From assembly GCF_003966335.1 (NCBI RefSeq), contig NZ_CP034549.1, forward strand, positions 2,550,001 to 2,582,000: a DNA stretch of 32,000 bases, written 5' to 3'. Each line of letters opens with the position of its first letter. Position 1 is the first letter of the stretch. Below the pieces are notes generated by a model. That model had not been told where the DNA came from. It saw only the letters and a program-made list of their open reading frames with translations, and did not search any database. Below are positions 1 to 32,000 of the stretch, in pieces. Origin of the DNA: Nonlabens ponticola. Its GTDB lineage: Bacteria; Bacteroidota; Bacteroidia; Flavobacteriales; Flavobacteriaceae. The position numbers and the translations under genes are program-made.

Positions 1-516
1 AATCAAGTTGGGCTGATAGCCTTCTTTTCCCAAAGCCATTTTAAACTCTTCGGCGGTTCGTTCATAATTCTTGTTGTGAAGTACTTCCGAGAGCATTTCT
101 TTTTTCGCTGCTTGCATTCGGCCCCATTTTCCTTCTCCTTGCCAGTACTCTAAAATTTTATAGGTTTCTAAAAGTGTGAAACTTCTACGTCCCACCAAAT
201 CATTTTCAATGAAGTATGTAGAGAAGCGTTCATTGAAAGTAGTACGCGAATGAAGTCCGGTAATCTGGTAGAGCATTTTTTTAGGAATACGCTCTGGAAA
301 TAAGGGTTGGAAACCAGCAATTATTTGCTCGTTTTTAATTTCTTCGGAAGGAGTTTCCCATAAGTCAATAATCGAACTATAATGAGAAATGTAGATCATA
401 AAACGCCTGAACGATTTAAAATTATAGCTTATCAAACAAGCTGCAATAAACCACCAAGGTACGCTACCATTGTACCTTTCGTGAAATCTATCTATTTTAA
501 AATCTTCTTCTGTCAT
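1..516 (-). CDS. hypothetical protein (C-terminus runs off the left edge of the window)
   Basis: Hand translation of the reverse strand: ATG at 516-514, then 172 sense codons to position 1 with no stop (MTEEDFKIDRFHERYNGSVPWWFIAACLISYNF...GYQPNLI). It is missing from the ORF track only because it has no stop inside the window. No catalytic motif recognised. Confidence 0.5.
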   Translation of the reverse strand, partial: MTEEDFKIDRFHERYNGSVPWWFIAACLISYNFKSFRRFMIYISHYSSIIDLWETPSEEIKNEQIIAGFQPLFPERIPKKMLYQITGLHSRTTFNERFSTYFIENDLVGRRSFTLLETYKILEYWQGEGKWGRMQAAKKEMLSEVLHNKNYERTAEEFKMALGKEGYQPNLI

Positions 517-525
517 AGTTAATAT

Positions 526-556
526 ATGGTCGCAATCTATTACAGATTGCGACCAT
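526..556 (-). terminator. perfect 13-bp stem / 5-nt loop hairpin, probable terminator at the end of the long minus-strand operon
   Basis: ATGGTCGCAATCT (526-538), loop ATTAC, AGATTGCGACCAT (544-556), an exact reverse complement. It lies 8 nt downstream of the stop of the 43-aa ORF and 9 nt upstream of the ATG at 516. There is no strong U-tract, which is common in Bacteroidota. Confidence 0.5.
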
Positions 557-563
557 TACATTT

Positions 564-695
564 TTACTTCTTTCCTTTAGAACCAGAATTTCCAGAGTTA
601 CCTGAACTTGTTCGAGGTGGATTGTTTCCTCTACCTTTTCCGGATGCGTTTCCTGTTTTACTTGGTCCATTTACTGGTGTGTTTGACTTTGCCAT
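564..695 (-). CDS. possible 43-aa Gly/Asn/Ser/Lys-rich basic micro-protein
   Basis: Hand translation: MAKSNTPVNGPSKTGNASGKGRGNNPPRTSSGNSGNSGSKGKK, then stop. It is below the length cutoff of the ORF track. A hairpin follows directly. The low-complexity composition makes it uncertain. Confidence 0.3.
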   Translation of the reverse strand: MAKSNTPVNGPSKTGNASGKGRGNNPPRTSSGNSGNSGSKGKK

Positions 696-776
696 AATTT
701 TGGGTTTTTATATTAATAATGGCTCAAATATATATTGGGTCTTTTGAGTGTATTGTAAACTTTGGACGATAGGGTT

Positions 777-2237
777 TTATGCTATTTCCTTTAAAAAATA
801 ATCTCTCAAAATTTCCTTAAATTTTGGAGAGTTTATACCATTCGCTTTCTCCAATATTTTCTGTTTATTAAAATATTCGATACCATACTTTTTCGTTTTG
901 ACCTTAGCGTTTGCAAGTTTTTTTTCGGCGGCTTCTGTAAAACCACCAGTACTCCAGATCTCAAACGTGAGTGATTTTTCTGGATAAACATTCATAGCCC
1001 ATTTTCTTATAATCACAATTTTATTAGAAATATAGTCCTCGATATAATCTATATCAACTGGGTAATTATAGCCTTTACATTCAACGATTTTTACTTCATT
1101 TTCAAAAACTGCCAATACATCTATTTCCTTTGATTGGTTGGTTTCTTGTAATGTCACTCTTTTGCTTATATCTAAATTACGGCAATACTTACTATAGTAA
1201 TATCCAACAGCAAGTTCAAAAAGATCTCCTCTTAAATTGTTGGTTTTTCCATCTACTAGTTTGGTCAATTTCTCCATCAAATTGATGTATTGTTCTGGAT
1301 CTTTTTTTAGAATAGCTCCAGCATTAGTTACTATATTGATTAGAGATTTTAATAATTCACTATATTCATTTCCAAACAGTTCCCTTATGGAAGCTATCAG
1401 CACACCATTACTTTTTAGCTTATTAAGAGCCTTGGTCTTTATACCATCAACAATTATCACAGGAAAAAGATCTAGAACTGGATTTGAAGCTTTTATAGCT
1501 GCTATTTTTCTTAGAAAGAAACTAACCGTTTCTTCATTGGTATCATTACCTAACAAAATGTCTGCAATTAAAAAGCCTGGGTTTTTGACATTACCCTTGT
1601 ATCTGGTTAGTCCATCAATATATGTTGGTGCCGAAAATGCAAATTGAAAACCACCAACAACATTATTATTTTTACCCTTTTTAAAGGATGTCAAGCCTAT
1701 GTTTTTACTCCATATTTCAAATCTCTGTAAAACAATAGCTTTAGAAAGTTCAATTGCTTTTATATGACTTAAATTAGGATTATGTTTTCCACCAAGCAGC
1801 GCATTTAAGCCTAAAGTTTCGTCATCATATTTTCTAACAAAATCATTTTTCAAGAGAAGCTCAATAAGAGTGTCAAATTTCATATGACCATCAATGCGAC
1901 TTATTGGACTTATAGAATAATTTGCTAATTCCTTCATATTTACAAGCCCGTGATGAAATTTTATCGCCGTGATTATAGCACCTATTCTTTTAGCATCAGA
2001 CATTATAGCTGCTAGTAAACCATCGTAATATTCTTCGGTCTGATAGTCATCGGAGTGATAAATGAAAGACTTTTTATCACTAAAAATACCTTTCAATTTA
2101 TGAATTGGACTTTTAAAACGTTCGATTCTCTTTCTAGCCGCTTCCTCAGTAATACCGTACTTTTTTGACATTATACGAGATAAATCTCCCGATAATATTC
2201 CGCCGTTTTTTCTAATATGTGTTACTATTTTTGTCAC
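777..2237 (-). CDS. 486-aa protein with N-terminal wHTH-like segment and C-terminal PD-(D/E)xK nuclease-like core; last gene of the Gabija-containing operon
   Basis: N-terminus IVTHIRKNGGILSGDLSRIMSKKYGITEEAARKRIERF looks like a winged helix. C-terminus GDLFELAVGYYYSKY...KEIDVLAVFENEVKIVECKGY fits the E...D...ExK pattern of restriction-endonuclease-fold proteins. Apparent GTG start lies 20 nt after the upstream stop. Confidence 0.65.
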   Translation of the reverse strand: MTKIVTHIRKNGGILSGDLSRIMSKKYGITEEAARKRIERFKSPIHKLKGIFSDKKSFIYHSDDYQTEEYYDGLLAAIMSDAKRIGAIITAIKFHHGLVNMKELANYSISPISRIDGHMKFDTLIELLLKNDFVRKYDDETLGLNALLGGKHNPNLSHIKAIELSKAIVLQRFEIWSKNIGLTSFKKGKNNNVVGGFQFAFSAPTYIDGLTRYKGNVKNPGFLIADILLGNDTNEETVSFFLRKIAAIKASNPVLDLFPVIIVDGIKTKALNKLKSNGVLIASIRELFGNEYSELLKSLINIVTNAGAILKKDPEQYINLMEKLTKLVDGKTNNLRGDLFELAVGYYYSKYCRNLDISKRVTLQETNQSKEIDVLAVFENEVKIVECKGYNYPVDIDYIEDYISNKIVIIRKWAMNVYPEKSLTFEIWSTGGFTEAAEKKLANAKVKTKKYGIEYFNKQKILEKANGINSPKFKEILRDYFLKEIA

Positions 2238-2257
2238 ACCACGCTATTTATATAATA

Positions 2258-4276
2258 CTAACTGTCTTCAGCCTTGTCATTTTTTTTTATTTCAATGACG
2301 TCCCAAATATTTCGGTCGATTTCTTTTAAGTTTTTGTCAAATCTTGATTTCTCGACCGCAAAAGCTAATAAATGGGTTGGCCTCGAAAACCCAACATACA
2401 TCATCTTTAAAGTTTGATTTAGTTTAGCGGTGGCGGCCACGGTTAATCCTTTTGATGATACATCAATAGGAACACCGAAAAATTGGTCTTTAACTCTTTC
2501 GGATTCATACTTTCCATTCCAAAAAGTTTCTAGATAAAGACTTGCAGTATGAGTTTGCCCCTTAATATTATGTACCGTACCAACTTTGATTTGAAAACCA
2601 TCGTGATCATAATAGTTTTTAAATTCGTTTAGTTCTTCTTCATCTTTATGAACTGAAGGTGTAGTGATAAATGTATTGGAATTGTTAATTTCAGATCCAA
2701 ACCAAGAAAGTAGATTTGGTATGAAATCTCTTATTTCAGCTAGAGTATCATTTATGTTTGATTCAGCAAGATAAATACTCCAATTGTAAATTTTATTCTT
2801 AAAACCATCATATTCATTGAGGTGCATCTTTTTGATTGTGTGAATTAGACGGTATGGCGTCATATATCTATTATGTTCATCTTTTAAATTTTCAAGTCGA
2901 AAGACTTTAGTTAAACAGCTCAATATAGCAGAACGACCAGTCTTTAGAGAACCATTGTGTTTTGGTAAATAAAGTAAATAGTCTTCTAAAGTTTCAAACT
3001 CTAATTTACTTTTGGATGTATTACTTTTTAAGCTTGGGAGATAGGTGTTTAGACAAAGCTTATGGTCTTTATCTGTCTCTTTCCGCCATCCAAAAGCGTG
3101 GTAGTTTTGTGTAGAGATTGGTAGATATCCTTTTTCTTGATATTCACTTATCGTTTTAGAAAATCTAGGTATTACTTGATGAGCCTCTGTGACCTCAAAT
3201 ACGTACATTATTGGCTTTATATCAATTACACTATCGTCATCGTTATTTCCGCGACCTTCGACTTCTGTTGGTGTTGAAGACAAATTTTGTACAATACTAG
3301 CAACGCGAGGACTTAATCTATGACTTCCTTTAAAAAACAACTTATCCAATCTTTGATTCCAAATTTTTTCCGTGCTGATGTCTCCAGAGAAAATACATTG
3401 ATTTAAATCACCCAGGCGTTGCAATTTTGAAGTACAGCTATGACCTGTGAATAATTTTTCTATCAAACTTATTTGGTGCAGCTCCATATCCTGCATTTCA
3501 TCTACAAATACATACTGGAATCTTTGTTGTATTAATCGATCATAATCCTTTATTTCATCCAATAGCACATCAGCAAGAAAATAAGCGTCATCGTAGCAAA
3601 GCATTCCAGTCTCTAAGGTTTTTTCCTTTGTAATCTTTAACCATTCAGTGATCCTCTCAATTTCAAAAGGCGTGAACTTTACTCTTCTTGGATTTGGTGT
3701 TTTTACCTCTAGTAACTTGCCATTCATTTTGTGAACCATCACATAACCGCTTTTACTTTTTTGGAAACGGTAATTATATAATACGTTAAAAACGTTGTTG
3801 TAATAAATAGCATTATTCTTTTCTTGTCTTGAAAAGCCTTCTTTTCCGTAGTTGAAAAATTTTAATATTGTTTCATTGTAAATATCATTATCAATACGAG
3901 CAGGTTTTTGTTTGTATTTTAAAAGGTATGCAGGGATGGCTAAAAATGTGTCAACAAAACTTTGAATGGTACCAACAAAATTGGGATGAGAAAATAACTT
4001 AGGGCAAAGATGACCTATTCTATCTTTTATTTCATCTACAGCGGCATTTGTATGTGATATTACTAATATTCCCTTATTATCAAAAAGTGGTAGTTTTTTC
4101 TCTAAAATCAATAGCTTGGCGAGTAGAGCTGTAGTTTTTCCACTACCAGGAACAGCTTGAAGATCAATCGTAGTTAAGTTTTTTATAAAATCCGTACGCT
4201 CTTCATCAAAAGACCGGCCATTCTTAAGAAGTATTTCTTCCGCATAATTTATATCTTCCTCTCTAATATTAATCAT
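2258..4276 (-). CDS. gajB: UvrD/Rep/PcrA-like SF1 helicase, GajB-like (Gabija)
   Basis: Walker A AVPGSGKTTAL, motif Ia VISHTNAAVDEI, motif II YVFVDEMQDM, motif V/VI GTVHNIKGQTHTA and MYVGFSRPTHLL. The start overlaps the stop of the upstream OLD gene by 8 nt. Confidence 0.75.
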   Translation of the reverse strand: MINIREEDINYAEEILLKNGRSFDEERTDFIKNLTTIDLQAVPGSGKTTALLAKLLILEKKLPLFDNKGILVISHTNAAVDEIKDRIGHLCPKLFSHPNFVGTIQSFVDTFLAIPAYLLKYKQKPARIDNDIYNETILKFFNYGKEGFSRQEKNNAIYYNNVFNVLYNYRFQKSKSGYVMVHKMNGKLLEVKTPNPRRVKFTPFEIERITEWLKITKEKTLETGMLCYDDAYFLADVLLDEIKDYDRLIQQRFQYVFVDEMQDMELHQISLIEKLFTGHSCTSKLQRLGDLNQCIFSGDISTEKIWNQRLDKLFFKGSHRLSPRVASIVQNLSSTPTEVEGRGNNDDDSVIDIKPIMYVFEVTEAHQVIPRFSKTISEYQEKGYLPISTQNYHAFGWRKETDKDHKLCLNTYLPSLKSNTSKSKLEFETLEDYLLYLPKHNGSLKTGRSAILSCLTKVFRLENLKDEHNRYMTPYRLIHTIKKMHLNEYDGFKNKIYNWSIYLAESNINDTLAEIRDFIPNLLSWFGSEINNSNTFITTPSVHKDEEELNEFKNYYDHDGFQIKVGTVHNIKGQTHTASLYLETFWNGKYESERVKDQFFGVPIDVSSKGLTVAATAKLNQTLKMMYVGFSRPTHLLAFAVEKSRFDKNLKEIDRNIWDVIEIKKNDKAEDS

Positions 4277-6086
4277 TGCAAGCGTATTTTATGGCATCAA
4301 TTAGATATTTAATGCTCTGGTCGGTTTCATCAATAGGTAAAACGCTATTTTTTTCAATACTAGCAGCAACCTCATAGGCTATTTGAGTTTTATGTAAACC
4401 TTTATTAATTAATTTTTTTCCTAATTCCTGTTCTATATTTCCTTCATCTATTTGTGGGTGTGATTTCTTGAATGCTTGAAAAAAGAGTTTTGATAATGAA
4501 GTAGATTTTGAAAGAGCATATTCTAGAGTCCAATCTACGGCGACGAATGTTTTTACATTTTGAAAATTGAATTTCTGGACTATCTCCTCTCTTTTCATTG
4601 TAGATCTTTGCTTGATATCGTCTACATCTTCTTTAGTATATGTTTTTACAATTTCACCTTCTTCATTCTTATCAACATCTAACTTATAAGCTCTGACATC
4701 GACATCTGTAATTACTGCGACTGGAATATCAATCTTAGTGGTATCATTTTCTCGAAGGTAAATTCTAGAATATTGTTGAAATGCAGTATTGCCAACATTA
4801 ACAATGGATACACCTGCTTCCGTCAGATTTTTCGAGATATGGCCTTGCTCTTTGAGACGTTGAGCAATTGCCGGAATAAGTATTTCTTCAGACCAACCTT
4901 CAACCATAATAATACCATTAGCAAAAAATAAATTTGCCTTTGTAGCATCTAAGAACCTTTCTAAAAATGAGTAGTCTTCTTTTTTTAATTTTGTATGATT
5001 TGGGCCTAATGGGAATGCTGAATCGTTTGAGCAAATAATTAGGTTTTCTAATTTGATTTTTGATCCTAAATTGGGGCTATGAGTAGAGAGAATAAGCTGA
5101 ATTTGTTTTTGCTTTTGTAATGCCTCAATTATTTGCATCTGAGCTTGTGGATGCAAGTGCGCTTCGAGCTCCTCTATAAGACCTAATCTCAATCCTGACC
5201 AATCTCTTTTTTGTAGATGAAGCAATTCAGAAGCCATAAAAAGACGATTTAATGTGCCGAGTCCTGGATTTACTTCATCTTTTATAGACAGTTCTAATTT
5301 TTCAAGTATTGTCTTGAGATTATTACCTTTTACACCAAAAGCTGACTCCTTAGAATCATCATAAAAGGATTTAATATAACTGTCAATATCTGTTTTAAGT
5401 TCTTTACCTTTCAAATCTTCCTTTGGTAAATCTTCATCATCATTGTTTTTGCCTAAAAAGTATTTTTCTACAGAATTATTAAAATCTTTAAAGAGACCTA
5501 CAAGTAAGTGATCTAAATCCTTATTCTTAAAAGCTTCGTGTGCCTGAAGAATTTGAGTAAGTCTAGAATTTTTTCTCGGCACCAATTCAGATTTCGCATC
5601 TCGCAGTGGTCTGAGATATGTGGTTTTGAGGTAATCTTTTGCTTCTGCATTTAACTGAAAGCCTACTGGGTCTATCCCAGCTTTCACATCTGCTGGAAAA
5701 ATTCTATTACTTACTATATTCCTCCTTACCTCTAGTATTAACCGTAAATAACATCTCTTTTTACCATCAGCATCTTCAATCCATCCCAGCCATTCCGTAA
5801 AGTGTTTTGCTTCTTCAATCTCAAGATTCTCAAATACTATTTCTATTCTTAAATGTTCCGTGTTCAAAAAGAAATCGTCTTGGTCTATTTTATACCAATC
5901 ATAACTGTGTGTTTTTAAAACAATTTTGATAGCATCGATTATTGCAGATTTTCCTGAATCGTTTTTGCCTACTAAGACATTTATGCCTTCTGTAAAATCG
6001 AGATTAAGATTTGGTTTTGCCAAATCGATCTTTTCAGAACTACCAAATTTTCTAAAATTCCAAAGCTTTAAATTTTTTAAATACAT
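4269..6086 (-). CDS. gajA: OLD-family ABC ATPase plus TOPRIM nuclease, GajA-like (Gabija / class 2 OLD)
   Basis: N-terminal LKLWNFRKF...VGKNDSGKSAIIDAI (Walker A), LIEELEAHLHPQAQ (Walker B / D-loop typical of the AAA_15/OLD type), LILSTHSP (H-loop). C-terminal TOPRIM Glu IIMVEGWSEE and DxD VAVITDVDV. Directly followed by a UvrD-like helicase. Confidence 0.8.
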   Translation of the reverse strand: MYLKNLKLWNFRKFGSSEKIDLAKPNLNLDFTEGINVLVGKNDSGKSAIIDAIKIVLKTHSYDWYKIDQDDFFLNTEHLRIEIVFENLEIEEAKHFTEWLGWIEDADGKKRCYLRLILEVRRNIVSNRIFPADVKAGIDPVGFQLNAEAKDYLKTTYLRPLRDAKSELVPRKNSRLTQILQAHEAFKNKDLDHLLVGLFKDFNNSVEKYFLGKNNDDEDLPKEDLKGKELKTDIDSYIKSFYDDSKESAFGVKGNNLKTILEKLELSIKDEVNPGLGTLNRLFMASELLHLQKRDWSGLRLGLIEELEAHLHPQAQMQIIEALQKQKQIQLILSTHSPNLGSKIKLENLIICSNDSAFPLGPNHTKLKKEDYSFLERFLDATKANLFFANGIIMVEGWSEEILIPAIAQRLKEQGHISKNLTEAGVSIVNVGNTAFQQYSRIYLRENDTTKIDIPVAVITDVDVRAYKLDVDKNEEGEIVKTYTKEDVDDIKQRSTMKREEIVQKFNFQNVKTFVAVDWTLEYALSKSTSLSKLFFQAFKKSHPQIDEGNIEQELGKKLINKGLHKTQIAYEVAASIEKNSVLPIDETDQSIKYLIDAIKYACND

Positions 6087-6096
6087 ATGCTATAAT

Positions 6097-6468
6097 TTAC
6101 TCTCCAAAAATGTAATCATAAACAGATTTGCTGTCCAATGGACCAGCAAGACCATTCATACCTCTAGGCTTTGGCGCTAGTTTAAAAATGTATACCCATT
6201 TAGAAGCGATATTTGCTCCTTGTGGCTGCTTCATATTAAGTGTCCCTTTGTCAGAAAAGAAAGCTTCAACTTCATTAGCTTTCATCATCGTTCCTGCATT
6301 AATACATTTCCAATGAAGTATTTTTCCATTTCTGACCGAATGTTCTGCTTTGCGACGTTTTTCGTTATTTGTAATGCCTGCGTACCAACCATTAAACCGT
6401 GGGTTTTTACTGCCCATAGTATTTTTTACAAACTTGGTTAGTTCGCTTTTAATTGCTCTTGTTTCCAT
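6097..6468 (-). CDS. 123-aa hypothetical protein, weak GIY-YIG-like signature
   Basis: GWYAGITNNEKRRKAEH resembles the Y-[IV]-G-[IV]-T-x-[DN]-x-x-R-R-x-x-EH half of GIY-YIG/URI domains, and a later NEVEAFF could supply the conserved Glu. The first GIY strand is not evident. Starts 2 nt after the upstream stop and ends 10 nt before the gajA-like start. Confidence 0.55.
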   Translation of the reverse strand: METRAIKSELTKFVKNTMGSKNPRFNGWYAGITNNEKRRKAEHSVRNGKILHWKCINAGTMMKANEVEAFFSDKGTLNMKQPQGANIASKWVYIFKLAPKPRGMNGLAGPLDSKSVYDYIFGE

Positions 6469-6470
6469 AT

Positions 6471-8174
6471 TTAAGTTACATCTAAGATTTTGAAGTTGAG
6501 TTTTTTAGAAAAATAGAGTTCGTCGAAATAACCTTGTAAATAAGGATCTGGAACCAAATAGGCGTCACTTTCACACAGCTCTTTAAATTTTTGTGGATTT
6601 TTTAGAAACATTGCGCAAACATCAAGTTCATCTCTAGATAAAAGACGACCGTGAAGGAGTTCTCTAAATTCTAAATAGTCAATAAATTTCTTGAATCTAT
6701 TATTATATTCTGCACCCAACGTCTTCAGAAATATTTCTAAATCATCTATGCAAACAGACCAAGGGTAAAAGTCTTCGCTGCTTTTTTTGTTAAGTAAAAG
6801 ACCTAAATCTATTTGTAATGAAGCAAACCTCTCAGACGTAACAACTATTGTAAAGACATCAATGATTTGCGACGTATTTAAAACTTCGCTGTGATTTTTA
6901 CTCTTTATAGTTATTGCCTCATCATTTAGAATTGCTTGTTCTACCTCAAAACATTGTTCATACCCTTTTTGAATACAATAATCAAAGTCTGACCTTATTC
7001 TCTCTGTAGCTTTTTTAGTGTTTCTCCACGGTTCTCTGCTACGAGAGGCTTTACACTCAATTACAAATGCTATTCTGTTTACTATGTATAGCAAATCCTT
7101 TTCAGCGGGATTGCTATTAATATAATAGTTGTTGTATGAAGTGACATTTTTTGCTTTACTGAAAAATCTGTCAAATATGTTTTGAGTTTGAGACTCTAAA
7201 ATAACCTTTCCTCTTCTTAAATTAAGTTGCTCTTTTTCCTTTTCTGTTTCAGTAAGAACTTGATAGAGCAGTTTGTAAACCGCATTAGGTAATTGCTTTT
7301 GAAATACATTCAAAAATGTTTTGTTATTAATTTTTATGATTGGTTTATGCTCTAATGGGTTGGGTTGTGAGTAAAATAAGTTATCAAATGAATCATTAAT
7401 ATCTATGGATAATAATTTACAGAAAACATCTACATCCTTCTTATTGAAAGACTTGTAGTAGTCATCTTTTGTAAATAATAAACAGCTGTGCGGATTCTCA
7501 AAAAAATCTAGAAAATTATCTTGTAATTCTAAAGGAAGTTGAGACAGACTTTCTTCAAATTTTCCAGCTTGAGCGTTTTGCACAAAATCTTTCATTCTTG
7601 GATCAAAGAGAAAACTTTTTGATGCAATGGCTTTTCTTTGATAATCATCCTCTGAAAACTCACAGAGTGCCATTAATGTTTTTAAGTCAATTCCTAGTCT
7701 TTCTTTTATTTTATCTTGATAGGGTTTAAATAAGCGAATTACTTTATTAAGTTCTTGTTCTCTATAATCAAGTACACCATTTTGAAAATAATCTTTAAAA
7801 GCAAGTTCGTGGATCAGCATTTCTGACCTATCTTCTTTTGATACAGTCGTATCAAATCTTGAATAATCCCACAAATAGAAACTAACAATTTCGAGCAAAA
7901 TTTCTCCAACTTTTTGAAGTATTTTATCATTCTCTTCGGAATAATAGAAGTCCTCAGATCCTACTTCATCAGAGGAAAGTCTCAGCATAATAAGATAAAT
8001 TGAATCCTTGTACTTAGACTTGAATTTTTCAGAAAAGCTCAATTGATTTCGTTCTGGATGATGACGCACGAAGTCTGCAAAGAAGCATACAAAGCTTTCT
8101 TTGGTATATCTTGAAATTATCTGTTGAATTTCAATTGATTTCTGTTCTATATCGACTCCCTTCATTTGCTCCAT
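6471..8174 (-). CDS. 567-aa hypothetical protein with NERD-like / PD-(D/E)xK motif in the C-terminal half
   Basis: RRGKVILESQTQNIFDRFF...EKDLLYIVNRIAFVIECKASRS fits the E...D...ExK nuclease core. No P-loop seen. Its ATG overlaps the TAA of the Type IIG gene (TAATG at 8172-8176), implying translational coupling. Confidence 0.65.
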   Translation of the reverse strand: MEQMKGVDIEQKSIEIQQIISRYTKESFVCFFADFVRHHPERNQLSFSEKFKSKYKDSIYLIMLRLSSDEVGSEDFYYSEENDKILQKVGEILLEIVSFYLWDYSRFDTTVSKEDRSEMLIHELAFKDYFQNGVLDYREQELNKVIRLFKPYQDKIKERLGIDLKTLMALCEFSEDDYQRKAIASKSFLFDPRMKDFVQNAQAGKFEESLSQLPLELQDNFLDFFENPHSCLLFTKDDYYKSFNKKDVDVFCKLLSIDINDSFDNLFYSQPNPLEHKPIIKINNKTFLNVFQKQLPNAVYKLLYQVLTETEKEKEQLNLRRGKVILESQTQNIFDRFFSKAKNVTSYNNYYINSNPAEKDLLYIVNRIAFVIECKASRSREPWRNTKKATERIRSDFDYCIQKGYEQCFEVEQAILNDEAITIKSKNHSEVLNTSQIIDVFTIVVTSERFASLQIDLGLLLNKKSSEDFYPWSVCIDDLEIFLKTLGAEYNNRFKKFIDYLEFRELLHGRLLSRDELDVCAMFLKNPQKFKELCESDAYLVPDPYLQGYFDELYFSKKLNFKILDVT

Positions 8175-11100
8175 TACCCATTCTCCACAATCCTAATCTC
8201 CTCATCACTCAATCCATACAACTGATACACCATTGCATCTATTTGTTGTTCTAGGGTGTTGATTTGTGATTGTAGGTCTTGTGCTTTTTTCTTGTTTTGT
8301 TCAAACAGGTCTAACCATTCAAACTCGTCTGTTTTGGTAAGTACGGCAACCGGTGCTTGACCTTCTTTATCTCGCAATTTGTTAGTGGCTTTAATCGCTT
8401 TGTTCAGTTCTTTTATAAACTCCCCAAAATCTAAATCTTGCCAGTTTTCGAGTTTGCGTGATGTTTTAAGTAACTGAAATTTTACAAAAAGGTATTTTAC
8501 AAATTTTACTTTCAAAGAATTAAGCTCTGGTTGTAGTTTTTGAAGTTTTAAGCCATATTGCGAAATGTCATTTCTTTGAGTAAAATCCGTACCTGGCAAA
8601 GGAAAAGCACCTAATTTATCCAAACTAATTTTTGCAAATACTTTTCCTTTGATATCGTGTAACAGTCTATAGAAGATTGTAGCTACCTGAGAATTTAAAA
8701 TGGTAAGTAAGAAATCTAATGAATATTCCTCATTATTCTCATAAATACCGTGAACTAGAGTATCAAAATAATAATTGTTATTGTCTTTTGCTGCGATAAA
8801 TCTATCTCCTGTTTTTCTGACTACAATTTTCTCATTTTCAAATAATTCAGGTGTTCTTAAAGCAAAGTCTATTCGAGTTTGCTTTTTCATTCCTTTCTTA
8901 CTCTGGATATCATCTAAGTTCAAGTTATCAGCAATGTTGTAATCATAATTAACAAATTGTCCGCCCCATTGGATAGAATTTGTATTTAACTCTTTTCCCC
9001 AAATAATCGGTTTGTGATTATCGGAAAGCTTTTCATCTGTAATAAGTATTTGTTTAATATTACCAGGATTGAGACCGTTTTTTAAGGTGTAAAACTCTCT
9101 TATCGTTTTAAGGGTATGGAGTTTTTTTACTATCAAGTTTGCACCTTCGGCAATCGGCGATATTTCAAAGTGAGGAACTGAAAGAAAAAACTCTTGAGAA
9201 ATATCATTTACTAACGCCGTTTGACCATCGTAATCAAAATATTTGTCAGCCGAAATCAACTTCATCTCATTAGAAATATTGGGATTATCAACGATTTCAT
9301 ATTTAAGTATTAGACTACCGCCAACTTCTGCATCAGGGAAGATCTTCTCAGAAATCATAAAGACCTCGTGTATTTTTGACTTAGTGAGAAGGTATTCGCG
9401 AATATCTTTGAAATAAGTGTTGAATAAGAGTGATTTTGGAATTATGAATTGAATTAAACCCTTCTCAAATATTTGAAACATTCGCTCTATGAACAAAATA
9501 TAGAGGTTAATCTTATAGCTTGTTAAAGGGTAATTCTTTTTGTAATAAGCCTCTTCACCGTCAGACAAGAAAATTCCATAAGGCGGATTCCCAATCACAA
9601 CATCAAAACCTCCGTTTGCAAACACTTTCGCGAAAGCGGTCTCCCAGTTAAAAGCTTTATCTCCCGCTATGGTTTTACTGTCTATTAAACTATTACCACA
9701 TTTTATATTACTGCTCAAATCGTTGAGCTTACGGCGTGGTTGTGCGGTGCGTAGCCAGAGTGAAAGCTTCGCAATCTCTACAGACTCCTCGTTTAGATCT
9801 ACGCCATAAATATTGTTCTCTAGTATGGTGTTTTCTATATCTGGAAACTGTAAGCCACCACCTAGAATTTTGGTCTTAAGCTCGTCTATGTACTGATGTT
9901 CTTTGATGAGAAAATCCAGCGCCTGGTTAAGAAATGCACCAGAGCCACAAGCAGGATCACAAATAGTAATCTGTAGCAACCAGTCACGGTAGGTGTCTAG
10001 CGTTTCAACTAGCTTTTGTATGGTCTTGTCGTTTCGCTTCTTTCTTCCGGTACCACGGCCTTTAAAATACTCTTCTTCTTTAAAACCAAGTTCGGTTTTT
10101 CTATCATCGCATAGTTTACCTACGGTATTTTCTACAATGTATTTTGTGATGTACTTAGGCGTGTAAAAAACACCATCCTTCTTACGCTTGCTTTTCTGTT
10201 TGTCAAAGTTGCCACCTTCTATTTCGGCATTAATGCTTTCAATCTCGTTGAGAGAATTTTCAAAAATATGACCAAGGATATTGACATCTACTTGGCTTTC
10301 AAAATCGTAAGTCGCCAGTTTTTTAGTGTGATTGTAAAGTAAATCATCATCGATAATCACACGATCCAGTATAGAATCTGGTTTAAAGAGACCACCATTG
10401 TAGGCAAAAATCTCTTTGTTTTCTGCATCGCCCTTACGGCCTTTATCCAGGTAGTTAAAGTGCTTTTTAAAACGATCGTACAACGGCTCATCTACATCCA
10501 GCTTGCGTATGGTGTCCCATTCTGCAAGTCGTTTTATGGTATAATTGGGTTGTAAGAGTCCGCGATCTTCTGCAAAAAAGATAAAGAGAAAGCGATCTAT
10601 AAGTTTCTGCGACTTTTTAAAAAGCGTGAGCTTTACATTTTTCTCCAGGCGTTCAAGATCTGACTGGTGTTCTGCATTATCTGTAATACCAGTCTCTTCC
10701 TGTAACGCGACTTTTAAGACTTTACCGTTTTTCTTGACCAGATCACGGTATAGCTCACGTTTAAAAAGCGAATAATCTTTATAAAACTCTTTGGTAATTT
10801 CTTCTTCTTTAATAAGAGAATCCTGCTTTATTTGAAGCGGTAATTCCTTGAGCAAATTGTCTTTGTACAAACACAAATACAACAATCCAAAGTCATCTCG
10901 TGTAAGGTTAAACAAGTCAAAGTCCAGTAACTCTGTAGTGTCATCTATGTAAAAACGTAGTTTTTCAAAATTAGACGTGATGACAAACCTGCATCCTTTG
11001 TGATTTACCTTATAATCAAAAGCCTGACGTCTTATGCTTTCCAGATCCTTTGTATTTGTCCCTTTAAGTTCTACAACGGCTACTGTTTTTTCTTCTGTGA

Positions 11101-11374
11101 TAATGGCACCGTCTGCCTTGCGATTATTTTTCTCGTTTTTGTATTCTGTAGTTAGGTTGTATTTTGGCTTAGGATTAATGGTATAATCAAGCACGTTTAC
11201 AAAGAGTTCTGTAAGAAAAGTAGCCTGTATTTGCTCCTCGTTACTCTTGTCTATATTTTGCTGTATCTCAAGGTTGAGAAAGAATTTAGTGTACTTGCGA
11301 TATGCCTTATCTACTGCGTTTGTGTCCTGTTGTGCGAGATATTTTTTGAGTACAGATGTCTGGAATAATGCCAT
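8174..11374 (-). CDS. Type IIG/IIL-style fused restriction endonuclease, N6-adenine methyltransferase and specificity protein
   Basis: 1066 aa. N-terminal PD-(D/E)xK-like ADGAIITEEKTVAVVELKGTNTK. Gamma-class MTase motif I ICDPACGSGAFL followed by motif IV VVIGNPPYG. A long C-terminal region is consistent with a TaqI-like target-recognition domain. Confidence 0.8.
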   Translation of the reverse strand: MALFQTSVLKKYLAQQDTNAVDKAYRKYTKFFLNLEIQQNIDKSNEEQIQATFLTELFVNVLDYTINPKPKYNLTTEYKNEKNNRKADGAIITEEKTVAVVELKGTNTKDLESIRRQAFDYKVNHKGCRFVITSNFEKLRFYIDDTTELLDFDLFNLTRDDFGLLYLCLYKDNLLKELPLQIKQDSLIKEEEITKEFYKDYSLFKRELYRDLVKKNGKVLKVALQEETGITDNAEHQSDLERLEKNVKLTLFKKSQKLIDRFLFIFFAEDRGLLQPNYTIKRLAEWDTIRKLDVDEPLYDRFKKHFNYLDKGRKGDAENKEIFAYNGGLFKPDSILDRVIIDDDLLYNHTKKLATYDFESQVDVNILGHIFENSLNEIESINAEIEGGNFDKQKSKRKKDGVFYTPKYITKYIVENTVGKLCDDRKTELGFKEEEYFKGRGTGRKKRNDKTIQKLVETLDTYRDWLLQITICDPACGSGAFLNQALDFLIKEHQYIDELKTKILGGGLQFPDIENTILENNIYGVDLNEESVEIAKLSLWLRTAQPRRKLNDLSSNIKCGNSLIDSKTIAGDKAFNWETAFAKVFANGGFDVVIGNPPYGIFLSDGEEAYYKKNYPLTSYKINLYILFIERMFQIFEKGLIQFIIPKSLLFNTYFKDIREYLLTKSKIHEVFMISEKIFPDAEVGGSLILKYEIVDNPNISNEMKLISADKYFDYDGQTALVNDISQEFFLSVPHFEISPIAEGANLIVKKLHTLKTIREFYTLKNGLNPGNIKQILITDEKLSDNHKPIIWGKELNTNSIQWGGQFVNYDYNIADNLNLDDIQSKKGMKKQTRIDFALRTPELFENEKIVVRKTGDRFIAAKDNNNYYFDTLVHGIYENNEEYSLDFLLTILNSQVATIFYRLLHDIKGKVFAKISLDKLGAFPLPGTDFTQRNDISQYGLKLQKLQPELNSLKVKFVKYLFVKFQLLKTSRKLENWQDLDFGEFIKELNKAIKATNKLRDKEGQAPVAVLTKTDEFEWLDLFEQNKKKAQDLQSQINTLEQQIDAMVYQLYGLSDEEIRIVENG

Positions 11375-11552
11375 GAAGATTACTAGGTAAAAGTATTCCT
11401 CTAAAGTAATGAAGAATAATTCTTTCCAGACAGGTTTGTTTTATTCTGCTTTCGCGAAAGTGTAAATAACTGAGGTTGTATATACCTTAAAGCTTTTGTC
11501 GTATCCTAATGGCAAGTGATAGGAGGTTCTGTTTTTGATACAATTGATATTA

Positions 11553-11915
11553 TCAATCAATGAGAATCCTCGTTAGTTCATCTAGTAGGTCATCTAGCTT
11601 TTGTTTTTCAATTCCCGATAAATAATTTAATGCATTTAATTTTTTCATCAATTGATTAAGATTTATACCTATCCTATGTAGCTCAACTTGTTGATAAGGT
11701 GCTATCATCTGAGTCACATTGAGCTTTTTGTTTTTCATACAGTCCAGTAAAAAACGTCTAATGAATCTACCATCGTATTGCGTTTTCATACTATACATTT
11801 CGCAATATTTAATAACAAAGTCCTTTTCAATTTTCGTGAGATATAGATTTATTTGATGATCTCTTTTCATGTCTGGATTATCAATCTCTGGACGTCCTCC
11901 TTTTTTTTTGGCCAT
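11553..11915 (-). CDS. MobC-family (Bacteroides MobA-type) relaxosome accessory / RHH-like protein
   Basis: 120 aa. HRIGINLNQLMKKLN matches the G-x-N-x-NQ-x-x-x-x-N signature of the mobilisation protein MobC family. No relaxase gene follows it. Confidence 0.6.
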   Translation of the reverse strand: MAKKKGGRPEIDNPDMKRDHQINLYLTKIEKDFVIKYCEMYSMKTQYDGRFIRRFLLDCMKNKKLNVTQMIAPYQQVELHRIGINLNQLMKKLNALNYLSGIEKQKLDDLLDELTRILID

Positions 11916-12190
11916 AATTCTGATCTAAGAATATTTCATTTTTACCAATTAATCTAGTTTTAATTTTTCGAGTTTACGATGAAAAACAAGGCTATTTCAT
12001 TTTTGATGAAATAGGTTTTTCACTTGTAAATTTGCTGACTAGCTAATTTTGCAATGTGCAAAACACACCTTGCTATTCCTCTTCCATTTTATTTTTGTTC
12101 ATTTTATTTCTTGATCGTTTTTTTTCAATTTCTGGATGGTTTTTAATTCTTGAGGTTTTATAGCTCAATTATTATATTTTTATAATGTTA

Positions 12191-12323
12191 TAATTCTATA
12201 TCTCTATATTTTTATATCTCTATAATCTTATAATGCTATAATTCTATAATCTTATATTTTTATATCTCTATAATCTTATAATGCTATAATGCTATAATGC
12301 TATAATGTTATAATGTTATAATT
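12191..12323. repeat. AT-rich tandem repeats (two ~48-bp units, then five 8-bp units); candidate iterons / oriT-oriV region
   Basis: An exact 38-bp repeat TATATTTTTATATCTCTATAATCTTATAATGCTATAAT occurs at 12205-12242 and 12253-12290 (period 48). ATAATGCT x3 then ATAATGTT x2 run from 12278 to 12317. Related TATAATGTTATAATT at 12181-12195. Confidence 0.8.
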
Positions 12324-12410
12324 ACAGAACTCTATAGCGCTGTGATTCTATAATCATATTCTTCTACTATACTTCCTTCGTTTTTTTATGAAAATTTTTA
12401 GCATGTAGAG

Positions 12411-12437
12411 TTATTCCAAAAACTGATTTTGGAATAA
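12411..12437. other. perfect 11-bp stem / 5-nt loop inverted repeat in non-coding DNA
   Basis: TTATTCCAAAA (12411-12421), loop ACTGA, TTTTGGAATAA (12427-12437). Confidence 0.6.
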
Positions 12438-12876
12438 ACCTCTTATAAGATGACAAGCATCAGAAGATACCTTACACGACTTGTTAAACATCGGAGGAAC
12501 TAAGGGGTCCAGTCAGTAAGATTGAATCACGTCCTTCCGAACATATTGTTACCTTTAATTAAAGTGGGATAGAAAATTATATGTTTTCATATAAGATTTC
12601 TCCATTTGTCAAAACTTGAGCTTTTAGCATTTTAAGATAAGCTGCGGATGTTTTTATAAGTGAATTTGAAATCCAAAAAGGATTACGACAAAAATATTAG
12701 TAATAGCACGTCTAATTGAGATGATTTAAGTCAAAGGTGTTGGCTCGAATTATAATCGATCTTAATTTGATAAGCCTTACTAAATTGATTTACCAACCAA
12801 TAAATGTAATTGATGGGACAAAAGTTTAGAAGCGGGAATATTGTCAAACACCCACTGCATATATTTTACTCGATCG

Positions 12877-13287
12877 TCACGTTTTTTTTCTTCTGTTAAT
12901 CCACTCTTTATAAGCAAGAATGACGTCAGCAACGTAGGTTGCATCAAAGTGTCCAAAATGATCAACTTTCCTATCAAATGTTCTCCATCTTGCATGTTGT
13001 AGGGCGTAGTGAAATTCCTCAAGACTTAATGTTGAATGATTATATAGCATCATATCGTTTATATCCGTCACTTGAGATCGAGTTGGTCTATTTTTTAGTC
13101 TTAAAACATTTGCATTTAATTTTATTATCACTGATACGCCGTAGTTTCTTTTGACGTCATTTAAATCTTTTATTTTATCGAATGTGCTTTTCAATTCTTT
13201 AAACTTATTAGGCCTCAGTTTAGAAATTCGTTTTAATTTCTTGAGAAAAGCTTCGCTCGCGCGATTGGACTGATTTTCGGTTGACAT
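12877..13287 (-). CDS. hypothetical protein (136 aa)
   Basis: Longest ORF in this stretch, co-oriented with and closely spaced to its neighbours. No motif recognised. Confidence 0.5.
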   Translation of the reverse strand: MSTENQSNRASEAFLKKLKRISKLRPNKFKELKSTFDKIKDLNDVKRNYGVSVIIKLNANVLRLKNRPTRSQVTDINDMMLYNHSTLSLEEFHYALQHARWRTFDRKVDHFGHFDATYVADVILAYKEWINRRKKT

Positions 13288-13296
13288 AACTGTTTT

Positions 13297-13479
13297 TTAG
13301 TGTTTTGAAAAGAGTTCTATAAATTGCTCATATGATCTGAGTACTGGTTCCCTTTCCTTTAAGAAATGGATGAAATCATTCAGTTTTTGCTGGAAATTTT
13401 TGGGTGTTATATCGTTTCTAAGATCATTTACTATCTCATACCGCTCTGACTCATTTGTTACCAGTTTATTCCTATACAT
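13297..13479 (-). CDS. hypothetical protein (60 aa)
   Basis: Short ORF filling the gap between co-oriented genes (9-nt and 32-nt spacers). No motif recognised. Confidence 0.35.
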   Translation of the reverse strand: MYRNKLVTNESERYEIVNDLRNDITPKNFQQKLNDFIHFLKEREPVLRSYEQFIELFSKH

Positions 13480-13511
13480 TTTCAGAGTAGTTTCAAAATC
13501 AAGAGCATCAT

Positions 13512-14075
13512 CTATTTTATTTTTATTTTTTTCCTTTTTTGTGATATACTATCATCTATTATACTCTCTTTGTTAGAAGAGTCTTTCAAAGACTTTATAA
13601 AGTCCTTATCAAAATTTGGTTCTTCAAGCGCATCTTCGGAAAATTCTTCTGTATAGATTTTAATAATTTCTGCGTTAGAATACTTCCTTAATTCATTCTT
13701 TTCATAACCCCTATATCTGACCAAGGCACTCCGGTATCCACTTATTTGAGAATTTATTATTGTTTGATCATAACCAGACATCAACTTGGCTAAACGTTTA
13801 CAAATAATTATGGTGTCATTTTCAAACTCAAACAAGCCAAAATCTTCGATGACTTTTCTAACCAGATCATGATTGGGTAGATGTAAAGTATAGGCAATCA
13901 CTTCATAAGTAGAGTTTAATTTATATTCATCAGCATCCCTCATCATTTCAAGTATCATGATGTAAACACCATATCCTTCTACTCCTAATTTCATTCTCAT
14001 TGCTGCGATGAGCGGTTCGTTTCTTGTGTTGGAGTAATGAGGAAACCAATAGGCGTCCTTTTTTTGATTCTTCAT
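13512..14075 (-). CDS. DUF4373 / Lin1244-Lin1753 N-terminal-like protein (replication-initiation-associated family of mobile elements)
   Basis: KKDAYWFPHYSNTRNEPLIAAMRMKLGVEGYGVYIMILEMM resembles the YFPHD...G..GYG.Y..LLE signature of that family. The ORF track opens at 14120, but the ATG at 14075 (MKNQKKDAYWF) is the more plausible start. Confidence 0.55.
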   Translation of the reverse strand: MKNQKKDAYWFPHYSNTRNEPLIAAMRMKLGVEGYGVYIMILEMMRDADEYKLNSTYEVIAYTLHLPNHDLVRKVIEDFGLFEFENDTIIICKRLAKLMSGYDQTIINSQISGYRSALVRYRGYEKNELRKYSNAEIIKIYTEEFSEDALEEPNFDKDFIKSLKDSSNKESIIDDSISQKRKKIKIK

Positions 14076-14165
14076 TGTATTGAATTTATAGGTATAAGTG
14101 ACATTGTATTCACACATCAATCTGAAAAGATTTTGATCAAGTGCATCACAGCGACAAGTAGAATG

Positions 14166-14471
14166 TCATCTTTTGTATTTCTTGGATTTGATCTCCGACA
14201 TCGCCTTATCAAAATCCTCGTTTTTAACAAAGACTCTGTCTCCAATTTTGAAAGCTTTTAATTTTCCTGACTTAATATAATTCCGTAGAGTTCCTACACA
14301 TACAGGATTAGCTGCTGCTAGTTGTTGAAGGGATTTATGTTCAGGTTGTTCTTTTTTGCTAAGAGTAATTTGGATTTTGGCATCAACTATTTCCTCTATC
14401 CTAGTAAATAATTGTTCCGCAGAAAGATTTTCAATTCTTAGTTCTTTAATCTGAATGGTATGTTTTGACAT
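14166..14471 (-). CDS. excisionase/MerR-like helix-turn-helix DNA-binding protein
   Basis: LQQLAAANPVCVGTLRNYIKSGKLKAFKIGDRVFVKNEDFDKAM is a typical Xis-type HTH followed by a beta wing. The track start at 14504 is a GTG, so the ATG at 14471 (MSKHTIQ) is preferred. Confidence 0.6.
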   Translation of the reverse strand: MSKHTIQIKELRIENLSAEQLFTRIEEIVDAKIQITLSKKEQPEHKSLQQLAAANPVCVGTLRNYIKSGKLKAFKIGDRVFVKNEDFDKAMSEIKSKKYKR

Positions 14472-14532
14472 GGCATCTAATTTTTGATACCGCAATTTTA
14501 CCACGCATTAGCAAATGCTTAGTTTGTGAATG

Positions 14533-14561
14533 TCTTAGAGGTTTTTCTTAGAAGTCTTAGA
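14533..14561. promoter_or_regulatory. three direct TCTTAGA repeats upstream of the HTH gene
   Basis: TCTTAGA at 14533-14539, 14546-14552 and 14555-14561, in the 69-nt spacer between the 364-aa gene and the HTH gene. Confidence 0.3.
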
Positions 14562-14573
14562 TATCTGTACTCT

Positions 14574-15668
14574 TTACGAAAAACTATTGGCCTTTACGAT
14601 CATTTCGCTTCTTATTTGTTCAATACGATGAAACTTCTTAATGATCGTTCGATCGTCATATTCATCTAGATGGCTTATCGTGTTTTTATTATCTAACGCT
14701 TCACGAATTTTGTTATACTCTTGATACAAGCTTGTATTTGGCTCCTTATTATAATGCTTTAAAAGTCTCTTCTGAAGATCCGTATAGTTTCTATAATTGG
14801 ACTTAATAGCATAGTTATATTGTAGGTAAAAATACATTGCCAGTTCTGACACAGTCAGTTTGTATTGAGTAAGAACTTTGAATTCGGTCCACTGGGTTTT
14901 CTCTTGATCAGCGAGTTCTTTGAGAATTTTTTCGTCTGCTAAATCAGAATAAAGATGTGGATCTTTCTTGACATGTAGATTTACATAGTTTTTAGCTATC
15001 TCTCGTAGACCGTATTGATTTTTCAAGACAAATGCCCATGCAGCATAATTAAGACCATGGTAGTATCCGTCTCTGGTTGCATATTCAGATGTATCGTCAA
15101 TGCTCCCAATAGTGAAGGGATTTTTTTGTAGATCTTTCGAAGCACTTTTATCAGATATAGGGCCACTCAAATCTTCCCACCTATTTACGGTATAATCCCA
15201 AAGATTTTTCATTTTTTGAGATTCAGTCAAGGCCATCAAGAATATTTTGTCAAGCTCGTGATCAATAAACTTATGCACCCCATGCTCAAAACCAGCGCTA
15301 TATTTTTGGTGGTATTTTTCAAAAGATTCAAAATCATTATTCAAGGCTTGACATACATAATGAAAAAAGCTTGTCTTATAAGGAACACCCTTTATTTGAA
15401 TACCATATGAAAGAGTTTCTGTCTTTAAAAACTGTGTATTCCGGTATGAAAATATTTCAAATCTCATTTGAGCTGCTTGGTAAACTCTAAATACACATGG
15501 ATCTTGATAGTTAATTACTCGACCAAAATGATTTCGAGAAGCATCCTCACTTTCAATAGAGTTAATAGCGATTTGAAAATGATCCACGTTCGAAGGAACT
15601 TCATATTCATCAGGCATGCCTGCATAAATATTCAGTATTTGATTTTGATATAGTAAATCTAAATTCAC
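14574..15668 (-). CDS. hypothetical protein (364 aa), positional counterpart of the 329-aa ORF of the other arm
   Basis: Long ORF starting 2 nt after the integrase stop. C-terminal KLTVSELAMYFYLQYNYAIKSN resembles GAKYELAFLFNFLYDFGYITG in the 329-aa protein (possibly an RteC-like wHTH, very tentative). Confidence 0.6.
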   Translation of the reverse strand: MNLDLLYQNQILNIYAGMPDEYEVPSNVDHFQIAINSIESEDASRNHFGRVINYQDPCVFRVYQAAQMRFEIFSYRNTQFLKTETLSYGIQIKGVPYKTSFFHYVCQALNNDFESFEKYHQKYSAGFEHGVHKFIDHELDKIFLMALTESQKMKNLWDYTVNRWEDLSGPISDKSASKDLQKNPFTIGSIDDTSEYATRDGYYHGLNYAAWAFVLKNQYGLREIAKNYVNLHVKKDPHLYSDLADEKILKELADQEKTQWTEFKVLTQYKLTVSELAMYFYLQYNYAIKSNYRNYTDLQKRLLKHYNKEPNTSLYQEYNKIREALDNKNTISHLDEYDDRTIIKKFHRIEQIRSEMIVKANSFS

Positions 15669-15670
15669 TT

Positions 15671-16921
15671 CTAGGCTTTCTTTAAAACATTAAAATCTAT
15701 ATTAAAAACCTGATCTACAGCTTCCTTCTTTTCATCATTATCAACTTGGTAATAAGTGTTCAAGGTTTTCATATCTAAATGACCAGTTATTTTACTGATA
15801 AGTTTATCACTCTTCCCTTCTCTTTTCATCATGGTAATAAAAGTTCGTCGCGCAGTATGAGAACTAACCCGTTGCCAAAACCTCATTGCCTTCCTGGTGA
15901 CAGTTTTTCCACTTACAGAGACTTTTTCAACTTTCTGTGTAAACCCAGCGTCAAGAAATACTGTCTTGATATATTCATTATGATTCTGATTTGCTACGAG
16001 TGGTAAATTATAATCATACTTTTTTAGAATAAACCTAGCGATTTTACTTAATGGAATTTCACGTACTTTTTTTTCTGAGCCTTTTTCTTCTTTCAGATAA
16101 AGAGTATCATCTGACACGCTACTCTTCGAAATAAATTTCAATTCTCCGAATCGACATCCCGTGACGCATGAAAATATAAATACATCTCTCACACGTTCTA
16201 AAGACTTGCTTTTACACTTGGAATGTAGCAGTTGTTCAATATCCTTCTTAGTAAGTGCTATCTGGTTCGTTATGACTTGTTTTTTTCTTTTGAAAGCTTT
16301 AAACTCATCATTATAGGTTATTCTATTCTTGTAAGCCCAGAGCATGAAGGTCTTAAAAAGTCCTAGATTCCTAGAAAACGTATTATTAATGTGTCCTTTA
16401 TCTGACAAGCAATAATCAGTGAATTCTGACATAAAAGTCGAATTTATGTTATTGAAGTTCAGCTTGTAATTTCGTTTCGCCTGAAAATCTAATAACAAAG
16501 TTTTCATGTAACCATATCGTTTGATTGTAGAATCTGACCAATCCTTATTTTTGGTTTTTTCTGAAATAAATCTGTCATAAGCATTAAAAAAGTCATTGCT
16601 CCCCTTAATTGTTTTTTTGAACTTGAGATCTAGAGCGTCTTTAAGAACACTGGAATTAAATTGAATGTGCATAAGCTTTGATGCGGTCAACGACTCATGA
16701 AAACATTCGGAGTAGCGACCAAGTTGTGTACGTATGGATCTAACTCCTGGAGTTTTGCTGTTGAGAATTGGGGATTTGCTTTTCTGGTCCCAATCCTTAG
16801 GGTGAATCACTTCTCCAGTTGAATAAACAAATTTCTTCTGCTCTTCCTTAAAGGAACAAGAAAATAAAATCAGCGTTTCTTTATTTGACTTAGGTTTCTT
16901 GAGATAAAAGGTATGCGTCAT
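15671..16921 (-). CDS. tyrosine recombinase / site-specific integrase (Bacteroidota type, canonical catalytic residues)
   Basis: Box I FSCVTGCRFGELKFI (Arg present), HTARRTFIT (HxxR), GHLDMKTLNTYYQV (His plus nucleophilic Tyr). N-terminal MTHTFYLKKPKSNKETLILF is the arm-binding-type start typical of Bacteroides integrases. Confidence 0.9.
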   Translation of the reverse strand: MTHTFYLKKPKSNKETLILFSCSFKEEQKKFVYSTGEVIHPKDWDQKSKSPILNSKTPGVRSIRTQLGRYSECFHESLTASKLMHIQFNSSVLKDALDLKFKKTIKGSNDFFNAYDRFISEKTKNKDWSDSTIKRYGYMKTLLLDFQAKRNYKLNFNNINSTFMSEFTDYCLSDKGHINNTFSRNLGLFKTFMLWAYKNRITYNDEFKAFKRKKQVITNQIALTKKDIEQLLHSKCKSKSLERVRDVFIFSCVTGCRFGELKFISKSSVSDDTLYLKEEKGSEKKVREIPLSKIARFILKKYDYNLPLVANQNHNEYIKTVFLDAGFTQKVEKVSVSGKTVTRKAMRFWQRVSSHTARRTFITMMKREGKSDKLISKITGHLDMKTLNTYYQVDNDEKKEAVDQVFNIDFNVLKKA

Positions 16922-16933
16922 GGGGCGATTTTG

Positions 16934-16955
16934 ATTGGTTGACTAATTGGTTGAC
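16934..16955. repeat. two direct ATTGGTTGAC repeats in 12-bp phase, just upstream of the integrase A start
   Basis: ATTGGTTGAC at 16934-16943 and 16946-16955. A further TTGAC lies at 16972-16976, and inverted GTCAA copies near 17099 and 17119. Confidence 0.6.
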
Positions 16956-17120
16956 AAATATCGTTCTACTCCTTGACATTTCAAAGTGCCAAAATGTGGC
17001 GATTCTGGCTCATAACGCCGTTAATCAATCGCTCTTGTTGAAAAATGTAAAAAAATAAAATAAAAGGTTCAATAACCTTCTTCTCCGCAAATAAAGATGT
17101 CAAATGACACTTTAAAAGTC

Positions 17121-17162
17121 AAAACCCTTTAAACATTGTGTTTAGAGGGTTTTTTGTTTTTT
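17121..17162. terminator. strong intrinsic-terminator-like hairpin (14-15 bp stem) with T-run, A-run on the other side (bidirectional), no gene to terminate
   Basis: AAAACCCTTTAAACA, loop TTG, TGTTTAGAGGGTTTT, followed by TGTTTTTT. One G-U pair and otherwise perfect. It sits between two divergent integrase genes. Confidence 0.6.
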
Positions 17163-17198
17163 GATATGCTTTCATAATACACATTGAGTTGCATAATC

Positions 17199-17247
17199 CA
17201 GTTACCCTATCAGTTACCCTTCATGACTTTGATTATTCAAGGGTAAC
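17199..17247. repeat. CAGTTACCCT x2 direct (12-bp phase) plus one inverted AGGGTAAC; candidate integrase/att binding sites
   Basis: CAGTTACCCT at 17199-17208 and 17211-17220. AGGGTAAC at 17240-17247. GTTACCCTA recurs at 21378-21386, at the far end of the right-hand backbone. Confidence 0.5.
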
Positions 17248-17254
17248 CAATTCT

Positions 17255-17288
17255 TAGGGAATCATAGGGAATCCCTAGCTATACCTGG
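17255..17288 (+). promoter_or_regulatory. 34-nt dyad element, copy 1 (TAGGGAAT-CA-TAGGGAAT-C-CCTAGCTATACCT)
   Basis: 28/34 identical to 19583-19616. Contains the TAGGG-AAT-CCCTA dyad. Lies 41 nt upstream of the integrase B ATG. Confidence 0.55.
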
Positions 17289-17298
17289 CGTTTACTGA

Positions 17299-17306
17299 TA
17301 ATTTTG
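17299..17306 (+). promoter_or_regulatory. Bacteroidota -7 promoter box TAATTTTG
   Basis: Exact match to the TAnnTTTG consensus described for Bacteroides sigma-A-type promoters, 21 nt upstream of the ATG at 17328. Confidence 0.4.
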
Positions 17307-17327
17307 AAAATAATTAAACAGTAACCT

Positions 17328-18548
17328 ATGATTAAAACTTATTTCTACCTCAAAGCAGACAAGCAAAACAGTAAAGGTGAATCAGCTATATACGCTAAAA
17401 TGAAGTTGCGTAAAAAAACCTCAACACTAAGCACTGGGAAGTATATTGATAAAGCCCGTTGGGAAGCTACTAACAAACTTAAAAATACCTTACGTGTAAC
17501 CCGTGAGAAAAACTGTCAAACAACTTTAAAACTACTAGAATCTAAAATTGAATCGATTTATCTAGAATTGGTAAAGGTGGATGCAGATGTTACTCTAACC
17601 GATATAAAGAATCAGTTAAAGGGGAAACAGTCCAAAACCTATGACCTAGATGTCTTAGAACTTTTCCAGAAGCATAACGATTATTTTAAACGTAAATACG
17701 AAGCTGGTGAACGAACAAAGGCTTCTTTGCAGAAGTATAATAGGGCAAAAGACCTTATATCAAACTTCATATATGAAAAATACAGGAAAAAGCGATACAA
17801 TGTCACCGACATTGACAGTGCATTTATTTATGAACTAGACGATTTTTTGAGACACGAATCGGTTTTCCAAAGTGTTACAGGCATCAGTCATAATTCAGTT
17901 GTGAAATATTTTCAATGCTTTAAAACCATGTGTAAATACGGCATCAAAAGAAACATCATCGACCGAAATCCCTTTATTGTTTACGACGAAAAACTTATTA
18001 TAAGAGATGCTGTTTTCCTGACGCAGGATGAGCTAAAACGAATAGAAGATAAAACGTTTAGCACTGAACGTCTTAATCGAGTAAAGGATATATTTCTTTT
18101 TTCTTGTTATACCAGTTATGCACCTATTGACGTTGATAATTTAACCATAAAGAACCTCATTAAGGATAACCAAGGTACATTATGGATTAAGACAAATAGA
18201 GCTAAAACAGCGATAAAATCTAATGTACCCGTTTTACCACCAGTAAAACGGATTCTTGACAAATATTCTCATCTCGAAGGTGAGAAACTACTACCATCAA
18301 TAAGCAATCAGAAGATTAATGAGTATTTAAAGGAAATAGCCGTATTGTGCAAAATAGATAAGAAACTTACTCATTATGTTGCTAGACATACCTTTGCTAC
18401 AACCGTAACTTTGGGTAATGGTGTAGCCATTGAAAACGTTTCTTCAATGATGGGGCATTCAAAAATCACTATGACACAACACTATGCAAAGGTTCTTGAT
18501 AGTAGTGTGAAAAATGATATGGAGAAGCTAAAATTAAAGCTTGCATAG
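17328..18548 (+). CDS. tyrosine recombinase / integrase, apparently without canonical Arg I (IntDOT-like)
   Basis: HYVARHTFATT (HxxR) and MMGHSKITMTQHYAKV (His plus Tyr) are present. Where integrase A has TGCRFGEL, this protein has TSYAPIDV, so Ala replaces the box I Arg in my alignment. Confidence 0.85.
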   Translation: MIKTYFYLKADKQNSKGESAIYAKMKLRKKTSTLSTGKYIDKARWEATNKLKNTLRVTREKNCQTTLKLLESKIESIYLELVKVDADVTLTDIKNQLKGKQSKTYDLDVLELFQKHNDYFKRKYEAGERTKASLQKYNRAKDLISNFIYEKYRKKRYNVTDIDSAFIYELDDFLRHESVFQSVTGISHNSVVKYFQCFKTMCKYGIKRNIIDRNPFIVYDEKLIIRDAVFLTQDELKRIEDKTFSTERLNRVKDIFLFSCYTSYAPIDVDNLTIKNLIKDNQGTLWIKTNRAKTAIKSNVPVLPPVKRILDKYSHLEGEKLLPSISNQKINEYLKEIAVLCKIDKKLTHYVARHTFATTVTLGNGVAIENVSSMMGHSKITMTQHYAKVLDSSVKNDMEKLKLKLA

Positions 18549-18585
18549 TTTTTTATCTTTATAGACTTGAACATTCTTAGATTTT

Positions 18586-19575
18586 ATGAAGGAAGTAAGA
18601 AAATTATCAGAAATAAACGCAGTCTTAGAAGAGACTATAAAATTGGAAATCACGTATAACGCTTCAATTCAAAATTTTACGTATAACGACTATTGGGTAA
18701 ACGAGATTCAGCGCTCATATTTTGATAATAGAATTGCAAAACTTGATAAAAAAATAGACAAAGTAATTGACCTTAATGAAAAAGGACATATCGCATATAT
18801 ACAAGGAGTTAATCAAACCATTAAAACCAAATTGGTAGAACTGTACGAGCTAAAATTAGATGACCTAAAAGACATAGATTATCAAAAACAAGGCTGGGAT
18901 GTTTACTTGACTTATCCGCAAAATCCACCGAAAAATAGTAGCATAGAATTATGGGAACAAATACCTGAATCAGGTTCAGATGACCGACAAGAGTATATTT
19001 TACAGATAGTCGGTTCTTTTTACAATTTCGGTTATGATGCCGTTAATAGCATGAGCCAGAGTAACATGAACGACTTGCTTCTTGACAAATATGATTTACA
19101 GCAGATGGATTTACAACTTTCTTATGCAAAAGCACATTTAGTATTTATATTAAAATTACATGGTCAAATACTAAAATCACTTCACCAAAAATTTCAGGAT
19201 ATCCTAAACCTATTTAATAAGTTGTCAAAATTTGAAAATGGTGATTTTACTTTAGGTAACGAAATCAAGAAAAAACAAGGGAAACTGTATTACAAAGGAG
19301 CAAAATATGAACTCGCCTTTTTGTTTAATTTCTTGTATGATTTTGGGTACATAACAGGAAGTACTAGAAGAAGTGATTCAAAAACATATATCAAACATTT
19401 TTTAGACGAAAGCGAAACTTATTTTTTTAAAGGTCAAGAACCTACAAAAATTCTTGCTATTGAAAAAGAGTTCGGGAGAATAGGTAATGGTGAAGGACAC
19501 GTTGGTAAGGAAATTAAGTTTATAGAAAAATTAATTGATAAACTATATGAACGTTTAGAAAAGCTCAAAGGTTAA
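18586..19575 (+). CDS. hypothetical protein (329 aa)
   Basis: Long ORF 37 nt after the integrase. No catalytic motif. The C-terminal segment resembles that of the 364-aa protein in the left arm. Confidence 0.6.
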   Translation: MKEVRKLSEINAVLEETIKLEITYNASIQNFTYNDYWVNEIQRSYFDNRIAKLDKKIDKVIDLNEKGHIAYIQGVNQTIKTKLVELYELKLDDLKDIDYQKQGWDVYLTYPQNPPKNSSIELWEQIPESGSDDRQEYILQIVGSFYNFGYDAVNSMSQSNMNDLLLDKYDLQQMDLQLSYAKAHLVFILKLHGQILKSLHQKFQDILNLFNKLSKFENGDFTLGNEIKKKQGKLYYKGAKYELAFLFNFLYDFGYITGSTRRSDSKTYIKHFLDESETYFFKGQEPTKILAIEKEFGRIGNGEGHVGKEIKFIEKLIDKLYERLEKLKG

Positions 19576-19582
19576 TCGAATC

Positions 19583-19616
19583 TAGGGAATGTTAGGGACA
19601 ACCTAGCTATACCTAG
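19583..19616 (+). promoter_or_regulatory. 34-nt dyad element, copy 2 (TAGGGAAT-GT-TAGGGACA-A-CCTAGCTATACCT)
   Basis: Shares TAGGGAAT and an exact 13-mer CCTAGCTATACCT (19602-19614) with 17274-17286. Lies 47 nt upstream of the ATG at 19662. Confidence 0.55.
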
Positions 19617-19661
19617 TTTAAACCAGAATATTTGCATCATAACAATTAATAAAAATATATT

Positions 19662-19955
19662 ATGATGACAGAAGAATCAAAAATTTCAATTATTCCATTT
19701 GGAGAGCTAAGAAAGCTCTTCTTACCGCTTCACGACAAGTTGTCCCAACTTGAAACCAAACTTGATAAGACAAGCTCTAATCAAGTAAAAAAGTACTATC
19801 GTAATAAAGATTTGAAGTTACTGTTTGGTATATCTCAAAATACCATTATCAAGTATAGAAACAATGGCAATATACCATTCACTACGATTGGTGATGTTTA
19901 CCTATATCCTGTTGAGGAAATTGATAAAGTCTTATCTAAAAATTGGGTTGAGTAA
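19662..19955 (+). CDS. excisionase-like helix-turn-helix protein (97 aa)
   Basis: YYRNKDLKLLFGISQNTIIKYRNNGNIPFTTIGDVYLYPVEEIDKVL has the same HTH-plus-wing pattern as the 14166-14471 protein. Confidence 0.6.
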   Translation: MMTEESKISIIPFGELRKLFLPLHDKLSQLETKLDKTSSNQVKKYYRNKDLKLLFGISQNTIIKYRNNGNIPFTTIGDVYLYPVEEIDKVLSKNWVE

Positions 19956-21400
19956 TGTCATTAAAATTCTTTTTACCGCAAAGATTACTAGAACGATTAC
20001 ACGATAGGCTAAACGATATTCAACCTAGCAGAAATCAAATTAATTCGTTGGATGAAGACTTGAAACCATTAAACTATAAAATAGAAAAATTCTATTGGTT
20101 ATTGGCGATACTATTTGACCCAAAAGGAAACGGCCTTAAAGAAGTGATGATTAAAGGTTTTACATTTGTGCCTCTATCATCAGAATATTTAACTAATATT
20201 ATTGGAAATGACTACGCATTTTATATTAGATATTTACAAAATCAAGGTTTTATTTTAAGTGATAATACTTACTTACGTGGTAAATGTAAATATTATCATT
20301 TATACAGTTCGTATATAAATTACAATAGTAAGAATATATCCTATTGTTATATAGATGAGGTTAACAACATTAGTGAAACTCCTATAAACATTAGAGTTAT
20401 AGGTGATAGTAAAAAGGGGAAAGAAAGTAATTGTATTGAAGTTACTATTACTCCAAATTCTAGTTTGTACGAAAGCAAAAAAAAGAAGTATGACTTACAA
20501 ACTGATAGGAAAAAGAAGTTAGCAAAACATGTTAAAAACGATATGTGGAAGCATTATACAAAAACAATGGTTCTCGATATTGAGCAAGCAGAAAAATATT
20601 GTTTTGATTTTCAAAGAAATTGCACCGAAATATTAGAAAATAAATATCGAGAAGGTAGGATTGACCGTGATAAACTTATAAATGCAAAAGCAATACTTCA
20701 AAACAAATACCTAAACAGGATTTCGTCTGTAAGTAATTTGAAGAACCCAAAAAAAGACAAATCGTGGTTGTACAGTAGGAAAGGTAAGAGCAGAAGGTTG
20801 AATACAAATCTGACGATGATGGCAAGTGACCTAAGACCTTTCATAATTGGCTATGAAAATATGTCATATTTAGACCTTTCTAACTCCCAACCTGTACTTT
20901 TTAACGTAACGCTTCAATCATTAAAAGAAACGGCATCAGGTAGTCTGAAAATGGAAATTGACAGGTACTTTCAAATTACTATAGAAGGTAGATGGTATGA
21001 AGAATTATGTGACATTTTTAAATGCAATAGAAAAACAGCAAAACAGTATTGGATGCTTATAGCTTACTCAAAAAATAACGAATGTCGACGCCTTAAAAAT
21101 AAGTTTAGAAACAGTTTTCCAGAAGTATATTCAATTATAGAACAACAGAAAAAAGATAATTACACAAAATTTTCCATCGGCTTACAAAAAATCGAAAGCC
21201 AAATTTTTATCGATGTCATTTGCAAACGATTAGTGGAAAATGACATTCTACCATTATCCATTCACGATGGAGTATTAGTGGATAGAAATTATACAGAAAA
21301 AACGTATAAGATAATGACCGATGCTTTATGTGAATACATTGGAGCTATTCCAGTTATTGATATAAACGGTGTAAAACGTTACCCTAAAATTGCAGGTTAA
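19955..21400 (+). CDS. 481-aa protein with family-A DNA polymerase-like motifs A, B and C in its C-terminal 190 aa
   Basis: LRPFIIG...YLDLSNSQPVLF against PolI RRAFIA...ADYSQIELR. NRKTAKQYWMLIAYS is in register with RRSAKAINFGLIYG. GLQKIESQIFIDVICKRL...LSIHDGVLV against MQGTAADIIKRAM...QVHDELVFE. The start overlaps the upstream stop by 1 nt. Confidence 0.5.
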   Translation: MSLKFFLPQRLLERLHDRLNDIQPSRNQINSLDEDLKPLNYKIEKFYWLLAILFDPKGNGLKEVMIKGFTFVPLSSEYLTNIIGNDYAFYIRYLQNQGFILSDNTYLRGKCKYYHLYSSYINYNSKNISYCYIDEVNNISETPINIRVIGDSKKGKESNCIEVTITPNSSLYESKKKKYDLQTDRKKKLAKHVKNDMWKHYTKTMVLDIEQAEKYCFDFQRNCTEILENKYREGRIDRDKLINAKAILQNKYLNRISSVSNLKNPKKDKSWLYSRKGKSRRLNTNLTMMASDLRPFIIGYENMSYLDLSNSQPVLFNVTLQSLKETASGSLKMEIDRYFQITIEGRWYEELCDIFKCNRKTAKQYWMLIAYSKNNECRRLKNKFRNSFPEVYSIIEQQKKDNYTKFSIGLQKIESQIFIDVICKRLVENDILPLSIHDGVLVDRNYTEKTYKIMTDALCEYIGAIPVIDINGVKRYPKIAG

Positions 21401-21481
21401 TAATATTACAATCTAAAATTTTAGTATTCATTTATTTTTCTCTTAGATGTTGAATAGTTAAAACGGAGATATTAATATTAA

Positions 21482-21503
21482 AAAAGGTATCATAATACCT
21501 TTT
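21482..21503. terminator. weak AT-rich hairpin downstream of the 481-aa gene
   Basis: AAAAGGTAT, loop CATA, ATACCTTTT. A 9-bp stem with only two G-C pairs, flanked by A-run and T-run, so usable in either direction. Confidence 0.35.
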
Positions 21504-21843
21504 GCAGGTCGAGTTTACCCGTACGCTAAATGACCGAAAAAAATTATTTGGAACATAGAGGGCGTGCAATTGGAACATTTAAGTAACAAATAGTAAGAAG
21601 GGTGATGACTGGAGACTGTTTTAATTTAAACCGCTAGCCTCATTGGAGAGCTCAAACACTCCACCTCGAATAGTAAGGGTAATTGGATATTCCTCTTGAG
21701 GTAGTGACACTCCATCACTAATTAGTAATCAGAATAGTCTGCTACCTCATTATAGTTTACGCTTAAATAATTTTCGAGTTGCTCCTTGAGCAAAGGCATA
21801 AATTGTATGGTGGTTTCGTTTACTTCTTACTTAATCTGTAGGT

Positions 21844-22047
21844 TTAGTTATTATAGTTTCTTTTTGGTGCAAAGTCCTTAACTATACAATTGTGAATCTT
21901 CCATTTCCCGTTTGATTTTGATAATAAGGACGGTTGGTTCTTATATTTTTTTTTCAGTTCAAGTAATCTGTACCTGACGGTTCTCTCGCTTATATTAAAG
22001 AACTCCATTATCTCAGTACTGGTGTAATAGGTTTTAGATTTTATCAT
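21844..22047 (-). CDS. small helix-turn-helix DNA-binding protein (67 aa)
   Basis: YYTSTEIMEFFNISERTVRYRLLELKKKY is a typical AlpA/Xis-type HTH. It is the only minus-strand gene in the right arm and is divergent from the XRE gene. Confidence 0.55.
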   Translation of the reverse strand: MIKSKTYYTSTEIMEFFNISERTVRYRLLELKKKYKNQPSLLSKSNGKWKIHNCIVKDFAPKRNYNN

Positions 22048-22131
22048 ATTTTGAATGCTTTATGATAAATAGTAGGCACCTGCATAAAACACAAACTAAT
22101 TATTCTTTTTTTAAGATACTTTTTAAAACAA

Positions 22132-22144
22132 CTCATTTAATGAG
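22132..22144. promoter_or_regulatory. 13-bp palindrome CTCATT-T-AATGAG, candidate operator between the divergent HTH genes
   Basis: Exact dyad 40 nt upstream of the ATG at 22185. Confidence 0.35.
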
Positions 22145-22184
22145 ATATACCTTCTATTTTTATTCCATATAAATCCCCCATTAT

Positions 22185-22373
22185 ATGAATCGTATTAAAC
22201 TCGTACTCCAAGAAAAAGGAGTTATACAAACATGGTTAGCTATCAAGCTGGATAAGAGCTATAATATGGTGAATAGTTATGTAGCTAACAGAAGACAGCC
22301 CAGCGTTGAGGTTTTGTATAAAATCGCTGATTTGTTAGACGTTAGTGTAAAAGATTTATTAACTGACAACTAA
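22185..22373 (+). CDS. XRE/Cro-C1-type HTH regulator (62 aa), possible controller protein of the downstream operon
   Basis: IKLVLQEKGVIQTWLAIKLDKSYNMVNSYVANRRQPSVEVLYKIADLLDVSVKDLL is a canonical HTH_3 pattern. Ends 6 nt before the SNF2 gene. Confidence 0.8.
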   Translation: MNRIKLVLQEKGVIQTWLAIKLDKSYNMVNSYVANRRQPSVEVLYKIADLLDVSVKDLLTDN

Positions 22374-22379
22374 TATTAA

Positions 22380-25300
22380 ATGCAACTAATCAATAATCAG
22401 GACTCCTTATTACTGGATGTTCTTAAGAGCAAAATTAACGCTCAATCCAATATTTCCATAAGCTGTAACTATTTTACCTCATTTGCTTTATTTGAGCTGA
22501 TTGATGTTCTCAAAAGTGCATCTAAAGTTGAGGTCTTGTTGGACTTTCAACCAGAGAAGGAAGAGGAATTCAAGTTTATTCAAAGCGATTCAGAGAAAAA
22601 ATTGAACCTGAAACTAGATAGAAAGAACCGAATTACTCAGGTTCTAAAACTCCTTGCAGATAAGATTCAGATACGTAAAGGTGGTACTGGAAACCAAAAC
22701 CTTGTAATCGTTGAAAACGAAAATATATCGACTTGTTATTTACTAACTCCTTTGAATTTGGATTCTGTAAGCCTAGGCGTATTACCCTCAGAGCTACCTG
22801 TATTCATAAATTCTTTTGACGACCCTAACAACCAGTATTTGGGTTTATTCCAAAATTCATGGAACAACAGCAGCTTATCGCTCAATGATACCATAATAGC
22901 AAAACTAGAAAAAGGCACCCGTGATTATACGGGTGAAGAAATCTACAAATACTGCATCCGTGAGATATTTCAATACTCTACCATAAATGAAAGAGCTGAT
23001 GAAAAACTTCAAAAAGTAGGTTTCAAAGATTCTAAAATATGGAGCCTGCTATACAATTTTCAGAAGGATGCTGTAATAGGGGCAATTGAGAAAATTGAAA
23101 CATATGGTGGTTGTATTATAGCAGATTCGGTAGGTCTTGGAAAGACATTTGAAGGACTGGCGGTGATGAAATATTACCAGTTACGAAATGATAGAATATT
23201 AGTTTTAGCCCCTAAAAAACTACGCGAAAACTGGACAGTCTACCAGATGAATGATAAGAGAAATATCCTTGCTCAAGACCGTTTGAACTATGATGTTCTC
23301 AATCACACTGATTTATCCCGTAATAAAGGTAAGTCTGGAGACATAGACCTTGAAATGATTAATTGGGGAAATTATGACTTAGTCGTTATAGATGAATCCC
23401 ACAACTTCAGGAACAACCCTACAAAGAGAGGAATGACAAGGTACAAGCGTTTGATGAATGATGTTATCAAGTCAAATATTAGAACTAAGGTTCTTATGTT
23501 ATCTGCCACGCCTGTCAATAATAAAATGAATGACCTGAAGAATCAAATCGCCTTCATTACAGAAGGTGATGATGAAGCTTTCATGTCCCATGGGATAGAT
23601 AGCATCAGTCAGGTGATGAAGGATTCCCAACGCCGATTTACGCAATGGTTTAGAGATGGTGACCCTGATGACTTGAATGTAAACTCCTTAATGGAAAGTC
23701 TTGATGGGGCTTATTTTAGAATTCTGGATATGCTCACCATCGCAAGGTCTAGAAAGCATATTGAAAAATATTATGACACCACTAATATTGGGAAGTTCCC
23801 TAACAGACTTAAACCTGATACGGTTCATCCTGAGATAGATACTCACGGAAAATTCAAAAATATTGGACAAGTGTACGATGAGATTAGTACGCTTACACTT
23901 GCCTCTTATACACCTCTCGGATATGTTAGAGCAGACAAGCGTGACTATTATGAACAGAAGTATGATATGCAAACGCACACAGGTAGTGTTTTTAAGCAAG
24001 TAGACCGTGAGCAGAGTTTGATATATCTTATGAGAGTAAATCTATTAAAACGTCTAGAAAGCTCTATATACTCCTTTAAATTAACCACAAAAAAGCTTAT
24101 TGAATTAGTAGACAGCAATCTTAAACAGCTTAGAGAACATCAAAATGGTGAAGTGGACTACGACCTCAACATTACTGATATAGATTTAGATGACACAGAA
24201 CTGGATGACCTTCTTATAGGCGGTAAAACTAAAGTGCTAATTCAAGATATTGATACGATACGCTGGAGACAGGACTTAGAACATGATAAACATATTCTGA
24301 CTCAATTATTGGGTAGCATCAAGCTTATAGATGTGGAACGTGATGCAAAGCTCAAAGAATTGAAAGACCGCTTATCTATAAAAATTGATAATCAACCGTA
24401 CAATACGGGTAACAAAAAAGCTATCATTTTTACAGCGTTTGCTGACACAGCAAATTACTTGTATGATGAACTTAGCGACTGGCTCAAGACAGAAAAAGGA
24501 CTTCATACAGCTTTAGTAACTGGCTCAGGTACGAACAAAACTAATATGCCAAAGTGTAGAAGTGACTTGAGTTCTATCCTAACTAACTTTTCCCCTCGTT
24601 CAAAGAACAGGAAAGATATTTTTCCTGATGAGAAAAATGAAATTGATATTCTATTTTGTACAGACTGTATTTCAGAAGGTCAAAACCTTCAAGATTGCGA
24701 TTATCTGGTAAACTATGATATACATTGGAATCCAGTACGCATCATTCAACGTTTTGGACGTATCGACCGTATCGGTTCTATTAATGAAAATATACAGTTG
24801 GTGAACTTCTTCCCTTCCATGGAATTAGACCAGTTTATTGATTTGGTAGCTCGTGTACAGGGTCGTATGGTGATGCTTGATGTAAGCGCCACTGGTGAAG
24901 ACAATGTAATAAGCAAATCAAATCGAGAGATGCAGGATTTGGATTATCGCAAGCGACAACTCAAACAATTACAAAACCAAGTGCTAGACCTTGAAGATAT
25001 TGATGGTAATATTTCTATTACCGATATGACCTTCAATGATTTTAAAATTGATTTAGAGAAAAGCTCAGACAGACAGCTTTCCGACCTCAACGACATTCCA
25101 CCTGCTTCTTATGCTGTTGTAAAGTCAAACCTCAACGAGATTAAGGATGGTGTAATATTCTGTTTAAAAGATACCAGTGCTGACTTCAAGGAAAAGCTCA
25201 AGAACAATATTTTGTATCCTTACTTTCTGGTATACCTCAGCATGGATGGTAAGACTATCGTAACAGCGTCGCAGACTAAGAAAGCCTTAGACTACTTCCG

Positions 25301-25550
25301 CAAATTATGTATGGGGCAAAATCAGGTATTACCAGATTTGGTTGCTCAATTTGAAAGGGATATTAGAGGGAATAGAAAGGTTTCCGCTTTCGCGAAAGCG
25401 TTACAAACAGCAATCATTGAGGTATCTGGCATACAAGAGGAATTAGGGCTGGACTCTCTCGCAACTCGCGGTGCGGTCAACTTGATGAGTAAAAGCATCA
25501 ATAAGGAAGACACCCTAGAGTTAATAAGTTATCTAGTCATTAAAGAATGA
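22380..25550 (+). CDS. SNF2-family (SF2) helicase/translocase with an unassigned ~220-aa N-terminal domain
   Basis: Motif I IADSVGLGKT, Ia ILVLAPKKLRENW, II DLVVIDESHNFRN, III MLSATPVNN, V FCTDCISEGQNLQD, VI HWNPVRIIQRFGRIDRIGS. The N-terminal region has a PLD-like layout, but I cannot find an HxK motif (IQIRKGG instead). Confidence 0.85.
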   Translation: MQLINNQDSLLLDVLKSKINAQSNISISCNYFTSFALFELIDVLKSASKVEVLLDFQPEKEEEFKFIQSDSEKKLNLKLDRKNRITQVLKLLADKIQIRKGGTGNQNLVIVENENISTCYLLTPLNLDSVSLGVLPSELPVFINSFDDPNNQYLGLFQNSWNNSSLSLNDTIIAKLEKGTRDYTGEEIYKYCIREIFQYSTINERADEKLQKVGFKDSKIWSLLYNFQKDAVIGAIEKIETYGGCIIADSVGLGKTFEGLAVMKYYQLRNDRILVLAPKKLRENWTVYQMNDKRNILAQDRLNYDVLNHTDLSRNKGKSGDIDLEMINWGNYDLVVIDESHNFRNNPTKRGMTRYKRLMNDVIKSNIRTKVLMLSATPVNNKMNDLKNQIAFITEGDDEAFMSHGIDSISQVMKDSQRRFTQWFRDGDPDDLNVNSLMESLDGAYFRILDMLTIARSRKHIEKYYDTTNIGKFPNRLKPDTVHPEIDTHGKFKNIGQVYDEISTLTLASYTPLGYVRADKRDYYEQKYDMQTHTGSVFKQVDREQSLIYLMRVNLLKRLESSIYSFKLTTKKLIELVDSNLKQLREHQNGEVDYDLNITDIDLDDTELDDLLIGGKTKVLIQDIDTIRWRQDLEHDKHILTQLLGSIKLIDVERDAKLKELKDRLSIKIDNQPYNTGNKKAIIFTAFADTANYLYDELSDWLKTEKGLHTALVTGSGTNKTNMPKCRSDLSSILTNFSPRSKNRKDIFPDEKNEIDILFCTDCISEGQNLQDCDYLVNYDIHWNPVRIIQRFGRIDRIGSINENIQLVNFFPSMELDQFIDLVARVQGRMVMLDVSATGEDNVISKSNREMQDLDYRKRQLKQLQNQVLDLEDIDGNISITDMTFNDFKIDLEKSSDRQLSDLNDIPPASYAVVKSNLNEIKDGVIFCLKDTSADFKEKLKNNILYPYFLVYLSMDGKTIVTASQTKKALDYFRKLCMGQNQVLPDLVAQFERDIRGNRKVSAFAKALQTAIIEVSGIQEELGLDSLATRGAVNLMSKSINKEDTLELISYLVIKE

Positions 25551-26317
25551 GTTACAGGTACAACGACATATTTCAAATTCCCGAACGTAGTCTGGTACAA
25601 CAACGATTGACCAAAGCCTATTTTTTAAGACAGATGGGATTGACTAGCGCTGAAAAGAAGCTAATCAATAACAATATTGAGTCGATGGAAGTCCTTGCGC
25701 AATTGATTCCAGAAAAAAGTAATATACCAGCTGTTGTAAACGACATTGATAGTTTTGAACAAGTGTTGGTGATTATATGTACAGTATCAACAAACGAACT
25801 GGATAAACTTGCTGAAAAGTGTATTCATTTTATACAAAAATACATTTCACATCAGGTCGTATTGATAATAGAAGATGATTTTCATTTTATACTCAATGCA
25901 GCAGATAAGCGCATTAATCAAGCGGACAACTCAAAGCTAACCATTGAACGGTATTTTAATACTAGTAAATTATCAAAGCTGTATAAAAATGAGCATGGTG
26001 AATCATTCTTTGAGGGATTGAATTTTTCAAACCTAGATAAGAAGAATCTAGAATTACTGTACAAAAGCTATATACAAGCCATTGTTCAATATCAAGCTGC
26101 AAGTATAACGGGAACATACCAAAAACGAAGTAACGCTCGTACGGCTCAAGATATGGAGCACCTAGCTCAAATAGAACAGTTAGAGAGAGACATCCTATCA
26201 TTTGCAGGTCAAATAAAAAAAGAATCACAGCTAAACGAGAAAGTGCGATTAAACATGAAAATACAAGAGAAAAGAAATCAAATAAAAGACCTAAAGCATC
26301 TACTGAATGAACATTAG
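25547..26317 (+). CDS. 256-aa hypothetical protein, DUF4391-like by recollection, with C-terminal coiled coil
   Basis: ATGA overlap with the SNF2 stop. Its size and its position between an SNF2-like helicase and a Mod methylase match how I remember DUF4391 genes occurring. C-terminal QIEQLERDILSFAGQIKKESQLNEKVRLNMKIQEKRNQIKDLKHLL is heptad-like. The family assignment is unverified. Confidence 0.5.
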   Translation: MSYRYNDIFQIPERSLVQQRLTKAYFLRQMGLTSAEKKLINNNIESMEVLAQLIPEKSNIPAVVNDIDSFEQVLVIICTVSTNELDKLAEKCIHFIQKYISHQVVLIIEDDFHFILNAADKRINQADNSKLTIERYFNTSKLSKLYKNEHGESFFEGLNFSNLDKKNLELLYKSYIQAIVQYQAASITGTYQKRSNARTAQDMEHLAQIEQLERDILSFAGQIKKESQLNEKVRLNMKIQEKRNQIKDLKHLLNEH

Positions 26318-28064
26318 CAAAGAGAGTCTCATAAAATTATTCAATACTGGAACGAATCAATATGTAATTCCGTTTTTTCAAAGACCTTATGTTTGGAAAA
26401 AAGAGGACTGTGAAAATCTTTATGAGGATTTAGAGAATACGTTAAGAATCAATAAGGAAAAGGTTATCTCTGAGCACCATAAAGAACATTTTATAGGTAC
26501 AATCATTACTAAAAATAGCCCTGCCAGTACACAGATGACCGCTCAATATGATTTGGTCGACGGTCAACAGCGTATGACTACTTTTTCACTGCTAATCAAA
26601 GCTCTAGCAAATAACGTTGATTTGTCCGAAGAAAATGCAGGTCACCTGTATGAAAACCTTAATGGCTCACTATTCTTTAAGGATGCTTACGGTAAAATAC
26701 ACAACAGAATTATCCACAATAGACTAGACAAAAAGGCATTTGATTTGATTATGGGGTCAGATGGAACAACTGATAAAGAAATTAGAGACATTAATAATAA
26801 AATAGTTGACACCTACATTTACTTTAGACAGAAATACAGTGGTCTAACTAATGACGAGCTTTTAGAAAGAAATTTCACCCTTTTACACCGTTTTCCTGCA
26901 ATCAACATGGTACTTGAACAACACGATGATGAGCAGGAGATTTTTGATACCATTAATTCCCTGGGAGTGAAATTAACCACCTCAGAGTTATTGAAGAACC
27001 ACATTTTTAGTGATAAACGGTCTCAAGAATTGTACACTGAATACTGGGAAGATATTTTTGAAGCAGATGAAGAAACTGTGGCATTTTGGAACGCGAAAAA
27101 GACAGCGGGTAGAGTATATCGTGAGAATATTGATGTGCTACTGTATTGCTATTTGCTTATTGAGAAAGAAAAGGATGTTTCTTTAGAGCATTTATTTAAA
27201 GACTATAAAGAATGGCTTTCGACAAAATCCTTTGAAGAAAAACAAGAATTTCTGAAAACTCTAAAAAATTATGCAGATGTTTATTTCAATTTGCCATCGG
27301 GTACTGAGTTAAACAATATGAGATTTAGTGATAATGAAAAACGATTTTTTCACGTCATTGAAAATTTGAATATTACAACTATATACCCTTTAGTACTCTA
27401 TTTATATAACAACATTGAGGATGAGGCAGAACGTGAAAAATGCTTCCTTTTGCTAGAAAGTTACCTCGTTAGAAGGGCAGTTTGTAAGCTAACCACAAAA
27501 AATTATAACAACTTATTTATATCACTAATCAGACAACTAAAGAACGGAGATAGCGAACAAGCTATTTCTACAAGGTTGAACGATATTCTACAAGGATACT
27601 CTGAAGATACGGCTAGATTCCCAAGTGACGAGGATTTTAGAAACGGTTTTCACAATACAAAATTGAGTAACCAACAAGCAAGAGAAATTCTATTTTTAAT
27701 TTCTTTATATCAAATAAATACTGTTTTACATGACTTGACGACATTAAGTTGTAATGCCTTTTCAACCGAACATATTATGCCTAAAAAATGGTCAGAAAAC
27801 TGGTTCAAAGATTTGACCCCTGAAGAAAGTTTTGAAAGAAATAGAAAACTACTCACTTTAGGAAATCTGACCATCATTACCAAAAATCTTAATAGTAAAC
27901 TTCGTAATTCAGCGTGGGAAAACAAACGTAGTATTCTCAACCAGTATTCAAGTTTACCTATAACAACTAATTACACTTCATCTGAGCATTGGGATGAAGA
28001 AACCATATCAAATAGAGCAAATGACCTAACTGATTTAGCTCTTGTAATCTGGAAAAAGCACTAA
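26307..28064 (+). CDS. DUF262 (ParB-like NTPase) plus DUF1524 (His-Me finger) protein, GmrSD-like Type IV modification-dependent restriction enzyme
   Basis: N-terminal YVIPFFQRPYVWKKEDCENLYEDL and DGQQRMTT (DUF262). C-terminal STEHIMPKKW...LGNLTIITKNLNSKLRNSAWENK (DUF1524 HNH-like). Overlaps the upstream gene by 11 nt. Confidence 0.8.
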   Translation: MNISKESLIKLFNTGTNQYVIPFFQRPYVWKKEDCENLYEDLENTLRINKEKVISEHHKEHFIGTIITKNSPASTQMTAQYDLVDGQQRMTTFSLLIKALANNVDLSEENAGHLYENLNGSLFFKDAYGKIHNRIIHNRLDKKAFDLIMGSDGTTDKEIRDINNKIVDTYIYFRQKYSGLTNDELLERNFTLLHRFPAINMVLEQHDDEQEIFDTINSLGVKLTTSELLKNHIFSDKRSQELYTEYWEDIFEADEETVAFWNAKKTAGRVYRENIDVLLYCYLLIEKEKDVSLEHLFKDYKEWLSTKSFEEKQEFLKTLKNYADVYFNLPSGTELNNMRFSDNEKRFFHVIENLNITTIYPLVLYLYNNIEDEAEREKCFLLLESYLVRRAVCKLTTKNYNNLFISLIRQLKNGDSEQAISTRLNDILQGYSEDTARFPSDEDFRNGFHNTKLSNQQAREILFLISLYQINTVLHDLTTLSCNAFSTEHIMPKKWSENWFKDLTPEESFERNRKLLTLGNLTIITKNLNSKLRNSAWENKRSILNQYSSLPITTNYTSSEHWDEETISNRANDLTDLALVIWKKH

Positions 28065-28068
28065 TAAA

Positions 28069-29940
28069 ATGGAGAAAATAACCAAAGACCATAGCCTTTC
28101 TCAAAGCGAGAACCTCGTAGAAAGCAATATAGATAAGTTAAAGGCATTATTTCCAGAGATAGTCACCGAAGGGAAAATTGATTTCAAAGTACTACAAGAA
28201 GTATTAGGAAACGAGCTAGAAGAAGGCGAAGAATATTACCGCTTTACTTGGGCTGGGAAAGCAAACGCAAGAAGAGAAGCCCAGAAACCAAGTACAGGAA
28301 CCTTACGACCAGCACCAGAAGAAAGCGTAGATTGGGACACTACTCAAAACCTTTACATTGAAGGCGATAACCTAGAAGTGCTAAAACTACTACAGAAAGG
28401 ATACGCTGGTAAGGTGAAAATGATTTACATAGACCCACCATATAACACGGGTAAGGACTTTGTGTATAAAGACAATTACAAAGACAACCTACGTAATTAC
28501 CAAGAAGTTACAGGGCAAATAGATGATGAAGGCAACAAACTAAGTACCAACAGCGATAGTGATGGACGTTTCCATTCCAACTGGCTCAATATGATGTATC
28601 CTCGTTTGCGTTTAGCTAGAAATTTACTAAGTGAGTCAGGTCTTTTATTTGTGTCTATTGATGATAATGAAAGCTCTAATCTGAAAAAATTATTGGACGA
28701 GGTTTTTGGTGAAGATAATTTTATAAACCGTATTAGCTGGAGAAGAAGACATAATCAACCAAATGATAAGACGAAAATGGTTGGTATTGTATCTGAAAGT
28801 ATTTTTATTTTCGGTAAAAAAAGCTCTAATCTCAAATATGGAGAAAGTTTTTATGGTTTGCCATTATCTGAAAAAAGAGCTTCAGATTTTACCAATCCAG
28901 ATTCAGACCCAAATGGAAAATGGACTTCTAATCCTTGGAAGGCAGCAGTAGGAAGAGGCGGAAGTTCTTATGTGATAAACACTCCTTCTGGGGAAAAACT
29001 TGATAATACTTGGTATGGTAATGAAGAAACTTTTAAGAAACATTTAGATGATAAAAGAGTTCATTGGACTGATAATGGAAGTGGTTTCCCAAGAATAAAA
29101 ATCTATCTAAAAGAAAAAATGAAAGATGGTCAATTAGCTCATAATTTCTGGGGTCATAAAGAATTTGGGTCTAATCAAGATGCATCAAACGAGTTGTCGG
29201 AACTATTTAGTCTAAAAGGTTTATTTGACAATCCAAAACCAGTTAAACTTTTAACTCAAATTCTATCTATTTCCTCATCTGATGATGATTTAATATTAGA
29301 TTTTTTCTCAGGTTCTGCATCAACAGCTCATTCCATTTTTGAGTCTAATATTTTACATTCTGCTAAAAGACAATTTATCCAAGTTCAGTTGCCTGAAGAA
29401 ATAGACGAAAAAGAACCTGCGTATAAAGCAGGTTATAGAAGGATTTCCGATTTAGGGAAAGAACGCATTCGTAGAGCAGCCAAAAAAATAGCGGAAGAAT
29501 ACCCAGAAAAAGCCAAAGAATTAGACTTAGGCTTTAAAGTTTTTAAACTCGATACCAGTAACATAAAGGGTTGGGATGGTAATCCAGATAACCTAGACGA
29601 TAGTCTTTTTGATGCACAGGATAATATAAAAACAGACCGTACAGAGCACGATGTACTCTATGAGATACTACTTAAATATGGTCTAGACCTTACACTACCT
29701 ATTGAAGAGAAAGAGATAGCAGGTAAAACAGTTTTTAGTGTAGGTTATGGTGCTTTATTTATTTGTCTAGCAGATACCATTACCAGTAAAGTAGCGGAAG
29801 GTATTGGTAAATGGAAGTCAGCATTGCAACCAGAAGTATGTAGAGTTGTTTTTAAAGACTCAGGTTTTACAGATGTTGAGAAAACCAATAGTGTACAGAT
29901 TTTAAAACGTTTTGGTATAACAGAAATAAAAAGTATCTAA
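28069..29940 (+). CDS. mod: Type III restriction-modification Mod subunit (beta-class N6-adenine/N4-cytosine DNA methyltransferase)
   Basis: Motif IV MIYIDPPYNTG precedes motif I LILDFFSGSASTAHS (beta-class order). A variable central region fits a TRD. The Res gene follows after 4 nt. Confidence 0.85.
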   Translation: MEKITKDHSLSQSENLVESNIDKLKALFPEIVTEGKIDFKVLQEVLGNELEEGEEYYRFTWAGKANARREAQKPSTGTLRPAPEESVDWDTTQNLYIEGDNLEVLKLLQKGYAGKVKMIYIDPPYNTGKDFVYKDNYKDNLRNYQEVTGQIDDEGNKLSTNSDSDGRFHSNWLNMMYPRLRLARNLLSESGLLFVSIDDNESSNLKKLLDEVFGEDNFINRISWRRRHNQPNDKTKMVGIVSESIFIFGKKSSNLKYGESFYGLPLSEKRASDFTNPDSDPNGKWTSNPWKAAVGRGGSSYVINTPSGEKLDNTWYGNEETFKKHLDDKRVHWTDNGSGFPRIKIYLKEKMKDGQLAHNFWGHKEFGSNQDASNELSELFSLKGLFDNPKPVKLLTQILSISSSDDDLILDFFSGSASTAHSIFESNILHSAKRQFIQVQLPEEIDEKEPAYKAGYRRISDLGKERIRRAAKKIAEEYPEKAKELDLGFKVFKLDTSNIKGWDGNPDNLDDSLFDAQDNIKTDRTEHDVLYEILLKYGLDLTLPIEEKEIAGKTVFSVGYGALFICLADTITSKVAEGIGKWKSALQPEVCRVVFKDSGFTDVEKTNSVQILKRFGITEIKSI

Positions 29941-29944
29941 GTCT

Positions 29945-32000
29945 ATGAAGATTCAATTTGACAGTAGCTTAGATTACCAAAGAGATGCTATGAAAGCCAT
30001 TACAGGGATATTTCAAGGTCAAGAAATATGTGAGGCTAACTTTACCGTGTACTCACCAGAATTCTTAGCAAAACAGCAAAATATCGCCTTCAATGAGATA
30101 GGATATGGTAACCGTTTAACGCTTACCGAAGGTAATCTAGTAGAGAACGTTCAAAACCTTCAATTAGCAAATGGTTTAAAGCCTAGTGAACGTAGCGAGA
30201 TAGACAGAAACCATTTAGATTTTACCATAGAGATGGAAACAGGTACAGGTAAAACCTATGTGTATTTGCGTTCTATTATGGAGTTATACACCAAATATGG
30301 TTTTTCAAAACATATTATCGTAGTACCATCAATTCCTATCAAAGAAGGTGTGTATAAATCACTTCAAATCACTGAAGACCATTTCAAGCAATTATATGAT
30401 AACCTCAACTACAATTTCTTTATATATGACAGTAGTAAACTGAATGAAGTGCGAGACTTTTCTACCAATGATGGTTTATCCATTATGGTCATTAACATTG
30501 ATGCGTTTCGCAAAAGCTTTGAAAATCCAGAAGATGCTAAAAAGAAGGCAAACATCATTCATCGTTATAACGATAAGTTAGGATACAAGCCTTTAGACCT
30601 CATCAAAAACACAAATCCAGTAGTGTTTATCGATGAACCTCAAAGTACAATGAGTACACCACTGGCTAAAAAGGCTGTGCAAGGTTTAAATCCGTTGGCT
30701 ATTCTTCGTTATTCAGCGACACATAAAGAGAAGGTGAATTTAATGTACAAGCTGGATGCAGTAGATGCCTATGACAAAAAGCTGGTAAAGCAAATAGAAG
30801 TAGGTTCTATACAGACTGAAGGTATGAATAATCAAGCGTACATACGTTTATTAGAAGTTCGCTCAAGGCGAAATACAATAGAAGCTCGTGTTGAGGTAGA
30901 TGTAATGCAAGGTGGAAGCATTCAACGAGTCAAAAAATGGGTAAAGCAAAACCAAGACCTAGAAGAACTTACAGGACGTATTGAATATGAAGGCTACATC
31001 ATCAAAGATATTTACGTAGCCGATGAATACATCGATTTTACAAGTCGTGATGGAGAATTAAAGGTTGGTGAAGCTATTGGTAGTGTAGATGATAAACAAA
31101 TTAAGACCGCTTTGATAAGTAAAACAATCGAAGCACATTTGGATAAGGAATTAGTGCTCAATCCGCAAGGAATAAAGGTGCTCAGTTTATTCTTTATTGA
31201 TTCCGTAGGTAAATATCGAGTGTATGATGAAGAAGGAAATGCCTCTCTAGGGGAATACGCAGAAATTTTTGAAAAGGAATACCAAAAGCTCATCAAGAAA
31301 ACCAAGTATGCAAGCCTGTTTGGAGAAATGAAAGATGTTGAAGTAGATGCTTCAGAAGTTCACAATGGTTATTTTTCTATTGATAAGAAAAGTAAAGCGA
31401 GTAACAAAAAAGAGAAGTTTGAATACTTCAAGGATACCACTGGTAAAGTGAATGCAGATGAGTATACCTATAATCTTATTATGCGTGATAAGGAAAAGTT
31501 ACTGAGTTTTGATTCTAAGTTGCGTTTTATCTTTTCGCACTCAGCATTAAAAGAAGGATGGGATAATCCTAATGTGTTCCAGATATGTACGTTGAAGGAT
31601 GCTGGTAATTCAGACATTAGAAGAAGACAGGAAATTGGTCGAGGTTTACGATTATGCGTAAACCAAGATGGAGAACGTGTATATGGCTTTGAAACCAATA
31701 CATTAACCGTAATGGCTACAGAATCTTATGTGGATTTTGTAGATAACCTTCAGAAGGAAATTGAAGCCGATACAGGAATTAAATTCGGAATTCTGGAATC
31801 ACACAGTTTTAATAATGTCGTTATGAGTATCGATGGTGATGAGGTAGAATATTTAGGTCAAGAAAAATCAGAACAACTTTATGACTTCCTCATCCTAAAA
31901 GGATACATCGATATGAGAGGTAAAGTACAAGATTTACTGCGTATTGCTATAAAAGATGATGCAGTAGAACTTCCTGAAGAATTTACTGAAAGTGAACACG
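29945..32000 (+). CDS. res: Type III restriction enzyme Res subunit (SF2 helicase-nuclease), 3-prime end beyond the window
   Basis: Hand translation from the ATG at 29945: MKIQFDSSLDYQRDAMKAITGIFQGQ...LDFTIEMETGTGKTYVYLRSIMELYTKYGFSKHIIVVPSIPIKEGV...PVVFIDEPQS...LRYSATH. This is the characteristic Res N-terminus, Walker A and DEPQ box. The frame appears open through 32000, although the final ~1.2 kb was not translated codon by codon. It is missing from the track because there is no stop in the window. Confidence 0.85.
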   Translation, partial: MKIQFDSSLDYQRDAMKAITGIFQGQEICEANFTVYSPEFLAKQQNIAFNEIGYGNRLTLTEGNLVENVQNLQLANGLKPSERSEIDRNHLDFTIEMETGTGKTYVYLRSIMELYTKYGFSKHIIVVPSIPIKEGVYKSLQITEDHFKQLYDNLNYNFFIYDSSKLNEVRDFSTNDGLSIMVINIDAFRKSFENPEDAKKKANIIHRYNDKLGYKPLDLIKNTNPVVFIDEPQSTMSTPLAKKAVQGLNPLAILRYSATHKEKVNLMYKLDAVDAYDKKLVKQIEVGSIQTEGMNNQAYIRLLEVRSRRNTIEARVEVDVMQGGSIQRVKKWVKQNQDLEELTGRIEYEGYIIKDIYVADEYIDFTSRDGELKVGEAIGSVDDKQIKTALISKTIEAHLDKELVLNPQGIKVLSLFFIDSVGKYRVYDEEGNASLGEYAEIFEKEYQKLIKKTKYASLFGEMKDVEVDASEVHNGYFSIDKKSKASNKKEKFEYFKDTTGKVNADEYTYNLIMRDKEKLLSFDSKLRFIFSHSALKEGWDNPNVFQICTLKDAGNSDIRRRQEIGRGLRLCVNQDGERVYGFETNTLTVMATESYVDFVDNLQKEIEADTGIKFGILESHSFNNVVMSIDGDEVEYLGQEKSEQLYDFLILKGYIDMRGKVQDLLRIAIKDDAVELPEEFTESEH

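What the first reader, a model, noticed from the sequence alone, without database searches (positions are those of the whole stretch)
777..11374. Six defence-type genes fused into one translationally coupled minus-strand operon (Type IIG RM, three unknowns, Gabija pair)
Gene junctions read from the sequence are TAATG overlap (8172-8176), a 2-nt gap (6469-6470), a 10-nt gap (6087-6096), an 8-nt overlap (4269-4276) and a 20-nt gap (2238-2257). None leaves room for a promoter or terminator. The first convincing hairpin comes only after the operon (526-556). The operon therefore packs two recognisable systems (Type IIG RM, GajA/GajB-like OLD plus UvrD) together with three unassigned proteins, each showing a nuclease-like motif. 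Known Gabija is a two-gene system and Type IIG enzymes are single genes. This tight interleaving with extra nuclease-motif genes is not something I recognise as described. It suggests either a larger integrated system or obligatory co-regulation.
Basis: partly seen in the sequence, partly recalled or inferred. Interest (0 to 1): 0.7.

Follow-up and report, generated by a model that had tools for sequence, protein, structure and literature searches.

The report
Modular defence-gene array on a mobile element
The six tightly packed genes are real, but they are a stack of separately exchangeable anti-phage modules carried by a mobile element in a marine flavobacterium, not one fused six-part machine; one of the unknown genes carries its own strikingly conserved control sequence.

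Summary
Six minus-strand ORFs (777-11374) have exactly the stated junctions. They encode an MmeI-type Type IIG enzyme, GajA/GajB, and three uncatalogued nuclease-like proteins: p567, p123 and p486.

The "one integrated system" reading is not supported. Across about 180 related loci the modules occur in nearly every combination:
- p567 follows Gabija, Wadjet, SIR2-HerA, IetAS or Type IIG.
- p123 is a GIY-YIG-like small gene. It sits 10-12 nt in front of three Gabija subtypes or an Avs2-like protein.
- p486 is a wHTH + PD-(D/E)xK nuclease. It lies beside Gabija, SIR2-HerA, pAgo or Type IIG, and is the only large cargo gene on 4.7-5.7 kb ColE1-type plasmids.

Sister elements carry the same gene order as a mosaic. 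p567, p123 and p486 are 95-98% identical, but GajA is 67%, GajB 50%, and the Type IIG recognition region is swapped.

New here: p486 genes carry a near-invariant motif, TATAAATAG-YG-NNNN-GTGACA, at or within about 13 nt upstream of the start codon. It is conserved from Bacteroidota to Alpha- and Gammaproteobacteria at 27% protein identity. So p486 has its own cis-element inside the 20-nt gap and the GajB 3' end.

A looser link between Gabija-type pairs and these nucleases remains possible.

Verdict: an ordinary mobile defence island holding three untested candidate defence genes.

The parts
11553..11915 (-). MobC-like mobilisation protein gene (120 aa), the last backbone gene before the array
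   Evidence: Pfam PF05713 MobC at 2e-5. Further upstream lie HTH_17 (14166-14504) and a tyrosine integrase (15671-16921).
11375..11552 (-). 178-nt intergenic region upstream of the Type IIG gene; the inferred position of the array's main promoter
   Evidence: Sequence read. DNA homology with the sister elements begins at or near the IIG ATG at 11374, so this region is not shared with them. The promoter itself is inferred and was not demonstrated.
8174..11374 (-). MmeI-family Type IIG restriction-modification enzyme (1066 aa)
   Evidence: PADLOC PDLC03609 at 2.5e-253. Pfam MmeI_N, MmeI_hel, MmeI_Mtase, Eco57I, N6_Mtase and TaqI_C. The target-recognition region, about 9576-8482, has no DNA homology to sister elements although the flanks are about 94% identical.
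6471..8174 (-). p567: a single-polypeptide PD-(D/E)xK (NERD-type) nuclease with a large helical N-terminal region; the conserved start is probably at 8165
   Evidence: No Pfam, PADLOC or NCBIfam hit for the window protein, but many homologues carry PF08378 NERD. D360/E373/K375 are invariant. AF2 pLDDT 92.8, pTM 0.91. The best PDB match is Upx, 9wuf, E 8.4e-4, TMq 0.31.
6097..6468 (-). p123: a small stand-alone GIY-YIG-like protein; a leader gene that precedes large defence effectors
   Evidence: A narrow family of 15 hits. A profile search reached 219 small proteins; 25 of the 60 scanned hit Pfam GIY-YIG. It lies 10-12 nt upstream of three Gabija subtypes or an Avs2-like 980-aa protein in loci with full context; the partner in L096/L097 is cut off.
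4269..6086 (-). GajA (OLD-family ABC ATPase + TOPRIM nuclease)
   Evidence: PADLOC GajA PDLC00099 at 1.7e-238, full length. Pfam AAA_15 and OLD-like_TOPRIM.
2258..4276 (-). GajB (UvrD-type helicase)
   Evidence: PADLOC GajB PDLC00146 at 1.5e-299, full length. Pfam UvrD-helicase. About the last 55 codons belong to the 95%-identical block shared with sister elements, whereas the rest is only about 50% identical at protein level.
2232..2289 (-). Conserved p486 leader element: an A-tract (2280-2289) plus AGTTAGTATTATATAAATAGCGTGGT-GTG-ACA. The GajB stop codon lies inside it.
   Evidence: The core TATAAATAGCGTGGTGTGAC is at 2233-2252 and occurs once in the window. A strict regex matched 71 times in 2.54 Mb of fetched loci, always at a p486 start. 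It is also present upstream of the Klebsiella, E. coli, Rhizobium and Agrobacterium homologues, with a TTAATAG variant in Pseudomonas. No RNA structure was predicted.
777..2237 (-). p486: N-terminal winged-helix-like modules, a middle alpha/beta domain and a C-terminal PD-(D/E)xK nuclease (GTG start)
   Evidence: Weak NERD hit (18 bits) and PADLOC CARF_PDDEXK at 1.2e-6 over residues 284-393. D373/E386/K388 are invariant. AF2 pLDDT 88.6. Foldseek matches: Can2 8bao 1.4e-5, Card1, AF1548 and NucS/EndoMS.
565..695 (-). Conserved 43-aa G/S/N/K-rich ORF that travels with the array
   Evidence: 100% identical in sister elements and 70-76% identical in L003 and T. maritimum. It is called as a gene in L081-L089. 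Function unknown.
526..556 (.). Perfect 13-bp-stem hairpin between the 43-aa ORF and the next gene
   Evidence: sequence read. The T-run is on the plus strand only.
1..516 (-). 5' part of a conserved 243-aa gene of unknown function; backbone shared with the sister elements
   Evidence: It lies in the 94-95% identical DNA block shared with L081-L086. The 243-aa gene directly follows the 43-aa ORF in those elements. No Pfam or PADLOC hit.

Best explanation
The region is the cargo (defence-island) segment of an integrase- and MobC-bearing integrative mobilisable element of Nonlabens ponticola. Several self-sufficient immune modules are strung head-to-tail on one strand:
1. An MmeI-type Type IIG restriction-modification enzyme.
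2. p567, a single-protein PD-(D/E)xK (NERD-type) nuclease.
3. A Gabija pair (GajA/GajB), preceded by a small GIY-YIG-like leader gene, p123.
4. p486, a DNA-binding (winged-helix) PD-(D/E)xK nuclease with its own conserved 5' control element.

The tight junctions come from compaction and from repeated allele or cassette replacement by homologous recombination between related elements. They do not reflect physical or functional fusion into one machine.

Shown here: the gene identities, the intact catalytic motifs, the independent distribution of every module, the mosaic structure, and the p486 cis-element.

Inferred: the array is largely co-transcribed from upstream of the Type IIG gene. p486 is additionally controlled through its conserved motif, most likely by binding of its own N-terminal winged helix at a core promoter (autoregulation). 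The modules give layered protection. The restriction enzyme cuts unmodified incoming DNA. Gabija acts as a nucleotide- or DNA-end-sensing nuclease-helicase complex. p567 and p486 act as further stand-alone nucleases whose non-catalytic domains sense infection.
For: Identities.

Source and context: p567 is 100% identical to a Nonlabens ponticola protein. An integrase, HTH_17 and a MobC-like gene lie upstream.

Independence of the modules:
- Only one element family (L001, L081-83, L098) shares the six-gene order.
- L003 lacks p486.
- In T. maritimum an unrelated 288-aa ORF replaces p567, p486 is absent, and the Gabija pair is a different subtype.
- L100 and L103 have p123-Gabija-p486 without IIG or p567.
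- L104 and L108 have IIG-Gabija-p486 without p567 or p123.
- L008, L009 and L102 have p486 directly followed by p567.
- L002 has a 91%-identical p567 with none of the others.

Neighbours of each unknown:
- p567 follows complete Gabija, Wadjet JetABCD, IetAS or SIR2-HerA systems. The upstream gene is co-directional in 49 of 59 dereplicated groups.
- p486 neighbours include SIR2-HerA, a long pAgo and Type IIG.
- p486 is the only large cargo gene on 4.7-5.7 kb ColE1-type plasmids.
- p123 also precedes an HSDR_N + Avs2-like 980-aa protein.

Mosaic: 93-95% DNA identity in the flanks, with replaced segments in the IIG recognition region and in GajA-3'/GajB.

p486 leader.
Against: - No transcript data exist, so co-transcription, internal promoters and the role of the p486 motif are all inferences.
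- None of p567, p123 or p486 has been tested for defence, and PADLOC v2 (2023) has no model for them.
- p486 lies within three genes of an OLD+UvrD pair in 6 of 18 dereplicated groups, and again in Agrobacterium. That may mean more than island co-residence.
- p123 precedes a Gabija pair in most of the few lineages where it occurs.
- Forty of the 59 genes immediately upstream of p567 were not annotated, so the breadth of its partners is only partly known.
Confidence: 0.7

Rival explanations
1. 'Gabija-plus': the array is not one six-part system, but p123 and/or p486 (and perhaps p567) are true accessory components of Gabija-type OLD+UvrD systems. They might act as extra effector nucleases or as a regulator, so the functional unit here would be p123-GajA-GajB-p486.
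For: - p123-GajA-GajB-p486 occurs as a separate block, with p123 following a long intergenic region that contains a terminator-like hairpin (L100, L103).
- p123 precedes three different Gabija subtypes: PDLC00099/146, 00093/111 and 00083/138.
- p486 lies within three genes of an OLD+UvrD pair in 6 of 18 dereplicated groups, spanning several GajA subtypes and several arrangements.
- An Agrobacterium plasmid has AAA-ATPase, then UvrD, then a p486 homologue at 28% identity.
- p567 directly follows GajB-type helicases in 7 of 59 dereplicated groups, including Dysgonomonas at 34% identity.
Against: - p486 is the only large cargo gene on small ColE1-type plasmids.
- p486 also sits next to SIR2-HerA, pAgo and Type IIG genes, or among genes that were not identified.
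- Its orientation relative to Gabija varies: upstream, downstream, convergent and divergent. That is atypical for subunits of one system.
- It carries its own conserved cis-element.
- p123 also precedes a non-Gabija Avs2-like effector.
- Gabija pairs occur without either gene in T. maritimum (no p486) and in L104-L108 (no p123).
- No baseline rate of Gabija adjacency for defence-island genes was computed, and the counts are small.
Confidence: 0.17
2. One reading: all six genes form one obligatorily co-regulated, integrated multi-nuclease defence system.
For: Tight junctions and no minus-strand terminator-like site inside the array. The same six-gene order is present in many flavobacterial assemblies; the p123 allele P0228 is indexed in 169 blocks of the collection.
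Against: - All those copies belong to one element family.
- Within that family the Type IIG recognition region and the Gabija pair are swapped alleles: GajA is 67% and GajB 50% identical, against 95-98% for the neighbouring genes.
- Every sub-combination of the modules exists elsewhere.
- Type IIG enzymes and Gabija are each complete known systems.
Confidence: 0.05
3. p567 is not an immune gene but a backbone gene of Bacteroidota ICEs and IMEs, for example a nuclease used in transfer, exclusion or maintenance. On this view it marks the edge of a cargo hotspot, which would explain why variable defence systems lie just upstream of it.
For: p567 is usually the last gene of a co-directional cluster (49 of 59 groups). 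Mob or tra genes (MobC-like, relaxase, T4CP, TraG) lie within seven genes downstream in 11 of 49 groups. At least five different systems precede it.
Against: - Most p567 loci show no mob or tra genes nearby.
- In the window and its sister elements p567 lies in the middle of the cargo, and in T. maritimum an unrelated ORF replaces it.
- Its best structural match is the single-protein defence nuclease Upx.
- NERD-type nucleases have experimental support in defence (HEC-02B; preprint 10.1101/2024.01.29.577857).
Confidence: 0.08

Closest known systems
Defence islands and cargo hotspots on mobile elements, including defence genes 'embedded' within other systems (Payne et al. 2024 preprint, 10.1101/2024.01.29.577857)
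   Same: Several unrelated immune systems are packed co-directionally on an integrase-bearing element. Variable cassettes sit between conserved flanks. Uncharacterised nuclease genes are nested between known systems.
   Different: The packing here is unusually tight, from -8 to +20 nt across five junctions. The nested genes (p567, p123, p486) are not in PADLOC v2, which includes that paper's HEC candidates.
Gabija (GajA OLD-family ATPase-TOPRIM + GajB UvrD helicase)
   Same: Full-length, high-scoring GajA and GajB with overlapping reading frames.
   Different: A GIY-YIG-like 123-aa gene precedes the pair and a wHTH-PD-(D/E)xK gene follows it. Neither belongs to the canonical two-gene system. 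The published 'GajC' is a MazF-like replacement for GajA (PMC13069673) and is unrelated.
MmeI-family Type IIG restriction-modification enzymes
   Same: A single polypeptide with MmeI_N nuclease, spacer, gamma-type N6A methyltransferase and TaqI_C recognition domains. Specificity diversifies by swapping the recognition domain between alleles.
   Different: Nothing notable beyond its position as the first gene of the array.
Upx, a single-protein PD-(D/E)xK defence nuclease (PDB 9wuf; PMC13099982; terminase sensing, PMC13601566)
   Same: It is the best structural match of the p567 model (Foldseek E 8.4e-4, probability 1.0). The catalytic pattern is analogous: D...E-x-K, with D360/E373/K375 in p567 and D1161/E1176/K1178 in Upx. 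Both are single-polypeptide nucleases with large non-catalytic regions.
   Different: p567 is 567 aa, whereas Upx is a three-domain protein whose residue numbering runs to 1272 (the solved chain is 1212 residues). TMq is only 0.31. No sequence-level similarity was found: there was no PADLOC hit of any kind, and the profile search of PDB sequences was negative.
Can2/Card1-type CRISPR ancillary nucleases and NucS/AF1548-type PD-(D/E)xK domains
   Same: These are the best structural matches of p486 (8bao at 1.4e-5, 6xl1, 1y88, 2vld). PADLOC CARF_PDDEXK models give weak hits over residues 284-393.
   Different: Global TM scores are low (0.2-0.27). A ligand-binding CARF domain was not established. 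p486 has N-terminal winged-helix-like modules and no CRISPR context.
NERD-domain nucleases (PF08378), e.g. HEC-02B
   Same: A PD-(D/E)xK core of NERD type. Many p567 homologues carry PF08378, and some p486 homologues are named NERD by their sources.
   Different: The window's p567 has no PF08378 hit at E <= 0.01, and p486 scores below the Pfam gathering threshold. Neither is paired with a dedicated ABC ATPase as HEC-02 is.

Membership tests
Type IIG restriction-modification (MmeI family) | Single polypeptide with an N-terminal PD-ExK endonuclease domain, a helical spacer, a gamma-class N6-adenine methyltransferase (NPPY) and a C-terminal target-recognition domain | tested here: met
   Pfam: MmeI_N 28.9 bits (cut-off 27), MmeI_Mtase 52.7, Eco57I 145.6, TaqI_C 65.9. 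MmeI_hel scores 24.4, just under its cut-off of 27. PADLOC REase_MTase_IIG at 2.5e-253. The GNPPYG and DPACGSG motifs can be read in the translation.
Type IIG restriction-modification (MmeI family) | Cleavage and methylation activity at a defined recognition site | not testable with these tools
   Requires enzymology or methylome data.
Gabija | GajA: OLD-family ABC ATPase fused to a TOPRIM nuclease | tested here: met
   PADLOC GajA at 1.7e-238 over residues 1-605. Pfam AAA_15 and OLD-like_TOPRIM.
Gabija | GajB: a UvrD-type helicase encoded immediately downstream of GajA | tested here: met
   PADLOC GajB at 1.5e-299 over residues 1-663. Pfam UvrD-helicase. The frames overlap by 8 nt.
Gabija | The two genes are sufficient for defence (no third component) | not testable with these tools
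   Comparative data show Gabija pairs of the same subtypes without p123 (L104-L108) or without p486 (L003, L084-89). Sufficiency itself needs an assay.
   The full set occurs only in one flavobacterial element family. Among the 177 related loci gathered for this test, all partial combinations and many unrelated partners were found.
Single operon | Co-directional genes with junctions too short for terminators | tested here: met
   Junctions range from -8 to +20 nt. There is no minus-strand terminator-like site between 777 and 11374.
Single operon | One transcript and no internal promoters | not testable with these tools
   Needs RNA-seq or 5'-end mapping. The conserved p486 leader argues that at least one internal control element exists.
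Upx | Sequence membership in the Upx family | tested here: not met
   p567 gave no PADLOC hit at E <= 0.01. Whether PADLOC v2 includes an Upx model rests on my recollection. The p567 profile found no Upx chain among PDB sequences at E <= 10.
Upx | A roughly 1200-1270-aa three-domain architecture (NTD, MD, CTD) with two nuclease domains | tested here: not met
   p567 is 567 aa with one PD-(D/E)xK core. Upx domain boundaries are taken from PMC13099982.
Upx | Fold similarity and a D...ExK catalytic core | tested here: inconclusive
   Foldseek E 8.4e-4 and probability 1.0, but TMq 0.31 and rmsd 11.7. The catalytic triad is present.
NERD domain (PF08378) | Pfam match above the gathering threshold | tested here: inconclusive
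   p567 from the window has no hit at E <= 0.01, but about 40 homologues carry a precomputed PF08378. p486 scores 18.0 bits against a cut-off of 22.1.
GIY-YIG nuclease superfamily (p123) | Match to PF01541 and the conserved Y/R/H/E catalytic residues | tested here: inconclusive
   p123 itself has no Pfam hit. Of 60 superfamily members found by profile search, 25 hit PF01541, with a best E of 6.5e-5. W28, Y29, G31, T33, R39, H43 and E68 are conserved. The canonical N-terminal 'GIY' strand was not found in its usual place, and no structure model was made.
CARF-nuclease (Can2/Card1) | A CARF ligand-sensing domain fused to a PD-(D/E)xK nuclease | tested here: inconclusive
   The nuclease-domain similarity is clear. 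The middle domain (about residues 185-290) was not shown to be CARF. The overall TM score is 0.2-0.27.

The most novel reading that the evidence does not exclude
p486, and possibly p567 and p123, may be portable 'plug-in' nuclease modules that work together with whichever system they sit beside, above all Gabija-type OLD+UvrD pairs. In that case p123-GajA-GajB-p486 would be an extended Gabija variant. p486 would be held in check by autoregulation through its cross-phylum-conserved operator and released as a second-line effector.
Probability: 0.15. Interest if true: 0.7.

Novelty: new member of a known kind. Interest (0 to 1): 0.45.

Why it matters
As proposed, a fused six-gene super-system, the finding does not hold. 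It is a compact mobile defence island, which is a well-known kind of locus. Its value lies in what it exposes.

1. A natural series of sister elements shows allele and cassette replacement inside a fixed gene order: the Type IIG specificity domain, the Gabija subtype, and the presence or absence of p567 and p486.

2. Three uncatalogued nuclease families show strong guilt-by-association.
- p567 trails at least five different known systems.
- p123 is a leader gene in front of Gabija or an Avs-like effector.
- p486 is widespread (355 plasmid records), is the only large cargo gene on tiny enterobacterial plasmids, and carries a roughly 20-30-nt non-coding motif conserved across phyla.

The p486 case is directly testable in E. 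coli. It would give either a new single-gene defence or anti-plasmid system with a defined operator, or a new accessory of Gabija.

Tried and rejected
- **Direct family searches on the three unknowns.** Pfam, PADLOC, NCBIfam and PDB-sequence searches gave nothing, or only sub-threshold NERD and CARF_PDDEXK hits.
- **Are p567 and p486 paralogues?** The hhalign probability is 4.5%, and only the D..ECK core aligns. I treat them as separate families.
- **Is the p486 leader an RNA element?** RNAalifold on 32 diverse sequences predicted 0 pairs. Rfam gave no hit in 1-17400 apart from two sub-threshold sRNA matches between the integrases. Rejected.
- **Is the p486 leader one end of a mobile cassette?** There is no inverted copy in any locus and no conserved 3' flank. 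Rejected.
- **Is it a Bacteroidota TAnnTTTG promoter?** The motif does not match that consensus. The composite TTTG...TAnnTTTG pattern gave one chance-level hit elsewhere in the window. The sigma-70 scan is not informative in this phylum.
- **Motif scan of IMG/VR viral contigs.** No hits.
- **A universal leader upstream of p567 or p123?** None found.
- **Is the wider p123 superfamily also a leader of big effectors?** No. Two distant members sit in generic mobile or phage-like contexts.
- **'GajC' in the literature.** It is an unrelated MazF-like protein.
- **Extending the source genome beyond the window.** Look-ups of the exact window proteins failed because they are not on record.


Full report
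**1. The observation**

The six minus-strand ORFs exist at exactly the stated coordinates. I read each junction from the sequence:
- IIG|p567: TAATG overlap.
- p567|p123: 2-nt gap.
- p123|GajA: 10-nt gap.
- GajA|GajB: 8-nt overlap.
- GajB|p486: 20-nt gap before a GTG start.

No minus-strand terminator-like site lies inside the array. Three small corrections apply. First, M4 is invariant in a 20-sequence p567 family alignment and the NCBI protein is 564 aa, so the first junction is probably an 8-nt spacer. Second, a conserved 43-aa ORF (565-695) lies between p486 and the hairpin at 526-556. Third, that hairpin has its T-run on the plus strand only.

**2. Gene identities**

The first gene is an MmeI-family Type IIG enzyme (PADLOC 2.5e-253; Pfam MmeI_N, MmeI_Mtase, Eco57I, TaqI_C). 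The fourth and fifth are full-length GajA (1.7e-238) and GajB (1.5e-299).

The three unknowns have no significant hit in Pfam, PADLOC v2 or NCBIfam. None is similar in sequence to a solved structure.

The window comes from Nonlabens ponticola, because p567 is 100% identical to a protein from that species. Upstream of the array lie a MobC-like gene, an HTH_17 gene and a tyrosine integrase. A second integrase is divergently oriented and leads into another defence array. The array is therefore cargo of an integrative mobilisable element.

**3. What the unknowns are**

*p567.* Its family has 107 detected members, almost all in Bacteroidota, and many carry Pfam NERD. D360, E373 and K375 are invariant. 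The AlphaFold model is confident (pLDDT 92.8, pTM 0.91). It shows a large helical N-terminal region followed by a PD-(D/E)xK core. The only significant PDB match is the single-protein defence nuclease Upx (9wuf, E 8.4e-4, probability 1.0), but TMq is only 0.31. Upx is a three-domain protein numbered to residue 1272, with a D1161/E1176/K1178 core (PMC13099982). p567 is Upx-like at most in part, and it fails the tests for Upx membership.

*p123.* Its close family is tiny, with 15 hits. A profile search reached 219 small proteins. Of the 60 I scanned, 25 hit Pfam GIY-YIG. The conserved residues (W-Y-x-G-I-T, R39, H43, E68) fit a divergent stand-alone GIY-YIG-type domain.

*p486.* Its family has more than 314 members. 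D373, E386 and K388 are invariant. The model (pLDDT 88.6) shows N-terminal winged-helix-like modules, a middle alpha/beta domain and a C-terminal PD-(D/E)xK domain. The best structural matches are Can2, Card1, AF1548 and NucS/EndoMS. p567 and p486 are not detectably related beyond the catalytic core.

**4. Is it one system? The comparative test**

I fetched 80 genomic loci around p567 homologues, 80 metagenomic loci around p486 homologues and 17 loci around p123 homologues. I mapped all six proteins onto them and clustered the neighbouring genes.

The full six-gene order appears only in one family of flavobacterial elements: L001, L081-83 and L098. There it is a mosaic. p567, p123, p486 and the 43-aa ORF are 95-100% identical to the window, but GajA is 67%, GajB 50% and IIG 65-71%. 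At DNA level the flanks are 93-95% identical. The IIG recognition region (about 9576-8482) and the GajA-3'/GajB segment (about 3783-2425) have no detectable homology. Homology starts at or near the IIG start codon, so the upstream backbone differs.

Elsewhere the modules recombine freely:
- L003 has IIG-p567-p123 with a different Gabija subtype and no p486.
- T. maritimum has IIG, an unrelated 288-aa ORF, p123 and that same other Gabija subtype, with no p486.
- L100 and L103 have p123-Gabija-p486 only.
- L104 and L108 have IIG-Gabija-p486 only.
- L008, L009 and L102 have p486 directly followed by p567.
- L002 has a 91%-identical p567 with none of the other five genes.

p567 directly follows complete Gabija, Wadjet JetABCD, IetAS or SIR2-HerA systems. 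It is often followed by a MobC-like gene, a relaxase and a T4CP, or by TraG. After dereplication, the gene upstream of p567 is co-directional in 49 of 59 groups and lies within 100 nt in 32 of them.

p123 homologues at 55-56% identity sit 11 nt upstream of a 980-aa HSDR_N + Avs2-like protein instead of GajA.

p486 neighbours include SIR2-HerA, a long pAgo, Type IIG enzymes and a remote Wadjet-like gene set.

p486 homologues at about 27% identity and full length occur on 355 plasmid records. On the 4.7-kb Klebsiella plasmid pKP121-4 and the 5.7-kb E. coli plasmid pKFu022_3, the homologue is the only large cargo gene.

**5. A residual signal**

OLD+UvrD pairs lie within three genes of p486 in 6 of 18 groups dereplicated at 70% identity, and within three genes of p567 in 5 of 35. 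The p486 cases involve several GajA subtypes and several orientations. An Agrobacterium plasmid shows AAA-ATPase, then UvrD helicase, then a p486 homologue. p123 precedes three distinct Gabija subtypes.

I could not compute a proper baseline, and defence islands inflate adjacency of this kind. I therefore keep a 'Gabija-plus' reading as a rival at about 0.17.

**6. The unexpected feature**

The sequence just 5' of p486 is far more conserved than the gene itself. The motif is T-nn-TATAAATAG-Y-G-NNNN-GTG-ACA, preceded by an A-tract at about -50 to -44. In the window this is 2232-2289, and the GajB stop codon lies inside it.

- A strict regex matched 71 times in 2.54 Mb of all fetched loci, every time at a p486 start and nowhere else.
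- It is conserved down to about 34% protein identity, whatever lies upstream.
- GTG is the start codon in 93% of 43 dereplicated sequences. Positions the regex did not constrain are also fixed: T at -15 in 100% and T at -18 in 98%.
- The same motif lies 9-13 nt upstream of an ATG in the Klebsiella, E. coli, Rhizobium and Agrobacterium plasmid homologues. Pseudomonas carries a TTAATAG variant in the same position.
- No conserved RNA structure is predicted. There is no Rfam match, no inverted copy and no conserved 3' flank. I found no copy in viral contigs and no mention in the literature.

Promoter recognition differs between Bacteroidota and Proteobacteria (established knowledge). The family's N-terminal helix 'AARKR(I/V)xR' is conserved, with K36 and R40 invariant. 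The most economical inference is an operator, overlapping a core promoter, that the protein's own winged helix binds. This is inference only. It does show that p486 carries its own cis-element, which contradicts the claim that there is no room for a promoter.

**7. Mechanism**

Shown: every module is intact and is distributed independently of the others.

Inferred: the array is co-transcribed from upstream of IIG, with at least one internal control point at p486, and it gives layered immunity.
- The Type IIG enzyme restricts unmodified DNA.
- Gabija acts as described in the literature, as a GajA/GajB nuclease-helicase complex (papers cited in PMC13069673).
- p567 and p486 act as additional stand-alone PD-(D/E)xK nucleases whose non-catalytic domains provide sensing or regulation.
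- p123's role is unknown. A small GIY-YIG-type nuclease or regulator co-expressed with the effector downstream of it is the best guess.

**8. Novelty and verdict**

The locus is a new member of a well-known kind, a compact defence island on a mobile element (compare the 'embedded' defence genes of preprint 10.1101/2024.01.29.577857). It is not a new integrated system.

It does contain three uncatalogued candidate defence genes. The p486 family, with its cross-phylum motif and its presence on small plasmids, is the most attractive experimental target.

Interest 0.45.

Noticed in passing
window 2232-2289 (minus strand); also L001, L008-L009, L081-L083, L098-L177, L178-L182: A near-invariant non-coding motif (A-tract ... 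TnnTATAAATAG-YG-NNNN-GTGACA) lies at or within about 13 nt upstream of the start of p486-family genes. It is conserved from Bacteroidota to Alpha- and Gammaproteobacteria, where the proteins are only about 27% identical. GTG is the start codon in 93% of dereplicated Bacteroidota-type copies. The motif holds stop codons in all three frames.
   Followed up: yes
L004-L051 (p567 loci), e.g. L012:6003-11710, L036:3413-15620, L022:7030-11641, L004:6474-15616: p567 homologues are typically the last gene of co-directional clusters made of different complete defence systems (Gabija, Wadjet, IetAS, SIR2-HerA, Type IIG). In a minority of dereplicated groups (11 of 49), relaxase, T4CP or TraG genes of Bacteroidota mobile elements follow within seven genes.
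   Followed up: yes
window 17328-29940 (+ strand): A second, divergently oriented integrase-borne defence array. It holds an SNF2/HKD-type helicase (PADLOC C3a139 1e-120; weaker HmaA and DrmD hits), DUF4391, a GmrSD-type enzyme (Orf5 6e-86, HEC-06 8e-59) and a Type III-like methyltransferase (2e-217). It resembles an Hma-like system with an embedded GmrSD.
   Followed up: partly
window 9576-8482 (within the Type IIG gene): The target-recognition region of the Type IIG enzyme has no DNA homology to sister elements, although both flanks are 92-95% identical. This is an apparent specificity-domain swap between alleles.
   Followed up: partly
window 565-695 (minus strand): A 43-aa ORF rich in G, S, N and K (MAKSNTPVNGPSKTGNASGKGRGNNPPRTSSGNSGNSGSKGKK). 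It is conserved 70-100% and always travels with the array and the downstream 243-aa gene. Function unknown.
   Followed up: partly
window ~12180-12340: An AT-rich run of short tandem repeats (ATTATAACATTATAGC... and TATAGAGATATAAAAATATA...) lies in the 960-nt gap between the 136-aa ORF and the MobC-like gene. It might be an oriT- or iteron-like region of the element.
   Followed up: no
window 17056-17154 (+), between the two divergent integrase genes: A weak Rfam match to the Bacteroides sRNA BTnc005: 29.9 bits against a gathering score of 174.8, E 0.0019. It is probably a chance match.
   Followed up: no
L102:~5000-10000 and L103:9650-15848: A four-gene set next to p486 (442 aa, 226 aa with a weak MukE hit, 1098 aa with a weak JetC hit, 312 aa with a weak JetD_C hit). 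It looks like a very divergent Wadjet-like system; only its JetC-like protein reached the 1e-8 PADLOC cut-off used.
   Followed up: partly
L052, L055, L059, L061, L079 (about 35-45 nt upstream of distant p567 homologues): A recurring 'G(T/C)CATGCTA' motif lies upstream of the roughly 29%-identity subgroup of p567 genes. It may be a subgroup-specific regulatory site.
   Followed up: no
L084-L089:9130-9996: In Tenacibaculum maritimum an unrelated 288-aa ORF with no Pfam or PADLOC hit occupies exactly the p567 slot between the Type IIG gene and p123.
   Followed up: partly

Follow-up and report, generated by a model that had tools for sequence, protein, structure and literature searches.

The two adjacent open reading frames (ORFs) analysed here, one of 567 aa (NERD567) and one of 123 aa, are best explained as separate single-gene cassettes that are chance neighbours in one packed defence operon, a reading that we hold to be rather likely. 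They lie in a stretch of 32,000 nucleotides of the Nonlabens ponticola genome (contig NZ_CP034549.1), referred to below as the window, and the operon that contains them is probably co-transcribed and carried by an integrase-bearing mobilisable element. NERD567 appears as a candidate autonomous, stand-alone effector of defence or of competition between mobile genetic elements (MGE), and would then represent a new and easily testable single-gene system, abundant on conjugative elements of Bacteroidota, a phylum under-represented in defence-system discovery. The novelty is modest, as each gene adds a member or a variant to a kind already known.

Organization of the locus

The gene order in the window is MobC-like gene, Type IIG enzyme, NERD567, 123-aa gene, GajA, GajB and 486-aa gene (Table 1), with the MobC-like gene and an integrase upstream of NERD567. 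The genes are tightly packed: the Type IIG stop codon TAA and the NERD567 ATG share 1 nt (TAATG), and 10 nt separate the 123-aa stop codon from the GajA ATG. The initial annotation had read from the sequence alone two minus-strand ORFs, the small one starting 2 nt past the stop codon of the large one, placed between a restriction-modification (RM) enzyme and Gabija. This description was confirmed in full: the junction reads TAA-AT-ATG, the positions are those of Table 1, and the Type IIG enzyme lies on one side and GajA/GajB on the other. No minus-strand terminator-like site was seen inside the operon. A scan for sigma-70 promoters was uninformative in this AT-rich Bacteroidota sequence.

Table 1. 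Coordinates of the main features of the locus, in positions of the window
Feature	Coordinates	Strand	Description
MmeI-like Type IIG RM enzyme	8174..11374	-	PADLOC REase_MTase_IIG, 2.5e-253
NERD567	6471..8174	-	567-aa ORF, ATG start; NERD-family PD-(D/E)xK nuclease, as predicted from its family
123-aa gene	6097..6468	-	ORF, ATG start; putatively GIY-YIG-derived, without N-terminal GIY strand
GajA	4269..6086	-	Gabija; match at 1.7e-238
GajB	2258..4276	-	Gabija; match at 1.5e-299
486-aa second PD-(D/E)xK protein	777..2237	-	D...ExK at about 369-386; weak NERD match; CARF4--CARF_PDDEXK 1.2e-6

Both ORFs are real genes, and chance ORFs are ruled out because homologue clusters exist for each of them: 107 for the 567-aa protein and 15 close ones for the 123-aa protein, for which an exhaustive profile search extended the number to 246 at E<=1e-3. 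Neither protein reached a curated threshold when scanned against Pfam, PADLOC, NCBIfam and PHROGs. The two families, searched as profiles against PDB sequences, had none but spurious matches, E being 0.046 for a capsid protein and 0.14 for PT26-6P. NERD567 and the 486-aa protein were also compared as possible paralogues; this was rejected, only a 26-column D..ExK core being aligned, with an hhalign probability of 5%.

Distribution of the two genes

Contexts of NERD567 were counted over 80 species-level loci (76 for strand and gap statistics), many of which belong to a few related mobile elements, so that locus counts overstate the number of independent events. The proposal that the two genes form a module was not upheld by these data, their adjacency being confined to one island lineage. 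An intact 123-aa homologue was found within 10 kb of NERD567 in 2 of the 80 loci (L021 and L023, same island lineage), a third locus (L022) retains a 21-codon remnant of the 123-aa gene, and the remaining 77 have no 123-family gene. Conversely, a NERD567 neighbour was found in none of the 41 metagenomic or viral loci of strong 123-aa relatives, with at least 1.8 kb of upstream sequence in 19 of the 36 123-aa loci for which contexts were called.

An obligate two-component defence system, in which a large sensor-nuclease would act with a small GIY-YIG partner, is thus largely refuted by the gene distribution, and we regard it as highly improbable. Two loci separate the genes directly. In Tenacibaculum maritimum the order is Type IIG, 288 aa, 123 aa, GajA-like, and DNA homology to the window stops exactly at 8174 and resumes at 6472, so that the 288-aa gene exactly replaces NERD567 beside an intact 123-aa gene. 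In L022, which has no Type IIG gene, an intact NERD gene (91.7% DNA identity) stands beside a broken-off 123-aa gene, homology ending 62 nt into it. Whichever gene precedes or follows it, the 123-aa gene is spaced from it just as tightly. In favour of a partnership, the 2-nt spacer suggests translational coupling with NERD567, and further points come from the island lineage. The NERD567-123 block is 93-99% identical at the DNA level in L001/L021, with the 2-nt spacer kept, and it stays whole there although its surroundings, namely the Type IIG specificity region (about 9550-8500, swapped in L001) and the Gabija pair, have been exchanged; the two genes are adjacent in L023 too, at 88% and 82% identity. 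This joint inheritance makes a local functional interaction possible within the island lineage. Outside this lineage the pair was not seen to travel together, each gene being exchanged or lost independently, and the effort of testing the pair as a unit can be saved.

Domain architecture of NERD567

NERD567 consists of an all-alpha N-terminal domain (residues 1 to about 310), a nuclease core (about 311-475) and a helical C-terminal domain (476-567). The core carries E327, D360, E373-x-K375 and Q407, and conserved residues of the C-terminal part are W472, D477, D478, E480, R504, D515 and E516. The motif strings quoted by the initial annotation were retrieved at these places, namely ILESQ (E327) and EKDLLYIVNRIAFVIECKAS (D360, E373, K375), as was GWYAGITNNEKRRKAEH in the 123-aa protein (aa 27-43), and the 567-aa protein indeed has no P-loop (pattern [AG]xxxxGK[ST] not found). 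Among 53 family members, E327 is conserved in 52, and D360, E373, K375 and Q407 in all. The N-terminal domain evolves faster than the core, with 21% versus 38% identity among the more distant half of the members.

The guess that the protein is NERD-like holds at the level of the family. The window protein itself scores 15.3 bits (E 0.03) against Pfam NERD (PF08378), for a gathering score of 22.1, and 34 of the 53 full-length homologues match this model at E<=0.01 (best E 1.4e-7); many homologues also have precomputed PF08378 matches. The fold predicted by AlphaFold2 (pLDDT 92.1, pTM 0.90) agrees, its core being alpha-beta-beta-beta-alpha-beta (H311-337, E344-352, E359-365, E368-375, H386-417, E420-446), and the best PDB matches of the model in Foldseek are PD-(D/E)xK nucleases, including the small subunit of R.BspD6I (E 1.4e-2). 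Conserved residues and model together point to a catalytically intact PD-(D/E)xK/NERD core, which would be active as a nuclease. DUF4263 (Shedu) and DUF1837 (Hachiman HamA), proposed as other candidate families, gave no match to the window protein at E<=1, and none of the 53 relatives matched them at E<=0.01. The protein does not belong to a housekeeping family either. The N-terminal domain was considered as a reusable sensor mounted on other effectors; a profile search with residues 1-300 recovered only the family of about 565 aa and fragments of it, and so gave no evidence of modular reuse.

Comparison with known effectors

Three known effectors resemble NERD567 in part. ZwsA (Zowangsin) of Pseudomonas aeruginosa is a NERD-domain stand-alone defence effector of the PD-(D/E)xK clan, with residues E535, D567, E580 and K582 (bioRxiv 10.64898/2026.04.06.716636). 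The spacing of E327, D360, E373 and K375 in NERD567 (33, 13, 2) is close to that of ZwsA, as compared through these reported residues only, and both are single genes with a large non-catalytic N-terminal part, found in defence loci. What sets NERD567 apart from ZwsA is a helical N-terminal domain that is particular to its family and unmatched in Pfam, together with an acidic C-terminal domain that is conserved.

Upx (PDB 9wuf), an anti-phage system made of a single protein, ranks first among the structures matched by the NERD567 model (Foldseek E 3e-4, probability 1.00, 540 aligned columns), although the similarity is weak globally, with a TM score of just 0.29 (query-normalised) or 0.17 (target). 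Both proteins combine a large sensor-like region and a PD-(D/E)xK nuclease with an ExK motif in one polypeptide; Upx is however a protein of about 1270 aa with three domains (NTD-MD-CTD), two nuclease-like cores and a terminase sensor. The NERD567 profile had no sequence match at E<=10 among PDB chains including 9wuf, save one unrelated chain, and no PADLOC model matched NERD567. Membership of the Upx family was rejected, as size and architecture differ and neither sequence nor PADLOC matches were found. Shedu (SduA, DUF4263) and single-gene systems like it also have a variable N-terminal domain before a PD-(D/E)xK nuclease and occur in defence islands; Shedu differs from NERD567 by its DUF4263 domain.

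On the pattern of Upx and ZwsA, in which a sensor is joined to a nuclease, NERD567 may be held off by its N-terminal domain until an invader cue is sensed, upon which the released core would cut nucleic acid in a metal-dependent manner.

Genomic context of NERD567

As a rule NERD567 closes an operon, directly behind unrelated defence systems (Gabija, Wadjet, Iet or Type IIG RM) on conjugative or mobilisable elements. The upstream neighbour shares its strand in 64 of the 76 loci (with a gap of at most 100 nt in 44), versus only 40 of 76 for the downstream neighbour. Gabija lies directly upstream in about 14 loci, with at least three PADLOC GajA subtypes, and other upstream genes are JetABCD (11 loci), IetA/IetS (4), HerA (2) and Old (2). 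The idea of an accessory or specificity subunit of Type IIG enzymes was ruled out, a Type IIG gene adjoining NERD567 in just 2 of the 80 loci (L021 and L023) and in the window, as well as in L001-L003, which are copies of that island.

This operon-terminal position raises the question of how NERD567 is recruited behind unrelated systems. A rival reading is that it is not autonomous, and would be a generic 3' add-on effector or back-up nuclease working with an upstream DNA-targeting system, chiefly Gabija and also Wadjet, Iet and Type IIG. The tight upstream coupling fits this idea, gaps being often at most 10-60 nt or replaced by an overlap (about 10 nt to JetD), as does the occurrence of Gabija within three genes in about 17-19 loci, involving NERD clades at 100%, 59%, 37% and 34% identity and different PADLOC GajA subtypes. 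We nevertheless consider it improbable: the upstream partners are mechanistically unrelated and each have their own nucleases, no neighbour cluster is found in more than 18 of the 80 loci, and NERD567 also occurs alone, in L022 and on an Exiguobacterium plasmid beside IS3.

MobC_2, relaxase and T4CP genes adjoin NERD567 in 13 loci, in both orders, and in 13 loci NERD567 stands directly before Amidase_3 and the tra block of CTn-like elements. A conserved three-gene block downstream of NERD567 (13 loci) was considered as a new defence system and rejected, since it consists of MobC_2, relaxase and coupling protein. Another rival reading takes NERD567 for a gene that serves integrative conjugative or mobilisable elements, in their backbone or in competition, rather than for an anti-phage gene, acting for example on the DNA of incoming or rival elements, or in transfer-related DNA processing. 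The MobC-like gene and the integrase of the window point the same way, and so does the record of replicons: tblastn found no homologue in 50,697 phage records, matches were obtained on plasmids of three other lineages, and the NERD domain was reportedly first noted on plasmids by Grynberg and Godzik in 2004. This role is nonetheless judged quite improbable. Relative to the mobilisation or transfer genes, NERD567 always falls on the side of the cargo (defence), and its replacement by unrelated cargo within a 94%-identical backbone indicates that it is not an essential backbone gene. As to its taxonomic range, most occurrences of the gene are in Bacteroidota, and outliers lie on plasmids of Bacillota, Actinomycetota and haloarchaea.

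The 123-aa family

From its N to its C terminus, the 123-aa protein comprises a helix, a YIG strand (W28, Y29, G31, T33) followed by a helix that bears R39 and H43, another strand, a helix that bears E68, the residue N78 and finally a strand S89-x-x-V-Y93-I-F-K. Two sets of relatives were used, a close family of 16 sequences and a wider, profile-detected one of 66; the broad family was sought on metagenome contigs by a scan with a degenerate DNA pattern. Over the 66 sequences, Y93, R39 and G31 are present in all, E68 in 65, H43 in 61, Y29 in 60 and N78 in 35; N78 is invariant in the close family. No homologue was found by tblastn in phage and plasmid records.

The small protein had been described as the second half of a GIY-YIG domain without the first strand, and the family bears this out. 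Pfam gave nothing for the window protein at E<=1; 45 of the 66 relatives match PF01541 (E<=0.1), and only over model positions of about 11-47, that is the YIG strand and the Arg/His helix, the matches starting at about 5-16 and never including the GIY strand. Most of these scores are below the gathering threshold of 22.6 bits, one protein (P0144) reaching 23.3. Alignment of the family to canonical small GIY-YIG proteins with hhalign gave a probability of 96.3% (E 2e-9), with the catalytic residues at canonical positions, a probability that is inflated because a DNA pattern coding for this very motif had served to choose the canonical set. The motif WY-x-GITN-x4-R-x3-H is near-identical to the YIG strand and helix of GIY-YIG proteins of the UPF0213/YhbQ type (about 80-100 aa), with which the conserved Glu helix also aligns.

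The AlphaFold2 model (pLDDT 83.6) shows three strands with flanking helices, similar to the canonical sheet. It differs from canonical GIY-YIG proteins by a helix in place of the N-terminal strand (residues 3-18, pLDDT about 94) and by the invariant Tyr in the C-terminal strand; in canonical members a catalytic Tyr precedes the YIG Tyr by 10-11 residues, whereas no conserved Tyr is found upstream of Y29. A Foldseek search with the model in PDB and BFVD gave no match at E<0.05, so that the kinship with GIY-YIG rests on a profile match of about 45 residues; a permuted strand order would hamper such a sequential alignment. As far as these profiles can tell, the family is one of GIY-YIG derivatives of about 100-130 aa that have lost the GIY strand and keep the Tyr/Arg/His/Glu(/Asn) set. 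The invariant Tyr suggests a circular permutation, in which the invariant C-terminal strand 'S-x-x-V-Y-[IV]-F-K' probably replaces the GIY strand; the permutation gains just about 4 score units (from 54.2 to 57.9). The family would thereby be a rare GIY-YIG core in which the name-giving strand is lost and the catalytic residues are kept.

Association with Gabija and cassette exchange

In the close subclade, the 123-aa gene is a leader gene located about 10 nt ahead of a variable cargo, mostly Gabija pairs. The cargo comprises at least five Gabija variants (in the window and in L001/L021, L194, L017/L023/L152, L151/L217 and L177), whose GajA-type genes are 24-76% identical to the window GajA, or a STAND-like gene: in L012-L016 the 123-aa gene is followed by HSDR_N_2 and a STAND-like 980-aa gene. 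Between the window and the sister island L001, identity breaks sharply at the 123-aa stop codon, and the Gabija pair is swapped as one precise cassette that runs from this stop codon to the start of the 486-aa gene.

The 123-aa protein may be an accessory nuclease for its cargo, or its gene may be the conserved border of a cassette-exchange hotspot. The latter can be pushed further, to a conserved hotspot border or a homing-type mini-nuclease converting the adjacent cargo, with no partnership with Gabija at all. The position of the identity break agrees with such a border, the far border (486-aa or 243-aa gene) being conserved too, and so does the variety of the cargo, which also includes a pair of 376-aa and 330-aa genes. 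The phylogeny of the 123-aa protein is moreover incongruent with that of GajA (89% versus 24% identity in L017; 63% versus 76% in L194), and more distant members of the wider family occur among small genes without Gabija. We still rate this version as unlikely. The T. maritimum 123-aa gene has 79% DNA identity inside a backbone that is about 94% identical, and is therefore not simply part of the backbone. Free-standing GIY-YIG homing enzymes carry a DNA-binding domain, and the 123-aa protein has none of that kind. Finally, an OLD-family ATPase or GajA adjoins the close subclade (>=55% identity) in 8 of about 10 distinct contexts.

Gabija as described consists of two genes, GajA and GajB, and has no gene of the 123-aa type. 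Literature searches found no GIY-YIG-type Gabija accessory gene. GajC of 'type II Gabija' is MazF-like and stands in place of GajA (PMC13069673); identification of the 123-aa gene as GajC was rejected, the two being unrelated. The 123-aa gene marks the fixed 5' edge of the Gabija cassettes that are swapped, and this position bears both on the exchange of defence cassettes and on possible lineage-specific accessory factors of Gabija.

A bolder joint reading, to which we give only tentative credence, would credit each gene with a role of its own. NERD567 would found a new, widespread single-gene system of immunity or MGE competition, in which a private helical sensor domain gates the NERD nuclease; the gene would favour the 3' end of other defence operons as its insertion site and be recurrently linked to Gabija. 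As for the 123-aa family, it would represent a catalytically competent, circularly permuted mini GIY-YIG nuclease in an 'extended Gabija', as a hitherto unrecognised third component or leader of Gabija-type operons, of which the 486-aa PD-(D/E)xK protein would be the fourth component in Flavobacteriaceae. The 486-aa gene recurs after GajB in other islands, and elsewhere lies directly upstream of NERD567 homologues.

Gene organisation of the probable operon

The minus strand of the window carries a run of seven genes with almost no intergenic space. As read from the DNA, the start of NERD567 (the 567-aa ORF, a candidate NERD-type PD-(D/E)xK nuclease) overlaps the stop of the Type IIG gene by 1 nt (TAATG), its own stop is separated from the ATG of the 123-aa gene by 2 nt, and the stop of the latter lies 10 nt from the start of GajA. 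No terminator-like sites were found on the minus strand from 11374 to 777, and a single transcript across the operon is plausible. Both ORFs are present at the coordinates given below, and the systems flanking them were confirmed by PADLOC and Pfam; the motifs quoted in the initial annotation were found in both proteins, and NERD567 has no P-loop.

Features of the window (coordinates in nt)
Feature	Position	Strand	Annotation
486-aa protein	777-2237	-	D...ExK core
GajB	2258-4276	-	PADLOC/Pfam, 1.5e-299
GajA	4269-6086	-	PADLOC/Pfam, 1.7e-238
123-aa ORF	6097-6468	-	GIY-YIG-like
NERD567	6471-8174	-	567-aa ORF
MmeI-like Type IIG RM enzyme	8174-11374	-	PADLOC/Pfam, REase_MTase_IIG 2.5e-253
MobC-like gene	11553-11915	-	120 aa, upstream of Type IIG gene
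Tyrosine integrase	15671-16921	-	
Tyrosine integrase	17328-18548	+	
SNF2/ResIII helicase	22380-25550		right-hand element
GmrSD type IV restriction enzyme	26307-28064		right-hand element
N6_N4 methyltransferase	28069-29940		right-hand element

Co-occurrence of NERD567 and the 123-aa gene

NERD567 and the 123-aa gene are independent cassettes, and the two-gene system that had been proposed for them is not real as a unit. A scan for NERD567 relatives (one genome per species) gave 80 loci, in which 123-family sequences were sought by tblastn, the queries being the 123-aa protein plus 65 relatives. Intact matches were obtained in only two loci, L021 and L023, whose NERD567 homologues are 95% and 88% identical, respectively; a third, L022 (NERD567 homologue 91% identical), retains a 21-codon remnant, and tblastn detected no 123-family sequence in the remaining 77 of the 80. 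Conversely, no NERD567 homologue was found beside 123-family genes (0/41 strong loci, metagenomes or viral contigs), sufficient upstream sequence to reveal it being available in 19 of the 36 123-family loci with called contexts.

The same backbone is found in Tenacibaculum maritimum (L017), with the Type IIG gene, a 288-aa gene, the 123-aa gene, and GajA-like (732 aa) and GajB-like (628 aa) genes. DNA identity to the window is 94.6% in the N-terminal part of the Type IIG gene, 92% in the 276 nt that end at 8174 and about 79% in the 123-aa gene, and homology is absent from 8174 to 6472, which is exactly the NERD567 ORF. In L022, homology to the window stops 62 nt inside the 123-aa gene, and the Type IIG gene is absent upstream. 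The exact replacement in T. maritimum, together with the L022 break, indicates that NERD567 is a single-gene cassette.

The 288-aa gene filling the exact NERD567 slot between the Type IIG and 123-aa genes (L017 7130-7996) has no Pfam or PADLOC match, corresponds to PHROG 26326 (unknown function), and may be a further single-gene defence candidate.

Cassette exchange downstream of the 123-aa gene

Sliding-window identity between the window and its sister island L001 is 93-99% from the Type IIG end across NERD567 and the 123-aa gene. The drop coincides exactly with the stop of the 123-aa gene: GajA and GajB (~2350-6100) show 50-77%, and 95-100% is regained where the 486-aa gene begins. These two breaks indicate that the GajA/GajB pair was exchanged as an exact cassette between conserved flanks, both of 95-100% identity.

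Members of the close 123-aa subclade (at least 55% identity) lie 10-12 nt upstream of large cargo of several types: GajA/GajB of the window type (window; L001/L021, with GajA only 67% identical; L194, 76%), a 732/628-aa type (L017, L023 and L152; 24-27% identical to window GajA), a 639/608-aa type (L151 and L217; PDLC00083), a truncated GajA-like gene (L177), and a 980-aa HSDR_N_2 and STAND-like protein (L012-L016, one case having a divergent GajA-like gene on the opposite side). The 123-aa tree and GajA are not congruent, and distant family members occur among small genes without Gabija. This exchange of Gabija cassettes beside the 123-aa gene can be read in two ways: the gene may be functionally linked to the variable cargo as its accessory nuclease, or it may mark the border of a hotspot or act in a homing-like manner.

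The 980-aa protein (L012 3229-6171; L016 8072-11011) combines an N-terminal HSDR_N_2 nuclease-like domain with a STAND-NTPase-like region (PADLOC Avs2 6e-14, nSTAND3 weak), and is spaced 11 nt behind the 123-aa homologues. The specificity region of the MmeI-like Type IIG gene (~8500-9550) shares only 39-58% DNA identity with L001, the rest of the gene sharing 90-99%; this is a target-recognition-domain swap.

Genomic neighbourhoods of NERD567

Neighbours of the 80 NERD567 loci were determined from our own ORF calls and clustered, and orientation was counted in 76 loci. The upstream neighbour shares the strand of NERD567 in 64/76 (gap of at most 100 nt in 44), as against only 40/76 for the downstream neighbour, a bias by which NERD567 is typically the last gene of its operon. 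This operon-terminal position is in the defence cargo of mobile elements. Upstream systems (PADLOC) comprise GajA/GajB in ~14 loci (subtypes PDLC00072/00127 and PDLC00090/00103, which differ from PDLC00099/00146 in the window), JetABCD in 11, IetA/IetS in 4, HerA and Old in 2 each, and Type IIG in 2 plus the window. On the other side, 13 loci have the tra genes of a CTn and, convergent to NERD567, an Amidase_3 gene; another 13 have a MobC_2, relaxase and coupling-protein module (e.g. L057 11875-15620). Many loci stem from the same few elements, which makes independent events fewer than these counts, yet NERD567 is clearly associated with defence cargo on conjugative or mobilisable elements. 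The three-gene block on the MobC_2 side was also considered as a possible new system, and rejected once its genes were identified as MobC_2, relaxase and coupling protein.

Gabija pairs of differing PADLOC subtypes are found within three genes of NERD567 homologues from four sequence clades (L030-L038, L045, L046, L048, L053, L074, L055 and the window), and this recurrence may be more than defence-island clustering.

Family, catalytic core and predicted structure of NERD567

NERD567 homologues form 107 clusters, nearly all of ~560-620 aa and from Bacteroidota, several of which bear the source name "NERD domain-containing protein". The window protein scores 15.3 bits against Pfam NERD, below the gathering threshold (22.1); 34 of 53 aligned relatives match the model (best 1.4e-7), which supports, at family level, the NERD-like domain first suggested for it. 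The PD-(D/E)xK site is intact and invariant: D360, E373, K375 and Q407 are conserved in 53/53 family sequences, and E327 in 52/53. Beyond the Pfam NERD span, an acidic block is also conserved (residues 470-516), in which the invariant motif YPWSVCIDDLE holds W472, D477, D478 and E480, followed by R504, D515 and E516; possible roles for this block are those of a second metal site, an interface or a regulatory element.

The AlphaFold2 model is confident (pLDDT 92.1, pTM 0.90), with a mostly helical region (9-306), an alpha-beta-beta-beta-alpha-beta PD-(D/E)xK core and a helical C-terminal domain. Its best PDB match by Foldseek is Upx (9wuf; E 3e-4, probability 1.00, TM only 0.29 and 0.17), followed by the PD-(D/E)xK enzymes R.BspD6I small subunit, Can2 and Cdn1. 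The N-terminal ~310 residues evolve faster than the core, with 21% versus 38% identity among the more distant half of the relatives. A profile of this N-terminal region retrieves the NERD567 family alone, which indicates a private domain rather than a sensor module shared with other proteins. Plasmid homologues occur in Streptomyces, Halobaculum and Exiguobacterium, the last being 28% identical across 90% of the query and standing alone next to IS3, and none was found in phage records.

NERD567 is an uncharacterised NERD branch absent from PADLOC. Upx, an anti-phage system made of one PD-(D/E)xK protein, detects phage terminase with its large N-terminal part (PMC13099982, PMC13601566), and ZwsA is a stand-alone NERD effector with E/D/ExK spacing identical to that of NERD567 (bioRxiv 10.64898/2026.04.06.716636). 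No sequence-level link to Upx was found with PADLOC or by profile search of PDB sequences. NERD567 belongs to neither the Upx nor the Shedu family, and probably resembles known sensor-plus-PD-(D/E)xK single-gene systems in its working, as an autonomous metal-dependent nuclease that would be gated by its N-terminal domain, by a logic like that of Upx or ZwsA.

Relationship of the 123-aa protein to GIY-YIG nucleases

Close relatives of the 123-aa protein form only 15 clusters, all from Flavobacteriaceae; an exhaustive profile search gave 246 clusters at E<=1e-3, nearly all of 90-150 aa. The window protein itself has no match in Pfam, PADLOC, NCBIfam or PHROGs. Pfam GIY-YIG is matched by 45 of 66 relatives (best 4.4e-6), always at model positions ~11-47 (YIG strand and Arg/His helix) and never at the GIY strand, in agreement with its initial description as the second half of such a domain. 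The initial observation is confirmed and its interpretation partly borne out, the domain assignments of the two proteins being right and the two-gene module wrong. Alignment of the family with canonical ~90-aa GIY-YIG proteins by hhalign reaches the Glu helix (probability 96.3%, E 2e-9), with the probability inflated because the canonical set was chosen by a DNA pattern encoding the same motif.

The GIY-YIG catalytic residues are kept, the GIY strand excepted: W28, Y29, G31, T33, R39, H43, E68 and Y93 are conserved throughout the family (N78 being invariant in the close family) and correspond to the canonical set, but with the second Tyr in a C-terminal strand (S-x-x-V-Y-[IV]-F-K). The AF2 model (pLDDT 83.6) has an N-terminal helix and strands 28-33, 50-57 and 91-97, and gave no significant Foldseek match in PDB or BFVD. 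When the C-terminal strand is placed before the YIG strand, the hhalign alignment extends onto the canonical GIY strand and the score rises from 54.2 to 57.9, on which basis we propose, as a hypothesis, a rearrangement resembling circular permutation. Lacking the defining GIY strand and falling below the Pfam threshold, this GIY-YIG derivative should be called GIY-YIG-like and not a member of the family. It may be a catalytic-core-only nuclease that would serve or border the downstream cargo, and is unrelated to the published GajC (PMC13069673). The most novel joint reading, in which NERD567 would be a single-gene system of a new kind and the 123-aa protein would lead an extended Gabija as a permuted GIY-YIG protein, seems to us rather improbable.

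Other genes of the window

The 486-aa protein has a second PD-(D/E)xK core (CARF4--CARF_PDDEXK 1.2e-6 in PADLOC; weak NERD match). It lies behind GajB in the window, L001/L021, L194 and L151, where it is 62-98% identical and the Gabija pairs 25-76%, and its homologues are directly upstream of NERD567 homologues in six other loci (L028, L029, L008-L011); this protein may be a further nuclease of the operon-terminal kind, or belong to the flank of Gabija. From the divergent orientation of the tyrosine integrases, two elements seem to have integrated next to each other, back to back; the right-hand one, with its helicase, GmrSD enzyme and methyltransferase, is a second defence island.

Follow-up and report, generated by a model that had tools for sequence, protein, structure and literature searches.

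The locus at 22185-32000 of the window (the whole 32-kb stretch of Nonlabens ponticola DNA analyzed here) raises the question of what a SNF2-family ATPase and a DUF4391 protein are doing in front of the mod and res genes of a Type III restriction-modification (RM) system. The window ORF list contains six codirectional ORFs in this interval, all on the plus strand, and the coordinates and all five junctions of the preliminary description were reproduced exactly: a 6-nt gap between the HTH and SNF2 genes, an ATGA overlap between SNF2 and DUF4391 (25547-25550), an 11-nt overlap between DUF4391 and GmrSD (26307-26317), and 4-nt gaps at both the GmrSD-Mod and the Mod-Res junctions. No terminator-like site was found on the plus strand within 22185-32000. 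The domain calls for the six genes were likewise borne out by profile searches (Pfam, PADLOC, and NCBIfam). The features are as follows:

17328..21400, plus strand, integrative element backbone (Pfam Phage_integrase, SAM_5, Arm-DNA-bind_5, HTH_17)
22134..22146, no strand, palindrome CTCATTTAATGAG preceding the HTH start codon by about 40 nt (read from the sequence)
22185..22373, plus strand, 62-aa XRE/Cro-type HTH regulator (Pfam HTH_3 3e-08, HTH_26; PHROG transcriptional regulators)
22380..25550, plus strand, 1056-aa SNF2-family ATPase (Pfam SNF2-rel_dom, Helicase_C, ResIII)
22380..22874, plus strand, PLD-nuclease-like N-terminal domain of SNF2, about aa 1-165 (AF2 model and Foldseek)
25547..26317, plus strand, 256-aa DUF4391 protein (PF14335 3.3e-46, 158 bits versus a cutoff of 29.9)
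26307..28064, plus strand, 585-aa GmrSD-family (DUF262 + DUF1524) Type IV restriction enzyme (GmrSD_N 5e-36, GmrSD_C 2.4e-20)
28069..29940, plus strand, 623-aa Type III Mod methyltransferase (N6_N4_Mtase 1.4e-35; PADLOC MTase_III 2.1e-217, full length)
29945..32000, plus strand, N-terminal 685 aa of the Type III Res subunit (ResIII 6e-11; PADLOC REase_III 3.5e-227)

The RM genes and their mobile setting

Mod has the beta-class motif order (DPPY at aa 122-125, a variable TRD, and FFSGSAST at aa 412-419) and is most variable in its central 200-400 aa, a pattern consistent with specificity swapping. The part of Res within the window contains the SF2 ATPase motifs TGTGKT, DEPQ, SAT, and GRGLR. Since the REase_III match covers only model positions 1-661 of 989, the gene runs past the end of the window, and the nuclease domain and the end of the operon of N. 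ponticola fall outside it; full-length orthologs (996-1055 aa) have an intact C-terminal RE_endonuc domain (PF19778, ~1e-35). With classical Type III RM systems (EcoP15I / EcoP1I, Mod2Res) the cassette shares mod followed by res on one strand, the DPPY...FxGxG order of Mod around a central TRD, and a Res with SF2 motifs and, in the orthologs of the window protein, the C-terminal RE_endonuc. However, it is far from the enteric enzymes (NCBIfam PRK15483, 266 bits versus a cutoff of 564), has an HTH controller and cargo genes inside the operon, and places before Mod the SNF2 and DUF4391 genes that classical systems lack.

Upstream of the operon there is a tyrosine integrase (17328-18548), a 329-aa protein of unknown function, an HTH_17 excisionase-like gene (19662-19955), and a 481-aa protein, also unknown. 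The first three are also found 5' of the cassette in L034, and in L009 together with a homolog of the 481-aa protein. Judging from these genes, 17328-21400 is the backbone of the integrative element that bears the cassette.

The small XRE/Cro-type HTH protein is likely the transcriptional controller of the operon, by analogy with C proteins. A homologous gene lies directly 5' of SNF2 in 12 Bacteroidota loci, while the same slot is taken by nonhomologous HTH or RHH genes in Lactococcus, Enterococcus, and Monoglobus plasmids and in L059, so that an HTH gene is common in the cassette without being universal. The palindrome CTCATTTAATGAG may serve this controller gene as an operator or promoter element. 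The motif (C/A)TCATTT(A/T)ATGA(G/T) is found at the equivalent site before the HTH gene in five other loci (L004, L034, L005, L006, and L007), and three more (L014, L015, and L017) have only its left half, CTCATTTTATG.

A conserved four-gene unit with variable cargo

The genes SNF2, DUF4391, Mod, and Res were found in one order and on one strand in about 55 loci spanning Bacteroidota, Firmicutes, Proteobacteria, Campylobacterota, and one methanogen. The recurrence of this arrangement, stated in the preliminary description, is confirmed across several phyla, on plasmids, and in one phage-like element; in keeping with that description, no functional account of it was found in the searchable literature. 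A scan of the genome collection gave 39 of these loci, in a sample biased by a pattern-based search that favored Bacteroidota, and gene context was inspected for only a few of the ~2080 clusters of the family. Order and strand are kept in Clostridium and Aliarcobacter, in plasmids of Providencia, Methanomethylovorans, Lactococcus, Enterococcus, and Acinetobacter, and even in a distant DUF4391 clade with 25-30% identity. All 27 DUF4391-bearing plasmids had a Res homolog on the same record, 2-6.5 kb 3' of DUF4391 and on the same strand wherever positions were compared, with the exception of E. faecalis LR962462, which encodes it on the opposite strand. The cassette is nearly always carried by mobile elements, be they integrase-bearing elements, plasmids, or the phage-like element.

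The junctions are tight in 45 of 47 loci for SNF2-DUF4391, 35 of 45 for DUF4391-Mod (commonly a 4-nt ATGA overlap), and 28 of 38 for Mod-Res. The pairwise-distance matrices of SNF2, DUF4391, and Res correlate strongly with one another (r=0.93-0.95) and less so with that of Mod (r about 0.6), which is consistent with TRD exchange. Simple linkage, with the cassette transferred en bloc, could also produce codivergence and fixed order.

The conserved unit is made of four genes and not six. The idea of a fixed six-gene operon did not hold, because GmrSD occupies the DUF4391/Mod junction in few loci and the HTH gene is frequent without being universal. GmrSD was found between DUF4391 and Mod only in the window, L012, and L060, with a GmrSD_N gene at this place in L009; in the remaining loci it comes after Res, before SNF2, or is missing. 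Other cargo at the DUF4391/Mod and Mod/Res junctions includes Abi_2, RhuM, SLFN_AlbA_2+HATPase_c_4, and DUF4062. From this distribution, GmrSD is a recurrent but variable embedded cargo outside the conserved core. The window gene matches the PADLOC models Orf5 (6e-86), HEC-06 (8.5e-59), and mREase_IV (1e-50), and shares with the Type IV enzymes GmrSD, BrxU, and SspE the full-length combination of a DUF262 DGQQR motif (aa 85-89) and a DUF1524 His-Me finger (EHIMP, aa 488-492). This likeness concerns the embedded gene only; those enzymes stand alone or beside BREX/Ssp, whereas the window gene lies within a Type III operon. There is precedent for GmrSD-like genes embedded in defense operons, namely those of Hma (PMC11232893).

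A SNF2 motor with a predicted dead nuclease fold and the adjacent DUF4391 protein

The motor motifs of the SNF2 protein are intact (GLGKT, aa 252-256; DESH, aa 338-341; SATP, aa 375-378; QRFGRIDRIG, aa 790-799). Over its full length it matches the PADLOC model C3a139 'HKD+Snf2' (1e-120), and it also matches phrog_26785 (3e-247), annotated as 'unknown function'. The N-terminal domain had been described as having a PLD-like layout with no visible HxK, and both observations proved correct. An AlphaFold (AF2) model of residues 1-256 (pLDDT 80.8) retrieved with Foldseek SauUSI (8e-06) and NgoAVII R (7e-05), followed by PLD4, BfiI, and Tdp1. The HxK(x)4D motif was missing in 35 Bacteroidota orthologs, 24 diverse fragments, and 10 phylum-diverse orthologs; all the SNF2 orthologs examined retain K/R at this position and have lost the His (IQIRKGG, aa 96-102, in the window protein). 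The PLD fold is thus predicted to be catalytically dead. The best structural matches, SauUSI and NgoAVII-CglI, likewise join a PLD fold and an SF2 motor within a single system, but they cut with the PLD domain, some of them in a modification-dependent manner, whereas the window domain lacks the catalytic His and its motor is of the SNF2 type.

The assignment of the 256-aa protein to DUF4391 was secured by PF14335 (3.3e-46); no model matched it in PADLOC or NCBIfam. Its AF2 model (pLDDT 90.7) has an N-terminal alpha/beta domain and long C-terminal helices at 168-254, in agreement with the earlier coiled-coil label. Foldseek searches with this model against the PDB and BFVD returned no match below E=0.08. 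The invariant residues are K23, N59, K121, N124, and N236; neither acidic nor His catalytic residues are conserved. DUF4391 is the fastest-evolving core gene (between the window and L004, identity is 57% for DUF4391, 84% for SNF2, and 92% for Res); the other fast-evolving regions of the cassette are the SNF2 N terminus, which contains the PLD-like domain, the SNF2 C terminus, and the Mod TRD. The coiled coil and the absence of conserved catalytic residues would fit an adaptor, which is a guess because the fold has no recognizable relative.

A SNF2 ATPase in a methylation-based locus recalls class 1 DISARM (DrmD SNF2, DrmMI, and DrmA/DrmB/DrmC), and the preliminary description had left room for drmA/drmB/drmC past the end of the window. 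The two share the methylation basis, the SNF2-family ATPase, and a PLD-fold element, the DISARM PLD protein DrmC being dispensable (10.1101/2021.12.28.474362). The window SNF2 partially matches the DrmD models (PADLOC, at most 5e-37; NCBIfam, 2.5e-42), and in Bacillus cereus plasmids DrmA-DrmB (DrmA-DUF1998) is found immediately 5' of an orthologous SNF2-DUF4391-Mod-Res cassette, as a natural hybrid. However, the equivalog scores are far below their cutoffs (145 versus 610 bits for NCBIfam DISARM_DrmD, and 124 versus 950 for a second DrmD model). As methylase, the window encodes a Type III Mod (N6_N4_Mtase) and not an enzyme of the pfam13659 family, to which DrmMI is assigned in class 1 DISARM (10.1101/2021.12.28.474362), and it is followed by and paired with a bona fide Type III Res nuclease. 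The window PLD fold is predicted to be dead and is fused to SNF2, and DUF4391 has no DISARM counterpart. Neither the 32-kb window nor any of ~45 orthologous loci contains a DrmA or DrmB homolog, even with the 3-5 kb 3' of Res taken into account, and the B. cereus DrmAB genes lie upstream, where the window has the integrase backbone. By its gene content the locus is not DISARM, and it is highly improbable that it is a fragment of one completed beyond the window; functional kinship between the cassette and DISARM is nevertheless a live lead.

A further parallel in layout is provided by the Type-2 'BREX-related' (BR)/Hma systems, which consist of an N-terminal HKD nuclease fused to a Swi2/Snf2 helicase, an N6-MTase, a DUF499 ATPase, and a small DUF3780 protein (PMC12839542). 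As in the window, the PLD/HKD fold is N-terminal to the SNF2 core, a small uncharacterized alpha+beta protein accompanies the helicase, and a methyltransferase marks self (PMC12839542); Hma operons also have embedded GmrSD-like genes (PMC11232893). Nonetheless, the BR/Hma effector is an active HKD or PD-(D/E)xK domain whereas the window SNF2 lacks the histidine, the cassette has neither the DUF499 ATPase nor the DUF1156-type methylase, the nuclease is supplied by the Type III Res, and the PADLOC HmaA match of the window SNF2 is partial (1e-26).

Possible roles of the SNF2-DUF4391 pair

The SNF2-DUF4391 pair might be an autonomous two-gene defense system that senses and acts on invading DNA or phage proteins, and would be adjacent to the Type III RM only because the same mobile cassettes carry both as synergistic cargo. 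Same-clade Mod-Res pairs do exist alone, in Thiodictyon (53% identity), Aeromonas (45%), and L. plantarum, the latter retaining a DUF4391 remnant; since they persist, basic RM function does not depend on SNF2-DUF4391. Besides, the SNF2-DUF4391 junction is the tightest, insertions are frequent between DUF4391 and Mod, nesting of defense genes within one another is common, and single SNF2-nuclease proteins, for example HmaA, suffice for defense (PMC11232893). Yet the only locus with SNF2-DUF4391 and no Mod-Res is decayed, with a split SNF2 gene, and neither protein offers an active nuclease. Systems that were merely colocated would not be expected to hold order and strand with respect to Mod-Res across phyla and archaea, nor to overlap so often at the DUF4391-mod ATGA, and the Res homolog accompanying DUF4391 on every plasmid, mostly just 3' of it, also argues against autonomy, which we consider unlikely.

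Somewhat less probable still is that the pair is a safety or regulatory module of the RM system and not an effector, tuning Mod versus Res, shielding transiently unmethylated host DNA, or controlling establishment after transfer. Nearly universal carriage by mobile elements, where establishment toxicity matters, would suit such a role, as would the position 5' of mod-res with translational coupling, which would set stoichiometry, and a dead nuclease domain that suggests binding rather than cutting. Lactococcal AbiR, in which a methylase accompanies a restriction-endonuclease-like/Snf2 protein, becomes toxic when the methylase is lacking (PMC13064643) and offers a precedent. However, there is already a dedicated HTH controller, a 1056-aa motor that runs on ATP and keeps all its motifs fully conserved would be a costly regulator, related plasmid Mod-Res pairs persist without SNF2-DUF4391, and the rapid divergence of both DUF4391 and the ends of SNF2 resembles an arms-race interface more than housekeeping control.

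We lean toward the reading, on balance a probable one, that a mobile element here carries a Type III RM system extended by a dependent SNF2/DUF4391 accessory module, a putative helper of restriction. The distinct helicase-assisted defense type suggested in the preliminary description is a hypothetical view of this module. In such a system, the XRE regulator would autoregulate the operon through the conserved upstream palindrome, which may postpone or restrain restriction upon arrival of the element in a new cell. Mod would mark the host DNA, and unmethylated asymmetric sites would be recognized by Mod2Res, as in EcoP15I, with Res contributing the SF2 ATP switch and a C-terminal PD-(D/E)xK nuclease located beyond the window. 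SNF2, an ATPase of the dsDNA-translocase type, and DUF4391 would form a complex tethered to DNA or to Mod/Res by the fast-evolving dead-PLD domain, the SNF2 C terminus, and the DUF4391 coiled coil. Its ATP-driven translocation would aid the restriction of unmodified DNA, possibly by clearing bound proteins, by communication between sites, or by stalling and exposing invader DNA, a role analogous to those of DrmD in class 1 DISARM, BrxHII in BREX, and HmaA in Hma. Cleavage would be left to Res, since the nuclease fold of SNF2 is predicted to be dead. GmrSD would act on its own as a Type IV enzyme whose gene was inserted at a junction that tolerates insertions, and may cover phages whose hypermodified DNA evades the Type III enzyme. 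The Mod-Res sublineage preceded by this coinherited, translationally coupled pair is widespread.

Gene content and layout of the operon

ORF calls place six co-directional genes at the right-hand end of the window:

22185-22373, plus strand: XRE-type HTH gene
22380-25550, plus strand: SNF2 gene
25547-26317, plus strand: DUF4391 gene
26307-28064, plus strand: GmrSD gene
28069-29940, plus strand: Type III Mod gene
29945 to the window end, plus strand: Type III Res gene

The preliminary description gave the junctions exactly: the first two genes are 6 nt apart, SNF2 and DUF4391 overlap by ATGA at 25547-25550, DUF4391 and GmrSD overlap by 11 nt at 26307-26317, and the last two junctions are gaps of 4 nt each. 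Profile searches upheld all six of its gene assignments, the first gene being an XRE-type HTH_3 in Pfam. A terminator scan found no plus-strand terminator-like hairpin inside the six-gene block, and no Rfam family was found across the whole 32-kb window. The sigma-70 promoter scan gave fewer matches than shuffled sequence (the sigma-70 model is unsuited here, as Bacteroidota promoters differ). A palindrome, CTCATTTAATGAG, lies at 22134-22146 and recurs 5' of the HTH gene in five of the orthologous loci compared with the window (designated by L numbers: L004, L034, L005, L006 and L007), while its left half recurs in L014, L015 and L017; it is a candidate operator. The stretch that separates the 481-aa backbone gene from the HTH gene (21400-22185) is an unusually long gap of about 780 nt and holds only this palindrome and a 67-aa ORF (21844-22047, minus strand) with a weak DeoR-HTH match (4e-04). 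In 12 Bacteroidota loci, SNF2 is preceded by a homolog of the window's small HTH gene; in Lactococcus, Enterococcus, Monoglobus and locus L059, the same position is taken by unrelated HTH or RHH genes, and several loci have no HTH gene at all.

Type III restriction-modification (RM) systems methylate one strand of an asymmetric site, leaving it hemimethylated, and their ATP-dependent cleavage needs two inversely oriented unmethylated sites. Mod matches N6_N4_Mtase (1.4e-35, Pfam) and, over its full length, the PADLOC model MTase_III (2.1e-217); DPPY (residues 122-125) stands ahead of FFSGSAST (residues 412-419) with a variable center, that is, motif IV before motif I around a central target-recognition domain, as in a Type III Mod. 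Res is an SF2 ATPase (ResIII, 6e-11, Pfam; REase_III, 3.5e-227, PADLOC) with the N-terminal motifs TGTGKT, DEPQ, SAT and GRGLR. Its gene is interrupted at residue 685 of about 1005, where the window stops, and REase_III aligns only over model positions 1-661 of 989; the endonuclease domain PF19778 (RE_endonuc), corresponding to the C-terminal PD-(D/E)xK nuclease of a Type III Res, is found at about 1e-35 in the Res orthologs of L012, L004, L045 (Providencia), L048 (Enterococcus faecium) and L001.

The SNF2 protein belongs to the SNF2 family (SNF2-rel_dom, 8e-10; Helicase_C, 6e-15, both Pfam), has intact helicase motifs I, II (DExH), III and VI (GLGKT, DESH, SATP and QRFGRIDRIG) and the split RecA lobes usual in SNF2 proteins, and retrieved RapA, SMARCA and CHD in a PDB sequence search. 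In an AlphaFold model built from 25 sequences (pLDDT 80.8), its first 165 or so residues adopt a PLD-family nuclease fold, for which the best Foldseek matches were SauUSI (8e-06) and the NgoAVII R protein (7e-05), followed by PLD4, BfiI and Tdp1. The HxK(x)4D motif is missing from this fold, the corresponding strand in the window reading IQIRKGG. The histidine was never seen in 35 Bacteroidota orthologs, 24 diverse fragments and 10 orthologs from other phyla and an archaeon, all of which keep the K/R; because it is absent from every ortholog examined, the fold is predicted to be catalytically dead across the family. The fragments come from a protein search with the N-terminal domain that returned mostly truncated sequences, good for structural alignment and not for architecture statistics. 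Among the PADLOC models, C3a139 ("HKD+Snf2") matches the protein over its full length (1e-120), while DrmD, BrxH, HmaA and DpdE match the ATPase core only, HmaA at 1.3e-26. In its source, a survey of the neighbors of Type III CRISPR loci, C3a139 is a table entry only, and PHROGs lists both SNF2 and DUF4391 as "unknown function".

The 256-aa protein matches PF14335 (DUF4391) over residues 9-245 (3.3e-46, 158.5 bits against a gathering score of 29.9). In its model (pLDDT 90.7), an alpha/beta domain at the N-terminus is followed by long helices at the C-terminus, in agreement with the coiled-coil label it had been given from sequence. A Foldseek search of this confident model against the PDB and the BFVD viral models found no structural neighbor below E=0.08. 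Kinship to response regulators, suggested by weak PDB sequence-profile matches (E about 1e-3; for example, the 256-residue ComE 4cbv, covering residues 53-135), is distrusted. All residues that never vary are lysines or asparagines (K23, N59, K121, N124 and N236), and the alignment contains no conserved Asp/Glu/His set, which favors binding or an adaptor function over catalysis. No PADLOC or NCBIfam model matched the protein, and the searchable literature yielded "DUF4391" only as an enrichment-table entry and as an apparent slip for the DUF7941 family. The DUF4391 profile retrieved 2080 clusters (defined at 50% identity) at E<=1e-3 from 1.84 billion representatives, 1051 of them at E<=1e-10. 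One DUF4391 fusion, of 469 aa (P0291), has 216 N-terminal residues with no Pfam match. Public records label the DUF4391 genes of the Erysipelothrix phage-like element phi1605 (L061, 78296-79009) and of Vibrio alginolyticus (AP026557.1) "methyl-accepting chemotaxis protein" or "chemotaxis protein"; the label is probably an artifact of the coiled coil, and it hides the cassette from keyword searches.

Conservation and dependence of the four-gene cassette

SNF2, DUF4391, Mod and Res form a cassette that keeps the same order on one strand in all loci examined but one, where contigs permit. The loci with this order are:

39 genome loci, mostly from Bacteroidota
Clostridium tarantellae
Aliarcobacter skirrowii
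Plasmids of Providencia, Methanomethylovorans (an archaeon), Lactococcus lactis (L047), Enterococcus faecium and Acinetobacter
A distant metagenomic DUF4391 clade, 25-30% identical
A 90-kb Erysipelothrix phage-like element

The 39-locus sample is biased toward Bacteroidota, as the collection scan used a narrow alignment (a wider one of 18 sequences had no conserved stretch). A Res homolog is present on the same record in all 27 DUF4391-matching plasmids. It lies 2-6.5 kb 3' of DUF4391 and on the same strand in every plasmid record with positions compared except E. faecalis LR962462, where Res is on the opposite strand.

Junctions within the cassette (tight, overlap or <=20 nt; inserted genes, >300 nt)
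SNF2 to DUF4391: tight in 45 of 47; inserted genes in 2
DUF4391 to Mod: tight in 35 of 45, commonly as a 4-nt ATGA overlap; inserted genes in 7
Mod to Res: tight in 28 of 38; inserted genes in 9

The genes found at these junctions in various loci include Abi_2, RhuM, SLFN_AlbA_2 with HATPase_c_4, DUF4062, DUF2130, a second Mod and unknowns; between DUF4391 and Mod, the archaeal and Aliarcobacter loci each have an inserted protein of about 245 aa, the two being mutually nonhomologous and without a Pfam domain. The cassette illustrates clearly how junctions within an operon act as landing sites for other defense genes.

GmrSD falls within this pattern. The window gene has both GmrSD_N (5e-36) and GmrSD_C (2.4e-20), with the DUF262 (DGQQR) and DUF1524 His-Me features of the family. 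Placement of GmrSD between DUF4391 and Mod is confined to the window, L012, L060 and L009 (there as a GmrSD_N gene); the gene is 3' of Res in L018 and L056-58 and 5' of SNF2 in L024, and is absent elsewhere. GmrSD-like genes are likewise embedded in Hma operons (PMC11232893). Because its position varies or it is missing among loci, and because the same nesting is reported for Hma, GmrSD is, judged by placement, recurrent cargo and not a core subunit, which plausibly complements the Type III enzyme against hypermodified phage DNA.

SNF2, DUF4391 and Res have closely correlated matrices of pairwise distance (r=0.93-0.95), and that of Mod correlates with the others at about 0.6, as expected with exchange of target-recognition domains. 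Since linkage alone contributes to such values, we take them to show the cassette moving as a unit and not contact between its proteins. Rates differ widely within it: between the window and L004, identity is 92% for Res, 84% for SNF2, 67% for Mod and 57% for DUF4391, and over L004, L034 and L012 the ranges are 77-92% for Res, 75-84% for SNF2 and 53-58% for DUF4391. Across 32 loci, column entropy is highest in the Mod target-recognition domain, DUF4391, the dead PLD domain and the last 150 or so residues of SNF2, and lowest in the ATPase cores. The fast-evolving noncatalytic parts are candidate contact surfaces for DNA, partners or phage factors.

Mod-Res of the same clade also occurs without the SNF2-DUF4391 pair. 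A Thiodictyon plasmid has Mod-RhuM-Res with a Res 53% identical to that of the window, nearer to it than is the Res of the enterococcal loci, where the pair is present; Aeromonas plasmids have versions 45% identical, and a Lactiplantibacillus plasmid has lost the pair except for a 53-aa DUF4391 remnant. The pair might instead be an autonomous two-gene system, and it does stand without Mod-Res, but once only, in L043 (an Actinomyces-like metagenome contig), where the SNF2 gene is split and the pair is apparently decaying. Since the pair lacks an active nuclease, these sequences are most simply read to mean that it depends on Mod-Res and that Mod-Res does not depend on it. A safety or regulatory module is a further rival reading of the pair. 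The surroundings of L043 are housekeeping genes (the suf operon and TGT).

Likenesses to other systems and the island context

A methylase is combined with an SNF2-type motor in DISARM, BREX and Hma as well. The preliminary description, which proposed a possible helicase-assisted, methylation-based defense type, had named class 1 DISARM among the outcomes that would overturn it, should drmA, drmB and drmC appear downstream. Phmmer searches of the window and of about 45 orthologous loci, flanks included, with B. cereus DrmA and DrmB found no homolog, and SNF2 scores far below the cutoffs of the NCBIfam DrmD equivalogs (145 bits against 610 for NF038317, 124 against 950 for NF038318). Class 1 DISARM also has the methylase DrmMI (pfam13659) and a separate PLD protein, DrmC, whereas the methylase of the cassette is an N6_N4_Mtase Type III Mod and its PLD fold, without the histidine, is fused to SNF2. 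Over the sequence covered, which in the window runs to position 32000, class 1 DISARM is therefore a very unlikely reading of the locus. On the other side stand about 15 Bacillus cereus plasmids with the order integrase, AAA ATPase, DrmA, DUF1998, SNF2, DUF4391, Mod and Res. In NZ_AP022916.1 (L050/L053, 23.8-42.4 kb), DrmA and DUF1998 (DrmB) lie directly 5' of the cassette, preceded by a 1251-aa AAA ATPase and the integrase; from this natural hybrid it seems that the module is able to cooperate with the DISARM core. On a Monoglobus pectinilyticus plasmid (L054: HTH, SNF2, RhuM, Mod, transposase, Mod, Res), DUF4391 is absent and the SNF2 is a different protein of 862 aa without the PLD-like N-terminus, in the same position and with the same Res clade.

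The closest architectural parallel is with the recently described Type-2 BREX-related systems, which combine an HKD nuclease and Swi2/Snf2 helicase, a small DUF protein and a methylase; in them the HKD is active, and a DUF499 ATPase and DUF3780 are present (PMC12839542). Profile searches of the window operon found no DUF499 AAA+ ATPase, DUF1156-type N6-MTase or DUF3780.

The cassette is cargo of an integrative element with an integrase (17328-18548), HTH_17 and two unknown genes, parts of whose backbone are common to Algibacter and Winogradskyella loci. It adjoins a second element, which carries a Type IIG enzyme and Gabija. Genes of the island outside the operon include:

777-2237, minus strand: 486-aa ORF, weak CARF_PDDEXK (PADLOC, 1.2e-06) and NERD (Pfam, 0.004) matches
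2258-4276, minus strand: GajB, UvrD helicase (PADLOC, 1.5e-299)
4269-6086, minus strand: GajA, AAA_15 and OLD-like TOPRIM (PADLOC, 1.7e-238)
6097-6468, minus strand: 123-aa ORF, same direction, after the Type IIG gene
6471-8174, minus strand: 567-aa ORF, weak NERD hint only (E=0.03)
8174-11374, minus strand: MmeI-like Type IIG restriction-methylase fusion (PADLOC, 2.5e-253)
15671-16921, minus strand: Bacteroidota-type tyrosine integrase
17328-18548, plus strand: Bacteroidota-type tyrosine integrase

The two integrases are divergent and back to back, each heading its own cargo, which suggests two integrative elements inserted at one site; a MobC-like gene (11553-11915) and the HTH_17 genes are parts of their backbones. 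The Gabija system is complete (2258-6086, minus strand). The unassigned 567-aa and 123-aa ORFs might serve the Type IIG enzyme as accessory genes or form a further small system, and the 486-aa ORF may be a nuclease-type defense gene at the island edge.

A possible role for the SNF2-DUF4391 pair

We rate the window locus as a Type III RM system with a conserved, dependent and uncharacterized accessory module. The make-up and conservation of the cassette are established; for the role of the accessory module, we infer that an SNF2/DUF4391 complex would assist the Type III system in restricting unmodified DNA, tethered through the dead PLD domain and the DUF4391 coiled coil; ATP-driven SNF2 translocation would clear or reorganize the target DNA, with cleavage left to Res. 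The HTH gene would govern expression of the operon, and GmrSD would work independently, on modified DNA.

The stronger proposal, that the cassette is a distinct, widespread, multimotor, methylation-based "DISARM-like Type III" class in which SNF2/DUF4391 is a required sensor, loader or remodeler, we consider rather unlikely. If it were true, the pair would alter the way in which foreign DNA is found or destroyed by a Type III enzyme, for example, by relieving the requirement for two inverted sites or stripping protective proteins, or by detecting anti-restriction factors through the fast-evolving surfaces of DUF4391 and the dead PLD domain, and the same module could take up DrmAB, as in B. cereus.

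We found no functional description of SNF2-DUF4391-Mod-Res in the searchable literature (subscription papers lie outside this scope, and an earlier mention is possible). The usual view of Type III RM is of a machine that two subunits make complete; a sizeable sublineage nevertheless keeps two extra genes attached to Mod-Res, in Bacteroidota, Firmicutes, Proteobacteria, Campylobacterota and methanogen plasmids, as well as on enterococcal (clinical) and lactococcal (dairy) plasmids. Explaining the pair would give DUF4391 a function and a nuclease-disabled SNF2 motor a role in restriction, and may tie Type III RM mechanistically to DISARM, BREX and Hma.
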